Of a DNA stretch of 64,000 nt, positions 1 through 64,000 are shown in pieces. Below the pieces are notes generated by a model. The model ran no database searches. It was not told the DNA's origin and worked only from the letters and a program-made list of their open reading frames with translations. The translations under genes and the position numbers were made by a program. This stretch comes from Mobula hypostoma (taxonomy: Eukaryota). How positions within the stretch are numbered: position 1 is the stretch's first letter; each line of letters begins with the position of its first letter. The stretch covers positions 80,230,001 through 80,294,000 of the forward strand of contig NC_086097.1 of assembly GCF_963921235.1 (NCBI RefSeq), given 5' to 3'.

Positions 1-1278
1 GCCTGTTACAGTTATAATGAGATCTGGCAAGCCTGAGGTATTGCGGGGGTCTAAAGTGGGGAGTTCATTCAAATTTTCCCTTGTAAACACAGAGTGAAAC
101 TGTTGGTTAAGTGCTTGTGCTTTGTCTGCAGCAAGAGATACAATGCAGCCCCCAGATGAGAGAGAAGAAATTCCAAAAACTTCTTGCCTTGTAGATTTAA
201 TAAAGCTCCAGAAGGGTTTGGTGTTGTCACTCTTTAAGCTCTCACCTATTACCTCATTAACGTACTGATGGTGAGCTTTCCTGATGTTTCTATCAATAAG
301 TCGGCGCAAGGATTTAAACTTTTGCCAGTCTGCACTGTGACCAGATTTCCTAGCTTTATTGAACCTGGGAGAGCTCGTTTTAGAGGGGACATACTTATCA
401 ATTGCTGCTTGAAGGACCTCTTGGAAGTTAGACCAAAGAATATTAATACTGACCGATGCTAAATATTCCTTAGTTAGTGACTGGTCAAAATCACTAACAA
501 GTTTTGCAATTCCACTAAAATCTGCTTTCCTATACAGAAGTACTTTCCTTTTGCGGGGTTTAATTAATTTCACAGTAAGCTTTGCATTCATAACAACATC
601 ATGGTCGCTAATCCCTGCAGTGACATGGTGATTCACAACTAAAGCTGGATTTAACTCAAAACCTAAGTCCAGTATGTTACTTTTTCTAGTTGGATGTCTA
701 ACAATTTGTGTCACATTAAAATCAGCAACAATATCAAGCATTAGTTTACTAACTGCTTCATAGCTGCCCCCTTGGCAGACAATACTGCTGTCCCAATCCA
801 CACTAGGCAAATTAAAATCTCCAAGAAGCCAAATAGATGCTGATTGAGGGATTTTTGAAAGAGACAAATCCAGTTCCTTTAAATAATCAACACCAAATGA
901 TGGAGGACGATAGAATGCTCCAACATGTACCGGTTTTAGATCTTTAACATCCACAATTTGAATCAAGGGTATTTTCTTCAGTAACTATGTGAGTACTTTT
1001 CACTGCAATAAACACTCCACCATGGGAGCTAGAATTCCTGTCTTTCCTAAAAACCTGGAAGTAGGGGAGAAAGATTTCTCCCGAAGCAATGTCGTTGTTG
1101 AGCCATGACTTAGTACCAACTATTATGTTGGGATTTTCATCGTCGGTCAAGGCTTGAAAATTAGCTTTCTTTGCTCTCAAGCTCTGACAATTCATGTTTA
1201 TTATTTTTACAGTCTTAAACTTTTGCCGGATGCATGTCTTTATAGGTCTACGACTCTTCCCTTTAATTTTAATCTCTA
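1..1278 (-). mobile_element. CR1-clade LINE ORF2 fragment (AP endonuclease plus tether), running off the left edge; atypical subfamily
   Basis: Minus-strand translation gives NCQSLRAKK..IIVGTKSWL..FQVFRKDR..GGVFIAV, GAFYRPP, LLGDFNLPSVDW, GISDHD, then KPFWSFIKS..DKAQALNQQFHSVFTRE. Confidence 0.85.
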
Positions 1279-1279
1279 G

Positions 1280-1963
1280 CAGTCACCATCCCTCCGGATC
1301 ACACCTAACTTCCACGTATCTTGCCTCAAGCCCTTTGTCCGGAACCAAGAACGGTGGAAGGTTATTCAGTGTGCACAGTTCACCGGTTGATGGAAAGGTG
1401 TTGTCACGGATAGTGTGTACACCCCTGGTTGACTAGGAAGGGTACAGCTCGGAGGAGAAGTCTTGGGGGTCATCCAGTTTCATCTTGGATCCATCGCTCA
1501 CTGGTGAGTTCCACTGGACCCATCCGGATCATTTTGTGCCATCAGGTGCTGGTCACAGGAGGGTGGGGTGGGGTGGGGTGGGTTGGTCCTATTAGGCCTG
1601 CACAGGTTTGCAACTCCCAGTCTCCATCTGGCTAACAAGAGTCACCTCCACTCGTTTCCATCTCATCACCTGCAACCTATTTAAACCTAGCTGTAATCCA
1701 GTCCTTTGTTCACTCTTATGAACAAGCCATCCACTACCACTTGCTTCTAGCTTTCAGTTATCTTGTTGCCTTGTGGTGTTAAGTATCTGTTTTCCCTTGT
1801 TTTATGGCCCCTTGTGGCTTATTATTTTGGTAGACCACAAAACTGACCTGATTTTAATGATGTCTCAACCAATCTTTGTTCTTTCCTCACCACTGGTGCA
1901 CCCATGAGTTGAAACCCATTTCTTCAACACTAATCTTTGAGCCACACATTTATTTCTGTGACA
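1280..1963 (+). mobile_element. 3' remnant of a sushi/chromovirus-type Gypsy element: integrase C-terminus/chromodomain, PPT and 3' LTR (about 1590-1963)
   Basis: SLRITPNFHVSCLKP and [30 protein letters not shown] resemble the sushi chromodomain. A G-rich PPT precedes the LTR, which ends in TGTGACA. Confidence 0.7.
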
Positions 1964-2127
1964 TGACCTTCTGCCAAGTTGTTCAGAAAGTAATCCAGCA
2001 GTTATTTGTGACTCACTTCTACTGTTTTGTTAGGTCGGTAGATACACTTCTTAAAGGCAAGTTCTGAAGACTGGCTTCACACAATGGGTCGAGCAACAGC
2101 AGTGGGAGAAAATAAATTGTCAATATT

Positions 2128-2232
2128 TTGGACCAAAATCTGCATCATGATTCATTTCTGTTCCCACACAGATGCTGCTCAGCCCCCTGAGTTCGTCCAG
2201 CAGATTCTAGCATCTGCAGTCTTTTGTGTCTC
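2128..2232 (+). repeat. Degenerate Penelope pLTR tail
   Basis: AGATGCTGC..CTGAGTTC.TCCAGC..AGCATCTGCAG motif shared with the other Penelope tails in the window. Confidence 0.55.
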
Positions 2233-2574
2233 TCCGAAGACTCCTAGTAGGGTTACAGAGTCTGTTCTGTGCTGGAGTGAAACCAGAAACAATAGGTTAC
2301 AGTTTATGTAGGTTCAAAGGTCACAGACAGGACTAAATGGGAATTTCAGTTGAAGAACAAACAGCTTGAATCAAAATTAAAAGGCAGATTGAAAATTAAA
2401 ATGGTAAGTGTGAGAAGTAGAACCAGACACTTAATCAGATACTTCATTATTTTCAACAAAACTATGTTGAGGAATAAAGACTCCTTGAGAAGAATGACCA
2501 ATAAATAATACTTCTTGGAGGGATGAAAAATCAGATGATCTTGTTGAACCATAAGGTTCTGAGAAGGCTTCATA

Positions 2575-5500
2575 AGGGAAACGGTGAGAAGAATCCAAGA
2601 ATTATTTCAGAATAATGTGTCACCCACTTAAGACTGGCAACTAATAACAAAGAAGATACTGAAAGCTTTTTTAAGTATATAAAGGGTAAAAGGGAGTTCA
2701 GGGTAGATATAGAAAATGATGCTGGAGATATTGTAATGAGAGATGCAGAGATGGCAGAGGAACTGAATGCATATTTTGCGTCAGTCTTCACAGTGGAAGA
2801 CGTCTGCAGTATACTGGACATTCAAGAGTGTGAGGGAAGTGAAGTATGTGCAGTGAAAATTACGACCGAGAAGGTGCTCAGGAAGCTTAATGGTCTGAGG
2901 GTGGATAAATCTCCTGGACCTGATGGAATGCACCCTCAGTTCTGAAGGAAGTAGCTGGAGAGATCGCAGAGGCATTTACAATGATCTTTCAAGAAATTGA
3001 TAGATTCTGGCATTGTATCAGATGACTAGAAAATTACAAATGTTACTCTGCTATTTAAGAAGGGTGGGCGGCAGCAGAAAGGAAACTATAGACCATTTAG
3101 ACTGACATCAGTGGTTGGGAAGTTGTTGGAATCGATTGTTAGGGATGAGATTACTGAGTACCTGGAGGCACATGACAAGATAGGCCAAAGCCAGCATGGT
3201 TTCCTGAAAGGAAAATCCTGCCTGACTAACTTACTGCAATTTTTGTTGAAATTACAAGCAGGGTAAACAAAAGAGATGCAGTGGATGTGTACTTGGGTTT
3301 TCAGAAGGCCTTTGACAAGGTGCTGCACATGAGGCCGCTTAGCAAGATAAGAGCCCATGGAATTACAGGGAAGTTACTAGCATGGGCGGAGCATTGGCTG
3401 ATCGGCAGAAAACAGAGAGTGAGAATAAAGGGAGCTTATTCTGGCTGGGTATGAGGATAAACTACATCCAGCTGCGGAGCATTTGCTTTCGGTAATGAGG
3501 TTACTGTTAACCACAGCTACTTCCAGGTCACCTTCAGGCAAGGTGTAGCACCTGTTAGCCTCCCTACTTGGGTTACAGTGAAGCCACGGAATGCAGGTGG
3601 TGGATGAATGCAGGTTGTGAGTAACACAATCGACGGTTCCTGCTTCTCAGACGCTGAGCAGTAGATCCTTTTAATAGGACAATATTCAGGGTCACCCGTC
3701 TTGTAAAGACACTGCATCGGAAGCAAGCAAGGGGAAGCTACTTCTTGTATTTTATCCCTAGTACAACCATGGTTAATACATACACAAATGTAAAAGACAA
3801 CAGCGTAAATGGCAGCCCACTTCCAAATAGTGCGGACACCTCGCTCGGTACGGGATATCATGTAAACAGACAGGTGAGCCCAGATCGTCACACTACTACT
3901 GTCTGCAAGAACAAGAGACTGCGAGTTGCCACTTGGAATGTTCGAACCCTGCACCAAGCTGGTAAGCTAGAAAACGTAAAATTAGAAATGAAGAGGCTAG
4001 AGGTCAGCATCCTAGGCCTAAGTGAAATAAAATGGAAAGGCGCTGGAGTATTCCAATCAGACGACTACAAGATGATGTACTCTGGTGGAGATAAACATGA
4101 AAAGGGTGTTGCAACCATCTTAGACAAAGAAACATCCAAGAGCCTGCTCGGATACTGGCATATCTCAGACAGAATGATGCTAATCAAACTAACAGGACAA
4201 GAAAACAACATCTCCATCATCCAAGTATATGCACCCACAATGACAAGCTCAGAGGAGGAAACTGATGCCTTCTGCCCCTCCCTAGACAAAGCACTAGAGA
4301 ATGCAAATCACAAGAAGCCATCATAGTCATGGGCGACTTCAATGCAAAAGTTGGTGAGGGAAGAGAAGACCATATTGTTGGAGACCTGGGATTGGGAGAA
4401 AGAAATGAAAGAGGAGAAAAGTGTAAAACAATCAATCAGATAATCACCAACACTTGGTTTAAACAACATCCAAGAAGGAAATTGACCAGGAGAAGCCCAG
4501 GTGGGAACAACAAAAATCAAATCAATTACATAACAATCAATAACAGATTCAAAAACTCGATAACTCAATCTAAAAGCTACCCTGGAGCAGACTGTGGAAG
4601 CGACCACATACCAGTCATTTGCAAAATGAAAATAAAGATGAGAAAATTAAAGAAACCAAAAAGATCAGAACCACTGGATTATCAACAACTACAAAACAAC
4701 CCTCATCTGAAAACAGAATACACAATCAAGGTGAAAAACCGTTTTCAGTTGCTGCAGGATGAAGGAGGCAAATCCTCCTGGGACATACTGAAGGAATCCA
4801 TGGTTGTAGCTGCAAAAGAAACCATCCCACGAAAAGAACGGGAAAGTAAGAGGAAATGGATAACTGAAGAAATAATACAATTGATGCAACGAAAACAGAC
4901 CATCAAACTAAGAGACAGCAAAGAATACAAACAACTTGATAAGACAATAAAAAGAAAATGCAGAGAAACTAAAGACAGATGGCTAAATGAGAAATGCTCA
5001 GACAGAAATGCTACAAACCCATAACCCTGGAACAAAGTTGATGCACAATAAGATTAAAGATCTAGCGGGGAAATTACCTTGCTCAACAAGTGGATACATC
5101 AAGGCATCAAAGATGGCAGCTTAATTATGAACAAAGGGGAAACCCTAAACAGATGGACAGAATATATAAAAGAACTTTTTGAAGACCAAAGAGGAGAAAA
5201 ACCAAACATAAAGAAGAATCTTGAAGGACCTAGCATTCTAAAATCAGAAATTTGAGCAGCTGTAAATAGAACAAAACATAACAGGGCAACTGGTCCAGAC
5301 AACATCGCTGTTGAAATGATACTGGCCTTAGAAGATTTTGGAATCGAGAGAATAACAGAAATAGCAAATGAAATCTCTGATCATGGGGAGATACCTGATG
5401 ATTTAAGTAAATCAGTGTTCATCACACTTGCAAAGAAAGAGGGAGCAACAGAATGTGAGTTACATCGTACAATAAGCCTGATGAGCCACATGGCAAAAAT

Positions 5501-7047
5501 TCTCAGAGTAATCATGATGAGAGCAAGACGCTGTATAAAACCAGAAATCAGTAAAGAACAATGCAGCTTTGTGGAAAACACTGGAACCAGAAATGCAATT
5601 TTCATGCTACGGATGATCTGTGATCGACCCATCCAGGTATAAAAAGACATCTACCTATGTTTCATTGACTATACAAAAGCTTTTGACACTGTTAGACAGC
5701 AAGATCTTCTGGAAATGCTTCAAGAGCTTGACAAAGATGGGAAAGATATATGTTTCTTAAGAAACTTATGCTGGGACCAGACAGCATTCTTCAGAATAGA
5801 AGGAGGAGTGAGTGAGTATGTGAATATCATGAGAGGAGTCAGGCAAGGTTGTGTCTTTTCACCAGACTTATTCAACCTGTATAGTGCAAATATCTTGAGA
5901 AGTATCAAAGACATCAAAGGATTCACAATTGAAGGCCATAATATAAGTAACAACAGAAATGCTGATGACATCGTACTAATAGCTGACTCAGAAACAAAAC
6001 TTCAAAAACTACTCACTATAGTGGCAGCAGAAAGTAATCACGGAGGCCTCTCAATCAACACCAAGAAGTCAGAAAGCATGGTCATCTCCAGAAAGATAAA
6101 TATCCCGCAATGTGTGATCAAGATCAGAAATACAAACATCAAACAATTCAACAAATTCAAATATCTTGGCAGCCTAATAACAAGTAATGGCAGGTGTGAC
6201 ACAGATATCAAATACAGAATAGCAATGGCGAAAGAAGATTTCCAAAAAATAAAGACCATATTAACAGACAGAAAGATGAGCACGTACACTAAAAACAGAA
6301 TACTGCAGTGCTACATTTATTCTGTCCTGACTTATGGAAGTGAATGCTGGACCATTTCTCCAGCAATGGAAAAGAGACTAGAAGCAGCTGAATTATGGTT
6401 CTACAGGATAATTTAAAAAATATCATGGACCACACGCACATCAAATGAAGTTCTCAGAAGAGCCCAAGCAGTTCGATCACTCATACCAACAATAAGAGGA
6501 AGACAACTCGGATTCCTAGGACACATCATGTGGAAAGATGAACTAGAAAAACTCATACTGTCTGGAAAGATTGAGGGGAGTAAACCTAGAGGAAGACCCC
6601 GGCTTATGTACATCAAAAGCATAGCCAGGTGGCTACACATCGAGGAAATAGAAGTCATCCAAAAAACGAAGGATAGATCTTTATGGAAAACCATGGTCAC
6701 CAACGTCCACATCGGATATGGTACCTAGACAGACAGACAGACGGACAGACATTCTGGCTGGCTGCAGGTTATCAGTGGATTTCCACAGGGGTCGGTGTTG
6801 GGACTGCTGCTTTTTATGATGTATGTCAATGATTTGGACTATGGGGTTTGTGGCTAAATTTGCCGATGATACAAAGATAGGTGGAGGAGCGGGTAGTGTT
6901 GAGGAAACAGAGCCTGTAGAGTGACTTAGATAGTTTAGGGGAATGGGCAAAGAAGTGGCAAATGAAATACAATGTTGGAAAGTGTATGGTCATGCACTTT
7001 GGTGGAAGAAATACAGGCAGACTATTATTTAGATGGGGAGAGAATTT
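2575..7047 (+). mobile_element. CR1 LINE ORF2 fragment (2575-3448 and 6762-7047) split by an RTE insertion
   Basis: AEELNAYFASVFT..KSPGPDGMHP, NYRP, SQHGFLKGKSCLTNL; the reading resumes after the RTE with PQGSVLG and KFADDTK. Confidence 0.9.
3449..6750 (+). mobile_element. Full-length RTE (BovB-like) LINE; single APE-RT ORF (about 3769-6728) with several stops and frameshifts
   Basis: VATWNVRTL..LGLSEIKW..IIQVYAPT, MGDFNAKVG, GSDH, RGVRQGCVFSPDLFNLY, NADD, FKYLGS; (GACA)n 3' tail; TSD ATTCTGGCTGG at 3438-3448 and 6751-6761. Confidence 0.95.
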
Positions 7048-7375
7048 CAAGGGAAGTCAATGTCTGATCACCGTGAAGTACCTAGCAATGGACTGCATTT
7101 GAACTTGCCAAAGAGCTGACACAGCACTGAGCAGAGAATGCAATTATCACTTAATCTAACTTCAACAGATCGCTCAATGATTTTTGCTGGTCTCTAGTCA
7201 TTCCCCTGTGTATGCCAGACTCAGCATTTTTCTCATGGATTCTGATCAGTGTATCTCCAAGTTTCTAAAACAGAAAGCTTACTTTGTGATCAAAATCGTA
7301 AAGCAAGATCTCTAAAAGAATCCTGATTTGAATTTTAGCTCATCCTATTTCTGTGGAGGACTCTTGTGGGGAGAA

Positions 7376-8460
7376 GCTTGAGCTGAGCCCTCTCCTTTAC
7401 TCCCTATAAACCCACAATGGTGTTGCCACGCACAGCTCCAACCTGCTGATCAAATTTGCAGATGATACGACATTGATATGCGTTATTTCCAACAATGATG
7501 AGACAGCCTACAGAGAAGTCAATGCCCTGACAGTGGCGCCAAGAAAACAACCTCTCCCTCAATGTCGAAAAATGAAGGAGCTGATTGTGGATTACTGGAA
7601 GAAAGAAGACAGGCTAACGCCTATTGATGTCAATGGGACTGTATTGAGATGTTGAGTAGTTTCAAGTTCCTCGGTATACACATCACTAAGTATCTCACCT
7701 GGACTGTATATACCAGCTATGTGGTGAAAAAAACACAACATCGCCTCTTTCACCTCAGACGGCTGAAGGAGTTCGACATGAGTCACGAAATCCTCAGGAC
7801 TTTCTACAGGGTTGCCACTGAGAGCATCCTGTCTTGTTGTGTCGCCACCTGGTACGGGATCTGTACTACCCTCAATTGCAGGGCACTGCAGAAAGTGGTG
7901 CAGACAACCCAGCAAATCTGTGGATGTGAACCTCCCCCTATCCAGGACGTTTACAGCAGCAGGTGCGTAAGAAGGGCCCAGAGGATCGTCAGGGACTCCA
8001 GCCACCCCAACTACAAACTGTTTCAGCTGCTTCCGTTTGGCAAACGCTACCGCAGCATTAAGGCGAGGAACAAAAAGCTATGGGACAGCTTCTGTCACCA
8101 GGCCATCAGATTTATCAGTACACATTAATCCGATTGCATATCTGACTGTACATACATGTACAAAAACCAATTATGTATACAATCAACAGGAATTCTGCAG
8201 ATGCTGGAAATTCAAGCAACACACATCAAAGTTGCTGGTGAACGCAGCAGGCCAGGCAGCATCTGTAGGAAGAGGTGCAGTCGACATTTCAGGCCGAGAC
8301 CCTTCGTCAGGACTAACTGAAGGAAGCAATACAATCTTAGTGTTGAGCGATATCCTCCCACATTTCAATTCTTTATTGCTTCTACATTGCGACGGAGACA
8401 CAACATTAAGATTTTTGCTCCCTCATGATGTGAGATGGATGTAAAAAAATAAAATAAATT
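7376..8460 (+). mobile_element. Rex1/Babar LINE 3' fragment
   Basis: [55 protein letters not shown]-rich end. Confidence 0.85.
8185..8328 (-). mobile_element. Short Penelope pLTR insertion with a minimal hammerhead ribozyme (8278-8315)
   Basis: Minus strand reads TAGTC-CTGACGA-AGGGTCTCGGCCT-GAAAT-GTC-GACTG; TSD ATACAATC at 8177-8184 and 8329-8336. Confidence 0.85.
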
Positions 8461-8689
8461 CTAATTTTAGTGGAAGGCCCCTGAGATTACCTAGGAAATT
8501 ATGGAGTTAGCTGACCTCATGTATATTCTTAAATCCAAAAATCTTCTCTGAAAGGCGTAGCATCATCCTGGTTTAATGCACAATTTGGGCAAGGTTGTGT
8601 GCAAGATAATAGCATATTTTAGAGTCACAGAGCAATGCAGCATGAGAACAAGTCCATTGGCCCACGAAATTTACACTGACCTGCAATAA

Positions 8690-8940
8690 CTCATTTGTTT
8701 TACATGAATCCTATCTAAACTCATTTTATTTTTGTACATTCCTATCAACTCTATCAACGGATCACCTACCCATTGGGAACATTTGGCCAATTAACCTACC
8801 AACCTGTATATTTTTGGGATATGAAAGGAAACCAGAACATCAAAGGACACTACATGGCCATAAGGGGAGCATACAAATTCGACAGAGAGCAATATTTCAC
8901 CTGAGTCACTACAGCATCTCTACTTGTTGTGCCCCTGTGT
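8690..8940 (-). mobile_element. Degenerate V/HE1-type SINE
   Basis: The reverse complement resembles the V-domain seen at 9812-10025. Confidence 0.5.
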
Positions 8941-9811
8941 TACAACTGGCATGTCCATTGTATTTGGTGCTGGCTTGTACATATGAAGCCTGTTTTAAAA
9001 TAGCAGGATTAATCTTGTTTTAAAATGGCAATATTAACTAATTAATCCTATTTTAACAACCCCCTCCTCACCCCATCCACCCCCCACTACTGGGCCTCCA
9101 GCATTGTGGGATGTCTTTATACAGTGATTTCTCTCCTCTGCATAGAATTGTCTGACATCTATTTGTTTGTGATAAATTCTTATCACACATTGAACTTTTG
9201 CAGTTGAGAAATGATGGGACAAATTAGAAAGGCCTAGGAAATGGCACGGAGAATCTTCTGTGCAACCATGCCATGTCTGATCTGATGCATAAAGCATACA
9301 GACTTTGTTTGTCTGATATTAGATTGTAGTAGCACTGCAGAGGTGGTAAGTGAATCAGGTGGCTTGGGGGAATTCAGAAGACGTTTTTGTTGAGGTTAGC
9401 ATCAGCTAAAGCAAACCAGTACCACTTAAAGCACACATGCATCTCTTAAGGAAAAAGATAGATTGTAACCTTGATGGGAGTGAAAGTAATGATTGATCTT
9501 TTTTGGGGTGATAGACTTTTCCAACCCTGCCATGGTGACCTAAGTGGATGAGTGGGAAAAGAGGAGGGCTGTAACCATTTTGTCACTGTGGATCACAAGC
9601 CTTTTGGTACACTGAAATTGCAGTGGAAAGAGGTTGTTTAGGAGAGAAATATTGGGAGCCGAACACAATACTACAAAAATTTCACGACCTCACACGTATG
9701 ATCAAGGTCAGGCAAGTTCACCATTAGCCACAGACATTTTCTAATGCACCACAGACTGCTTACTAACAATTACTTACTAACAATCTTTGCCAGACAAGAA
9801 TTGCTTCCTTC

Positions 9812-10025
9812 ATTCCTGCTGCTGTCTGTAAGGAGTTTGTATGTTCTCTGAATGATCATGTGGGTTTTCTCCGGGTGCTTCAGTTTCCTCCCACAGACCA
9901 AAGACGTGCTGGTTGGTAGGCTAATTGGTCATTGTAAGTTGCCCTGTGATTACACTAGGGGTTGCTGGGTGGTGTGGCTCGAAGGACTGGAAGGGCTTGT
10001 TGTGTGCTGTATTGCAATAAATATT
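9812..10025 (+). mobile_element. V/HE1-type SINE body
   Basis: GGAGTTTGTATGTTCTC..GTGGGTTTTCTCCGGGTGCTTCAGTTTCCTCCCACA V-domain; AATAAA end. Confidence 0.75.
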
Positions 10026-10480
10026 TTTTAAAAAAACATACCTCGTACAGAAAGCTTTATAGAGCTGGTACTAACCGTTAGCTATTAAATGACAACTGTG
10101 TCATCACCCAAGCACAGACACTCTCTCTCTTTCTCCTTTTGTGTAGGGCGTGTTGAAATAAAGCCACAAGTAAGAGTAACTAACCAGCAGTACAAAGGAC
10201 CTTCTGCTACACCCCAGTCTATGTTGGAGATGATGCTATCTTCAGTTAGAGGAAACATAATTGGTGCTGTGACTAATAGAAGACGACAAAATCCATGTAC
10301 TTGATCCTGCTCCAGCTCACTCATCTCAGAATCTCTCCAGCTCCTCTTCACAGTACCTATTTCCTTTCCTTGTAGAGATGGATAGAAATAAACTATTCTC
10401 ATGGCAAGTTGGAGATGGCTTCCTCTGGGATGCTTATATGCTCCAGCTGTGTGAAATCATTTAGATACTTTGTCTTAAGG

Positions 10481-10908
10481 CCATAACACCATAAGACATA
10501 GGAACAGAATCAGGCCATTCAGCCCATCTAGTCTGCTCTGCCATTCCACTATAGTTAATTTATTATCCCTCTCAACTGCATTCTCCTGCCTTATCCCTGT
10601 AACCTTTGATGCCCTGACTAATCAAGAACCTATCAACTTACACTTTAAAATATACTCAATGACTTGGCCTGTACAGCCGTTTGTGGCAATGAATTCCACA
10701 GATTCATCATCCTCTGGCTAAAGAAATTCCTCCTAATCTTTGTTTTGTGTTCTGAGGCTGTGCTCTCTGGTCCTAGACTCTCCCACTATAGGAAGTCTCC
10801 TCTCCACATCCACCCTATATAGGCCTTGCAATATTCAACAGGCTTTAGTGAGAACCCCCCTCATTCTTCTGGACTCCCGTGAGTACAGGCCCAGACCAAT
10901 CAAACACT
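10481..10908 (-). mobile_element. CR1 3' end fragment
   Basis: Reverse complement of the CR1 3' region (RNFFSQR..NLWNSLP) with a repeated tail. Confidence 0.8.
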
Positions 10909-10920
10909 GTCTAAATATAG

Positions 10921-11370
10921 GAACACACCCAAAATGCTGGAGGAATTTTGGTCAGGCAGTATCTATGGAAATGAATAAACAGTTAATGTTTCAGGCCAAG
11001 GTGCTTCTTCAGGACTGAAAAGAAAGGAGAAGGTGCCAGAATAAAAAGGTGGGGGAAGGGGAAGGAGGCTAGCTGGAAAGTGAAAGGGGAAGCCGGATGG
11101 GTGGGAAAGGTAAAGTGCTGGAGAAGAAGGAATCTGATAGGAGAGGAGAGTGGACCATAGGAGAAAGGAAAGGAGGAGGGGACCCATGGGGAAGAGATAT
11201 GAAGGTGAGAAGAGGTAAAAGGCCAGAGTAGGGAAGAGGGGAGTGGGAGGGATTTTTTTTACTGGAATGAGAAACCAATATTTATGCTATCAGGTTGGAG
11301 GCTAATCAGATGGAATATTAGGTGTTGCTCCTCCACCTTAACATGTCGGAATGAGAATGGGAAGCGGTGC
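10921..11370 (-). mobile_element. Penelope-like fragment (GIY-YIG end plus pLTR, degenerate hammerhead)
   Basis: Homologous to 32880-33390 in reverse orientation. Confidence 0.75.
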
Positions 11371-12342
11371 TTGAATATAGTCGACATGAAGTCTGAATAT
11401 ATTCAGGTTTTAAGAGTAGCCAATAAGCTATTAATGTGTTACAAAAGATGAACTAACTCTTCTTCACCTTACTGCATTGCTGTAGTGCCTTCTATTAAGA
11501 ATATAGTGTTGTTCCAAAAGCCTGCTGTCAGAGAAACAGTCATTTGGGGAACAAAACTTATTTATCTCTCTATTTCATATATTGTCAAAGTTTCAAAGAA
11601 TCATCCGTAATTAAAACCAGGAACTAACAGTATATCAGCGTATTAACACCAGTTCAACATTAATTTTGATGCGTTTAATCATATGCCATATGAATGAAAT
11701 TTTGTGGGGTTTGTGCTGTATGTAGAATTAATAGCTCTAGATGTGATTAGATTATGGTGGCACAATTGGTGTTTTGCTTTGAACTTTTATCTCTTTTCAT
11801 GACTGAATATAATTTTCTCAGCTACTCAAGAGAAGTTTATGATCAAGTAATTACCCCATTAATAGCAATCAATTTCTTGAGAAATTAGGAAAGGGCAATA
11901 AAAGCTGGCCTTGTTAATGCTGCCCCATCAGTAAATGGATTGATAAAAACTATTAGAGAATCAGTGAGTTATCAGTTTAACAATGCAATTAATATCTAAA
12001 TTTGCAATTAAGTAGCTATAGAGGACACAAAATTGATTAATACATTCCACAGTATTGATTATCTTCTGTTAAATGCCATCAGATGGAACATTAAAGTCTT
12101 CAAAAATTTTATATTTTTGTTTGCAGAATTCACATGGTAATATTATTCCATGAAAGTTCTTTTTGTCTGCTTATTTTAGATTATTGTAAATCCTGAGCAA
12201 TTAATTCGGAAAATTCCCACACTTCAGAAGAACATTTGGCCTGTCTCAGATATCTGCTTTAAATGCCTTCATAGTTAAATCCTGAATTTTTATAAAATCC
12301 TGAATATTCTCAGGTATTTTCACACACATGTAATGGCTTCTG

Positions 12343-12792
12343 ACCCTACACCTGTGAGTCGGCTGGGGTGATATACTGCATCCGGTGCTCCTGATGCGGC
12401 CTTCTATATATTGGCGAGACCCGATGCAGACTGCGAGATCGTTTTGCTGAACACCTACGCTCTGTCCACCAGAGAAAGCAGGATCTCCCAGTGGCCACAC
12501 ATTTAATTCCACGTCTCATTCCCATTCTGATATGTCTATCCATGGCCTCCTCTACTGTCAAGATGAAGCCACACTCAGGTTGGAGGAACACCACCTTATA
12601 TTCCATCTGGGTAGCCTCCAACCTGATGGCATGAACATTGACTTCTCTAACTTCCATTAATGCCCCACCTCCCCTTTGTACCCCATCCCTTATTTATTTA
12701 TTTATTAGGGTCTCGGCCCGAAACGTTGACTGTACCTCTTCCTATAGATGCTGCCCAGCCTGCTGCATTCACCAGAAATTTTTATGTGTGTT
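12343..12792 (+). mobile_element. Penelope fragment (GIY-YIG region plus tail) inside the Gypsy 5' LTR
   Basis: TCESAGVIYCIRCS..LYIGET..LRLEEHHLIFHLGSLQPDGMNIDFSNF; the tail lacks the CTGANGA box. Confidence 0.9.
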
Positions 12793-13015
12793 CCTTTTTC
12801 TTTTTTGTTTTCTTTATTAACCATATAGACAAATTCAGAATTATAAAGCTCAATCATTTAATCGCATATTGTGTACTTCTATTATTTCATGGTACTGATT
12901 TGTAACAGGGGACAGGTCACGCAACATCCACCCAAACGAGGTTTCTTAAGTTTGGCCAGGCCAGGGGCTATCATCCCCTATGTTAAGCTGCTAGCTGAAG
13001 TGAGAGTTACAATTG

Positions 13016-13035
13016 TGGGGGCTATGTTTGGGATT
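13016..13035 (+). promoter_or_regulatory. Degenerate tRNA-Pro primer binding site of the Gypsy element
   Basis: TGGGGGCTATGTTTGGGATT just after the 5' LTR, compared with the tRNA-Pro complement TGGGGGCTCGTCCGGGAT. Confidence 0.6.
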
Positions 13036-16000
13036 GATTCCATCGGATGCTGTGTGATTACCCTGAGTGAATTGTTAATTTGCCTGTTGAAGTTGCAATT
13101 GTGGGTGGATGTATGATAAAATGGCTCGCGCAGCTCTCATTTTAAGGCAGACCAGTGCAGATGTAGTGGTAGCTACGGGTGGAGATTTCAAAGGCAGGGT
13201 TCGATTGTTTCTGAGGAATGAGGGGAAAGAGTGGTGGGATTTGGAATGTCTAATTAGTCCACATCCCCCCGTGAAAAGTGAGAATTCTGAGTTGGTATCC
13301 GCCCTTCCCTCTCTGGCAAATGAATGGAAAAATCAGGTTGGGCGGAGCGGACCTCTCAGTTGTTAGATGAGTGACAGTGCTCTGATGATGAAAAGTGACA
13401 GAGATTGATTGAAGGTTTGAATGGGTGGGCCGCTGACATTGTGAGAACCGTCAGGCTGCAGTATCCCCTAGCAACCGTGAGTGATTACCTGGAAGCACTG
13501 GAAAGTTCTTTTGGCTCAACAGGAATCCCAATGGAGCTCAAGGTGGGGTTTCAGAACATGTGTCAGGAGAAGGGGGGGAAACTTTCTGCTTTTATTTTTC
13601 TGCTAGAGAGGCGGCTAAATTGCTTGTGGCACAGAGGGGTCATTCAGGCGGCTGAGGTGGATCAGTTAAGAATGGACCAGATAGCCAGGGGCGCCCAGTC
13701 CCAGGATCTGATTGCTTGGGGTCTCCGTCAGTCTCATAAGACATGCCCCCCTCCATCTTTTGTTGAGCTGATCAGAGAGGTACGGGAAGAGGAGAATGCA
13801 GAGGAGGCATGGTAGGACGCTGTCAGCAGGGTACAGTCCTCGGTAGCAGTCCCCTGCGGTGAACTGACCACAGATAGCCTACCCTGGGGAGCGGTAGAGG
13901 AGATTGCGGCAGAGTTGAGAACGGAGATATATCGGCTGTTATCAGCGGGTGTGACCCCCCCCCCCATATGATGGAGCTGATGGGGGTTGGATTCCCCAAC
14001 GGGACGAACAATGCGGGGGGCTGCTGGCAGCAGGTGTCACACCAGAAGGAGAGTGAGCCCCTGGGTACCTCAGCAAGGAGAGTCGCTGGGAAAACCTAGA
14101 GGAGACCCAGTGAGGGAACGGTCTGGTGTCTCTGGGGGAACACGTTCCCTGCAATGTACTAAGGAACCCCTGAAAGTGAAAGATCCTATTCCTGAAGGCT
14201 TAATTAGTCCATACTCCAGTATTTCGCTATGGATAGAGGGTATTTATGCCAAAGCCATACTCGACTGAGGGTCACAGGTCACGTTGTTGAACTGCTCGTT
14301 TTACAGCTGGTAACTGATGCATTTACCACTGACACCATTCAGGGCGCTGGAGATCTGGGGGCTTAGTGCTAGTGATTATCCATACAATGGTTATTTGTCA
14401 GTGAAGTTGGAGTTCTCGGAGACCAATGTGGGAGTGTCTGAGGTCTTTGATACAGTGATGCTGGTTTGTCCGGACCCTGTTGAGAAGGGCGACATTTCAA
14501 TTCTGGTGGGGACCAACACCCCTCTCGTGAGGAGGCTCATGGGGGCCTTGCAAGGAGAAGGCTGGTGAGAGCTTTCTGGGAACATTGTCCGTGCACCCGG
14601 GGATTTGAGCTGCTTTTGAGGAAGCGCGTGGCAGCATTGGGCCGGATACCGAATTTAGACGAGGGACTGTGTGGTTCATCCAGTCGAAGCCAATGGTAGT
14701 ACGGCCCAGGGAAGTAGCGAGAGTGATGGAGACCCCCAAATTTCCCGGAGTGCCCGAGGGCGAAGCCCTCTTAGTGGACACTCTGGAAGACCACGAGGGG
14801 GAGTCGGGATTTCCTGCTGGGGTACTGGTGAGGCCCGAATTGCAGAAGCCCTCGGTTGTACAGGAACACAGGATGGCAGTGATTGTCAGGAACACTACGA
14901 AGAGGGAGGTCACCTTCAAGCGGGGGATGCCCCGGCGCATTTGTTCCCGGTGACGGTAATGTCTAGTGCCGCTGTGAGGCACGCCGGGGAGAAACTATCG
15001 GAAAAGGGGGGAGAGTTGACCGTTGAGTCGTTCAACTTCGGGGACTCCCCGGTTCCTGCAGGTTGGAAGAGGAGGTTGGTAGAGAAGATGTTGAAGCTGG
15101 AAGGTGTCTTTTCCACTGGCGAGTTTGATGTGGGTTGTTCCAAGAGCACGCGTCACACTGTCTGGGTGACTGAGGATATCCAGTTCAGAGAAAGATCGCG
15201 GTGACTGGCCCTTGCAAAGGTGGAGGATGTTCGGCAGCATTTGTGTAAGTTGAAGGAAGCTGGGATCATCACCGAGTCCCGAAGCCCCTATGCGTTCCCA
15301 GTAGTAGTGGCCCGGAAGAACAGGAATGTACATGTGTGTGGACTATAGGACACTGAACAGGCACACCGTCCCTGACCAGTATACTGTCCCGAGGATCGAA
15401 GATGCGCTGGCCTGTCTGAGTGGTGCGAAGTGGTTCAGTGTGCTGGACTTGAGGAGTGGATATTACCAGATCCCCATGTGTGAGGCTGACAAAGAGAAAA
15501 CGGCATTTATATGTCCTCTGGGACTTTTCCAGTTTGAAAGGATGCCCCAGAGCATCTTAGGAGCTCCTGCAACCTTTCAGCGGCTCATGGAGAAGACAGT
15601 GGGGGGATATGAACTTGCTTGAGGTATCGGTATATCTGGATGACCTCATAGTATTTGGATCCACTTTGGAAGAACATGAAGCAAGGCTGCTGAAGGTGCT
15701 GGGCTGCCTGAAAGCTGAAGGGTTAAAACTTTCCCTGGACAAGTGCCAGTTCTGCCAAACGTCTGTTAGCTATGTTGGGCACATAGTCTCATGAGATGGA
15801 GCAGTTACAGATCCTGCTAAGGTAGAAGCGGTTACCACTTGGCCAAGACCCCAGATGGTGAATGCCCTGCACTCGTTCCTCAGGTTCTGTGGTTACTATC
15901 AGAGGTTCATGAAGGGCTACGCGAAAGTGAGTCACCCGTTGAATCAGCTTCTGTGCAGTTACCCTCCCTTGGGGAAGAAAGGACAGGAGGATGGAGAGCA

Positions 16001-19000
16001 TCTTAACCCGTTAGAGCCCTTTGGACCGAGGTGGGAAGTAAAGTGTGAGGAGGCCCTTCAGTCGCTGAAGAAGCTGCTGACTCAGGTGCCGGGACTGGCT
16101 TTTGTGGACCCCCGATTATTGTATGTACTGCACACAGATGCCAGACGTGAGGGACTAGGGGGCATTCTGTATCAGGATCAGGGCTCTGGGTTGAGGCCCG
16201 TTGCATTTGTCAGCCGGAATCTGTCACCTTCTGAGAAAAACTATCCCACACACAAGTTGGAATTTCTGGTGTTGAAATGGGTGGTGGTGGATAAGCTGAA
16301 TGACTACCTCTACGGGGCCAAGTCTGAGGTGAGGACGGACAACAACCCCCAACTTGTATTCTGGCCTCAGCGAAACTGGATGCCACAGGCCATCGGTGGT
16401 TGGCGGCGTTGTCTGCCTATGATTTCAGCCTGAAGTATCGGACGGGAAGCAGCTACATTGATGCTGATGCTTTGTCCCAACAGGCGCATGAGGGACTGGT
16501 CAGGGACGAAGAGCGGGAGATCGTTCCTGCCCTGGGGGTGAAGGCCCTGTGTCAGTTTGCCATCACCATGAAGGCAGAGGAAAAGGAGGGGCAGGATCGA
16601 GCAGTGGATCAACTGGGAGCTTCTGATGACGCCATCCCCCAAGTTTACTGTAACCTGGCTGCTCTGAAGACAAATCAGCTGCCGGAATTGAGTTCTGGGG
16701 AAGTTGCAGCTGCTCAGCGAGATGATCCTGGCATTGGTACCATTTGGGCTGTGGTTGAAAAGGAAGACATGGCTCAGGTGGAGAAGACAAAACATGTGTC
16801 AGTGCCTCCATTACTGTGGGAATGGCCTAGGTTGGAGTTGAAGAACCAACTCTTATACGGGGTTACATCAACCCCAGACTGACCCCGGCGTTGCCAGCTG
16901 GTTCTGCCCGAGAAGTATCGGAGGATGTCGTTGAAATCACTTCATGATGATTCCGGACATTTGGGGGTGAAAAAGACTGATGGATTGCTCAGAGAACTGT
17001 TTTTCTGTCCCCGAATGAAGTCAGAGGTCGAAGAATACTGCCAGTTGTCCAATCGCTGCATATGGCGGAAGACACTGCCTACGCGAGCAGCTCCCTTGTC
17101 CCACTTGCAGGGTGCAGGGCCTCTGGACCTGGTGTATATGGAGTTCCTGTCAATAGAACCTGATCCCAGCAACACAGCAAATGTCTTAGTCATCACAGAC
17201 CACTACACCAGATATGCTCAGTCTTTTCCTACCAAGGACCAGAGGGTGTTGACAATGGCAAAAGTGTTATGGGAGAAGTACTTAATCTTTATGGCCTTTC
17301 CGGGTGGATACATAATGATCAGGGATGGGATTTCGAGAGTAGACTCATCCATGAGTTACTGGGTATGCTTGGAGTTGAGAAGTCGAGGACCATGCCCTAT
17401 CACCCACAGGGTGATCCCCAGCCAGAGAGGTTTAATCAGACCTTGCTAGACATGCTCAGGACCCTGGAGATCAGCAAGAAGAGCAAATGGAGTCAACATA
17501 TTGGGCATCTGGTTCACTCTTGCAACTGTACACGAAATGAAGGTACTGGGTACTCGCCATATTATCTGATGTTTGGGTGTGAGGCGAGGTTGCCTATTGA
17601 CCTTTGTTTTGGGACTGACAAGGGTGACTTACCACTGAAGACTTATCTGAAGTATGTGTCTGACATGAGAAGAGAATTGAAAAGGGCTTATGAATTAGCT
17701 GGGGTGACAGCTGCCAAGCAGAACCAAGGAAATAAAAGGAGGTATGATCAAAAGGTGAGGTTCTCCCAACTCCTGCCGGGAGACAGAGTCTTCATAAGGA
17801 ATTTGGGGTGACCTGGAAACCATAAGTTGGCTGACCGCCGGGCAGCTACGCCCTATGTGGTGGAGAGTCAGATGCCAAACCTACCAGTTTTCCGGGTGAG
17901 ACCAAAGGATGGGAATGGACTGTTAAGATTCTCCATCGAAACCACCCGCTGCCTCTGGGACAAGAGGTGCAGGTAGACCCAGAGCCTGATTTGGAGCCTA
18001 CACCTAGTAAGAGGACGCTGCGGAAATGCGGAGCGACTGCAGGGCCCACAGTGGGAGAGGTTAGGCCGGTCCCCACCCCTGAGGGGGATACTGATTCAGT
18101 GGATGAGGGCCAGGATGTGTGATATATACCGCCTTTCACTAACTCTCCACTGATTGAGGAAGAGACTCCTGGCCCTTCTCCCGTTGAGTCAGGTGAGTGG
18201 GGGGGGGCTATCTGTGGGCAGCCTGGGTTGCAGTGGGACTCTGCAGGGGAGGCCATGGGACAGATGGGTATGAGTTAGAGGTGGGCCAAGTGATAGGGCG
18301 GGGTGGCCACACCATGTAGACTGGAAGTATCCCCAGTAGTGTCCGAACCTGAAGAGTTAGGTGAGGGGGTGCAGAGTGTGACCCCTACCATTTTGGGGAG
18401 CTTTGTCATTGCCTTGTGTTGGACTTGGATTGGACTTTGTGTTGTGCAGGAAGGGCTGGCAAATTATCTCAATGTAATGAGAACATGACTGAATTTGGTG
18501 TGGGGAACAGTGTAATGGCTTCTCTGTAAGGTTCCAGTGCTGATGTAATGGTTTCTCTGTAGCAGCAATGTTTGGGTTATGACTAGAGATAACGGGGCAT
18601 GCTAGCTAATGAACAGGGTATCTTTTTTCTTGTGTGTCTTGGAGCTGGGAATTCACGGGTTTTTCTTTTGGCCGGGGAGAGATGAGGAGGGAAGACGTGA
18701 CCGGAGAGAGTTGGGAGACTGCCGGACAGAGTGGACCTGGAGTGAGGATCCGAAGGTCAGTGACGATTGGAGGAGGTCGATGGTGGACGAACGGCCTTAT
18801 CAGTGAGGTCCAACCTTGCACAATAGACTGTTTCATGAGAATGGGCCCTTTTCCTTTTTTGTTTTCTTTACTAACCACGTGGTCAAATTCGGAATTATAA
18901 AGCTTAATCGTTTAATCGCATATTGTGTACTGTTTGTTATTTCAGGGTACTGATTTGTAACAGGGGACACATCGCGCAGCATCCACCCAAACGAGATTTC

Positions 19001-19225
19001 TTAAGTTTGGCTGGGCCTGGAGATATCATTCCCTATATTAAACCGCTAGCCAAAGCGAGAGTTACACACATAAGCATTTGTCAATGATGAACAAATCCTT
19101 CAACATATTATGTAAAATTTTCTGGAATATGTAAAAGCTTGCTGTGATTAGACAACTCATTTACTTCACAATCAGAGAAAATTACAGTAGCCCCTAAAAA
19201 CTGATATGGGAATTAGAATCTGAGT

Positions 19226-19372
19226 TTACAGCATGGAAACTGGCCTTTTGGTCCAATTCATCTATACTGACTAAGAAGCCTTCCTGAGCTGGTTCTATTT
19301 GTTTGCATTTGGCCTACATCCCTCTAAACCTTTCCTCTGCATGAACCTGTTCAAGTGCCTTTTAAGCATCTA
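19226..19372 (-). repeat. CR1 3' tail fragment
   Basis: ACAGCATGGAAACTGGCCTTTTGGTCC is the reverse complement of the CR1 3' terminus. Confidence 0.6.
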
Positions 19373-21369
19373 TTAGTAAAGGGAATAGCATGTAAATTTC
19401 TTGTAAGCTGCATGTTTGGAGATGCAGATGGTGTTAACTGTACTGTTCATTGCTTTATTGTCCACTAAGGGCCAACGTCATGTGGCTTGCACTATATGAG
19501 GCTGGATGACATTTCTTAAAGCCAGCTCACTCCAGTTAAACAGCAGGTGCAACAAGTGGTGAAAATCGTTGTCGGATGTTTCTCATTCTGCCATGGGGAA
19601 TGGTGACATGGGTATAATATGGGCAAACACAGTATCAAGATAAAAGTCATGGGTAGGAGAAACTGTGTTTACCCATGGCAGGAGAGAAGACCAAGGATAT
19701 CTGACACCAACCAGCTCATAGAGGTGGTCAGTATATGTAAAGTGCAAGGGTTTCATCTTCACTTCAAGTTGTTAACCATATCCATTAATCAGGATTCCTA
19801 CTTAATAATAAATGTGTTTTTATGTCAGTATTTATCCATTTTACATATGGGCATCTGAGAGATGGTTGGTAAACCAATGCTAGCACCACCTTTTTCCCCT
19901 GCTACAGGTTGGCTGTATCTTCTGTTTGTATATCTTTATAGTGGTTTGAAAATGCCACCAACATTTCTCTTTAACCTAAGGACAATTAGAGGGACATTAA
20001 ATTATGATCTTTTATGCTGCATCACAGAAAAATAAATTACAAAGAAAGCCAAGTATCACAAGGATGTTAATGAAGAATCTCAGAATCGGTAAAAGGTTAG
20101 AAATACATTGGGGATAATTTTGGATGCTAAATGTGTGGCTAGAAAGGCGGTACAATCAATCACTTCATCATTCTGGTGATTCGGGAATAATCATTAATAA
20201 CATAATAATCATCTACATTTTACACAGAAATTACATTCATGTTTTACACTGGAATTACAGATCTTCCCATTGAAGGCATCCCAACATGCCTCCTGAAGGA
20301 AGGACATAATACTCTCAGCAATTTATAAAGGCCATTTCGAATCCCAATAATGAAGCTGAATGGAAACATATCAATAAGGAAAAGATCAATGATATTAAAA
20401 TGTGACTAAATTATATAGTGTCCTCTTGTCCAATTATTCACAAACTGTTGTTTAACACTGGTTCATCAGAAAACAATGTTATTCTTGATACCTTGTCAAA
20501 ACCAGACGAGAATTGCTGGTTATTACTCTGTACATCAAGTTGCAATGCACTTGCAACACAATTTCATCTGGTCTGATTTTGCGAAGTTTTTGTACCCTTT
20601 CAATTGAGATGTAGTTCTCAGTGAAACATAATGTTAGAAGTCCCAGAGTCTGTTTGCCAGATGGTATTTAATTAATGCTTGGAATTGTACTTTCAGCAGC
20701 AGTAACCATGAAAAATTGGCTTGCTTGGACCTCTGTCTAATCTTTTGTCTCTTGTGCTCACGGCTATACATATATTTCCTTCATAGTCCTCATGGTGAGC
20801 AAGATTCCTGGAACTTGAAGCAATGTAATTTTCAATAAATAAAGTATGAACTGTACTGGTTCATGTGACCTTACACAGAGAATGATATCTTCTGTGTGAT
20901 ATCTGAAGAAAAGTTATCAAAGGAGGAGAGAACTGGGAACATTTGACAGCACTTTTTATTATGTGCAGTCAATATGTGGCCAAGTGGGTGTAAAGAACTG
21001 CAGATCTATATTAATGATAGGCTCAGAGTGTAAAGAAAATAGAGCACAGAAATAGTTCCTTCAGCTCACAGTCTACCACCCATTTACACTGACCCAATAT
21101 TAATCCCATTTTTTAGAGGGCATGTTCATAATGAGCTCTTTGGGCCTGTGCGGGGAGCTGGAAAGCATTGGGCTCAGAGGTTTTTAGAGCACCTGAAATG
21201 GTTAATTGTTGTTTAATGACAGTTATTAATCATTTCAAGTTCCTTTTGTTTTCCTCGAGCGACTTGCTCTTTGTAATGCAGTCTCCTAGTGTCTTGTGTT
21301 TAAGCTTGTTAAGTTTATTTGGATAGGCTCAGGAATTCCATGTTACTTGTATTATATAAGTGGATATCT

Positions 21370-22932
21370 GATTAGTGACCCTGTGATCTCTGTCTCGGAA
21401 ACCGATGTTAGGCTGTCTTTAAAGAGGGTGAACCCTTGTAAGGCGGAAGTCCCCGACGAAGTACCTGGTAAGGCTCTGAAAACTTGTGCCAACCAACTGC
21501 TGGGAGTATTCAAAGACATTTTCAACCTCTCACTGCTGTGGTTGGAAGTTCCCACTTGTTTCAAAAAGGCAACAACTATACCAGTGACTAAGAAGAATAA
21601 TGTGAGCTGCCTTAACGACTATCGCCCAGTAGTACTCACATCTACAGTGTTGAAATGCTTTGAGAGGTTGATCATGACTAAACTGAACTCTTGCCTTAGC
21701 AAGGACCTGGACCCATTGCAACTTGCCTATTGCCACAATAGGTCAACAGCAGACGCAATCTCAATGGCTCTCCACACGGTTTTAGACCACCTGGACAACA
21801 CAAACACCTATGTCAGGATGCTGTTCATCGACTATAACTCAGCATTTAACACCATCATTCCCACAACTCTGATTGAGAAATTACAGAACCTGGGCCTCTG
21901 CAACTGGATCCTCAAGTTTCTAAACAGAAGACCACAATTTGTGTGGATTGGTGACAATATTGCCTCCTCACTGACGATCAACACTGGCGCACCTCAGGAG
22001 TGTGTGCTTTGTCCACTGCTCTACTCTCTCTATACCCATGACTGTGTGGCTAGGCATAGCTCAAATACCATCTATAAATTTGCTGATGATACAACCATTG
22101 TTGATAGAATCTCAGATGGAGACCAGAGAGCGTGCAGGAGTGAGATATGCCAACTAGTGGAGTGGTGTCACCGCAACAACCTGGCACTCAACGTCAGTAA
22201 GATGAAAGAGCTGATTGTGGACTTCAGGAAGGGTAAGACAAAGGAACACATACCAATCCTCATAGAGGGATCAGAAGTAGAGAGAGTGAACAGCTTCAAG
22301 TTCCTGAGTGTCAAGATCTCTGAGGACCTAACCTGGTACCAACATATCAATGCAGCTATAAAGAAAGCAAGATAGAGGCTATACTTCATTAGGAGTTTGA
22401 AGAGATTTGGTATGTCAACAAAAACACTCAAAACTTCTATAGCTGTACCGTGGACAGCATTCTGCCAGGCTGTATCACTGTCTGGTACAGGGGGGAGTGG
22501 AGGGAAAAACTACTGCACAGGACCCAAAGAAGCTGCAGAAGGTTGTAAGTTTATTTGGCTCCATCTTGGGTACTAGCCTACAAAGGTAGTGTCGATTATT
22601 AAGGACCCCCAGCACCCAGGGCATGCCCTTTTCTCACTGTTACCATCAGGTAGGAGGTACAGAAGCCTGAAGACACACACTTGGTGATTCAGGAACAGCT
22701 TCTTCCCCTCTGCCCGATTCTTAAATGGACATTGAACCCATGAACACTACCTCACTTTTTTAATATATGTTATTTCTGTTTTTGCATGATTTTAATCTAT
22801 TCAATATATATATAGTAATTTATTTACATATATATTTATTTACTTCTATATTATGTATTGCATTGAACTGCTGCTGCTAAGTTAACAAATTTCAGGACAC
22901 ATGCTGGTGATAATAAACTTGATTGTGATTAG
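21370..22932 (+). mobile_element. Rex1/Babar LINE, 5'-truncated, RT frame open 21296-22375
   Basis: [51 protein letters not shown]; ends GGTGATAATAAACTTGATT. Confidence 0.92.
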
Positions 22933-22989
22933 CAGTGATTCTGCTAATTACAGGATCCTAGTTTTGAGAATGTTACGGATATTGAACTT

Positions 22990-23279
22990 TTTACTGTTGG
23001 ACTTCGGCCACACTCCACTGAGATTCAACTCTGGGCAGCACGGGAGGTCGTTGCTGCCTGTAGCCATCGAACTTGCAGCTCCTCCCTTGGAGGGTCAGAC
23101 ACCCTGAGCCAATAGACTGGTCCTGGACTTTTTTCCATCTGGCATAGTTTGCATTTTGTTGTTTGATTGTTTGTGGTTTTTGTATTGCTATATTTATGCT
23201 CTATTCTTGGTTGGTGTGGCTGTAACGAAACCCAATTTCCCTCGGGATCAATAAAGTATATTTATCTATCTATCTATCT
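22990..23279 (+). mobile_element. Short LINE 3' fragment (Rex-like) with (TATC)n tail
   Basis: CCCTCGGGATCAATAAAGTATATTTATCTATCTATCTATC end; lies inside the 5' LTR above. Confidence 0.65.
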
Positions 23280-23738
23280 TCTCATGGTGTTGCTTGGCCG
23301 AGCCACCAATGTTTTGAGCCACCAATGTTTTGTTGGAATTATTATGAATAAAATTTTATCGCTGTCTCTACATCAGAGTCTGCACTTTGGTTCTAATCTT
23401 GCCAGTGCACATTGTGACAGAAGGACCCTGCCGAGTAATGGACCCACTGGAGGTTGAACAGTGGTGTTTTGATATCGGTCAACTTCAGTTGAGAATGCCG
23501 TCTGTTCTCAAATAAACATTCCGAGTTTCTCAAATTCACATTACGAGTCCACGTTCTGAGAGTCTCTCTTGTACATTTTGAGTTTCTCCAGACTCTGTTT
23601 TGGGATTTTCAAGTCATAAATACCCGAGTTCTCGGCTTTGGGATCCCATGACTCAGATTTGCATAACAATTGAGCGCTTCAAGCAAGCTTATTGACAAAA
23701 TTCATTGATTCAATAAATCAGCATTCAAGTCGATAGTG

Positions 23739-24431
23739 TGTAGCCCTCCCTAGCCGCCCTCAGGGTCGCTCGGCTTGCTGTCGTCTAGGGAAGCAGCCCT
23801 TGACCCCAGCAAACTGGGTAATTCGTTTGTGTGGATGCTGTGTGAGGTACCCCACCCCGCCCAAATAACAGACAATACACCAGATACGATTAAATGATTT
23901 ACAGTTTATAGATATTACTGGAACTATATAATTAATAGAGAATAAATATAAAAGGAAAATAAAAGGCGCCACACTTATCAAAGTTCAATCTCTTTGTGCA
24001 CAAACAGTTGGAGCTCAAGGACCTTCTTCTTCACCCTGCGTCCCCTCGAACCACTTCGACCGGCCGCCTGGGACCAACAACGGTGGTCGACCAGACGCTC
24101 CACCCTAGTCCGTCTCTGTCTCCTCGCCGAACGCCCTCCTCGAGGTCCGACCCCATTAGCGGACATCACAGCACCTCGTCCATCCTCTGTCTCGCTCTCC
24201 CGCCTTCTCCCCCAAAACCCAGCACATACAGTATCTTCAAATACACCAAAACCATAACAACTATCCCAATTGGTTAATAGTATCCTCTTTTCACACTCTC
24301 AACCAAAACAAACTGCTAGCGCAAACTTTCTCAGCGTTTAACACAATAAAGCTGCATTCCCCAGATTAACATAACAAAGACGCCATTTTAATTAGCCTCC
24401 GCAGTAACATAAAAGTCGAAACCCCCTTACA
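23739..24431. mobile_element. Solo LTR (Gypsy-type, 693 bp)
   Basis: TGTAG...TTACA termini; 4-bp TSD AGTG at 23735-23738 and 24432-24435. Confidence 0.85.
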
Positions 24432-25505
24432 AGTGTAAAGTTTGAAAGAGTAAAACACTGAGCAAGATCCTTCAATGGATCCTTCCCTAGGTTTCGAGTT
24501 TCCTGTTTTCAAGTCTCAAATTTCTGGGTCTCAAGGCCTTTTCTGGGTCTAACCGCCCCAATGTAAGTGTTCCTGTCTAAGGGTCCCGACCTAAACGTTC
24601 AAGGTTTTTTAAGGTTCTCAAGATCATCAAGTTTCTCAAAGTCATCAAAGCTTTCAAGGTTTCCAAGATTTTTTCAATGCTCCTCCCTTCCTGAGGACTC
24701 CCAAGCCTCCCTCTTGGGGCTCCACTCAAGGTTTCCCTCAAGGTTCCATGCTTTCGCTCGAGGTTCCCTATCTCTCAGTCTCTCGGAGTTCCCACGTCAC
24801 TGCCTCTCAAGGTCCCTCCTGATTTCTCCATACCTCCCTTTTGAGTTCCCCAGGTCTCTCAAATCGTTCCTGGATTTTGAGTTTTCAGGTCTCCCTGGGC
24901 AGTCAGGTGCCGGCCTTAGAGAGGGCAGTCCTGTAATGAATTCTTCGGGCCTGTGTGAGGCGCCAGAGAGCAATAGGTTATTAGTGCACCTGAATTTGTC
25001 AATTTTTGTTTAAAGACAATTGTTAATTATTTAGAGTTCCTTATGTTTTTCTTGAGCTCTTTGTAAAGAGATCTGCTGGTGCTTTCTATTTAAACTTTTT
25101 CAGTTTAGTTTGATAACTCAGGGATTCCGAGGTTGCACGAATCTCAGGTTGCTAGTTTTGACAGAATGTCACTTCTTGCAGTGGCACTTGGCTGAGCCAC
25201 CGATGTTCTTTTGGAATCATTATGAATAAACTCTCGTCGCGTATCTACATCAGCATCTGCCTTTGCTCTGCACTAGAGTTCTAGTATTGCCGGCACACAT
25301 CATGACAATGTCCTGGATGGTCAGGGTGCTTAATGATGAACCTGGCCTTTTTGAGGTATCGGCTCCTGAAGGTGTCCTTGACGATGGTGAGGGTTATGCC
25401 TGTGATGGAGATGGCTGTAACCATCTGCAGTGTCTTGCGATCTAGTGCAATGCAACCTCCATACCATGCTGTGATGTAACCAGATAGAATGACCTCCACT
25501 ATAAA

Positions 25506-26108
25506 CAGTACTGTGCAAAAGTCTTAGGCACATGTAAAAGAATTCTGTAAAGCGAAGAGCTTTGAAAAATAAAGAAATGAAAAGTTTCTAAATATCAAAA
25601 AAAATCTAAATCTAATCAATATTTGGTATGAACACTGTAGTAACATCTACTTTGAAAAAGGCACACTCGACAACTTCATGCCCAAGAAACAACTTTATCT
25701 CGAACTTCAAAACTGTTATGTATATACAGAGGCTTTCACAACCCATACGGCATGGCAGGCACACTATATACAAAGCCCACTGGAAGTAAAAGAACGGAAG
25801 TAAAACCCCCCATTATCCTAATTAGTGTCAACTTATTTTTAATCATGCTCACATTACAACAAACACCCTTTGCCATTAAAACAGCATCGGTCCTCTGCAT
25901 GTTGTGCAGTTTGACAAGAAAATCGGCTGGTAGGTTGTTCCAAATGTCTTGGAGAACTTGCTACAGTCTGTAGGCTGTCTCGCTTGCTTCTGCCTCTTCA
26001 GGTAATCCCAGACAGCCTTGATGATGTTGAAACAAGGGCCCTTTGGGGGTCATACCATCTGAAATCATACAGAAAATTTAAGGTGGCTGAGTCTTTTGCA
26101 CAGTTCTG
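25506..26108. mobile_element. Tc1/mariner-derived non-autonomous element
   Basis: TIRs CAGTACTGTGCAAAAGTCTTAGGCAC and its near reverse complement GTGGCTGAGTCTTTTGCACAGTTCTG. Confidence 0.8.
25636..25861. mobile_element. Short solo LTR inside the Tc1 element
   Basis: TGTAGTAA...TTACAACA termini with 5-bp TSD AACAC. Confidence 0.65.
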
Positions 26109-27189
26109 AATCTATATGAAGTTACAAGGGTCTTATGTGATACACAAATCTCCTTAAACTCCTAATGAAGTCAAGCTGCTTGTGTGCCTTCTGAGTGATT
26201 GCATAGGCCCAGGATCGATCTTCTATTATGTTGACACTCAGGAAGCTGAAGCATCTCACCCATTCCACCGCTGACCCCACAATGAGGACTGGTAAATATG
26301 CTTCTCCTTCCTAAGGTCTACAATCAATTTCTCGGTCTTGCTGATGTTGTGTGTGAGGTTGTTGTTGCAACACCACTCATCCGGCTTATTACATTTCAAA
26401 TCTCCTCTAATCCTTACAACATAATCTATGTTCCCCAGTTAGCAACCTTTTAGTAAAGGGAAATCAGTTTGTTTGCACTTCCCTTAATTTTGAACACCTC
26501 ACTTAAACTTTCCCTCAGTCTCTTTTGTTCATGATTTCACATCAGGAATGACAAAGTATCTCAAATGCCATGCACATGATCCATTTTCACTCAAATTTTA
26601 TTCGTCTCACCTTTTCTGACACTTTAAGTCCACTGACTCATGCATTCTTCAAAGAAGTTCATTAGTCTGTATATGCATTATAAATGTCCATGTGGTATTC
26701 TCTAAGCAAAATGAATGTAAGTATAAATTCTGCATGTCTCTGACTATAGCCTGTCCAGAGTCTTACTGGTTGAAATAAAAATGATTATTGAGTTGGGCCT
26801 TGGGGAATGTTATTTCAGTTCAAAATAAATTGTGAAAGTGGAAATAACTCACATTTGAGATATCTACAGTATAAAACCCTCTCTGAGTGGTCTCTACACT
26901 TAGCTGGGTCTGGTTTGCAAACAATGGAATTAAAAGCTGACAGAAAACACTTCCAAATGCTGCAGGCACCCCAACATAACAAGCAAGTCAAAGAGTGGCA
27001 CAGGGGAAGCCCTGTTTCCCTTTCCATAACGATAACTATTATTCATAGTCACAGACATAAAAGCACTCAGATCCTGAAACACATGACAAAAATAACCGCA
27101 TGCACTGCTGTACTTCTGTGAAGACTGACACTGATACTTACAGAGGAGGAAGAGTGAATGAGAGATAGAAGATATTAAATTAATTATTT

Positions 27190-28108
27190 AGATGATTAAG
27201 GTGGTAAACTGGACAAGCAAGTTTGCAGATGACAGCAAGATTAGGGTGCAGCGGACAGTGAGGAAGACTATCAAAGCTTGCAAAGTGATCTGGACCAGAT
27301 GGACAAACGGGCTGAAAATTGGCAGATGGAATTCAATGCAGACAAGTGTGGGGTGTTGCATTTTGAAAGGACAAACCAGAGAAGGACTTACCCAGTGAAC
27401 AGTAAGGGATTTAGGTGTGCAGCAGAACAAATGAATCTGGGAATACAGATGCATAATTCCTTTAAAGTGGGGTCACAGGTAGATAGGGTCATAAAGAGAG
27501 CCTTTGACACACTGGCCTTCATAAATCAGAGCACTGAATGTTAGGTTGAGATGCTATGCTGAAACTGTATAAGGCATAAGTAAGGATGAATTTAGATTTT
27601 TGTCTGCAGTTCTGGTCGCCTACCTTCAGGAAGATAGCAATAAGTTTGAAAGAGTTCAGACAAAATTCACAAGAATGTTGGGATTAAGGACCTAAGTAAT
27701 AGGTTGAATAGGTTAGTACTTTGTTCTCTGGAGTGTAGGAAAATGAGGGGAAATTGTGTAGAGGTATACAAAATTATGAGGGGTATAGATAGGGTTTTTT
27801 GCCCCTGAGGTTCAGTGGGACTAGAACTAAAGGACATAGGTAGAGGATGAAAGGTGAAGTATTTCAGGGGAACCCAAGGTGGAACGCCTTCATTCGGAGG
27901 GTGATGTGAGTGTGGAATGAGCTGACAGTGGAAGTGTGGATGTGGGTTTGATTGTAACAGGTTTGGATAAGTAGATGGATGAGAGGGGTAAGAAGATCTA
28001 TGGTCTAGGTGCAGGTAGATGGGCCTAGGTAGACAAAGCAAGTCAGTATGGAGAAAATGGGCCAAATGGCCTGTTTCTATGCTGAAGCACAATGACTCTG
28101 ACTATGAC
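27190..28108 (+). mobile_element. CR1 3' fragment
   Basis: SKFADD..WQMEFNADKCGVLHF; (ATGACTCT) tail. Confidence 0.88.
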
Positions 28109-29159
28109 CAGGAGTACCCGATGCAGAGGTGCTGCTGAATGTGCTGACAGGAGTTTATAAGCACACTTCCAGCTCTGTTTACCACCACTGCCCCCTCTCT
28201 GCAGGGACCTCTAAGGGGGCACAACCAAGAACTTTGGGAGTCATCTAATATATCATATATTGCTTTTAGGCATCTGAACTAAATCCTTGGTGGTTTTTGC
28301 TTTCTTTAATAAGTATTATGAAAGCTGTGCATCAGGGGCCTACCTCAGAAAACTGGATGGAGGAAAATGTAGTCTACAAATAGAGAAGAGAGATTCAGAG
28401 GATGGGATGTGTCAACACCTGGAGTTTGCCCGATTTTCTGCACCTACGAGGAGTACTGTAAAAGCCAGAAGCTGCCACCACTCTTTCATTGCTGAGTTAG
28501 TGGACCTCTGTGCAAAATTATTCAAAATCAAATCAGGTTCTCTATTTTAGTGTGGCAGCCTGCTCTGAATAACTCAGCAAGTGCTATGCCCTTCCACGGT
28601 GGGACACTCAGCGGCACCCAAAACTAGGGCTGCATATGGTGTCATGGACACATTTTTATGATGACCAGTTCACTCATTGTTACATGTTTTTTTTCCCCTG
28701 GGGAAGTTAACATTGCAGCTATTATACTCATTCAGAAAGACACAGAAGTTTTAAAATCAGAAGCTGAAGAAGTACAAGAAATGTTTTTAAGTGTCCTTTA
28801 TCTGCAAAACCATGGATTGCAATCTCCAGAAACTGTTTAACAGTCTTCTATTTTTATGCATCTTTTTGCACGAGCCAACTTTTGAGATACTGATTATTAT
28901 ATAATATTATGTTTTTCAGCATTTTGTATAAAATATCCTGAAAGATCTGCACTGGTCACAGTTATCTTTGGCAGCACTCTGGTCTCAAAAAAGTTTTTGC
29001 AGGTACAAAACAAATCGTCCAGCTGTGTGTTTCTTTTGCATTGTGAGTAAATCTATTTTCAAAACTTACCTTGACATTCCACTATGAGATGCAGATAAAA
29101 GCTATAACAATAGGGTGAGGTTAAGCTGTTGATGAACAGCCAGAATTTTAAGTACTGTT

Positions 29160-29460
29160 GTGGAGGCTCAAGTTCAAATCTTACCAAGGCATCTCAGGAA
29201 TTTAAATTCACGTACTTAAGAAATAAAGTTACCCCAGTGTTGGTAACCGGGAAAAAAAATGCATTGTTGCAAAAATCATCTGGTTAACCAGTCTCATCTG
29301 GCAGAGGAAATCTGCCACCCCTACCTGGCTTGGTCTGCATGTGACTCCAGACCCCACTACTGTGTTTGGTTCCCAACTAACCATCTCATTCTATGGCACT
29401 TGGGGAGGGCAGCAAATGTTAATGCGGCCAATGACATTCTATATCTAATGAATGAATAAA
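29160..29460 (+). mobile_element. Old SINE remnant
   Basis: B-box-like AGTTCAAATC; GGAAATCTGCC..TGTGACTCCAGACCC body; AATGAATGAATAAA end. Confidence 0.45.
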
Positions 29461-32113
29461 TGAAAAAAAAGTATTTTTACTGAACTCAGCTTTGAGGACA
29501 AGACTGCATTATTAGAAACTATGGAGGAAAACCATCTGTAAGAGGGTGAATTATTTCATGTTGCAGCAGAAGTGAAAATTTGCATATCCTAAATGCCGAT
29601 GATTCTGAACAAATTATTTCAATTTTGCTTCATAATTTAGGGGAATTCTGTGAAAGTATCTTGAATTATTTTACTCTTTGGAGGCATGGCTATCTGTCAG
29701 CAAATCTCAGTTGCTGATTTATCACACTGAGGTGACGAGGGATGGCTCATTTCCCAAACTGAGCATCACAGGAATAGCAATGCACAGTCAAAAACAAACG
29801 GATACCTCTACTTCAGGACCACTGGATGATTTGCATTCCTTAGAACTTTCCTGCTGCTCACTGTGATTGATGCTGCACTGATTCTAATCACCTTAGTGCC
29901 CAGGTAAACTGAATCAGAATTATCCTAAGTACTTAATTAAGTGGGACTTAATATTGTGCAGTAATCGACCTCAACAGAGCCATTTGTAGCCTTGTCTACA
30001 TGCAGCATGAAAAACCCTGCTGGGTTCCCCTGTGATACTGACAACTGGCGAGTGGGTTGGGTGGGGTGGGGTGGTCTAATGGCCTAGCAGGAAGGTATGC
30101 TAGTGTTGCACAGGGGTGTGGTTGTGTGGTTTAAGCTAGAGTTACAGGAGGATGGGAATCAGAGTGCCAGAACTGGTAGTGGGAGTGGTTGTGGAGAAAG
30201 ATGCTTTTAACACCTCAGACAAAGTCAAGAATCAAAAGGGTGAATATCCTGCGACTAATGTCCTGAGCTGCATATATTTCAATCCAAGGAGTGTTGCAGG
30301 AAAGGCGGTTGAGCTTAGGGCATGGATCAACAAGTGGAATTATGACATTGTAGCCATTAGGGAGACTTGGTTGCAGGAGGGGCAAGGCTAGTAGCTCAGT
30401 GTTCTGGGGTTCTGTTGTTTTAGACATGACAGAGCGGGAGGGATTAAAGGGAGAGGGGTGGCATTACTAGTCAGGGAAAATGTCATGACAGTGCTCAGGT
30501 AGGCCAGATTGGAGAACACATCTGGTGAGGCTTTATGGGTAAAATTGAGGAATAAGAACAGTATGACCACGTTATTGGGATTATATCATGGACCACCCAA
30601 CAATCCGCAGGATTTAGAGGAGCAAATTTGTAGACAGATCGCAGACCGTTTCTAATGGATCGTGTCGTATCACAAACAAAAGGTTGTGATAGTAGGTGAT
30701 TTTAACTTTCCACATATTGACTGGGACTCATACTGTAAAAGGGATGGATGGGGAAGAGCTTGTCAAATGTGTTCAGGTAAGTTTTCTTAATCAGTACATA
30801 GAGGCCCCAACTGGAGCGAGTGTGGTACTGAATCTCCTATAGGGAATGAGTTTTACACAAACTCCTATAGACAGTTTATGTAGGGAACATTTTGCATTCC
30901 GTAATGATAATGCCATTAGTTTCAAGGTAATTATGGAAACAAATAGGTCCGCTCCTTGGGCTGAAATTCTAAATTGGAGAAAGGTGGTATCTGAAAGGAT
31001 CTGGCAAGTGTGGATTGGGACAGGTGCTTCCTGGCAAAGGTGTACTTGGTCAGTGGGATTTTGAGAGTACAGAGTAAGTACGTTCCTGTCAGAATAAAAG
31101 GCAAAGATAACAAGTTTAGGGAACCTTGGTTTCTGAGAAGGAAATCGGGGGCTAAAAGAAGGCATGAGTTTGCTCTTGCAGACAAGGTGAAGGATAATCC
31201 TAAGGGCATCGACAGATATATCAAGAGAAAATTTTGACCCTACGGACAGAAATTGCAGGGGGCCCAGCAAAAATATTTAGATTATCCTTAGCTATGGATG
31301 AGGTGCCAGAGGATTGGAGGACAGCTAATGTTGTTCGGTTGTTTAAGAAAGGCTCTACAAATAAGTCAGGAAATTATAGGCTGGTGAGCCTGATATCAGT
31401 AGAGGGAAAGATAATGGAAGGTATTCTAAGGGACCAGAGGTATAAATATTTGGATAGACAGAGACTGGTTAGAGATAATCAACATGGCTTTGTGCATGAT
31501 AGGTCATGTCTAATCAATCTTATAGAATTTTTCAAGGAAGTGGCCAGGGAAGTTGATGAAGCAGTGGCTATTGAGTGGCAAGACAGTAGATGGATGTTAG
31601 CGAGGCTTTTGACAAACACCCACATGGGAGATCAGTCAAGAAGGTTCAGTGGCTTGGCATTCAAGGTGAGGTAGTAAATTGGATTAGACATTGGCTTTGT
31701 GGGAGAAGGTAGAGAGTGGTAGTAGATGGTTGCTTCTCTGACTGGATGTTTGTGACCAGTGGTGTGCCACGGGGATCAGTGATAGGTCTGCTGTTTTTTG
31801 TCATCCACTGTATATCAATGATAATGTGGTTAACTGGATCAACAAATTTGCAGATGACACCAAGATTGGAGATGTACAGGACAGCGAGGTAGACTATCAT
31901 GGCTTACAGTTGAATCTGGACCAACTGGAAAAATGTGCTGAAAAACAGCAGATGGGATTTAAAGCAGACAAGTGTGAGGTGTTGCACGTGGCGAAGACCA
32001 ACTAGGGTAGGTCTTACATGGAGAGTGGTAGGGTACTGAGGGGTTTGATAGAACAGAGGCATCTGGGGATACAAGTCCATAATTCATTGAAAGTGACGTC
32101 ACAGATAGATAGC

Positions 32114-33387
32114 AAACAACAGGAATTCTGCAGACGCTCTTAAACTTTTCAATAATTTTAAGTTCCCTGGCCCCCACCGCTTTATTTTCCGCCCCATCTG
32201 CTCTCAGGATGAGGACAAGGGAGATGTCCTCCTTTTTTAAAGAAAGGGGCTTCCCTTCCTCCACCATCAACTCTGCTCTCAAACGCATCTCCCCCATTTC
32301 ATGCACATCTGCTCTCACTCCATCCTCCCGCTACCCCACTAGGAATAGGGTTCCTCGGTCCTCACCTACCACCTCACCAGCCTCTGGGTCCAACATATTA
32401 TTCTCCGTAACTTCCGTCACCTCCAACGGGATCCCACCACTAAGCACATCTTTCCCTCGCCCCCCCCCGCTTTCCGCAGAGATCGCTCCCTACGTGACTC
32501 CCTTGTCCATTTGTCCCCCCCATTCCTCCCCACTGATCTCCCTCCTGGCACTTATCCTTGTAAGCGGAACAAGCGCTACACATGCCCTTACACTTCCTCC
32601 CTTACCACCATTCAGGGCCCCAAACAGTCCTTCCAGGTGAGGCAACACTTCACCTGTGAGTCGGCTGGGGTGATCTACTGCGTCCGGTGCTCCCTATGTG
32701 GCCTTCTACAGATTGGTGAGACCCGACACAGACTGGGAGACCACTTTGCTGAACACCTATGCTCTGTCCGCCAGAGAAAGCAGGATCTCCCAGTGGCCAT
32801 ACATCTTAATTCCACATCCCATTCCCATTCTGACATGTCAATCAACGACCTTCTCTACTGTAAAGATGAAGCCACACTCAGGTTGGAGGAACAACACCTG
32901 ATATTCCGTCTGGGTAGCCTCCAACCTGATGGCATGAACATTGACCTCTCTAACTTCCGCTAATGCTCCACCTCCCCCTCGTACCCCATCCGTTATTTAT
33001 TTTTATACACACATTCTTTCTCTCACTCTCCTTTTTCTCCCTCTGTCCCTCTGACTATACCCCTTGTCCATCCTCTGGTTCCCCCCCCCTTGTCTTTCTC
33101 CCTGGGCCTCCTGTCCCATGATCCTCTCATATCCCTTTTGCCTATCACCTGTCCAGCTCTTGGCTCCATCCCTCCCCCTCCTGTCTTCTCCTATCATTTT
33201 GGATCTCCCCCTCCCCCTCCCACTTTCAAATCTCTTACTAACTCTTCCTTCAGTTAGTCCTGATGAAGGGTCTCGGCCTGAAACGTCGACTGCACCTCTT
33301 CCTAGAGATGCTGCCTGGCCTGCTGTGTTCACCAGCAACTTTGATGTGTGTTGCTTGAATTTCCAGCATCTGCAGAATTCCTGTTGT
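32114..33387 (+). mobile_element. Penelope-like element 3' part: RT C-terminus, GIY-YIG endonuclease and pLTR; short inverted tail copy at the 5' end
   Basis: FFKERGFP..FTCESAGVIYCVRCSLCGLLQIGETRHRLGDHFAEH..LRLEEQHLIFRLGSLQPDGMN; 32114-32138 is an inverted copy of 33364-33387. Confidence 0.92.
33255..33292 (+). ncRNA. Minimal type I hammerhead ribozyme (Penelope pLTR)
   Basis: TAGTC | CTGATGA | AGG-GTCTCGG-CCT | GAAAC | GTC | GACTG. The core boxes are intact, stem I is TAGTC/GACTG, and helix III is the loopless palindrome ACGT. Confidence 0.8.
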
Positions 33388-35531
33388 AGACTGAGGGGAG
33401 ATTTGATAGAGGTATACACAATTATGAGGGATTTAGATATGGTAAATGCAAGCAGGCTTTTTCCACGGAGGTTGGGTGAGACTAGAACTAGAGGCCATGG
33501 GTTAAGGGTGAAGGATGAAATGTTTGAGGGGAACATGAGGAGGAATTTCTTCACTCAGAGGGTGGTGAGAGTGTGCAACGAGCTGCCAGTGCAAGTGGTG
33601 GATGCAGATTGGATTTCAGCATTTAAGAGAGATTTGGAGAGGTACTTGGATGGGAGCGGTATGGAGGGCTATGGTCAGGAGCAGGTCGATGGGACTAGGC
33701 AGATTAACGGCTTGGCAACGATTAGATGGGCTGAAAGGCCTGTTTCTGTGTTATAGAGCTCCATGACTCTATGTTCTGCTGTGATCAGTATCACTGTGCC
33801 CATGTTCCTGAATTTGTACTCTTTCCAAATGATTTGTCTGGCAGTTCTTGTGACTTCTTAATATGAGCTCTTCAGTGCCTGTGTCAATGTCACTAGGAAG
33901 GAATGTATCAAGCTGTCATCTCCTCCACAGCATGTGGCCATAGCAACCTTTCCTATGGCAAGCTTTTGGATTACACAGAATCTCACATCTGGCCACTGTA
34001 TATGATAGATGCAGGATTATCCCTTTCCTTCTTGAGGACAAAGGACACAATTTTCCACACAAATGCACACCAAAGCATTTTGGAACATCAGTTCGGATTC
34101 TTCGTGGAAATTTTTATCTCTAAAACAAATTGTAGGAACCTTATTTAATCTTCCTCTCACGTTTCTGACTCTTTGTTTGTTACCTCACTTTTATAACCGG
34201 GCTATCTGTAGCATCATTACTGGCCTTTTCATGCATTAATTAAAAGAATGCAATATTTGACAGAGATGCTTACAAATGCTGTAGCTATATAATTAAAAAC
34301 ACAGCTATAAAAGCTATAATTGCTCACAGTGACTGGAAAAATATACTGCTTCAGGAACCTAAAATTAGGTTTAATAGGTCCATTAATGTGATTCATTATA
34401 ACTTGAAATCCACAGTATGAGTTGCCTTCAATTCACAACAAAACCTTGGTCAATTATCCCAACATTACAATTATAGGTGATCTTCAAGTTATCGCATATA
34501 TACACAATTACAAAAAGCATTGAGTCAACCTTTAATAAGCATAGCCATTAATCAGCAAGAATATTGGCAATCTGGGAAGACATATAGGCTGGGTTGACTT
34601 TACTGTCATTTATTTATAGGCTGTCAAGAAATGTACAAAAACTTCAGAAGCTCGGTGAATAGAGTTTATCAGCGAACTATTACTGATGTTTTAAAGGATA
34701 CTCTGAACTGCCTGACTGTGATTTACTGTTACTAAGCAAGCAAAACAATTCAAGAAAGCAGGGAAGTAAGCATATATTGAAGAAACAATTGAGGTAAATA
34801 CAAATGTAACAGAAGGTGCTGATAAACCAATGATTTCACATTATCAGTTGGAAATGATGTTCTGACCAACTATATGCAGTGTATATTAAAAGTAGATTGT
34901 CTGAAATTGTCATTTAGCTATATGATTATTTCACTGAATGTGGATTGTCAAAAGCAAGCGATCCTCAGTAAAGTAAATAAAGATGGTTTTAGGTTGGACA
35001 GAGACAGTAATTTTACAAGTTGTATTGCTTTACTTTCACTTATTCTGCTGGTAATAAGCGTGATTTTTATTGGCCAACTGAGCCACATTGGAAATGAGGA
35101 CAGTTCTGTCTTTATCAGCTGCTGCTTTGATTGTGAATGTTCCCAAAGTGGTTTTGATATGCCTTAGCAACTGTATGCCAAAGGGCAGTTATGAGTGAAC
35201 ACTTTGAACATTTTCTGCGTAGTCTGTGATAAGATCATCCCGATTATGTGAATAATGCTTTGAGATTCCACTGGTAATTAAAAATAAGCTCATGTCTGGT
35301 GCACAATTCTAGCTGATACAATTTGACCATCACACTTTCATCACCAACACAAAATAAATAACTGTAAATCAGGAATAATGAAATATAGAATTTACCAATA
35401 AAAAGTGTTTATGAACTTAATACCAGCATTTTATTTTTTAATAATAGTAATTTCTAATGTCCAAAAGTATGCCATTAAAGGTAAATGCACCTAAAGCCAT
35501 CATTCTTCACAGTTACGTCATTAATTTCTGA

Positions 35532-35885
35532 TTCCCAGTTCAGGGACAGGTATTATCCTTCAACTATCACTCAACTTCAGCTGCCCCATTATGAATCGTT
35601 CCCACAACCTATGGACTCACTTTCAAGGACTCGTCATTTCATATTCTTAAAGTTTATTGTTTATTTATTTATTATTATTATTTCTTTATTTTTGTATTTG
35701 CAAAGTTTGTTGTCTTTTGCATACTGGTTGAACACCCAAGTTGGTGCAGTCTTTCATAGATTCTATTATGGTTATTATTCTATTTATGGATTTGTTGAGT
35801 ATGCCCACATGAAAATGAATCTCAGGGTTGTATATGGTGACATATATGTACTTTGATAATAAATTTACTTTGAACTTCAAACTTT
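35532..35885 (+). repeat. Rex1-type 3' tail
   Basis: AATCTCAGGGTTGTATATGGTGACATATATGTACTTTGATAATAAATTTACTTTGAACTT. Confidence 0.75.
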
Positions 35886-36119
35886 AATTTATTATACTTA
35901 AAATTTTTATTTTGAAACTTCAATGAAGAAGTTGTTTTTATGTTCACTTGAAGACTTCAGATTTTTTAAAAGCCAGAAGTCATAAGCATGCACAGAGAGG
36001 CGGGTTTATTGGGACTCTGTGCCTGCTGGTTACAAGGATTAGGCTGGTATATAACTCTGCTTAGGTTCTCCATTTATGCTTTGGAGGAACTGAGGGAAGT
36101 GGGTACAGAGTTGACTTTC

Positions 36120-36935
36120 AAAATTCAAAGTTCAAAGATCAAAGTTAAATTTATTATCAGGGTTCTTACACGTCACCACATAGAACCCTGAGATTCCTTC
36201 TTCTGTAGGCATACTTAGCAAATCTGTGGAACAGTAGCTGTAAAGGATCAATGAACAAAAACTGTGCAAATGCAAATATAAATAAATTGCAATAAATAAT
36301 GAGTATGAAATAACATGAAATAAAAAAGCATGAAGTAACAAGAAAAAGAGTTGATAAAGTGGCTTCGGTTGTGGGAACACCGGAAATAGAATGAGTGTAG
36401 TTATCCACCTTTGTTCAAGAGCCTAATGGTTGAGGAGTAGTAACTGCTCCTGAACATGGTGGTGTGAGTCCTGGACACTTGTACCTTTTGCCTAATGGCA
36501 GCAGCAAGAAAAGAGCCTGGCCTGGGTGGTGAGGATCTTTGATAATGGATGCTGCTTTTCTACAGCAATGTTTCATGTAGATGTGCTCAATGGCTCGGAG
36601 GGTTTTACCCATGATGGACTAGGTCTTGTTCAAGAACTCATTTCAGGGCCAGAATCCACTACATTTTGTAGGATTTTCCATTCAAAGGCATTGGTGTTCC
36701 CATACTAGGGCATAATACAGCCAGTCAACACACTTCCCACCACATTGCTATAGAAGTTTGCCAAGGTTTTTGATGCCATGCCAAATCTCCGCTGACTCCT
36801 GAGGAAGCAGAGGTGCTGTTGTGCTTTCTTTGCAATTATACTTATATGATGGATTTAGGACAGGTCCTCTGAGATAGTAATGCCCTGGGGTTTAAAGGTA
36901 CTGACCTTTTCCATCTCTGATCCTCTGATGAGTTT
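36120..36935 (-). mobile_element. Rex1 3' fragment
   Basis: KAASIIKDPHHPGQALFLLLP; same tail type, in reverse. Confidence 0.85.
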
Positions 36936-36949
36936 AACCAGGCCTGTTT

Positions 36950-39045
36950 GAAGAGAACCTTGCCCAATTATCACCAGCACATAACCTGTTGCACAAGAGG
37001 TTCCAACACACTAGACCACTGCTACACTATAATAAGGAGTGCCTACCCTTCCTTCCCAAGACTGCATTTTGGCAAGTCAGATTGTTTGGCTGTATTCATG
37101 CTACCTGCACATAGAGCCTAAAGAGCAAAGCTCCAAAGATCAAGATAGCTAAGAGGTGGTCGTGGGAGGCAGAGGAATGGTTACAAGATTGCCCCGAGTC
37201 AGTGGACTGAGCCGTGTTCAAGAACACATCTGAGGACCTGAATGACTTCACTGGGGTTGTTACAGATTTTATTAAAACAGCCGTGAATGAGCTTATCCCC
37301 ACGAAATTGTTCAGGGTTTTCCCCAATCAGAAGCCCTGGATGAACAATGAAATCCAGAATCTGCCGAGAGCCAGATCAGAGGCATTCAAGTTAGGGGATC
37401 AAGAATGCTACAAGAGGTGTGGGTATCATCTCTGGAAAGTTATCCCTCGGGTGGAGTGGAGATTCTGGACTAGACTGGAATCAATGAGGGATGCTTGACA
37501 GCTGTGGCAGGGATTGAATGCCATTACCTCTTACAAAGTTAAGTCTTGCGACAAAGGGGGCAGCAGAGTTTCACTTCCAGATGAGCTCAATGCCTTCTAT
37601 GCTCACTTTGACCACTAGAACAAGTAGAAACTATCATGTACCCCCATGTCTCCCGATGAACCTTTGTTCTCAGCATCTGAAGATGATGTGCGGGCTGCCT
37701 TCAAGAGAATGAATCCAAAGAAAGCATCCGGTCCGGATGGAGTACCTGGTCGAGTACTGAAGACCTCTGCCGACCAACTGGCTGGTGTATTCACGGATAT
37801 CTTCAACCTCTCGCTCTGGCAGTATGTGGTACCCACCTGCTTCGAGCAGACTTCCATCAAATCATTGCCCAAGAAGAGTGTGGTAACCTGTCTAAATGAC
37901 TATCATCCAGTGTCACTTACATCCACAGTGATGAAGTGTTTTGAGAGGCCCCTGTCTGAGAGGCAACTTGAATCCACTCCAATTCGCCTATCGAAGCAAC
38001 AAGTCTGCAGCAGATGCTATCTCACTGGCTCTTCACATAACCCTGGAAGATCTGAATAGCAAAGCTGCATACATCAGGATGCTCTCTATTGATTACATCT
38101 CAGCATTCAACACCATCATCCCCTCAAAATGGAGTTCAACCCAGATAAGTGTGAGGTGGTTCATTTTGGTAGGTCAAATATGATGGCAGAATATAGTACT
38201 GTATCCTTTCTTGGCAGTGTGGAGGATCAGAGGGATCTTGGGGTCTGAGTCCATAGGACACTCAAAGCTGCTGCGCAGGCCTTATAGGTTGAGTGAACTT
38301 GGCTTTTTCTCTTTGGAGCGATGGAGGATGAGAGGTGACCTGCTGGAGGTGTATAAGATGATGAGAGGCATTGATTGTGTGGATAGTCAGAGGCTTTTTC
38401 TCAGGGCTGAAATGGCTAACACGAGAGGGCACAGTTTTAAGGTGCTTGGAAGTAGGTACAGAGGAGATATCAGGAGTAAATTTTTTTACGCAGAGAGTGG
38501 TGAATGTGTGGAATGGGCTGCCGGCGACGGTGGTGGAGGCTGATACAATAGGGTCTTTTAAGAGACTCTTGGATAGGTACATGGAGCTCAGAAAAACAGA
38601 GGGCTATGGGTAACCTGAGGCAATTTCTAAAGTAAGTACATGTTTGCAACAACATTGTGGGCTGAAGAGCCTGTATTGTGCTGTAGGTTTTCTATGTTTC
38701 TAAATTTCTAAAACAGATCAGTAAACTCCAAGACCTAGGCCTCAATGCCCCCTTGTTCAATTGGATCCTGGATTTCTTCACTTGTAGATCCCAGTCAGTT
38801 TGGATTGGCAAAAACATCTCCTCTCCGATCTCCACTAGCACAGGAATACCACAGGGATGTGTACTTAGCCCCCTGCTCTACTCACTTTACACCTATGACT
38901 GTGTGGCTAATTATAGCTCCAACACCATATACAATTTGCCGATGACACCACTGTTGTGGGCTGTATCAAAGGTGGTCATGAATCAGCATACAGGAGGGAG
39001 ATTGAAAATTTGGCTGAATTGTGTCATAACCACAACCTCTCACTC
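36950..39045 (+). mobile_element. Rex1 internal fragment (APE end to RT) interrupted by a CR1 piece
   Basis: [48 protein letters not shown]. Confidence 0.85.
38128..38710 (+). mobile_element. CR1 3' fragment
   Basis: MEFNPDKCEV..RMRGDLLEVYKMM; TTTCTA tail. Confidence 0.85.
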
Positions 39046-39079
39046 AGACCAGATGCGTTCTTTGAATTCACTCTCTTGA

Positions 39080-40630
39080 AGTGAATAAGCACTGGGGCCT
39101 GACAGAATATTCCCCAGGCTGCTCCACAAGGCAAGGGAAGAGATTGCTGAGCCTCTGGCTAGGATCTTCATGTCCTCACTGTCTACAGGAATGGTACCGG
39201 AGGATTGGAGGGAGGTGAGTGTTGTCCCCTTGTTCAAAAAAGGTAGTAGGGATAGTCCGGGTAATTAAAGACCAGTGAGCCTTATGTCTCTGGTGGGAAA
39301 GCTGTTGGAAAAGATTCTCAGAGATAGGATCTATGGGCATTTAGAGAATCATGGTCTGATCGGGGACAGTCAGCATGGCTTTGTGAAGGGCAGATCGTGT
39401 CTAACAAGCCTGATAGAGTTCTTTGAGGAGGTGACCAGGCATATAGATGAGGGTAGTGCAGTGGATGTGATCTATATGGATTTTAGTAAGGCATTTGACA
39501 AGGTTCCACACGGTAGGCTTATACAGAAAGCCAGAAGGCATGGGATCCAGGGAAGTTTGGCCGGGTGGATTCAGAATTGGCTTGCCTGCAGAAGGCAGAG
39601 GGTCGTGGTGGAGGGAGTACATTCGGATTGGAGGGTTGTGACTAGTGGTGTCCCACAAGGATTGGTTCTGGGACCTCTACTTTTCATGATTATTATTAAC
39701 GACCTGGTTGTGGGGGTGGAAGGGTGGGTTGGCAAGTTTGCAGACGACACAAAGGTTGGTGGTGTTGTAGAGAGTGTAGAGGATTGTCAAAGATTGCAGA
39801 GAGACATTGATAGGTTGCAGAAGTGGGCTGAGAAGTGGCAGATGGAGTTTAACCCGGAGAAGTGTGAGGTGGTACACTTTGGAAGGACAAACTCCAAGGC
39901 AGAGTACAAAGTAAATGGCAGGATACTTGGTAGTGTGGAGGAGCAGAGGGATCTCGGGGTACATGTCCACAGATCCCTGTAAGTTGCCTCACAGGTGGAT
40001 AGGGTAGTTAAGAAAGCTTATGGGTGTTAGCTTTCATAAGTCGGGGGATAGAGTTTAAGAGTCACGAGGTAATGATGCAGCTCTATGAAACTCTGGTTAG
40101 ACCACACTTGGAGTACTGTGTCTAGTTCTGGTTGCCTCACTATAGGAAGGATGTGGAAGCATTAGAAAGGGTACAGAGGAGATTTACCAGGATGCTGCCT
40201 GGTTTAGAGAGTATGAATTATGATCAGAGATTAAGGGAGCTAGGGCTTTACTCTTCGGAGAGAAGGAGGATGAGAGGAGACATGATAGAGGTATACAAGA
40301 TATTAAGAGGAATAAATAGAGTGGATAGCCAGCGCCTCTTCCCTAGGGCACCACTGCTCAATACAAGGGGACATGGCTTGAAGGTAAGGGGTAGGAAGTT
40401 CAAGGGGGATATTAGAGGAAGGTTTTTTACTCAGAGAATGGTTGGTGCGTGGAATGCACTGCCTGAGTCAGTGGTGGAGGCAGATACACTAGTGAAGTTT
40501 AAGACACTACTAGACAGGTATATGGAGGAATTTAAGATGGGATGTTATATGGGAGGCAAGGTTTGAGGGTCGGCACAACAATGTGGACTGAAGGGCCTGT
40601 ACTGTGCTGTACTATTCTATGTTCTATGTT
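39080..40630 (+). mobile_element. Relatively young CR1, 5'-truncated
   Basis: Long open frames QHGFVKGRSCLTSL..YMDFSKAFDKVPH..PQG..KFADDTK; (TTCTATG)n tail; nearly identical to 52624-53505. Confidence 0.95.
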
Positions 40631-41429
40631 AAGTCAGCCCGCCATCTTCAGATACTGAGACCAAAGGATCATTGGGAGACATGGAGGTGTGTGATGGTTC
40701 CTCCCTTACTCCTCAACTCCACAGAGCTCACTAAACCTCCCAGAAAGGACAGCAGGAAATCTGTGATTAATATTCCTAATATTGTTGTGCTGAGAACAAT
40801 GCAGGAGTGCTGGAAAATCTGGAACTCTCTACGGAGATTTGTGAGGTGAAGAACATTGTTTGAAATGCTTCTGACTCAACCCCACTTATGACTTCATTAA
40901 TTACTGCACTGACGTTATCTGCTTTCACTCTTCAGTGCTGTACAGTCATAGCACCACGTCACAACCAAAGGTGTGGATAGTTGTAGGCTTATGAATGCTT
41001 TTTAAAAGGTATTGAATGGGCACTTAAGAGGAAATTGTTTCCTGGGCAACAGGATAAATGTAGGTGAATGGGTTGGGGTAGATTGCCCTTCAGGGAGCAA
41101 GTATGGCTTTGCCTTGTTATGATGCTTCTCTGACTTCTGCTCAAAGACTGGACTGATACAAATTCCTGCCACTGGAACTAACCATTAAAACCACACACAC
41201 TGCAAGATATGCTCCAAGCATCGCGTAAGATCCCCACTATCACTTCCTTCTCTCTTGCGAAAGTTGGTTTTGGGTTCCAGTGGGAAATCAACCCATCCTC
41301 TCAGCTGATGAGGGCACCTTAACAAAACGGACTGGCGTATGAAAAGCTGTGAGTACAGGCGACACTGAGGAGCAGAATGCACACTGTTTCTGTACACTTG
41401 ATCACAAGGTTAGCAAGTCACGTCATTGT

Positions 41430-41660
41430 AAAGACAAGGGATTTTGCAGATGCTGGAAATCCGGAGTAAAACATACAAAACGTTGGTGGAACTCAGCAGA
41501 TCAGGTGGCATCTATGGAAATGAATAAACATTTGAAGGTCTGGTCTGAGACCCTTCTTCAGGTCTGAAGAAGAAAGGGGAAGAAGCCAGGATAGAAGGTG
41601 AGGGAAGGGAGGGAGTACAAGTTCAAAGGTGAAAGGTGATACATCAAGCCAGGTGGGTGT
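41430..41660 (-). repeat. Degenerate Penelope pLTR
   Basis: GCAGATGCTGGAAAT..GAGACCCTTCTTCAGG. Confidence 0.65.
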
Positions 41661-44571
41661 ACAGTTGTTTGTGCTGTTTTCATGTTGCCTTTCTGTAGTT
41701 CATAGATGAAATGCCCAAATCTCCCTGAAAAAACATTTAATAATTGCTCTCTATTTTAAAACAAATATTCTTCTTTTCTATATTCTTTTGTAGAATAACC
41801 TCACACTTATTTTCCCTGCTATCTTTGTTCTAATCTGTTTATATCCCTTTGAAATCTCTCTGCCTCTTTTCCACCCAACTCTGCAATGTCAGCAGTCTTG
41901 GATATCTGTCCCATCATCAAAATCAGTTGTTTTCAATCCACATTAATGATACCCCAGTTGCCCACTATTAGGAATGCCAACCTGACCGTGATCTGTTTAT
42001 TTCTCCTGTCTTTTATTCTGAAAACATAAATATACGACGCCTGCTATTTTCTCTGTGAGTTACACCTAAAAGTTAATTCTTTTAACAATTTCCCACTCAA
42101 TTTCTATTTTATAAAGCCAAGTTAACTCTGCTGATGTTTTCTTGGTGCCCTGTTAATTCTTACTTAATGATAGAGTTCAGCACTTTGCAAAGAGTTGACT
42201 CACCAGGCTGATGAGGAAGGAGGTACAGGTGGGTGTCATGGGAGGCAGCTCCTTGCAGGGTATTGTTGCACACCATTTAGCCTGTACAGCAGCCTCGGGT
42301 GACCCACTGCCTCTGCATTTTGCTAAGCGGAGTCCTCCTGCTTGGCAAAATCCTGCATGAACTCCGTGGACATAATCTGGGTTGTTAATGCAGGATTTTG
42401 CAACCTGAGGACTCCAGCTTTAGTTTGTGGCAAAGATTTTACATTGAGGTCGGAGTGTATTCAGTCGAGAATCTGCAACTGGCTCCATCAGCAAAGTAAT
42501 GCATCTCAGTGTGTTAGAAAATATTATTATAACTCCTATGGCTTATTTGGCAATGAATCTTATTAGTGTAGAAACTCAGATAGCTGCCGATTTAGATGTG
42601 AGGATTATTCTGGGAGCTTGAGGAAGCACAGCACACTATGCAAAAAAGGCTGTCAGAGCAACACATCACAACAGCTTTCATGTGTGGCAGAAGCAATGGC
42701 TCCATGGGAGAGGGGCTTACTGTCCTCTCCAAGGCTGGGATTATGCCTGCTCCCTGCTTGATGCTGCACAAGAGCTGTTGCTGGAGCCAGTCTCTCAGCC
42801 AGCTCAGATTCACACCAGCGCTGCTGAAAGGCTTAACCATCAGCAGGTCTGATCAGCTCTGGAGCTCTTTGATGAAGTTCCTTCATTCAGTCCGGCCGAT
42901 GGAGTAGAAGCTCTAAAGCCGGTGACTGAAACTATAGACACTGAGTAATCACCTTTTGGAACACCAGTATGGAGAAGGGAACATGAAAAACAAAGAAACA
43001 CTGCATGATGATCATTATTAATGCTTTTGACAGGGCAGATTTATTTGATAAACGCCTGTTGTTCTGGATTCAGTTTGGCATTTGTCTTCATTGTGAAGTG
43101 ATGGAAAGTAAGTCTCCAGTACGAGGAATGGAAAGCAGAGCAAGGAAGATGAATGCTCAAGAGTGATTGAAAACAGCTAGGATGCAACTGAGGCCAAGCG
43201 GAAGTGTTAAACATGCCTGTACGGAAACAGCAAGATCCCTTTAGAGAGGATCTTTTAATGGTGCGCTCAGCAACCCCAGCGGCTGGGCAGTGAGAGTTGT
43301 TGCAGCTGAAAATGGAAAATAGGTCCCCCAGAAAGCTGGTCTCCATGGATTTACTTCATCACTGATTGCTACTGTCATGACACAGCGCGAGTGCTTTGAT
43401 CAATGTGGCAGGGGTGTTACTTCTTATCTGTTGTTTGGGGCTTGGAAAGCAGCCTGGTTTCTGAAATATCGACATCACCTGACCTAAGTTCCAGCCTAAT
43501 GTATTTTCCAGCGACCTTAAATCTCGTGGACAGGGTCTTGCAGCATGAACAATATCCCAAGGTGCACTTTGTCACCCTAAATATCAGAACAGTTCTCATC
43601 CGAAACTCAGGGCCTTTGATTCAAAGCATTTGAAATGAAAACAGGACTGATTTTTCTTTAAAAAAAGAGATAAATCATTACAAATCATTTGTATACTTTG
43701 AATTATAAATGATTTGAAGCTTATTTTTCTCAATCAAAATTCAAGATGGATATGAAGAGTTTTTCAGTCTATGGCAACATAGGGTGGCTACATTGCACCT
43801 AATGCTTTGTCCGATCAGTAACGATTTTAATCTGTTTTGTGGGGTCTGCTCATTGACAATACTTTTCTCACAGAACCTCCATGTTGGGAATGATGCCAGT
43901 TCTCACTCACCAGGAATATGCAGAGTAGGCAGATTCTGACACCAGTCAGTACAGAGCATTAAATCGGCTTCATTGGTGCCGAATTAGACATGAATGATAT
44001 AGGTATCACCATCTGTTTAACACGGCTGGAAACTAGCATTCAAAGACAGGATAGACCCACCTCTTCCCCCTCCTATCACCCCTAAGGCATCATCTACAGT
44101 ATTTAAAGCAACCATCTATTGCTTGTTGATTGGTTGCTGACTGATTGTTGGTTTGAGCTCTTTTCACTAATTCCAGACTTTAGTGTTAGTCAAACCTGCA
44201 GGGAGTCATTCATTAAGGAGTTGGTGTTCACTTCAAGGCTTCTACAATACTCAGCTGCTCCCAGACAAGTTAACATTCCCCTTACAAAAAGGCATGATAT
44301 ATGGAGAATGAGCAGAGGGAAATCAGAGCAAAGCACTCAGTTAAAGCAGGGGTGGGGGTGGAAGGACAGGAGCTTCACTTCCACCGAGGGGTTCACCTTT
44401 TTAGATAAAATTGATTTAGAAAAGAAGCTCTCAATGAAACAGCTAATTGTGTTCCAGCTACAGCTGTAATTGCAGAGCTGTGGAAGCACTATTCTGCCAA
44501 AGGCTGTCCTGTCAAAGTGCTTGTTAAATTAAGGTTGGAGCTAGAGATATCTGTAACATAACGTTTTTGTT

Positions 44572-44880
44572 GGCGCATGGCCAAGTGGTTAAGGCATTGG
44601 TCTAGTGATCTGAAGGTCACTAGTTCAAGCCTTAGCTGAGGCAGCGTGTTGTGTCCTTGAGCAAGACACTTAACCACACATTGCTCTGCGACAAACACCA
44701 GTGCCAAGCTGTATGGGTCCTAATGCCCTTCCCTTGGACAACATCAGTGGCGTGGAGTGGGGGAGACTTGCAGCATGGGCAACTGCTGGTCTTCCATACA
44801 ACCTTGCCCAGGCCTGCGCCCTGGACACCTTCCAAAGTGCAAATCCATGGTCTCACGAAACTAACGGATGCCTATAAAAA
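44572..44880 (+). mobile_element. tRNA-derived SINE with a CORE-like domain
   Basis: A box TGGCCAAGTGG; B-box-like AGTTCAAGCC; GTGTCCTTGAGCAAGACACTTAACC; A-rich end. Confidence 0.85.
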
Positions 44881-46965
44881 CAGTTTTTCGTAATGTCATA
44901 CAGTATAGAAGCAGGCCACTCAGTCCACCATTTTCGTGATAAACATCAAGTACCCATCCATACCAATGGCATTTTCCAGCAGTTGGTGCGAAGTCTTCCA
45001 AACTTTAGAGAATCCTGTCTAGAGAGTCACTGCCTGCACCTACTGTACAAGAGAAGTCACTGATATGCTCCAATCCAAGGCAGATGAGCAGATCTTGTCT
45101 GTCTCTCGGGAGAGCCGAAATGAGCACATGGCTCCAGCAGACGGTTGGAGTTTGCCCCACTGGTGGCACCTGCGTCAACATGGAGGGGAGCAACAGACAA
45201 TATCACAAATTTTAAGCTGGTGTGCTCATGTCACTGGGGCTATGTGGTTGAAGAAAAGTCATTTTAATTGGCTTTAGGAATGCACTGTGCACCATATTAA
45301 TCTAAGTGCAGAGTCCATGCAGCATCACCAAGTGTTTATGTTATGGCCAGCTGCACTACCGTTAGTTCCTGGCCAGGCATAACAAAAGGGAAGCACTTGG
45401 GCCTACATTCTCAAGAGTTTAGTTAAAAGAGAGGCAATCCTAGTGAAATGTACAACATGTACAAGCAGAGGTTGAGAACACAGGAGAAGTTACTTGTGGA
45501 GTTTAGCACCAGATTTAAAAAGTCAGTGAGGCCTATCTTCAGAGCCTGAGATTGCAGGAACAGTGACTTGTGAAGTTCAGCGCCAGATTTATAAAGTGAG
45601 TGGAGCCTGTTGGCACTTCCTGCAGAGCTTGGGATCATTTAGGTTATTAGACACTTGGCAAGGGCCAATAAAAACAAGTTAAGTTTAAACGGAGCTGCCA
45701 TTGTATAAATTGGACAAAGTTAGTGTGGGGAACTGAGCCTCTTGATCCAAAGACTTCGGCAAGGAGAAGGAAGAGGCTAGGTTGAGGTTTTTTTGTCAAA
45801 ATTTCACTTTTTTTCTTTATTGGTGCCCAGATAGAGTAGCGAAGGTGAATCCTAGATTACTGATGTGCTCCCCATGCAAGCTGCGGAAAATCTGGGAGAT
45901 CTCCTGCCTCCCTGAGTGCTGCACCTGCAAGTGGCGCATCCGGGTGTTGCTCCTGACAGACTGTGTTAGGGAACTGGAGCTCCAGCTGGATGACCTTTGC
46001 CTCATTTAGGAGAATGAGCAGCTAAGAGCTTTCCTTTTGATATGTCTGGCCACAAAATAAACACCCAGTGCCACGGCCTGGAATCTGTACCTGGATTAGA
46101 TGCACAGCACATTCCTTTTAGATAGTAGCTGCAGGGTGGTTGTCATACCTGGGCTGGAGGAAACAGGTAGCTGGGTAACTGTCAGGAGAGGGAAAATCGG
46201 CAGAGCAGTGTACCCCTGTGGCTATCCCCCTCAACAACACGCAGAACACTTTGGATATTGTTGGGGGGGGGTGGTGGGGAAATGACCAACCAAGAAAAAG
46301 CTGCAGTGACCAAGTCTCTGGCGCTGAGTCTGGCTCTGTGGCTTTGAAAGTAAGGTGGGGGAAGAGGAGGGTGATGGAGATAGGGGATTGAATAATCAGG
46401 GGAACAAAAAGGAGATTTTGTAGATGTGGAAGAGACTCCTGGATGGTATGCTGTCTCCTAGTTGCCAGGGTCAGGGAGGTCTCAGATTGGGTCCACAGGG
46501 AGAGCGTGTGCAGCCAGAAATTATGTACATATAGCTACCAATGACACTGGTAGGAAAAGGGATCAGGGCCTGAAGAGGGAATATAGGAAACCATGTGGGA
46601 AGCTAAAAAGCAGGAACGCAAGGGTAGTGATCTCCGGATTGCTGCCTTTGTCACATGCCAATGAATAGGATGACTTGCCAATTGACTGTATGGCTGTAGA
46701 ATTGGTGCAGGGGACATAGATCATAGAGATCTCTTCTGGTGGAGGTACAACCTGTACAAAAGGGAGGTGTTATATCTGAACTTGAGGGGGATCAATATCT
46801 TTGTGGGCAGGTGTGCTAGATCTGTGCTGGAGGGTTTAAATTGGGTTGGCAAGGTGACGGGAACCAGAATGGTAGGTAATAGAATGGAGCAGTTGGTGCA
46901 AACGTAGATACAGTGTGTAGAGACACTGAGAGGAAGGATAGGCTATCGATAGGGCATAACTACTG

Positions 46966-47218
46966 GTGGTGCAATAGAATCAGCGCCGGGCTACAGAGCG
47001 AAGGCTCCCGAGTTCAAATCCAAGTCGGGCCACCCCCCCGAGCATGCTTTCCATCCATGTCGAGTTGAACGTCGAGCTAGCCACTCGGCCTCGTAAAAAA
47101 AAAAGGGTCGCGTCAGGAACGTTCATATTGTGACCCAGTCAATCCGAAAGGAGACCAATCCTGACACCACGTGCCAGACAAGAATGACTGACTGTCTGGT
47201 GTGACACACTAAAAAAAA
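46966..47218 (+). mobile_element. tRNA-derived SINE containing an HDV-like fold
   Basis: A-box-like TGGTGCAATAG; B box GAGTTCAAATCC; poly-A end; flanked by AACTA. Confidence 0.75.
47105..47167 (+). ncRNA. Candidate HDV/CPEB3-like ribozyme (P1 short, possibly inactive)
   Basis: P1 GGGTC/GACCC; P2 GTCAGGA/TCCTGAC; P3 ACG/TGT; L3 TTCATAT; P4 TCC-GAAA-GGA; J4/2 (A)CCAA. Confidence 0.6.
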
Positions 47219-47543
47219 CTATGATATTGTTGCTATTATGGAGACTTGGAGCATCAGTCGGGCAGGAAAGGTTGCTAGATGCTCTTGGGTTTAGATGTTA
47301 CAAAGGGGACAGAGAGGGATTTAAAAGAAGCAGGCAAGTTTGCATTGCTAATCATGGATGGTATCACAGCTACTGAAAGTGAGGATGTTGTGCTGGGATT
47401 GTCTACTGAGTCAGTGTGGGTGATAGTCAGAAATAGGCAGGGAGCAATCACACTTTTATGACCATTCTGAGGGTTCCCTCAATAGTAACAGAGATTAAGA
47501 GGCAGGTTTTGTCAAGATGCAAAATTAACAGGCTGTTGTCATG

Positions 47544-47669
47544 CAACACGAGGAAATCTACAGATGCTGGAAATTCAAGCAACACACATAAAATGCTGGT
47601 AGAACACAGCAGGCCAAGCAGCATCTATAGGAAGAGGTACAGTCAACGTTTTGGGCCGAGACCCTTCGT
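47544..47669 (-). mobile_element. Short Penelope pLTR insertion with a mutated hammerhead
   Basis: TSD CAGGCTGTTGTCATG at 47529-47543 and 47670-47684; minus strand CTGACGA..CCC-AAAAC (G12 lost). Confidence 0.85.
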
Positions 47670-49578
47670 CAGGCTGTTGTCATGGATGACTTCCACATTC
47701 CTAATATTGATTGGCACCTCCTTAGTGCAAAAGGTTTAGACTGGGGCAGAACTTGTTATGTGTATACAGGAAGGATTCCTGATGCAATTCCTAGACAGGC
47801 CGACTAGAGGAGAGGCCAATACTGGATCTCGGGCTTGGCACTGAACCTGGTCAGCTGTCAGATCTCTCAGTGGGTGAGCATTCTGGAGAGAAAAAAAACA
47901 CAACTCCCTGACCATTACCATTTGCTTTTGGAGAGAGAAAAGAGCAGATGGGTATGGAAAGCATGTAATTAAGAGAGGGGGAATTATGATGCAGGAACTT
48001 GGAAGCATAAATTGCAACAGATGTACTCAGGGAAATACACAACAGAAATGTGAAGGTTATTTAGGGAACACTTGCATGGGGTTCTGAATAGGTTTGTCCC
48101 AATGATGCAGGGAAAGGAACCATGTCTGACAAGAAATATGGAACATCTGGTTAGAGAAAGAAGAAGCAGAATTAAGTTTTAGGAAGCAAGGATCATACAG
48201 AGCTTTAGAGAATTACAGAGTAGTGAGGAAGGAGCCTAAGAATGGACTTAGGAGAGCTAGAAGTGGACATGAGAAAGTCTTGATGAGTAGGATTAGGGAA
48301 AACCCCGTCAGTCTACATATGAAGAGCAGAAGGATGACTAGAATGAAGGTTGGATTGATCAGAGGTAAAAGAGGAAACATATACCTGGAGTCAGAGGAGG
48401 GAGGGGAGGTCCTTAATGAATACTTTGCTTCAGTATTCTCCCACAAGAGGGATCTTGACAAATTTTAGGGTAGCATAGGATGGGCCATTATGCTGAAACA
48501 TGTAGATATTAAGAAAGAGGATGTGCTGGAATTTTGGAAAAACGTTAGTATAGATAAGCCTTTGGGGTGAAACAGGATACACCCCAGATTACCACGGAAA
48601 GAGATCACTGCACCTTGGTGATGATCTTTGCATCCTCGTTGGGCACAGCACTAGTAGCAGAAGATTGGAGGTTGGCAAATGTTATTCCTTTCTTCAAGAA
48701 AGGTAATAAGGATAACCCTGGGAATTATAGACCAGTGAATAGGTCAGTGATAGGCAAACTATTGGAGAGGATTCTTCGAGACAGGACTTACGAGCATTTG
48801 GAGAAGCATAGTCTGATAAGGGATAGTCAGCATAGCTTGGTGAGGGGCAGGATGTACCTGACGGGCTGATTGAATTCCTGAGGAAGTGACAAAACAAACT
48901 GATGAAGGCAAAGCAGTGGATGTGGTGCATTTGGATTTTTGTAAAGCATTTGACAAGCTTCCCCATGGTAGGCTTATTCAGAAAGTCAGGAAGAATTGGA
49001 TCAAGGGAAACTTGGCTGTAAGGATTCACAATAGGCTTGACCACAGAAGGCAGAGGTTGGTAGTAGATGGAACGTATTCTGTCCGGAGGTCCATGACTAG
49101 TTGTGACCCTCAGGGATTGGTTCTGGGATTGCAGCTCTTTTAATTTTTATCAAGGACTTGGATGAGGAAATGCAAGGATAGGTTAGTACCAATTGCAGAG
49201 AACACAAAGCTTGGTGGTGTTATGGATTGCATATACGGTTGTTGTAGATTACAATTGGACATTGATAGGTTGAGAAATGGCAGATGTTCAGCCTGGAAAT
49301 GTATGAAGTGATACATTTTGGAAGGCTGGACATGAAGGCAGAGTACAGGGTTAATGGCAGGATTCTTAGCAGTGTGAAGGAATATCGGGGTCTCGAGGTC
49401 CGTGTCCATAGACCCTCAAAGTTACCATGCAAGTTGATAGGGTGGTTAAGAAGGTGTATGGAGTGTTGGCCTTCAGTAGTCAGGGGATTGAGTCTAGCAC
49501 TCGTGAGATAATATTGCAGCTCTGTAAAGCTCTGGTTAGACCACACCTAGCATACTAAGTTCAATTCTGGTTGCCTCA

Positions 49579-50041
49579 CGTTACGGGGAGGCAGATTCGC
49601 AGAGTTGGTAATTGGGTCAGAAGGCACTGAATGCAAGTAAGCATGTTAACTATTTATTTACAAACAAACAAACAGTGGAACACTCAACCAAGCATCTAAG
49701 TCAAACATGTACTTTTCTAAGTCCTCCAAGTTACATAACTACAACATTAAACATTCAACAAACAGGTACTTCATCTCTCTGTGTGCATGGGTCTTCCCAC
49801 CTGCAGCACACTTACCCAATGGTTCTTTAGCCCTCGTCACTGCCCAGTCTGAAGGGAGCCCCTAGCAAAGAAAAAGAGCCCCGCCAGTGCTATTCTTATA
49901 CCTGTCGGGGGGGGGGGGGCCTGAAACTGGAAGCCTCCAACCAATGGGAGAGAGCTGGCACATCAATCAAATGGGCCAATCAGTGACCAGCACGTCGGAA
50001 GCAGCTTTCGACTGGCCGGTAAGTTACCCCTTCACTTTATA
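49579..50041 (-). repeat. ERV 3' LTR
   Basis: Homologous to 58556-59092; preceded on the minus strand by the purine-rich GAAGGGTGAGA; TATAAGAATAG TATA-like box on the minus strand. Confidence 0.85.
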
Positions 50042-50050
50042 TCTCACCCT

Positions 50051-51280
50051 TCAAGAGAGGTGACACTGTGACAATTCGGTCCTCTGGCTAGTATAACTCC
50101 CTTCTAAACAACATATAGAATGCAAAACTACAATACCCAGCACTATAAGCCCAATAGTCCCCACCCAGTGTATTATGGTAGTCCACTTGCTTCCCCCTGG
50201 GGTGTAATAGCTATGGAACATGTCCCTCACTTTCTGAATATCATCCACTGACTGTCAGATGTGATTAATATTCCCTGACTTGTTAAGAATGTAGATGCAG
50301 CATTCTTGACTGATAACAGCACAAGTATCATCTTTCTCTGCGAGCAGGTAATCTAAGGCCATCTGATTCTGCAAGCCAGCCGTTCAAATAGCCATCATTT
50401 TGGCCGATACTCAGATCAGCGCATCCTCCGCGTGGTTAAATGCTATGGCTGTCTCGTTAGGTAGTACCTCTATCACAGGGGTCATACATATCAGTTCCCG
50501 GGACAGTCTGGATGCACCATACCGGGAGAGCTATTATCCAAAGCCTTTATGCCACTGTGATAGCCCTCTTCCTACGCGGACCATCAGGGGCAGGGTGCTC
50601 ATCCAGTGCACTGAAGTGGACTATGTACGACAGCCCATAGCAGCAATCGTAACCCCCTTCCCACGGGGAGCCCTGGGTAGGCCCGGGAGACCCATATCCA
50701 GTAAGTGCTATTCAGTGTCCAGGGAGTGTCACCGCACCGTTCCGCGTAGACGCAGTCATCTCAGGATACTGCTTCACTGTGTCCCACTGACTGGTTGGAC
50801 CTGTGCTTATCACACTGCATACACCAACATACCTTTTCCTTCCTCGTCGGCTGGGCAGTCACTTTCAGAGTCGGGACCTTTGGGTTAAACAAGTCATAAG
50901 TAGGGATACACCAGCCCTTAAAGCACTCACTCCACCGAGGGTCACTAGGCCTCAAGTACTTTAAGGCCGTTACTACACGACAGGGTGAGGATGACTGGAG
51001 TGAACTATTCCCTCCCTGCTCCCCCCAAAACAGAATACCAAAGTCAGTGGAGATGGACAAGTTGCCCCAACAGTCTTTTTCCTTGTCATTAAAGGGGACT
51101 GGTATTGATGGTAACCCGTATGCAGCGTGGGCCGGAGCCCACATACAAACCCAGCAATCCGACATGTTACTCCTGTTTGCATGTTCATTTGCCATCCACA
51201 AGAATGTGTTATAGGAGCTCCCACCGCAGGTTGAGATCATCACCATTGCCGTCAGCATCCATCACTGTGCCATTCCACAG
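50051..51280 (-). pseudogene. env: ERV env pseudogene (gamma-type SU/TM)
   Basis: NTFLWMANEHAN..SDCWVC (CXXC about 51156); furin site RRKR 50576-50565; ISD LQNQMALDYLLA about 50374; CAVISQECC (CX6CC) about 50323-50297; hydrophobic anchor IIHWVGTIGLIVLGIVVL; several stops. Confidence 0.92.
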
Positions 51281-51710
51281 TGTAGGAGGGACAAACTCCT
51301 CCCTCCTGGTTGACCATTGGGTACTTAGACATGTCATTCTCTGTTCCCCTGGTAACACTACCCACTGCCTATTTCCGGGTCCACCTGGCACAATCCCCCA
51401 TGTCCCACTGGCCCTGTGATTGCTGCACCCAAACCTTCCCCAATTCCTTTTCCAACTCCACCTCCTTGAGCTCCGGAGGGTCCGACACTGCTGAACGCTG
51501 CGGTATCAGTGACCCACCCAGTCTCGCTGGCCAGGAGTTCAGGACTCCATCCCTTGCTGCAGCACATCCAGCCACGTCTGGAGGGTATGGGTAGTAGCTT
51601 AACCTGTTACTTCAACGAACCATTCATGTGATCGATCTGTCCTTCCTCCTGTGGGTAATATGGGATGTGAAGCACCCATGAAATGCCAGACTCATCTCTC
51701 TCCAGAAACA
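51281..51710 (-). pseudogene. pol: ERV pol 3' end (integrase core end and C-terminal domain)
   Basis: GISWVLHIPYYPQEEGQIDHMNGSLK, TLQTWLDVLQ..LNSWP and GKVWVQ..GPGNRQWVV resemble ERV-L-type integrase. Confidence 0.8.
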
Positions 51711-51714
51711 AATT

Positions 51715-52424
51715 TAATCCATGCTTGTTCAAGGAATGAGCCGATGTCTGGTTGATATAAGCGGCAGGCCAGATTAAGAAGGTGGGGCCTCCAACTCGCT
51801 GTTCTGTGAGGTTTAATCATCTCCGTGCTGCACTGAAGCTGTGGCCTGCAACTAATGGGCTCCTGGACCAGCTGCGGTGATGAACTGGATCCATGGCTGC
51901 GGACTTACTTTCATGGACTTTAGTTCTGATTGTTCAGGTCACTGTTCCATGACATTTACTCAAGCTCTGCACTGAACTATAGGGCTCTCTTTGCAGACTT
52001 CAGAACAGAAACGCTGTTTGCTAGCGGTTACTGTTTGCATGATGTTCTTTTTTCATTGCACATTGGGTGGTCAACAGGCTTCTTTTTTATGGGTTATTTA
52101 GTTTTTTATGGTTTTACTGTGGTTTTATGGGTATGATGTGTTTTTTATTCTCTGCATGTTGGGTGTTAGACAGTCTTCTATCTATAGTTTTTTTTTGGGC
52201 TTCTTTGCTTCGTGGCTGCCTGTTAGGAGACAAATCTCAAGGTTGTATAATGTGCACATACTTCAATAAGAATATACTTTGAACTTATTTGTTTACTTTT
52301 TATTATTTGCATGACTTATTCTTTTTTGAACATTGAGTGTTTGACAGTCTCTTTTAAATAGGTTCTATTTGGGCTTTTTTGTTTTATGGCTACTTGTAAG
52401 AAGAAGAATCTCAAGATTGTACAT
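51715..52424 (+). repeat. Composite repeat with Rex-type tails
   Basis: Two AATCTCAAG(G/A)TTGTA tail motifs; the second is completed at 54122-54170. Confidence 0.5.
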
Positions 52425-54121
52425 CATCACGGTGAGTGCTGGCGATGACTGACCCAGGTGCGGAGGAATGGAGACTCCCATGTAGAGACGGAAACAAGAG
52501 GTTACACATAGGAATTCCATCAGAACATCGTTGGCACGATTGAGCGACTCCACAAGACAAATCATTCTCCACACGAGGACCCCACGATGAGCCTTAAATG
52601 GGAATCCATTTGAAATAATCATAGTTGGTGGTGTTGTAGATAGTGTAGAGGATTGTCAAAGATTGCAGAGAGACATTGATAGGATGCAGAAGTGGGCTGA
52701 GAAGTGGCAGATGGAGTTCAACCTGGAGAAGTGTGAGGTGGTACACTTTGGAAGGACAAACTCCAAGGCAGAGTACAAAGTAAATGGCAGGATACTTGGT
52801 AGTGTGGAGGAGCAGAGGGATCTCGGGGTACATGTCCACAGATCCCTGAAAGTTGCCTCACAGGTGGATAGGGTAGTTAAGAAAGCTTATGGGGTGTTAG
52901 CTTTCATAAGTCGAGGGATAGAGTTTAAGAGTCGCGATGTAATGATGCAGCTCTATAAAACTCTGGTTAGGCCACACTTAGAGTATTGTGTCCAGTTCTG
53001 GTCACCTCACTATAGGAAGGATGTGGAAGCATTGGAAAGGGTACAGAGGAGATATACCAGGATGCTGCCTGGTTTAGAAAGTATGCATTATGATCAGAGA
53101 TTAAGGGAGCTAGAGCTTTACTCTTTGGAGAAAAGGAGGATGAGAGGAGACATGATAGAGGTGTACAAGATAATAAGAGGAATAGATAGAGTGGATAGCC
53201 AGCGCCTCTTCCCCAGGGCACCACTGCTCAATACAAGAGGACATGGCTTTAAGGTAAGGGGTGGGAAGTTCAAGGGGGATATTAGAGGAAGGTTTTTTAC
53301 TCAGAGAGCGGTTAGTGCTTAGAATGCACTGCCTGAGTCAGTGGTGGAGGCAGATACACTAGTGAATTTTAAGAGACTACTAGACAGGTATATGGAGGAA
53401 TCTAAGGTGGGGGCTTATATGGGAGGCAGGGTTTGAGGGTCAGCACAACATTGTGGGCCGAAGGGCCTGTACTGTGCTGTACTCTTCTATGTTCTATGTT
53501 CTATACATAAAACCCATGCTAGTCACAATTAACTTAACAAGATAAAATAGAAAGCACAATGACATAATGACTCTAGTTAAGACAACAATTAGTAAACGTA
53601 TGTGCTTGAGAAGCCTAGAAGTCCAACACTCTACAGCTTGCTGCAGTGGTCATGGCAGTGCCTCTGTCCCTGAGCCTGGGACCTGACAGCCCAGAAAGCC
53701 TTCGGGAACTTGAGACAAGGCTGGGAAATTCAATACAGACCTGATGTTTTCAAGACAGGGCTGGAAAATTTGAAACATTGCATATAACTCAGAAACATTG
53801 AGTATCCTGGGAAACCGAATGCTTCTTGTTGACCCAAAGAACCCTGAAAAAAATCTTGAACATACACTGGAGAAGCTCGGAACATACACTTGGAATTTAC
53901 ACTCAGAACATAAACTTGATACGCTCGGAACATAGACTTGGGACACTTGGGACATGAACTGAGTAAAGAAGGCATCTTAGCCTCTAGCCAACAAGATTAA
54001 CCAGAAAGCACAAGGGCTGAACGACTTTAGTTAAGACACAAATTAGTAAACACAGGTGTTTGAGAAAACTAGAAGCTCGATGCTCTACGCCTCACTGCAG
54101 AAGTCTACAGGGCTCATGGCA
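52425..54121 (-). mobile_element. Second copy of the non-autonomous LTR family (3' LTR split by a CR1)
   Basis: Direct repeats 53506-53659 and 53990-54121; 52425-52620 is homologous to the LTR end at 25180-25307; interior of GAACATA(C/G)ACTTG repeats. Confidence 0.7.
52624..53505 (+). mobile_element. Young CR1 3' fragment
   Basis: 219-aa open frame WAEKWQMEFN..LVRPHLEYCVQFWSPH; (TTCTATG)n tail; CATA flanks. Confidence 0.95.
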
Positions 54122-54214
54122 GTATACTGTAGAGGGCACATACTTTGATAATAAATATACTTTGAGCTTTGACACTCTTCATGTGGGAAGGTGGAATCCT
54201 TCAACATGGGTAGA

Positions 54215-55150
54215 CACCTGCAACCCTGCAACCAGCACGTAAGTGCCACTACAAAGAAGGCACAGCAGAGCCTCGATTTTCTAAGAAGTTTGTGCAGGTT
54301 CAGTGTGCCATCTAAAACTTTGACAAGCTTCTATAGATGCACAGTGGAGAGTGTCCTGACTGGTTGTATCATGGCCTGCTATAGAAACACCGAAGCCGAG
54401 GAAAGGAAAAGCCTGCAATAAGCAGTGGATGCAGCCCAGTCCATCACAGGAAAAGTCCTCCCCACCACTGAGCACATCTACAAGGAATGCTGTCACAGGA
54501 AAGCAGCAGGCATCAACAAGGAATCCCACCATCCAGGCCATGCTCTCTTCTCACTGCTGCCATCAAGGAGTTACTGGAGCCACCATCGATGCTGAACTAA
54601 TTCCACCTATGGACTCACATTCAAGAACTCTACAACTCATATTCTCAGTATTATCTATAGTATTTACTTACATATTAGTACTGCAACGCGCCCATACAAA
54701 AAGATCTTTAATGAGAACATTAAATGAAAGGAAACTTAAATTCCTGGGCTATGTCATCAGAAAGGGAGAAATAGATTGCCTTACATTACAAGGCCGTATG
54801 CCTGGGAAACGCGGAAGAGGAAGGCAAAGAAGAAAATATATGGACACTGTGAAAGAACTAACAGATCTAAGTGTGTGAGATATCATTGACGCTGCGTAGG
54901 ATTGTTCGATGTGGAAAGCCATGATCGCCCAAACATGTAACACGCAAGGCACATGAAGAAGACTTACATATTTACTTATTTTTATTTGCATTTTGTCTTC
55001 TTTTGTATGTTTGTTATTTGTTCGACTTTGTGTGTAGTCCTCTAATGATTCTGCTGTACTTCTTTGTTCTCCTATCAGTGCCCACAAGCAAATGAATCTC
55101 AGGGTGATACATACATACTTTGATAATAAATTTGCTTTGAACTTTGAACT
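54215..55150 (+). mobile_element. Rex1 3' fragment
   Basis: KKAQQSLDFLRSL..FYRCTVESVLTGCI; Rex tail at about 55090-55150. Confidence 0.85.
54677..54961 (+). mobile_element. RTE 3' fragment (second family)
   Basis: RKLKFLGYVIRK..GKRGRGRQRRKYMD; GAAGAAG tail; TSD ACTTACATATT at 54666-54676 and 54962-54972. Confidence 0.9.
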
Positions 55151-55424
55151 TCCTTCAAAGTCTTTGCAAGTAACTGCAAAACTCAGAACAAACAATTAAT
55201 TCCCACTGTGGAAAACTTCAACACATTTTTCAAAGAATAAGGAAAGGAAAGATTGCATGGCGGCCCTGACACGTTAGCATACTCACACAGCTGCTTAAAG
55301 ACACCGCCCTCCTGCAAGTTCACTTCACCAAGCTGTGAAATATTTCAATCAGTCACCTTTTCTGTTGAACCGTAGGATTAATCCACTCTTCCGATACAGA
55401 TTTAACAAACTAACGTAGACATTG

Positions 55425-55475
55425 TGTGCACGCGCACACACACACAGACACAGACACAGACACACTCTCTCTCAC
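55425..55475. repeat. (CA)n/(CACAGA)n/(CT)n microsatellite
   Basis: Visible directly in the sequence. Confidence 0.9.
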
Positions 55476-55690
55476 TCAAGTGCAGGGCAAACGATCCCCT
55501 CCCTTTGGGGGTGGGTGGTACGGGAAGGCCCCACCCACCACCCCAACCCTGCTGCTGCTGGAGGTCTTCCAATGCCTTTTGGAGGGACTCCAGCAAGGGA
55601 TATAGGTTACCCTGATGAGGAATCCTGCGAGGGATCAAATGTACCCTAATCTGTGGAGAGCTTAGAGGATGAACCTCCTCCCTTAACAGT

Positions 55691-55768
55691 TCCCTTCAGA
55701 ACAGTGTTTGCCCATCTCTTTGGACCAACTGACCCATGTTCAACTGCTGTTCACATGGAAGCCTTTCC
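55691..55768 (-). rRNA. 28S rRNA-derived fragment (about 78 nt, non-functional)
   Basis: Minus strand GGAAAGGCTTCCATGTGAACAGCAGTTGAACATGGGTCAGTTGGTCCAAAGAGATGGGCAAACACTGTTCTGAAGGGA matches the conserved LSU segment ..GGGTTCCATGTGAACAGCAGTTGAACATGGGTCAGTCGGTCC... Confidence 0.9.
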
Positions 55769-55871
55769 AGCAACCGAATGGCTGCGTTTATGGTACCCCC
55801 GAATGCCAGTCTCATTAACGACAGCACCATCCTTTCAAGTGGGGAGCTGCTTTCATTACTAAATACCCTAC

Positions 55872-57388
55872 TATAGAGTCACAGTGAACTACAGCACAAA
55901 AGCAGTCCCTTTGGCTAATCTAGTCTGTGCCAAACCATTTAAACTGCCTACTCACATTGACCTGCACCTGAACCATTTCCCTCCATACCTTTCCCATTCA
56001 TGCACCTATCCAAACTTCCCTTAAACCTTAAAATTGAAATTGCATCCACCACTTGCACTGGCAGCTAATTCCACACTCTCACCACCTTTCACCCATAACC
56101 CATGACCTTAAACCTTGGTTGTAGTGTCACCCATCCTCAGTGGAGAAAGCTTGACTGCATTTACCTGATCTATACCCCTCATAATTTTGTATATTTCTAT
56201 CAAATCTCCCTTAAATCTTCTACATTCTAGGAAATAAATTTCAAACCTATTCAATCTTTCCTTTTAGCTCAGGTCCTCCAGTCCCGACAACATCCTTGTA
56301 AATTTTATCTGTACTCTTTCAGCTATTTTACATCTTTTCTGTAAGTAGATGATCAAAACTGCACACAATACTCCAAATTAGGCCTCACCAACATCTTATA
56401 CAACTTCAACATAACATCCCATCTCCTGCACTCAACACATTGATTTATGAAGGCCTACGTGCCAAAAGCTTTCTTTACGACACTGTCTACCTGTGACAGC
56501 ACTTTTAGTGAATTATGGACCTGTATTCCCAAATCCCTTTGTTCTACTGTACTTGCCAGTGTCCTTCCGCTCACTGTGTAAGATCTTACTTGGTTGGTGT
56601 TCCCAAAGTGCAACCCTTCACATTTGTCTGCATTAAATTTCCTCTGCCATTCTTCAGCTCATTTTTCCAACTGGCCCAGATGCCTCTGGAAGCTTTGATT
56701 GTCTTCCCCATTGTCCACTGTACCCACAATCTTGGTGTCACCTGCACATTTGCTGGTCTAGTTAACACATAATCATTCAGATTATTGATATAGATGACAA
56801 ACAACAACAGACTTAGCACTCAACTCAGTGGCACTCTACCAGTCACAGGCCTCCAGTCAAGAGTGACAGCCATCTACCACCACTTTCTGGCTTCTCCCAC
56901 AAAGCCAATATCTAATCCAATTTACTACCTCATCTTGAATGCCAAGTGACTGAACCTTTTGACCTAACTCCCATGTGGGACCTTGTCAAATGCCTTGCTG
57001 AAGTCCAGGTAGCCAACATCCACTGCCTTGCCTTCATCAGCTTTCCTGGTAACTTCCTCGAAAAACTCTCTATGATTGGTTAGACACCACCTACCACGCA
57101 CAAAGCCATGCTGAGTATCACTAATTAGTCCCCTGAGTATCCAAATATCCATATGTCCGGTAACTTAGAATATCTTCTAATAACTTTCCCACCAGCCTTT
57201 AATTTCCAGGTTTGTTCTTAGTGCCTTTCTTAAACAGCAGAACAACTTTAGGTATCCTCCAATCTTCTGGTACCCAACCTGTTGCTAAGGATGATTTAAA
57301 TATCTCTGCTAGCACCCCTGCAATTTCTACACTTGCCTCCCACAGGGTCCGAGGGAAGGCCCTGTCAGGCCCTGGGGATTTGTCCACC
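55872..57388 (-). mobile_element. CR1 5'-truncated insertion in the ERV gag
   Basis: VDKSPGPD..VPEDWR, QHGFVRGR..LDFSKAFDKVPH; 3' tail at about 55872. Confidence 0.9.
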
Positions 57389-58533
57389 AAGGCTGGAGTT
57401 AGTTTGGAATCCTCTGGCAGGCTATCAATATCACTGTTAAAACCTGTAATTAGAGCCCACTAGCGAGGGGCTCTCATCCCTTCCTCTACTGTGCTCCACT
57501 CAGCCCAGGACTTTAAATCCCACTCAAGGAGAGAAGGTACCTGACATTGACCACCGCTGTCATCCGATCCCATAAGGATTTATTACCCTCATGGGGAGCG
57601 AGCAGTATCAAAGTGTTATTGACCACGTGTTGGGACAATAGCTGCCCCCTACTAGATAGGCTTATTCCGGTGCCTCCCTCTTCCCATATCCTCAACAACC
57701 CATGTGGCCAGAGGCTTTCCTGGCTTCTGCCTGCAGCTATCCTGCAATCCCACCAGTTCCTTGGCAGAGAACTCTCATGGTGTCTGTCATCTCAGAAGGG
57801 CCTATTGTACTACTCCCTCCACATTCCTCCTCAGCCTCCTCCTGTCCTGTGAGGGTCAGAGGGTCCAATGGCCAAAGCCCCCATGCTGGATATGGGACTA
57901 ATGGCTCGTACTGTCTTGGGTGCGTCAGTGGGAGGACGATCATTGCAAGGATCACAGGATTCTGCTTTACTCACGCTCCCCCATCACCATCCAGCCAGCT
58001 GGCCCTATCTCCCATCCACACGTTGGGATCATCCTCCCACAGCATCAGGGCTGGGACCTTAATGGGATCCGGTTGCCAATTAGCCCATCGGGCAACCTCT
58101 AATTGCTGCACCTTCACTAGCCGACAGGCTATCTCTGTACCATTGTCTTCTAGCTCTTTGGCCTGGGTATATGCCAGTCAGGCTCTTCCCCCATGGTGCA
58201 GCACCTCCACCTCATTTTAGAGTTGCTCTCTCCTGCTCACTCTGTGCGATCATCTTGTGCTGGTGCTTTACGATGGCTGCCAGCAGCCCTTTGGCTCGTA
58301 TTCTTGTCTGGGAACCATACCTTGTTTAAGATGGATACAATGGTGTGTCTGATTCCCAATGAGCCAGATTGTCTGACCAATCCACTGGTATGCCATGTTC
58401 TGCCAGTAGACTGGTGAGACTGCTGAATCCAGCACTGATGGCGCTCCACCCTGGGACTCAGCCTCCTCCCACGAGCGGTTCTCTTGCTTGTTCTTCTTAT
58501 CCTTGAGCTCTTTAAACTCCTGTTACACCCACT

Positions 58534-58553
58534 GAATCCCGCCGACTACACCG
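58534..58553 (-). promoter_or_regulatory. tRNA-Ser primer binding site of the ERV
   Basis: CGGTGTAGTCGGCGGGATTC, 2 nt after the 5' LTR; 17/20 match to the tRNA-Ser complement TGGCGTAGTCGGCAGGATTC. Confidence 0.85.
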
Positions 58554-58555
58554 TG

Positions 58556-59092
58556 TGTTATGGAAAAGCAGATTCCATAAATAGGACAGAAGATACTGAT
58601 TGTGAATAACCGTTACCTATTTACTTACAAACAAGCAGTGAAACACTCAGACAAAGATTTATGTCAAATAAGTTCTCACCTAAGCCCCTAAGTTACAAAA
58701 CTATGATGTTAAGTATTCAATAACATTTCTAACTTAAATATGTACTTTGTTAAGTCCATCCAACTTACACAACTGCAACGCTAAACATTCAACAAACATA
58801 ATACTTATCTCCAAGTGTTTACACGGACCTTCCTATCCATAGCACAGTTTCTCAATGTTTCTTCAGTCTTGGTCATGCCCCAGTCTGAAGACAGCCCCTA
58901 AGGAAAAAGAGACAGAATGTCCCACCCACACTATTCTTATAGCCCTGGGGGTGCCCAAAACCAGAAGCAGGAGCCATGGCATGAAAATCAGCCAATGGGA
59001 GAGGGTTGTCTCACCCTTTGCATGGGTCAATTAGTGACCAGCATGGTGGAAACAGCTTTTGACCAGCAGGTAAGTTAACCCTTCATGTTACA
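58556..59092 (-). repeat. ERV 5' LTR
   Basis: TGTAACA...TAACA on the minus strand; homologous to the 3' LTR; internal duplication of about 65 bp. Confidence 0.85.
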
Positions 59093-59659
59093 CCTTATTA
59101 TACAAACAATGCGAAAGCTTTAGAGGGTATACAGAGGAGATTTACCATGATGCTCCCTGGATTAGAAAGTATGTCTTATGAGAATAGGTTGAGCAAACTT
59201 GGCTTTTTCCTTTTGGAGCCAAGGTAAAACATAAATCGATTGATAGGGGTGTACAAGATGATAGGAGGCATAGATAGAATGGATAGCTAGTGACCTTTTT
59301 CCCCAGGGTAGAAAATGACTATTACAAAGGAGCATAACGTTAAGGTCACTGGGGCAAGTACAGGGGGATGGTGTCAGAAGTAGGTTTTTGTTAAAAAACA
59401 CAGAGTGGTAGGTGCGTGGAACACACTGCCAGGGATGGTGGTAGATATAGCTACATCAAGGACATTTAAGAGACCCTTACATTGGCACATGGATGAATGA
59501 AAAATGGAGGGATATATGGGAGAGAAGGGTAGATTGACCTTTGAGTAGGCTAAAGGGTCACAATTTTGTGGGGAAAGGCCCTGTACAGTTTTGTACTGCT
59601 CTCTGTTCTGTTATCATGGGGTTTGTCTATTTTGATCTTTCCCCTGGCTTGGGTATTGA

Positions 59660-59930
59660 AAACCAGGGGAAAACCAAAAATAAAGAATTGGCCATTTAGG
59701 ACAGAGGTGGTGGTAATCCTTTAGAATTTTCTACCCAAGTGGATGTGGAGACCCGGGCACTAAGTATATTCAAGTCAGAGATTGAGAGATTTATGGATAT
59801 CTAGGAGATCAATGGCTACTGTGTTTAAAATGGGAAAGTAGTGCTTTGGCAAACAATTTTATTATGATCTTATTTATTGGCAGAGTAGGCACAAGGGCTG
59901 AATGATCAATCCCATTTCTTTTGTAAAAAT
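59660..59930 (+). repeat. Old CR1 3' fragment
   Basis: GGCCATTTAGGACAGAGGTG..TATATTCAAGTCAGAGATTGAGAGATT..GGGCTGAATG. Confidence 0.6.
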
Positions 59931-61059
59931 GTCTTTCCTTTAAACACATGGCCCCAATGTCATAAGCTGCTTGTCCACAATGAAACTCGTACAGTAACAA
60001 GGCAGTCAAACTACTGATGTGGTGAATACAGTGCAAGGTTACTCCACAACTGAGTAAACCATGTGGTAGACATTGATTTTTTTTTGTCTCAGAAAATGCT
60101 ACTTAGTTGAAAGTATACTGCCTTCACTAAAGGACGCTCTTGGTCACACTACCTCTGTTATTTGCTTCAGCAAGCAGCAGCACAAAACAGATCTGTTAGA
60201 TCTGCCAATGTACAGTGATTGTATTGGTGTTGATCTTGGGGTTTTGCCACCCAAGGGAAGAGCAGGACAGTGATCCAGGGTGAAGAAAATAGATGAGCCT
60301 TATTTTTTTTACCCAATAAAACCAGAAAGGATAACAGAAGCTGAAAGTGACGTATATGTCAGTGAACTTCAGAACTATGAGTGGACTCAACCATTCACCC
60401 ATGGAAGGTAGATGTGTTCCAGTGTGTGCACGAAGTCATGGAGGGCACCAAACAGAGAACCGCAATGGTGATTGAGAAGATGAAAGTGTCATGGTTGCTG
60501 GGAGCACACTCAGAGCTGCAGTCATTGTTGAGTTAGGATAGGATGGGCTGCAGTATGGTGATATGAGGCAGTTTTAATCAAGCCAAGACACTCAGGTGTA
60601 AGAGGGACATGAGGCCACAGAGAAGATCAGTTTTTACCTTTGTCACAAATCACATGATTGCTGCAAGCGGGTGAGTGGGGAAACAGCAGATAATGTGAGT
60701 GCTAAAGGCAGAAGAGTTACAGGGCATATGGGTACAAAAGGTGAGGGGTCAATACATAGGCCACATTGCCTCAGTAGAATATGGGTGTGGTCTATACACT
60801 GGGATGTAAGTCACCAAAGAAAGGAAACAAAAGTAAAAGTTTCCATTTGCTTTGGGGTCTAGAGAGCAAGGGTAAGGAACAGCAACCCTCCCAGATATGC
60901 ACTGAATTCATTTAAAGAGAAGATGGCAATGGGAAGGACAAACTGTCCATTGTAATGGAAGAAATTCAATAACTAATGGGCATGCAATAACGTTTCACAA
61001 ACCAGAGCAGGATGATTTCTTATTTTCTCATGGCACAGGAGCCCTTCTATCCATTGAGT

Positions 61060-61345
61060 CTATGGCATCTGTCAGTGCATCTTCATCAGTCCGTACACCC
61101 ATCTCCCTACAATCTACTCATTATCACACAATCTATTCTACCAGTCAGCTCTACCAGTTCTCCTGCTACACGTTTACACAATTAAACTACATGCATATCT
61201 GCGGGGTGGTGAAAGAAGCTAGATCACCCAGGAAACCCAACAAGAACAGAGTGAACATGAAAACTCTGCACAGACACCACCCAAGGTCAAGATTGAACCT
61301 GGGCCTTGTGAACTGTGGAGCAGTGGTACAACTCTTCGGTGCCGC
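61060..61345 (-). mobile_element. Degenerate V/HE1-type SINE
   Basis: GGAAACCC..GAACATG.AAACTC..CAGAC..GATTGAACCTGGG is the reverse complement of the V-domain plus B box. Confidence 0.6.
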
Positions 61346-62267
61346 TCATGGTAAACGCTCAATAATCCGAGTGATGCTGAGTGCTGGATGGACACGTGGG
61401 AAAATCCGCAGCTTCTCCAACATCATAAACTGATCCATTTAATGACAAACAGGAAAAAGTCTGCCGAAGCTGGGAATCCAAAGCAACTCACTGTTCGAGT
61501 TCCTCCAGCATCTTGTGTCCGTTTAATAACAACTCCAGAAAACAGCATCTCTGACTGGCAGCATTCCTTCAGTATTGCAGTGGAATATCTGTTTACAGTT
61601 CGTGCACGTTTCTCAGGGAACCCAAACAATCACTCTTTGGCTCAGAGAGGAAGTGCCATCAGCAAGTCAATACTGGCTTCTGGCATTCCCTGCTACTGCT
61701 AAGTATCTTTATCTATTTCAAATCAGTACACGTTATGTATATTCTTGCCTTGAACTTTAGCTTTAAAAATTGACAAGGTATATAAATGCAAATAGAATAT
61801 ATTTCTAAAGGAATGCATTATAGCTTTATAGTTCATTACAGTTTAAAATCCTTTTACAATCCTTTGTAGCTTTTGCAAAATAATGGATAAAGTTCTAGAA
61901 TTTAAAATTGGTGGCAATCACATCAAAGAATGTGATTATTTACTCACCATATTTCAGTATCTCTGCTGTTTTTACTCATGTGGTCATGGATATTTTTATT
62001 GCTGTTATACATCCAACTCACTCTGAGAAATTCCACAGGAGCTCTGATGGTACTGTATAAGCAGATGTTTTAGGTAACAGACAATCTGCCGTTTCCAAGA
62101 CATCTGGGTCACACTTACGTAAAATAGTTTTTCTCCTGTGCTTATAACATTGTGTGTTGTTTTCAAATTGATTATTTCACTGAGTCTGAATTGAAACCTA
62201 AAATAGGCTACCATGTTATTTCCCCCCAACTCAGTGAAGGCTAAAAACAAGAGTAACGTTGATGAAA

Positions 62268-62402
62268 GCAACACACATAAAAATTGCTCGGCCCGAATCT
62301 TCGACTGTACCTCTTCCTATAGATGCTGCCTGGCCTGCTGCGTTCACCAGCAATTTTTATGTGTGTTGCTTGAAATTCCAGCATCTGTAGATTTCCTCGT
62401 GT
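62268..62402 (+). mobile_element. Short Penelope tail insertion with an inverted 5' piece
   Basis: 62268-62288 is the reverse complement of 62349-62369; TSD TAA(C/T)GTTGATGAAA at 62254-62267 and 62403-62416. Confidence 0.8.
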
Positions 62403-63804
62403 TAATGTTGATGAAAACTTGTTTGAAGCATTAGACTTGAGCTACAAAATTGCACAAATCAGCTCTGCAGATTACATAGAGTGTCATTTCCCCTAACATC
62501 ATCCATTCTTCTTTGGTGCATACTCTTCCTTGTTCCTCTGGACTCATTAGAAACAAAAGTACCAGACTGAGAACATAAGGAAAACAGATTGAAAAATTTG
62601 GCTTCAGTGTATAAAGAACTGGAACCAGTGTACTTCCAGTATTCAGAGGTTATTATAAGGGCTTTGAAAGACAACTTAGATTGGCATCATTTACACCATT
62701 TGACTCAGAGGATCTGGATTAGTGTACTGAGGGTTTCAAGTATTCCTGTGATGGAATGTTTTTATAATGCATGACATCCTTCCCAATCCAGCTAAGCACT
62801 TTATATTCACCTGCTGTTCTCTTAGCATGTTAAACTGGGCTCAGGTCTACTATCCTTGTAGGATGTTAAATATCCCTCATCAGCCAAAAGAAACCTACAG
62901 CACTCATTGCCAGAATCATCCACTCTAATATTCCAAGCTGCTTACAGCAGTAGCTTTATTGTAAATTCCTTAGTAGCAAATTAAAACTGAAAATCAAAAT
63001 AATAGGATAACCTAGAAAAGTGAATGGTACTGAAGCACCTGGCTAGGTTCGGGACCAAAGCAGGGCTGGATGTCACCTTTTGAACCTCCTAGATGAGTAC
63101 ATATTTTCTCTCTCATCCGTTTTATCAAAGATCAGAGCTGTCATTGTTTTTTCTTATTGTTTATTTGTCCACCTTTTTAATTAGTGTTTTGTTCTTGATT
63201 AATTTAATTAATCATCCTCTGACTTAAAACACTTTTTCCAAATTCGTCAATTTCTTATACATCTGCTGTTTGTCTTCCCAACAGGCATCCTAATCTCTTT
63301 TTATCTTTTCAATCTGGCTAATCCCTGCTGAGTTTCTTCCACTGCCTGTTACTTGGCTATGCCACCTGCAATTAGACGAACAGTTTCAATTCTGTACTCT
63401 TTCTGTCAATGCAGAAATACTCTAAATTGCTCTTCCATTTCTTGCTGCTATTATGAAATCATCGGTTGACAGCCTAATAACTTGCTGAAGTTTCCATTCC
63501 CCAAAGTAAATGCTATTTAAGGTGCCTCAGCTTAAAAAGTTTTATCTGTACTTTGCTCTTTGGAAAGTAGACAGTCAAAATCTTCTCAGATGCCCTATCT
63601 TTTACTTGCTATTTTGAAGGCAAATTCAATTCCAGTTTTTTCTGTTTTGTACTTTTTCCACCAATGTTTCATTGACCTTTTATTGTTGACTCTGCTCTGT
63701 CTTGCTTATAGGAGATTCCTTGTCATTTTTTATTTTTCCTCTGTAGAGGTATAGATACTGCTTTCTAATTCAAATCAAGTGTTTACTCTAAATAGTAAAC
63801 AATA

Positions 63805-64000
63805 CAGGAAGGACGTAGAGGTTTCAAGAGCTGCAGAAGAGATTCACCAGGGTGCTGCCTGGATTAGAGGGTATGAATTATAAAGAAAGGTCAGACAAAC
63901 TTGGATTGCTTTAGCTGGAGTGTTAGAGGCTGAGAGCACAGCTACATGAAACGCTGTTGCAGGAAAGCAGCATCCATCTTTGGGGGCCCCCACCACCCAG
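63805..64000 (+). mobile_element. CR1 fragment followed by a Rex1 fragment at the right edge
   Basis: YRKDVE..RFTRVLPGL, then RKAASI..PHHP. Confidence 0.7.

Follow-up and report, generated by a model that had tools for sequence, protein, structure and literature searches.

The window analysed here, 64,000 nucleotides of the Mobula hypostoma genome, holds at 49579..59092 on the minus strand one badly decayed proviral insertion, delimited exactly as in an earlier note on this DNA. Its parts follow the canonical proviral sequence of gag, integrase-tail and env remnants and polypurine tract (PPT), and the host is, by its nearest annotated proteins, a ray, in keeping with the cartilaginous fish proposed there.

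LTRs, target site and priming sites

Bounding the element are two homologous LTRs, the 5′ LTR at 58556..59092 (537 bp) and the 3′ LTR at 49579..50041 (463 bp), both on the minus strand and about 71% similar. BLASTN matches 58728-59085 to 49695-50034 (69.9% over 359 nt, E 3e-36), and in a MAFFT alignment the pair is homologous from TGTAACATG / TATAAAGTG through ...CCATAACA / ...CCGTAACG, with a K2P distance of 0.38 (448 aligned sites, 80 transitions, 50 transversions). Both contain TATAAGAATAG together with a CCCATTGG box; an internal duplication of 72 bp is peculiar to the 5′ LTR.

The LTR termini are TGT..ACA, and the pair is flanked by a target-site duplication (TSD), CCTCA on the left (49574..49578) and CCTTA on the right (59093..59097), both aligning to one and the same CCTCA in two host-LINE copies that are uninterrupted. 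Because the LINE continues on either side of CCTCA/CCTTA, 5 bp were duplicated, and the TSD together with this continuity marks a single insertion. The TSD is readable in four copies of the family, with 4 of 5 positions agreeing in the window copy and in L009, 3 of 5 in L015 and none in L014; other copies are unclear.

Following the 5′ LTR is the primer binding site (PBS; 58536..58553, minus strand), which reads CGGTGTAGTCGGCGGGAT and agrees at 15 of 18 positions with the sequence complementary to a tRNA-Ser(AGA) 3′ end with CCA added, the tRNA gene being one of the same genome. All nine exact genome matches to the tRNA-side pattern fall inside tRNA-Ser(AGA) genes called by ARAGORN, and the PBS of 16 sister copies scores 10 to 17 of 18. 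The PPT GAAGGGTGAGA (50042..50052, minus strand) adjoins the 3′ LTR on its upstream side. The paired LTRs, the 5-bp TSD within a LINE, the serine PBS and the PPT had all been reported in the earlier note, and each stands.

Gag, integrase and envelope remnants

The gag body (57385..58512, minus strand), recovered by translation and tblastn, is spread over three frames and has lost its start codon. Within it lie ...KVPALMLWEDDPNVWMGD as well as the MHR (major homology region) ...RQKPGKPLATW/LLRIWEEGG. The gag motifs quoted earlier are all there, scattered across the three frames; one of them, WLLRIWEEGG, is present at the price of one frameshift, ...KPLATW being followed by LLRIWEEGG in the next frame. 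Splitting gag is a nested CR1-like LINE (55875..57384, minus strand), absent at that point in sister copies, which matches other LINE copies in the window and gives a weak RVT_1 match. Beyond it the C-terminal part of gag resumes (55313..55874, minus strand); in sister copies such as L010 and L016 the two parts are joined. Genome matches to the gag DNA number at least 51, at 66-75% identity (40 of 246 candidates scored).

The window gag aligns with residues 17-103 and 126-184 of P0002, a 1520-aa Gag-Pro-Pol of a stingray, another species than that of the window (31-33% identity, E 5.6e-11, tblastn). The MHR of P0002 follows the pattern QKTSEPLAAWLLR, and bird and amphibian members have Gag parts homologous to its own (E 1e-13 to 5e-4). 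No Cys-His box was found in P0002, P0005, P0006 or P0007; the window gag is by itself too decayed to be judged on this point.

Of pol, the window copy retains a frameshifted C-terminal remnant of integrase (51290..51745, minus strand), which reads GISWVLHIPYYPQEEGQIDHMNGSLK and then GKVWV...WVVLP. It starts at the last catalytic residue, with nothing earlier kept, and about 125 codons separate the DDE glutamate from the start of env. Residues 1402-1451 of P0002 match 51545-51687 (54% and 47% identity, E 8e-9, tblastn). The integrase claimed earlier is present as its C-terminal part only; the window copy lacks protease, RT and RNase H.

Standing at the expected place of protease through integrase core, in the sub-lineage to which the window copy belongs, is segment S (55150..55330, minus strand; about 180 bp), which contains a pyrimidine run ending TTTTGCAG and was delimited by alignment with L029, L030 and L031. 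The junction between S and integrase is spanned by 17 of 40 scored genomic matches, and at least 16 loci besides the window copy have this internal junction. Among 20 sister loci S has no match, save for partial overlaps in L015 and L021. Pol remnants are kept in 9 of 20 gag-anchored sister loci, with RT in seven, and decayed RT remnants of the W.MTVDYR and Y.D type are seen in sister copies.

At the S/integrase junction the window copy contains an extra block (51746..55150) missing from sister copies; L029 and L030 join its two sides directly, and the window copy appears as two pieces in the genome search. Within the block are a young LINE copy (52591-53500, plus strand; 52624-53500 is 94.5% identical to 39755-40630), a direct repeat with 454-bp spacing (53536-54105), a LINE-tail-like ORF (54360-54878, plus strand), further repeats and a weak RVT_1 match.

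The env remnant (about 50054..51273, minus strand), found by translation and motif scan, covers SU and TM in three frames with stops. Near the SU N-terminus is CWVC (51145-51156), followed by RRKR (50565-50576), CX6CC within LQNQMALDYLL...CAVISQECC (50297-50323) and a membrane span (about 50120-50190). By these motifs it is identified as a small gamma-type Env. A 37-aa TM piece of the window copy matches Pfam TLV_coat below the cutoff (E 0.002, 17.3 bits), and the TM of sister copy L048 exceeds it (29 bits, cutoff 22.5). The SU ORF has at least 154 genome matches (150 of 1096 candidates scored). The minus-strand order of gag, integrase and env given in the earlier note is confirmed by tblastn and translation.

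A profile built on the SU matches TLV_coat proteins of Env size, from sharks and rays as well as from other vertebrates. These include Envs of 400-470 aa from sawfish, catsharks, stingrays, sturgeon, lizards and turtles that bear the automatic NCBI names HEMO / ERVPABLB-1-like and ERV3-1-like; the likeness concerns the proteins so labelled. Among the 20 of 28 SU-profile matches that are named, none is from Xenopus, so that no homology of the SU to that genus was seen.

Relatives and class assignment

None of the fragments of the window copy attains a curated Pfam threshold, and its class rests on its relatives. The Pfam domains of P0002 are RVP, RVT_1, RNase_H and rve; dUTPase is not among them. 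Its motifs YIDD, DYRRLN, HX4HX28CX2C and MHR agree with the ERV-L and XtERV-S columns in Table 2 of PMC8278194, and the class III RT and integrase motifs (DYR..N, YIDD, HX4HX28CX2C) are in this sense found in P0002, the window copy having no RT. Among PDB structures, foamy virus is clearly the best match to the P0002 integrase (83 bits versus 66 for the next), whereas the P0002 RT scores nearly the same with MLV RT (151.6 bits) and foamy PR-RT (146.7 bits).

The Pols nearest to P0002 are 45-49% identical to it and mostly carry a Pfam dUTPase. One of them, P0059 of Xenopus tropicalis (46% identity in the pol region), has its motifs at positions 17 lower (14 lower in the case of the protease DTG) than those given for XtERV-S, and among 128 proteins compared it alone contains the translations of two XtERV-S cloning primers; on this evidence it is an XtERV-S-type Pol. 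The closest homologues in both Pol and Gag come from ERV-L-like elements of birds and amphibians. Near P0002, precomputed Pfam annotation also places Gag_p30 on two bird matches and TLV_coat on two, which are probably merged gene models.

Pol sequences were placed in a 38-row tree (quick search, SH-aLRT support only) that includes neither mammalian ERV-L, HERV-S, foamy nor snakehead retrovirus sequences; the window family enters as six rows from sister copies, 26-50% filled and with breaks read through as X. A class III-like clade of 28 rows (100% SH-aLRT) holds XtERV-S and dUTPase-bearing amphibian and fish elements. Nested in it is a ray-only clade of ten rows (99%), within which all six window-family rows lie in an eight-row ray subclade (100%). 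The class I-labelled Pols form a separate clade far from the ray clade, and the Gypsy-like outgroup rows are distant. Together with the 5-bp TSD, the TGT..ACA termini and the motifs of P0002, the tree supports the class III (ERV-L/ERV-S-like) affinity proposed earlier. The deep-branching position proposed with it is not shown: the ray clade, the XtERV-S-like clade and the dUTPase-bearing clade split three ways without resolution.

The envelope would by itself suggest a class I (gamma- or epsilon-like) retrovirus, with its LQN...CX6CC in TM, CXXC in SU and TLV_coat in sister copies, and the marginally higher score of the P0002 RT with MLV points the same way. Such an origin is nevertheless highly improbable. 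The TSD is 5 bp and not the 4 bp of class I; P0002 has YIDD in place of YVDD, relatives share DYR and HX4HX28CX2C and have no Cys-His box as nucleocapsid (NC) zinc finger, and class I-labelled Pols (with MLVIN_C or Gag_p30) are 23-28% identical to P0002 (at most 214 bits), as opposed to 45-49% for the XtERV-S/dUTPase group.

A separate Gypsy-like element lies at about 15-18 kb in the window. Its presence, and the lack of any intact retroviral domain in the window copy, could be taken to suggest a Ty3/Gypsy-type LTR retrotransposon, or unrelated insertions with coincidental LTR-like ends. Either is barely credible given the single insertion at the target site, the recurrence of the order LTR-PBS-gag...env-LTR at sister loci, the retroviral env, and relatives with RVP, RT, tether, RNase H and IN arranged as in retroviruses.

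Affinities and proposed history

The closest described relative of the ray element is XtERV-S of Xenopus tropicalis (Yedavalli et al. 2021, PMC8278194). The two have in common an ERV-L-type gag-pol, a tRNA-Ser PBS (AGA/TGA in XtERV-S), TGT..ACA termini, a 5-bp TSD, a Gag with an MHR and without a Cys-His box, YIDD and HX4HX28CX2C, as described in that paper. The XtERV-S Env is likewise small, at about 440 aa: an N-glycosylation sequon precedes CWIC, which lies some 40 residues from the start, and a basic cleavage site, an ISD and CX6CC are also present (PMC8278194). The ray elements carry an Env of this type, its SU having CW[IV]C close to the N-terminus and its TM being gamma-type. As in the ray, internally deleted copies are present in the frog genome (PMC8278194). 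XtERV-S differs in its dUTPase-like region behind integrase (PMC8278194), not found in the ray elements, and is intact and young in a frog, whereas the window copy is very old and broken in a ray.

With ERV-L (MuERV-L, HERV-L), the ray family shares RT and integrase motifs, the 5-bp TSD and the lack of zinc fingers in Gag. It is not ERV-L in the strict sense, which has dUTPase behind integrase and no env, whereas the ray family has env and, judged in P0002 and by the mere 125 or so codons from the DDE glutamate to env in the window copy, no dUTPase. The name ERV-L derives from a leucine PBS. A serine PBS, env and no identifiable dUTPase set mammalian ERV-S apart within class III, as characterized in PMC8278194; the ray element shows the same combination, as the earlier note had recognized, and is likened to HERV-S / HERV18 by description only.

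An alternative is a ray-specific class III lineage that has these features in common with mammalian ERV-S without special common descent, or, equally, one nearest to snakehead-retrovirus-like elements of 'clade Huo'. These readings are possible, if doubtful. The three-way split in the tree and a comparison set without HERV-S leave room for them; according to Xu et al., class III ERVs belong with snakehead retrovirus to a single clade that is present in every major group of vertebrates (PMC6001957), and elephant-shark ERVs are reported to cluster with snakehead retrovirus (PMC4422223). Against them, P0002 has no NC zinc finger, unlike snakehead retrovirus as reported in PMC1224870, and the ray elements share with XtERV-S both the Ser(AGA) PBS and an Env whose CW[IV]C is N-terminal.

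On the observed anatomy, tRNA match, homologies and clade membership, we consider the window element very probably a fossil class III provirus with a tRNA-Ser primer and a gamma-type env, belonging to a pol-deleted sub-lineage of a ray family; any descent in common with mammalian ERV-S would be an inference from the shared features. The family, as far as observed here limited to rays, would go back to a virus with a class III (ERV-L/XtERV-S-type) gag-pro-pol, priming from tRNA-Ser(AGA) and an integrase making 5-bp target duplications. Its Env, gamma-type and small (about 400-440 aa), would have had close to the N-terminus of SU a CW[IV]C pairing with CX6CC of TM, and dUTPase would have been missing behind integrase. 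In one sub-lineage the short segment S would have taken the place of protease, RT, RNase H and most of integrase. As many loci have the same junction, complete relatives presumably provided in trans the enzymes for its spread. Integration of the window copy into the LINE would date back some 10^8 years, as an order of magnitude; LINE and other insertions would later have broken the copy up, leaving it wholly non-functional; being dead, it has little consequence for annotation of the locus.

The earlier note held the lineage to be possibly undescribed. We found no publication on such elements in cartilaginous fishes; the supplementary ERV lists of PMC4422223, PMC6001957 and PMC10699275, which may contain related consensus sequences, lie outside this scope, as do Repbase and Dfam. 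The frog architecture was printed in 2021, and NCBI already holds predicted proteins of ray elements as 'uncharacterized' or 'ERV Env-like'. In the literature consulted the layout is so far described in frogs and, as remnants, in mammals, making rays a new host class.

XtERV-S is treated in a review as an unusual and recent instance in which a class III backbone gained a class I env (PMC10536682). The same architecture and serine primer in a large and very old ray family extend it to cartilaginous fishes and argue that the combination is old. Tentatively, a class III gag-pol, a small gamma Env with N-terminal CXXC and a tRNA-Ser primer might define an old, widespread lineage already present in cartilaginous fishes, and not a recent frog recombinant; mammalian ERV-S might be another remnant, env-less ERV-L might derive from it by env loss, and dUTPase might be a later gain. 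If so, the dUTPase-less ray clade would display the earlier state. For paleovirology, the ray family provides a second, distant anchor for timing the loss of env from ERV-L and the gain of dUTPase.

The provirus and its target site

At positions 49579–59092 of the window, on the minus strand, is one single retroviral insertion of 9,514 bp, the coordinates of the earlier note proving exact on LTR alignment and target-site duplication (TSD). LTR–LTR alignment delimits a 5′ LTR (58556–59092, minus strand) and a 3′ LTR (49579–50041, minus strand), homologous between 58728–59085 and 49695–50034 (69.9% over 359 nt, E = 3e-36). The 5′ LTR starts with TGTAAC and ends with ATAACA, the 3′ LTR starts with TATAAA and ends with GTAACG, and a TATAAGAATAG box is common to both; inside the 5′ LTR is a 72-bp tandem duplication (58687–58798) that the 3′ LTR lacks. 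The host site is a LINE, which was compared by alignment with two unbroken copies of that LINE within the window. The left flank, ending in CCTCA, and the right flank, starting with CCTTA, occupy the same five alignment columns, with LINE sequence resuming thereafter; this is one integration event with a 5-bp TSD. Adjoining the 3′ LTR is the PPT, GAAGGGTGAGA. Two homologous LTRs, a 5-bp TSD in a continuing host repeat and a PPT, all claimed earlier, are confirmed by these alignments.

Two bases past the 5′ LTR on the minus strand is the primer binding site (PBS), CGGTGTAGTCGGCGGGAT; the same columns in 16 sister copies read mostly TGGCGTAGTCGGCAGGAT, with CpG-type changes. A pattern derived from the PBS and extended into the T-loop has nine exact matches in the genome, all nine inside tRNA-Ser(AGA) genes called by ARAGORN. 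When the 3′-terminal 15 nt of such a tRNA-Ser(AGA) gene, with CCA added, are complemented and compared, the window copy matches 15 of the 18 positions and the sister copies match between 10 and 17, so that the proposed complementarity to tRNA-Ser holds for tRNA-Ser(AGA) of this genome.

Translation traces gag through 58512–57385, resuming at 55874–55313 (minus strand), in three frames and with the start codon lost; dividing it at 55875–57384 is a second LINE. The gag motifs listed in the earlier note are present, dispersed over the three frames, and RQKPGKPLATW/LLRIWEEGG, read over one frameshift, is the gag major homology region (MHR). Within the C-terminal gag remnant lies a (GT)n/(CA)n microsatellite (55440–55480, minus strand). 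All that the window copy retains of pol is the part of integrase that begins at its last catalytic residue. An integrase core read by eye upstream of 51745 was dropped, the stretch being absent from sister copies and unlike P0002, a stingray Gag-Pro-Pol. The env remnant (about 51273–50054, minus strand) has a signal-like start and, some 35 residues from it, NMSDCWVC; a membrane span is also preserved, as are RRKR and LQNQMALDYLL...CAVISQECC. By tblastn, translation and motif scan, the gag, integrase and env remnants lie in order on the minus strand, as had been noticed. No window fragment reached a Pfam cutoff (top match TLV_coat, 17.3 bits, E = 0.002), and Pfam retroviral families were found neither in 19 window ORFs nor in eight pieces of gag, integrase and the Env subunit SU at E up to 10.

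Relatives and class assignment

At a related locus, L048/L051, RT (YIDD), RNase H and an integrase core lead straight into env, whose TM subunit lies above the Pfam TLV_coat cutoff (29 bits versus 22.5). A search with the RNase H ORF of this locus returned ray proteins, including P0002 (1,520 aa), and by tblastn both window gag (31–33% identity, E = 5.6e-11) and window integrase (54%) are homologous to it. P0002 comprises RVP, RVT_1, tether, RNase_H and rve domains, with dUTPase absent; its motifs are DTG, DYRRLN, YIDD, HX4HX28CX2C and DX57DX35E, without a Cys-His box, and its MHR is QKTSEPLAAWLLR. YIDD with HX4HX28CX2C is the state given for ERV-L and for XtERV-S, a class III ERV of Xenopus tropicalis, in Table 2 of PMC8278194; listed by the same paper are YVDD with HX3HX29 for foamy virus and YVDD with HX3HX32 for MLV.

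Searching with the P0002 pol region returned a top tier (45–49% identity) of proteins from amphibians, a killifish and a lungfish, most with a Pfam dUTPase, a middle tier from birds (35–38%), and a lowest tier of Pols labelled class I by MLVIN_C/Gag_p30 (23–28%, at most 214 bits). In the database protein P0005 the dUTPase is placed behind rve, the position described for ERV-L (PMC1224870). Elsewhere in the window, in a G+C-rich stretch at 14–18 kb, is a separate Gypsy-like LTR retrotransposon (15332–15610 and 17278–17631, plus strand), whose RT (MCVDYRTLN...) and integrase pieces match P0002 and P0005 weakly.

The Xenopus tropicalis Pol P0059 is 46% identical to the P0002 pol region. Its motif positions equal the published XtERV-S positions minus 17 (minus 14 for the protease DTG), and translations of two XtERV-S cloning primers are found in it alone among 128 proteins compared; P0059 is an XtERV-S-type Pol. 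Homology extends to Gag, where P0002 matches the corresponding regions of bird and amphibian proteins in the XtERV-S/dUTPase group (E = 1e-13 to 5e-4). Among PDB sequences, foamy-virus integrase is nearest to the P0002 integrase (83 bits versus 66 for the next), MLV and foamy RT are about equal against its RT, and its Gag has a chance coiled-coil match only; a sister integrase ORF matched nothing among PDB sequences or in a word-based protein search.

Pfam found no classified retroviral domain in 68 ORFs of at least 120 aa from 20 sister loci, where RVT_1 (unclassified) and ALKBH8_N occurred in two each, with one chance hit. From these ORFs alone all copies had appeared to be without pol, a reading overturned by tblastn with P0002: some remnant of protease, RT, RNase H or integrase survives at 9 of the 20 gag-anchored loci, and seven loci keep RT. 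A tree was built from 38 rows: six pol remnants of the window family, one L051 remnant and 31 proteins hand-picked from 121, with two Gypsy-like rows as the outgroup (quick IQ-TREE, SH-aLRT support only). Remnants were read through breaks with X, the window-family rows being only 26–50% filled, and three loci (L014, L018 and L023) were omitted. Viral contigs scanned with the Pol alignment for labelled exogenous retroviruses gave no relative, so that the tree is one without exogenous or mammalian references.

All six window-family rows belong to a subclade of eight rows (100%) within a ray clade of ten (99%), itself nested in a 28-row class III-like clade (100%); class I-labelled rows form their own separate clade (99%). 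Class I, first favoured from env, is rejected by the P0002 motifs, the low identity to class I Pols and this tree. Of the ERV-S/L-like interpretation in the earlier note, a class III-type affinity is upheld by the relatives' motifs, the Pol search and the tree; its deep-branching placement is not, the tree leaving the order of branching among the ray, XtERV-S-like and dUTPase-bearing clades unresolved. Among the rows compared, the family groups with XtERV-S-type Pol and dUTPase-bearing elements and apart from class I-labelled rows.

Family age and a pol-less form

Across the genome searched (3.48 Gb, 200 contigs), gag DNA has 51 matches at 66–75% identity (40 of 246 candidates scored), and a 166-aa SU ORF has more than 154 at 31–84% amino-acid identity (150 of 1,096 scored). 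Env nucleotide identity between copies is about 70–80%, of the same order as the LTR–LTR identity in the window (71%, K2P 0.38). This K2P value corresponds to about 86 million years at the mammalian neutral rate and to an older date if, as is assumed, cartilaginous fishes evolve more slowly; with the LTR clock uncalibrated, the insertion age is only of the order of 10^8 years.

Standing where protease through integrase core should be is a segment of about 180 bp, S (55150–55330, minus strand), with a long pyrimidine run and then TTTTGCAG at its end, resembling a splice acceptor. S is fused directly to the integrase tail in sister loci L029 (S at 3600–3760), L030 (4420–4550) and at least 15 more, the junction being spanned by 17 of 40 scored genome matches, the query's own locus counted; no match to S was found in pol-bearing copies, and S might be a captured fragment. 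In the window the same S and integrase sides are 3.4 kb apart, with a block of LINE and other repeats between, among them the LINE part at 52624–53500. One junction common to many loci, taken as independent, points to multiplication of the pol-less form itself, for which enzymes in trans are needed; enzymes so supplied would have allowed this sub-lineage to spread.

Later insertions are also seen. LINE 3′ parts at 52624–53500 and 39755–40630 are 94.5% identical over 877 nt, a pair far younger than the provirus; the LINE family was active long after the retroviral insertion. The L029 provirus contains a nested ORF of 296 aa (2263–3150, plus strand) that scores 22.4 bits, slightly below the cutoff, for a GIY-YIG nuclease domain and resembles a Penelope-like element. 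The 3′ LTR of the L018 provirus is interrupted (6606–8882, plus strand) by a 759-aa open LINE ORF (RVT_1, E = 9.5e-36), and this LINE may have been active recently.

Envelope relatives and known systems

A profile from eight SU pieces matched 28 proteins at E ≤ 1e-3 (three at ≤ 1e-10) among 1.84 billion representatives, 13 of the 28 at or above the Pfam cutoff for TLV_coat and one more below it. Names were looked up for 20, and those that carry one come from sawfish, catsharks, zebra shark, stingrays, sturgeon, pike, hagfish, lizards and sea turtles, a frequent NCBI name being 'ERV group PABLB member 1 (HEMO) Env-like'. As the profile, made from ray copies, also finds hagfish (P0037), pike (P0033) and sturgeon (P0027) proteins, the distribution of the N-terminal CXXC Env domain reaches far outside the cartilaginous fishes. 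None of these 20 is from Xenopus, which agrees with the statement in PMC8278194 that even frog elements do not have a conserved SU, although the CWIC position is conserved.

XtERV-S is the closest described element, sharing with the ray family the backbone, a Ser(AGA/TGA) PBS, the 5-bp TSD, LTR ends and the Env plan; unlike that family, it has a dUTPase-like region and is both young and intact. A Ser PBS with env and no dUTPase is the mammalian ERV-S combination as set out in PMC8278194; the ray family shares this set of features and may belong with mammalian ERV-S. ERVs related to class III have been reported in every major group of vertebrates (PMC6001957). The portions consulted of an elephant-shark survey name only snakehead-like and epsilon-like lineages (PMC4422223), and those of a survey published in 2023, on cartilaginous and jawless fishes, describe ERVs of spuma- and epsilon-like types that have neither Gag nor Env domains (PMC10699275). 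A literature search, with Repbase, Dfam and paper supplements outside it, found no description of such elements in cartilaginous fishes. The element type is already known from frogs, and cartilaginous fish are a new host class for it; were its architecture ancestral to the ERV-L group, the interest of the ray family would be greater.

Follow-up and report, generated by a model that had tools for sequence, protein, structure and literature searches.

A decayed fragment of 28S rRNA lies in viral sense inside the gag region of an endogenous retrovirus of Mobula hypostoma, and the best reading of its origin, held here with moderate confidence, is a double template switch onto co-packaged rRNA during reverse transcription. 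The window, i.e., the whole stretch of DNA analysed, comprises 64,000 nt (assembly GCF_963921235.1, contig NC_086097.1, positions 80,230,001 to 80,294,000), and the provirus occupies positions 59092-49579 on its minus strand as an old, dead copy of 9.5 kb with paired LTRs. The rRNA-derived segment, called here the patch, is flanked on both sides by sequence of this element, both LTRs of which are present, the immediate 3' flank being weakly assigned (Table 1).

Identity of the rRNA patch

When positions 55640-55830 were searched with cmscan, LSU_rRNA_eukarya was matched on the minus strand from 55768 with 35.1 bits and an E-value of 3.1e-7, a value that refers to this 191-nt search and rises to ~1e-4 when converted by hand for 64 kb. 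Rfam sets the gathering score at 50, which this match does not reach, and the patch was missed both by a gathering search of the whole window and by an E-value search of 1.4 kb. The reference used for identity is the pan-eukaryote Rfam consensus, and by-eye counts in the cmscan alignment give matches to this consensus in 42 of the first 51 columns and in 37 of the 43 columns of the core (columns 9-51). Moreover, one pair that departs from the consensus keeps its helix through compensatory letters, and stem pairing persists as far as approximately column 70. The patch is a decayed 28S rRNA-derived sequence with its structure kept, and the identity given to it by the first-pass annotation holds on the E-value, the core columns and the compensatory pair. 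It originates from the middle of the molecule (model position 1499 of 3401). Regarding the extent of 78 nt first assigned to it, the start at 55768 is reproduced, while the 3' limit near 55691 is reasonable but inexact, as it falls in a low-information and poorly modelled part of the Rfam model.

The patch contains no CpG in its 78 nt, and its observed/expected ratio of TpG plus CpA is 1.75, compared with 1.26 in the window, a combination that fits old methylated DNA. When viral, genome and metagenome contigs were scanned by exact patterns for a eukaryotic 28S locus, 0 matches were returned. Weak Rfam matches to miRNA and snoRNA families near the patch were dismissed as chance.

Anatomy and age of the surrounding provirus

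Since the provirus lies on the minus strand, the minus-strand 28S match within it is in viral sense, which bears out the orientation originally claimed. The two LTRs differ in 131 of 449 aligned columns (K2P 0.38), the 5' LTR having 537 nt and the 3' LTR 474 nt, with an apparent internal duplication of ~60 nt at 58578-58760. The provirus is nested in an older CR1-like copy, whose halves (49103-49579 and 59093-59528) are contiguous with a 6-nt overlap. Given the duplicated target site, equal in four of five bases, the contiguous halves of the host LINE and the divergence of the LTRs, both LTRs belong to one old insertion. The inserts inside the provirus are younger, one of them being 94.5% identical to a copy at 39755-40630, and the nested series of host CR1, provirus and inserts is usable for relative dating. 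In a comparison of words from 55480-59100, with one sample for each species label, the runs of the second label hold 0.46-0.49 of the words and those of the first 0.71-0.76, while runs of three other organisms (C, D and E) contain 0.05-0.08. The share held under the second label suggests that the provirus predates the split of the two species.

Table 1. Features of the provirus and of the rRNA patch, in proviral order
Feature	Position	Strand	Remarks
Provirus TSD, 5 bp	left 59093..59097, right 49574-49578	(-)	4/5 bases equal
5' LTR	58556..59092	(-)	~70% identical to 3' LTR; TG..CA ends
Primer binding site, serine type	58535..58553	(-)	16/19 bases equal to XtERV-S PBS (by eye)
gag 5' part and middle	57388..58460	(-)	stops and frameshifts; 5' limit approximate
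CR1-like LINE fragment, later insert in gag	55873..57390	(-)	65-79% identity to window copies up to 57328
Capsid end of gag	55759..55872	(-)	ends AAIRLLERL; by-eye colinearity with frog ERVs
Decayed 28S rRNA fragment	55691..55768	(-)	Rfam RF02543 from model position 1499, E 3.1e-7
Near-tandem copy, 12 nt	55679..55690	(-)	copies the final 15 nt of the patch, minus 3 nt; two exact 6-mers repeat
Putative gag end and protease start	55480..55678	(-)	LYPLLESL ... ALHLS, in frame with upstream gag
Microsatellite and later LINE/SINE-type inserts	51800..55478	(.)	self-matches within the window
Integrase core remnant	51604..51687	(-)	15/28 residues equal to bullfrog ERV (by-eye translation)
Broken env	50100..51261	(-)	CWVC in SU; immunosuppressive domain and CX6CC in TM
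3' LTR	49579..50052	(-)	paired with 5' LTR

The CR1-like LINE fragment that interrupts gag has its 5' limit placed near 57390 from translation. Upstream of it, a class III-type MHR is recognisable by eye at ~57675-57735, with 12 of 20 residues equal to those of the bullfrog ERV (PMC8278194, supplement 6) and one frameshift. The gag remnant gave no Pfam or database match, its homologue searches returned 0 of 127 and 0 of 186 candidates, a PDB sequence search gave 0 matches, and an Atlas search with a gag piece found bacterial clusters only, all under 0.9. The integrase remnant likewise has no Pfam match. For env, TLV_coat was found with an E-value of 0.0013, below its cut-off, and its neighbours in the Atlas, at 0.92-0.95, are clusters of retroviral Env proteins, with a low recognition value. 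Neither retroviral RT nor RNase H was detected on the proviral strand of 51800..55478 (0 Pfam families in three minus frames), and dUTPase was undetectable in the provirus as well. Nearly all of pol is apparently absent from 51800-55480, the interval that separates the integrase remnant from the putative protease start, and the recognisable internal proviral sequence amounts to only ~3.3 kb; this absence could reflect a non-autonomous lineage or a later deletion. As far as its sequence can tell, the provirus appears organised like a class III virus with a class I env, as in XtERV-S; the class III placement is putative, RT being undetectable in this copy. Scans for related loci with gag and env pieces confirmed 0 of 589, 40 and 5 pattern matches.

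LINE-type repeats abound in the window, which holds further mobile elements. At 12793-19066, on the plus strand, direct repeats 6054 nt apart and 86-89% identical enclose broken ORFs that match RNase H and an integrase zinc finger; this second LTR element looks Gypsy-like. Two copies of an ORF (32349-32963 and 12343-12704) are 88-90% identical and have no Pfam match; their motif is presumably that of the GIY-YIG nuclease of Penelope-like elements. Moreover, a broken LINE at 3658-6416, which we take to be RTE-like, carries endonuclease-like and RT ORFs (RVT_1, E 8e-20).

Junctions and origin of the patch

Past the CR1-like insert, gag resumes colinearly, with ~48 codons between a shared upstream landmark and the end of the capsid helix, compared with 50 in XtERV-S. 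By-eye alignment places the motif AAIRLLERL at the final capsid helix of XtERV-S (HEAATLLGQL) and of the bullfrog ERV. The start of the patch coincides with the last three codons of this final helix, and its first ~10 nt, overlapping gag, can be read as gag as well as 28S; 7 of these 10 Rfam columns match, and 5 of the first 8, which is compatible with imperfect microhomology at the 5' junction but no proof of it. In both frog viruses a conserved box follows the capsid helix (RRQLFFDLLQSGVPKPEIDGMPT in XtERV-S, by-eye translation), and no such box was seen by eye in any of the three frames of the 393-nt island. The distance from the helix to the protease landmark is 90 codons here, including the patch, versus ~147 and ~145 in the frog viruses. 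With a weak downstream landmark and only two distant frog viruses as references, it is probable that ~80 gag codons are missing. A Gag that is shorter in this family than in the frog viruses may be an alternative to such a loss, and the loss is perhaps separate from the patch because later insertions and an apparent large pol loss have also affected this copy.

Over 136 codons that include both junctions, a single frame has only one stop, at 55698 inside the patch, compared with 8 and 10 stops in the other two. The motifs AAIRLLERL and LYPLLESL, quoted in the first reading of this DNA, are both present in that frame. Over the flank behind the patch it is the sole stop-free frame for 76 codons. 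This continuity gives modest support, since 107 of 2000 shuffles equal this single stop per 136 codons in any frame and 324 of 2000 have some frame as open as that of the flank. The 136-residue read-through found 0 matches among 1.84 billion representatives. As for the gag end and protease start that had been proposed behind the patch, their frame and letters stand, and their identity is putative, as the flank has a weak by-eye likeness to the gag and protease ends of XtERV-S and no database match. At the putative gag-pro border, a GC-rich hairpin was rejected as a recoding signal, being no more stable than shuffles (z -0.66). The 12-nt near-copy adjoining the patch, of a pattern that occurs in 6 of 1279 50-nt tiles of the window and was noticed after the fact, is read as later slippage that would blur the 3' junction. 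Neither patch junction has an A run longer than 3 beside it, and no TSD above chance surrounds the patch, in agreement with the absence of both that was first described. Nevertheless, the missing TSD is weak evidence, because neither the CR1 inserted in gag nor a young neighbouring CR1 shows one.

In the proposed double template switch, a 28S rRNA fragment of the host would have been enclosed in the virus particle and, during minus-strand synthesis, the reverse transcriptase would have quit the viral RNA late in gag and copied ~70-80 nt of 28S. A short imperfect match would have helped the enzyme to switch back to viral RNA where the capsid region ends, and ~240 nt of gag, the putative RNA-binding box among them, would have been skipped by the jump. 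Germline integration of this defective chimera may have been direct or may have followed copying in trans, and the integrated copy would later have received the CR1 insertion and decayed. This origin was suggested by the first-pass annotation, and the anatomy fits it insofar as the patch is in sense, internal and tailless, gag has probably been lost and the frame is kept, the absence of a TSD saying little. In particular, the patch is in sense within a provirus with paired LTRs and a TSD, and replacement, partial cargo and the lack of both tail and TSD would fit the signature of LTR-mediated capture. On the other side, no sister provirus was found in the searches with the read-through and with gag and env pieces, and by chance alone the sense orientation would be obtained in 1 of 2 cases and the frame in 1 of 3.

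The relative age of the patch also bears on the double template switch. The rRNA core differs from the consensus in at most 6 of 43 columns, as against ~15% for each LTR. Approximately four of these six differences are presumably the normal vertebrate 28S state, which would leave ~2 of 43, or ~5% decay. Set against the ~15% per LTR, this ~5% gives a binomial value of ~0.03 by hand for a core chosen post hoc, and the core may be fresher than the LTRs and hence younger than the provirus.

This possible freshness favours the main alternative, a substantial possibility though not a probable one: a provirus free of the patch integrated, gag later suffered a break, and the repair cost sequence and brought in filler templated on 28S RNA or rDNA, either by end joining or by aborted, tailless reverse transcription by a LINE. 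The locus has undergone many later events (the CR1 in gag, the pol inserts, the missing pol), the local duplication lies at the 3' junction, and LINE inserts of the window are without visible TSD. Moreover, LINE machinery moves 28S pieces of 50-482 nt in mammals, according to the data available from PMC13174262. However, repair after integration needs sense orientation and conservation of the frame by chance (~1 in 6 jointly), poly-A is missing, and the patch is separated from the CR1 tail by 104 nt of gag, with no LINE junction. A 28S/LINE chimera was rejected on the same ground, the nearest LINE end being this 3' tail and gag lying between, with no direct join to a LINE 5' end.

A bolder reading would be a replicating, pol-deleted class III retroviral lineage in rays, in which an in-frame peptide encoded by rRNA replaced the RNA-binding box of Gag and which spread to many loci helped by intact viruses; this is an unlikely, if conceivable, outcome. 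Quite improbable is a host-RNA mosaic in which the patch and the adjoining 200 nt downstream are both foreign, i.e., a non-autonomous element that lost the end of gag and pol in one event of several jumps. The weak likeness of the downstream flank to frog Gag and protease ends, its lack of database matches and the undetectable pol would suit such cargo, and captures from several sources are known (PMC5131818, in the cases it presents). Nonetheless, the flank matched no host protein either (0 among 1.84 billion representatives), and its frame continues stop-free into the protease-start-like segment, gag and pro sharing a frame in XtERV-S as well in the published account consulted.

A copy of a dispersed 28S-derived SINE is very improbable. 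The SINE28 elements of mammals are often found inside other mobile elements, but in the excerpts of PMC4994717 they derive from the 3' end of 28S and carry tails and TSDs. The patch begins at mid-molecule, is tailless and has no second copy within the window, which makes this source unlikely. Finally, a chance or convergent likeness of gag to 28S is hardly credible: the sub-threshold score, the two wider searches that missed the patch and a 12-nt word in common with the bullfrog ERV gag (by eye) speak for it, whereas the E-value, the core columns and the helix pairs retained through compensatory letters speak against it, as does the fact that the helix with the bullfrog word has already been assigned to gag upstream of the patch. 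In the bullfrog ERV this word is part of the final capsid helix (PMC8278194, supplement 5); it is probably a chance match, but it is a hint that this part of 28S finds ready microhomology in some class III gag genes.

Significance and comparison with known systems

As a single dead copy, the chimera has no evident function. If confirmed, it would be a germline fossil of the most abundant cellular RNA entering a retroviral particle as a template for a jump, and it would extend the known capture of mRNA and 7SL to 28S rRNA in a little-studied class III retrovirus of fish. It would also suggest that some of the rRNA scraps scattered in vertebrate genomes were spread by LTR elements. The process of LTR-mediated capture is already known (PMC5131818, from the sections available), as is the capture of 28S by influenza virus (PMC7812872) and LINE-1 (PMC13174262), both in the portions at hand. 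No literature case was found of a 28S fragment in an endogenous retrovirus, although older virology, which is thinly covered, may describe such recombinants; the accessible part of PMC2645402 contains nothing on rRNA.

Regarding its organisation, the provirus resembles XtERV-S and the Pyxicephalus ERV as described in the parts of PMC8278194 available: it shares a serine PBS (with XtERV-S), a class III-type MHR, a 5-bp TSD, the lack of a visible Cys-His box and an env with CXXC near the SU start, an ISD and CX6CC. Unlike the present copy, in which RT, RNase H and dUTPase are undetectable and the host is a fish, these viruses have intact or full-length genes and no rRNA patch in that account.

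Short 28S pieces fixed by reverse transcription, mostly in sense, are also seen in the 28S/LINE-1 chimeras (PMC13174262) and in SINE28 (PMC4994717), as far as the excerpts of both papers go. However, those pieces derive preferentially from the 3' part of 28S and are either fused to LINE 5' ends or furnished with tails and TSDs, whereas the patch is internal to a provirus and comes from mid-28S. Dispersed LSU fragments are rare in hg19, where the passage in PMC4994717 counts 109. An in-frame 28S piece acquired through polymerase template switching is likewise known from the 28S insertions in influenza H7 haemagglutinin (PMC7812872), but those insertions, in the text available, involve an RNA-dependent RNA polymerase, are pure insertions under positive selection and leave no germline record.

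Closer parallels are offered by retroviruses themselves. Retroviral junctions patched with host RNA, including 7SL, are covered in the passages available from a review (PMC4997597), and the 7SL recombinant is like the patch in that a short non-coding host RNA splints a non-homologous retroviral junction. The cases in these passages are experimental or clinical exogenous viruses, whereas the provirus with the patch is a germline fossil; moreover, the same passages name 5S among the packaged RNAs and do not name 28S. The chimeras formed by LTR-mediated retroposition in the accessible sections of Tan et al. 2016 (PMC5131818), including HERV-K/FAM8A1 and maize Bs1 (cited there), have ORF replacement, partial cargo, no tail and no TSD listed as marks of the process. 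Like the patch, they hold partial host RNA within an LTR element, have neither poly-A nor TSD, and are attributed to a proposed double template switch. Their cargo is mRNA, recognised by its lost introns, and the word 'rRNA' occurs 0 times in the main text, whereas the cargo here is rRNA, the RNA origin of which is unprovable via splicing because 28S is an intronless Pol I RNA.
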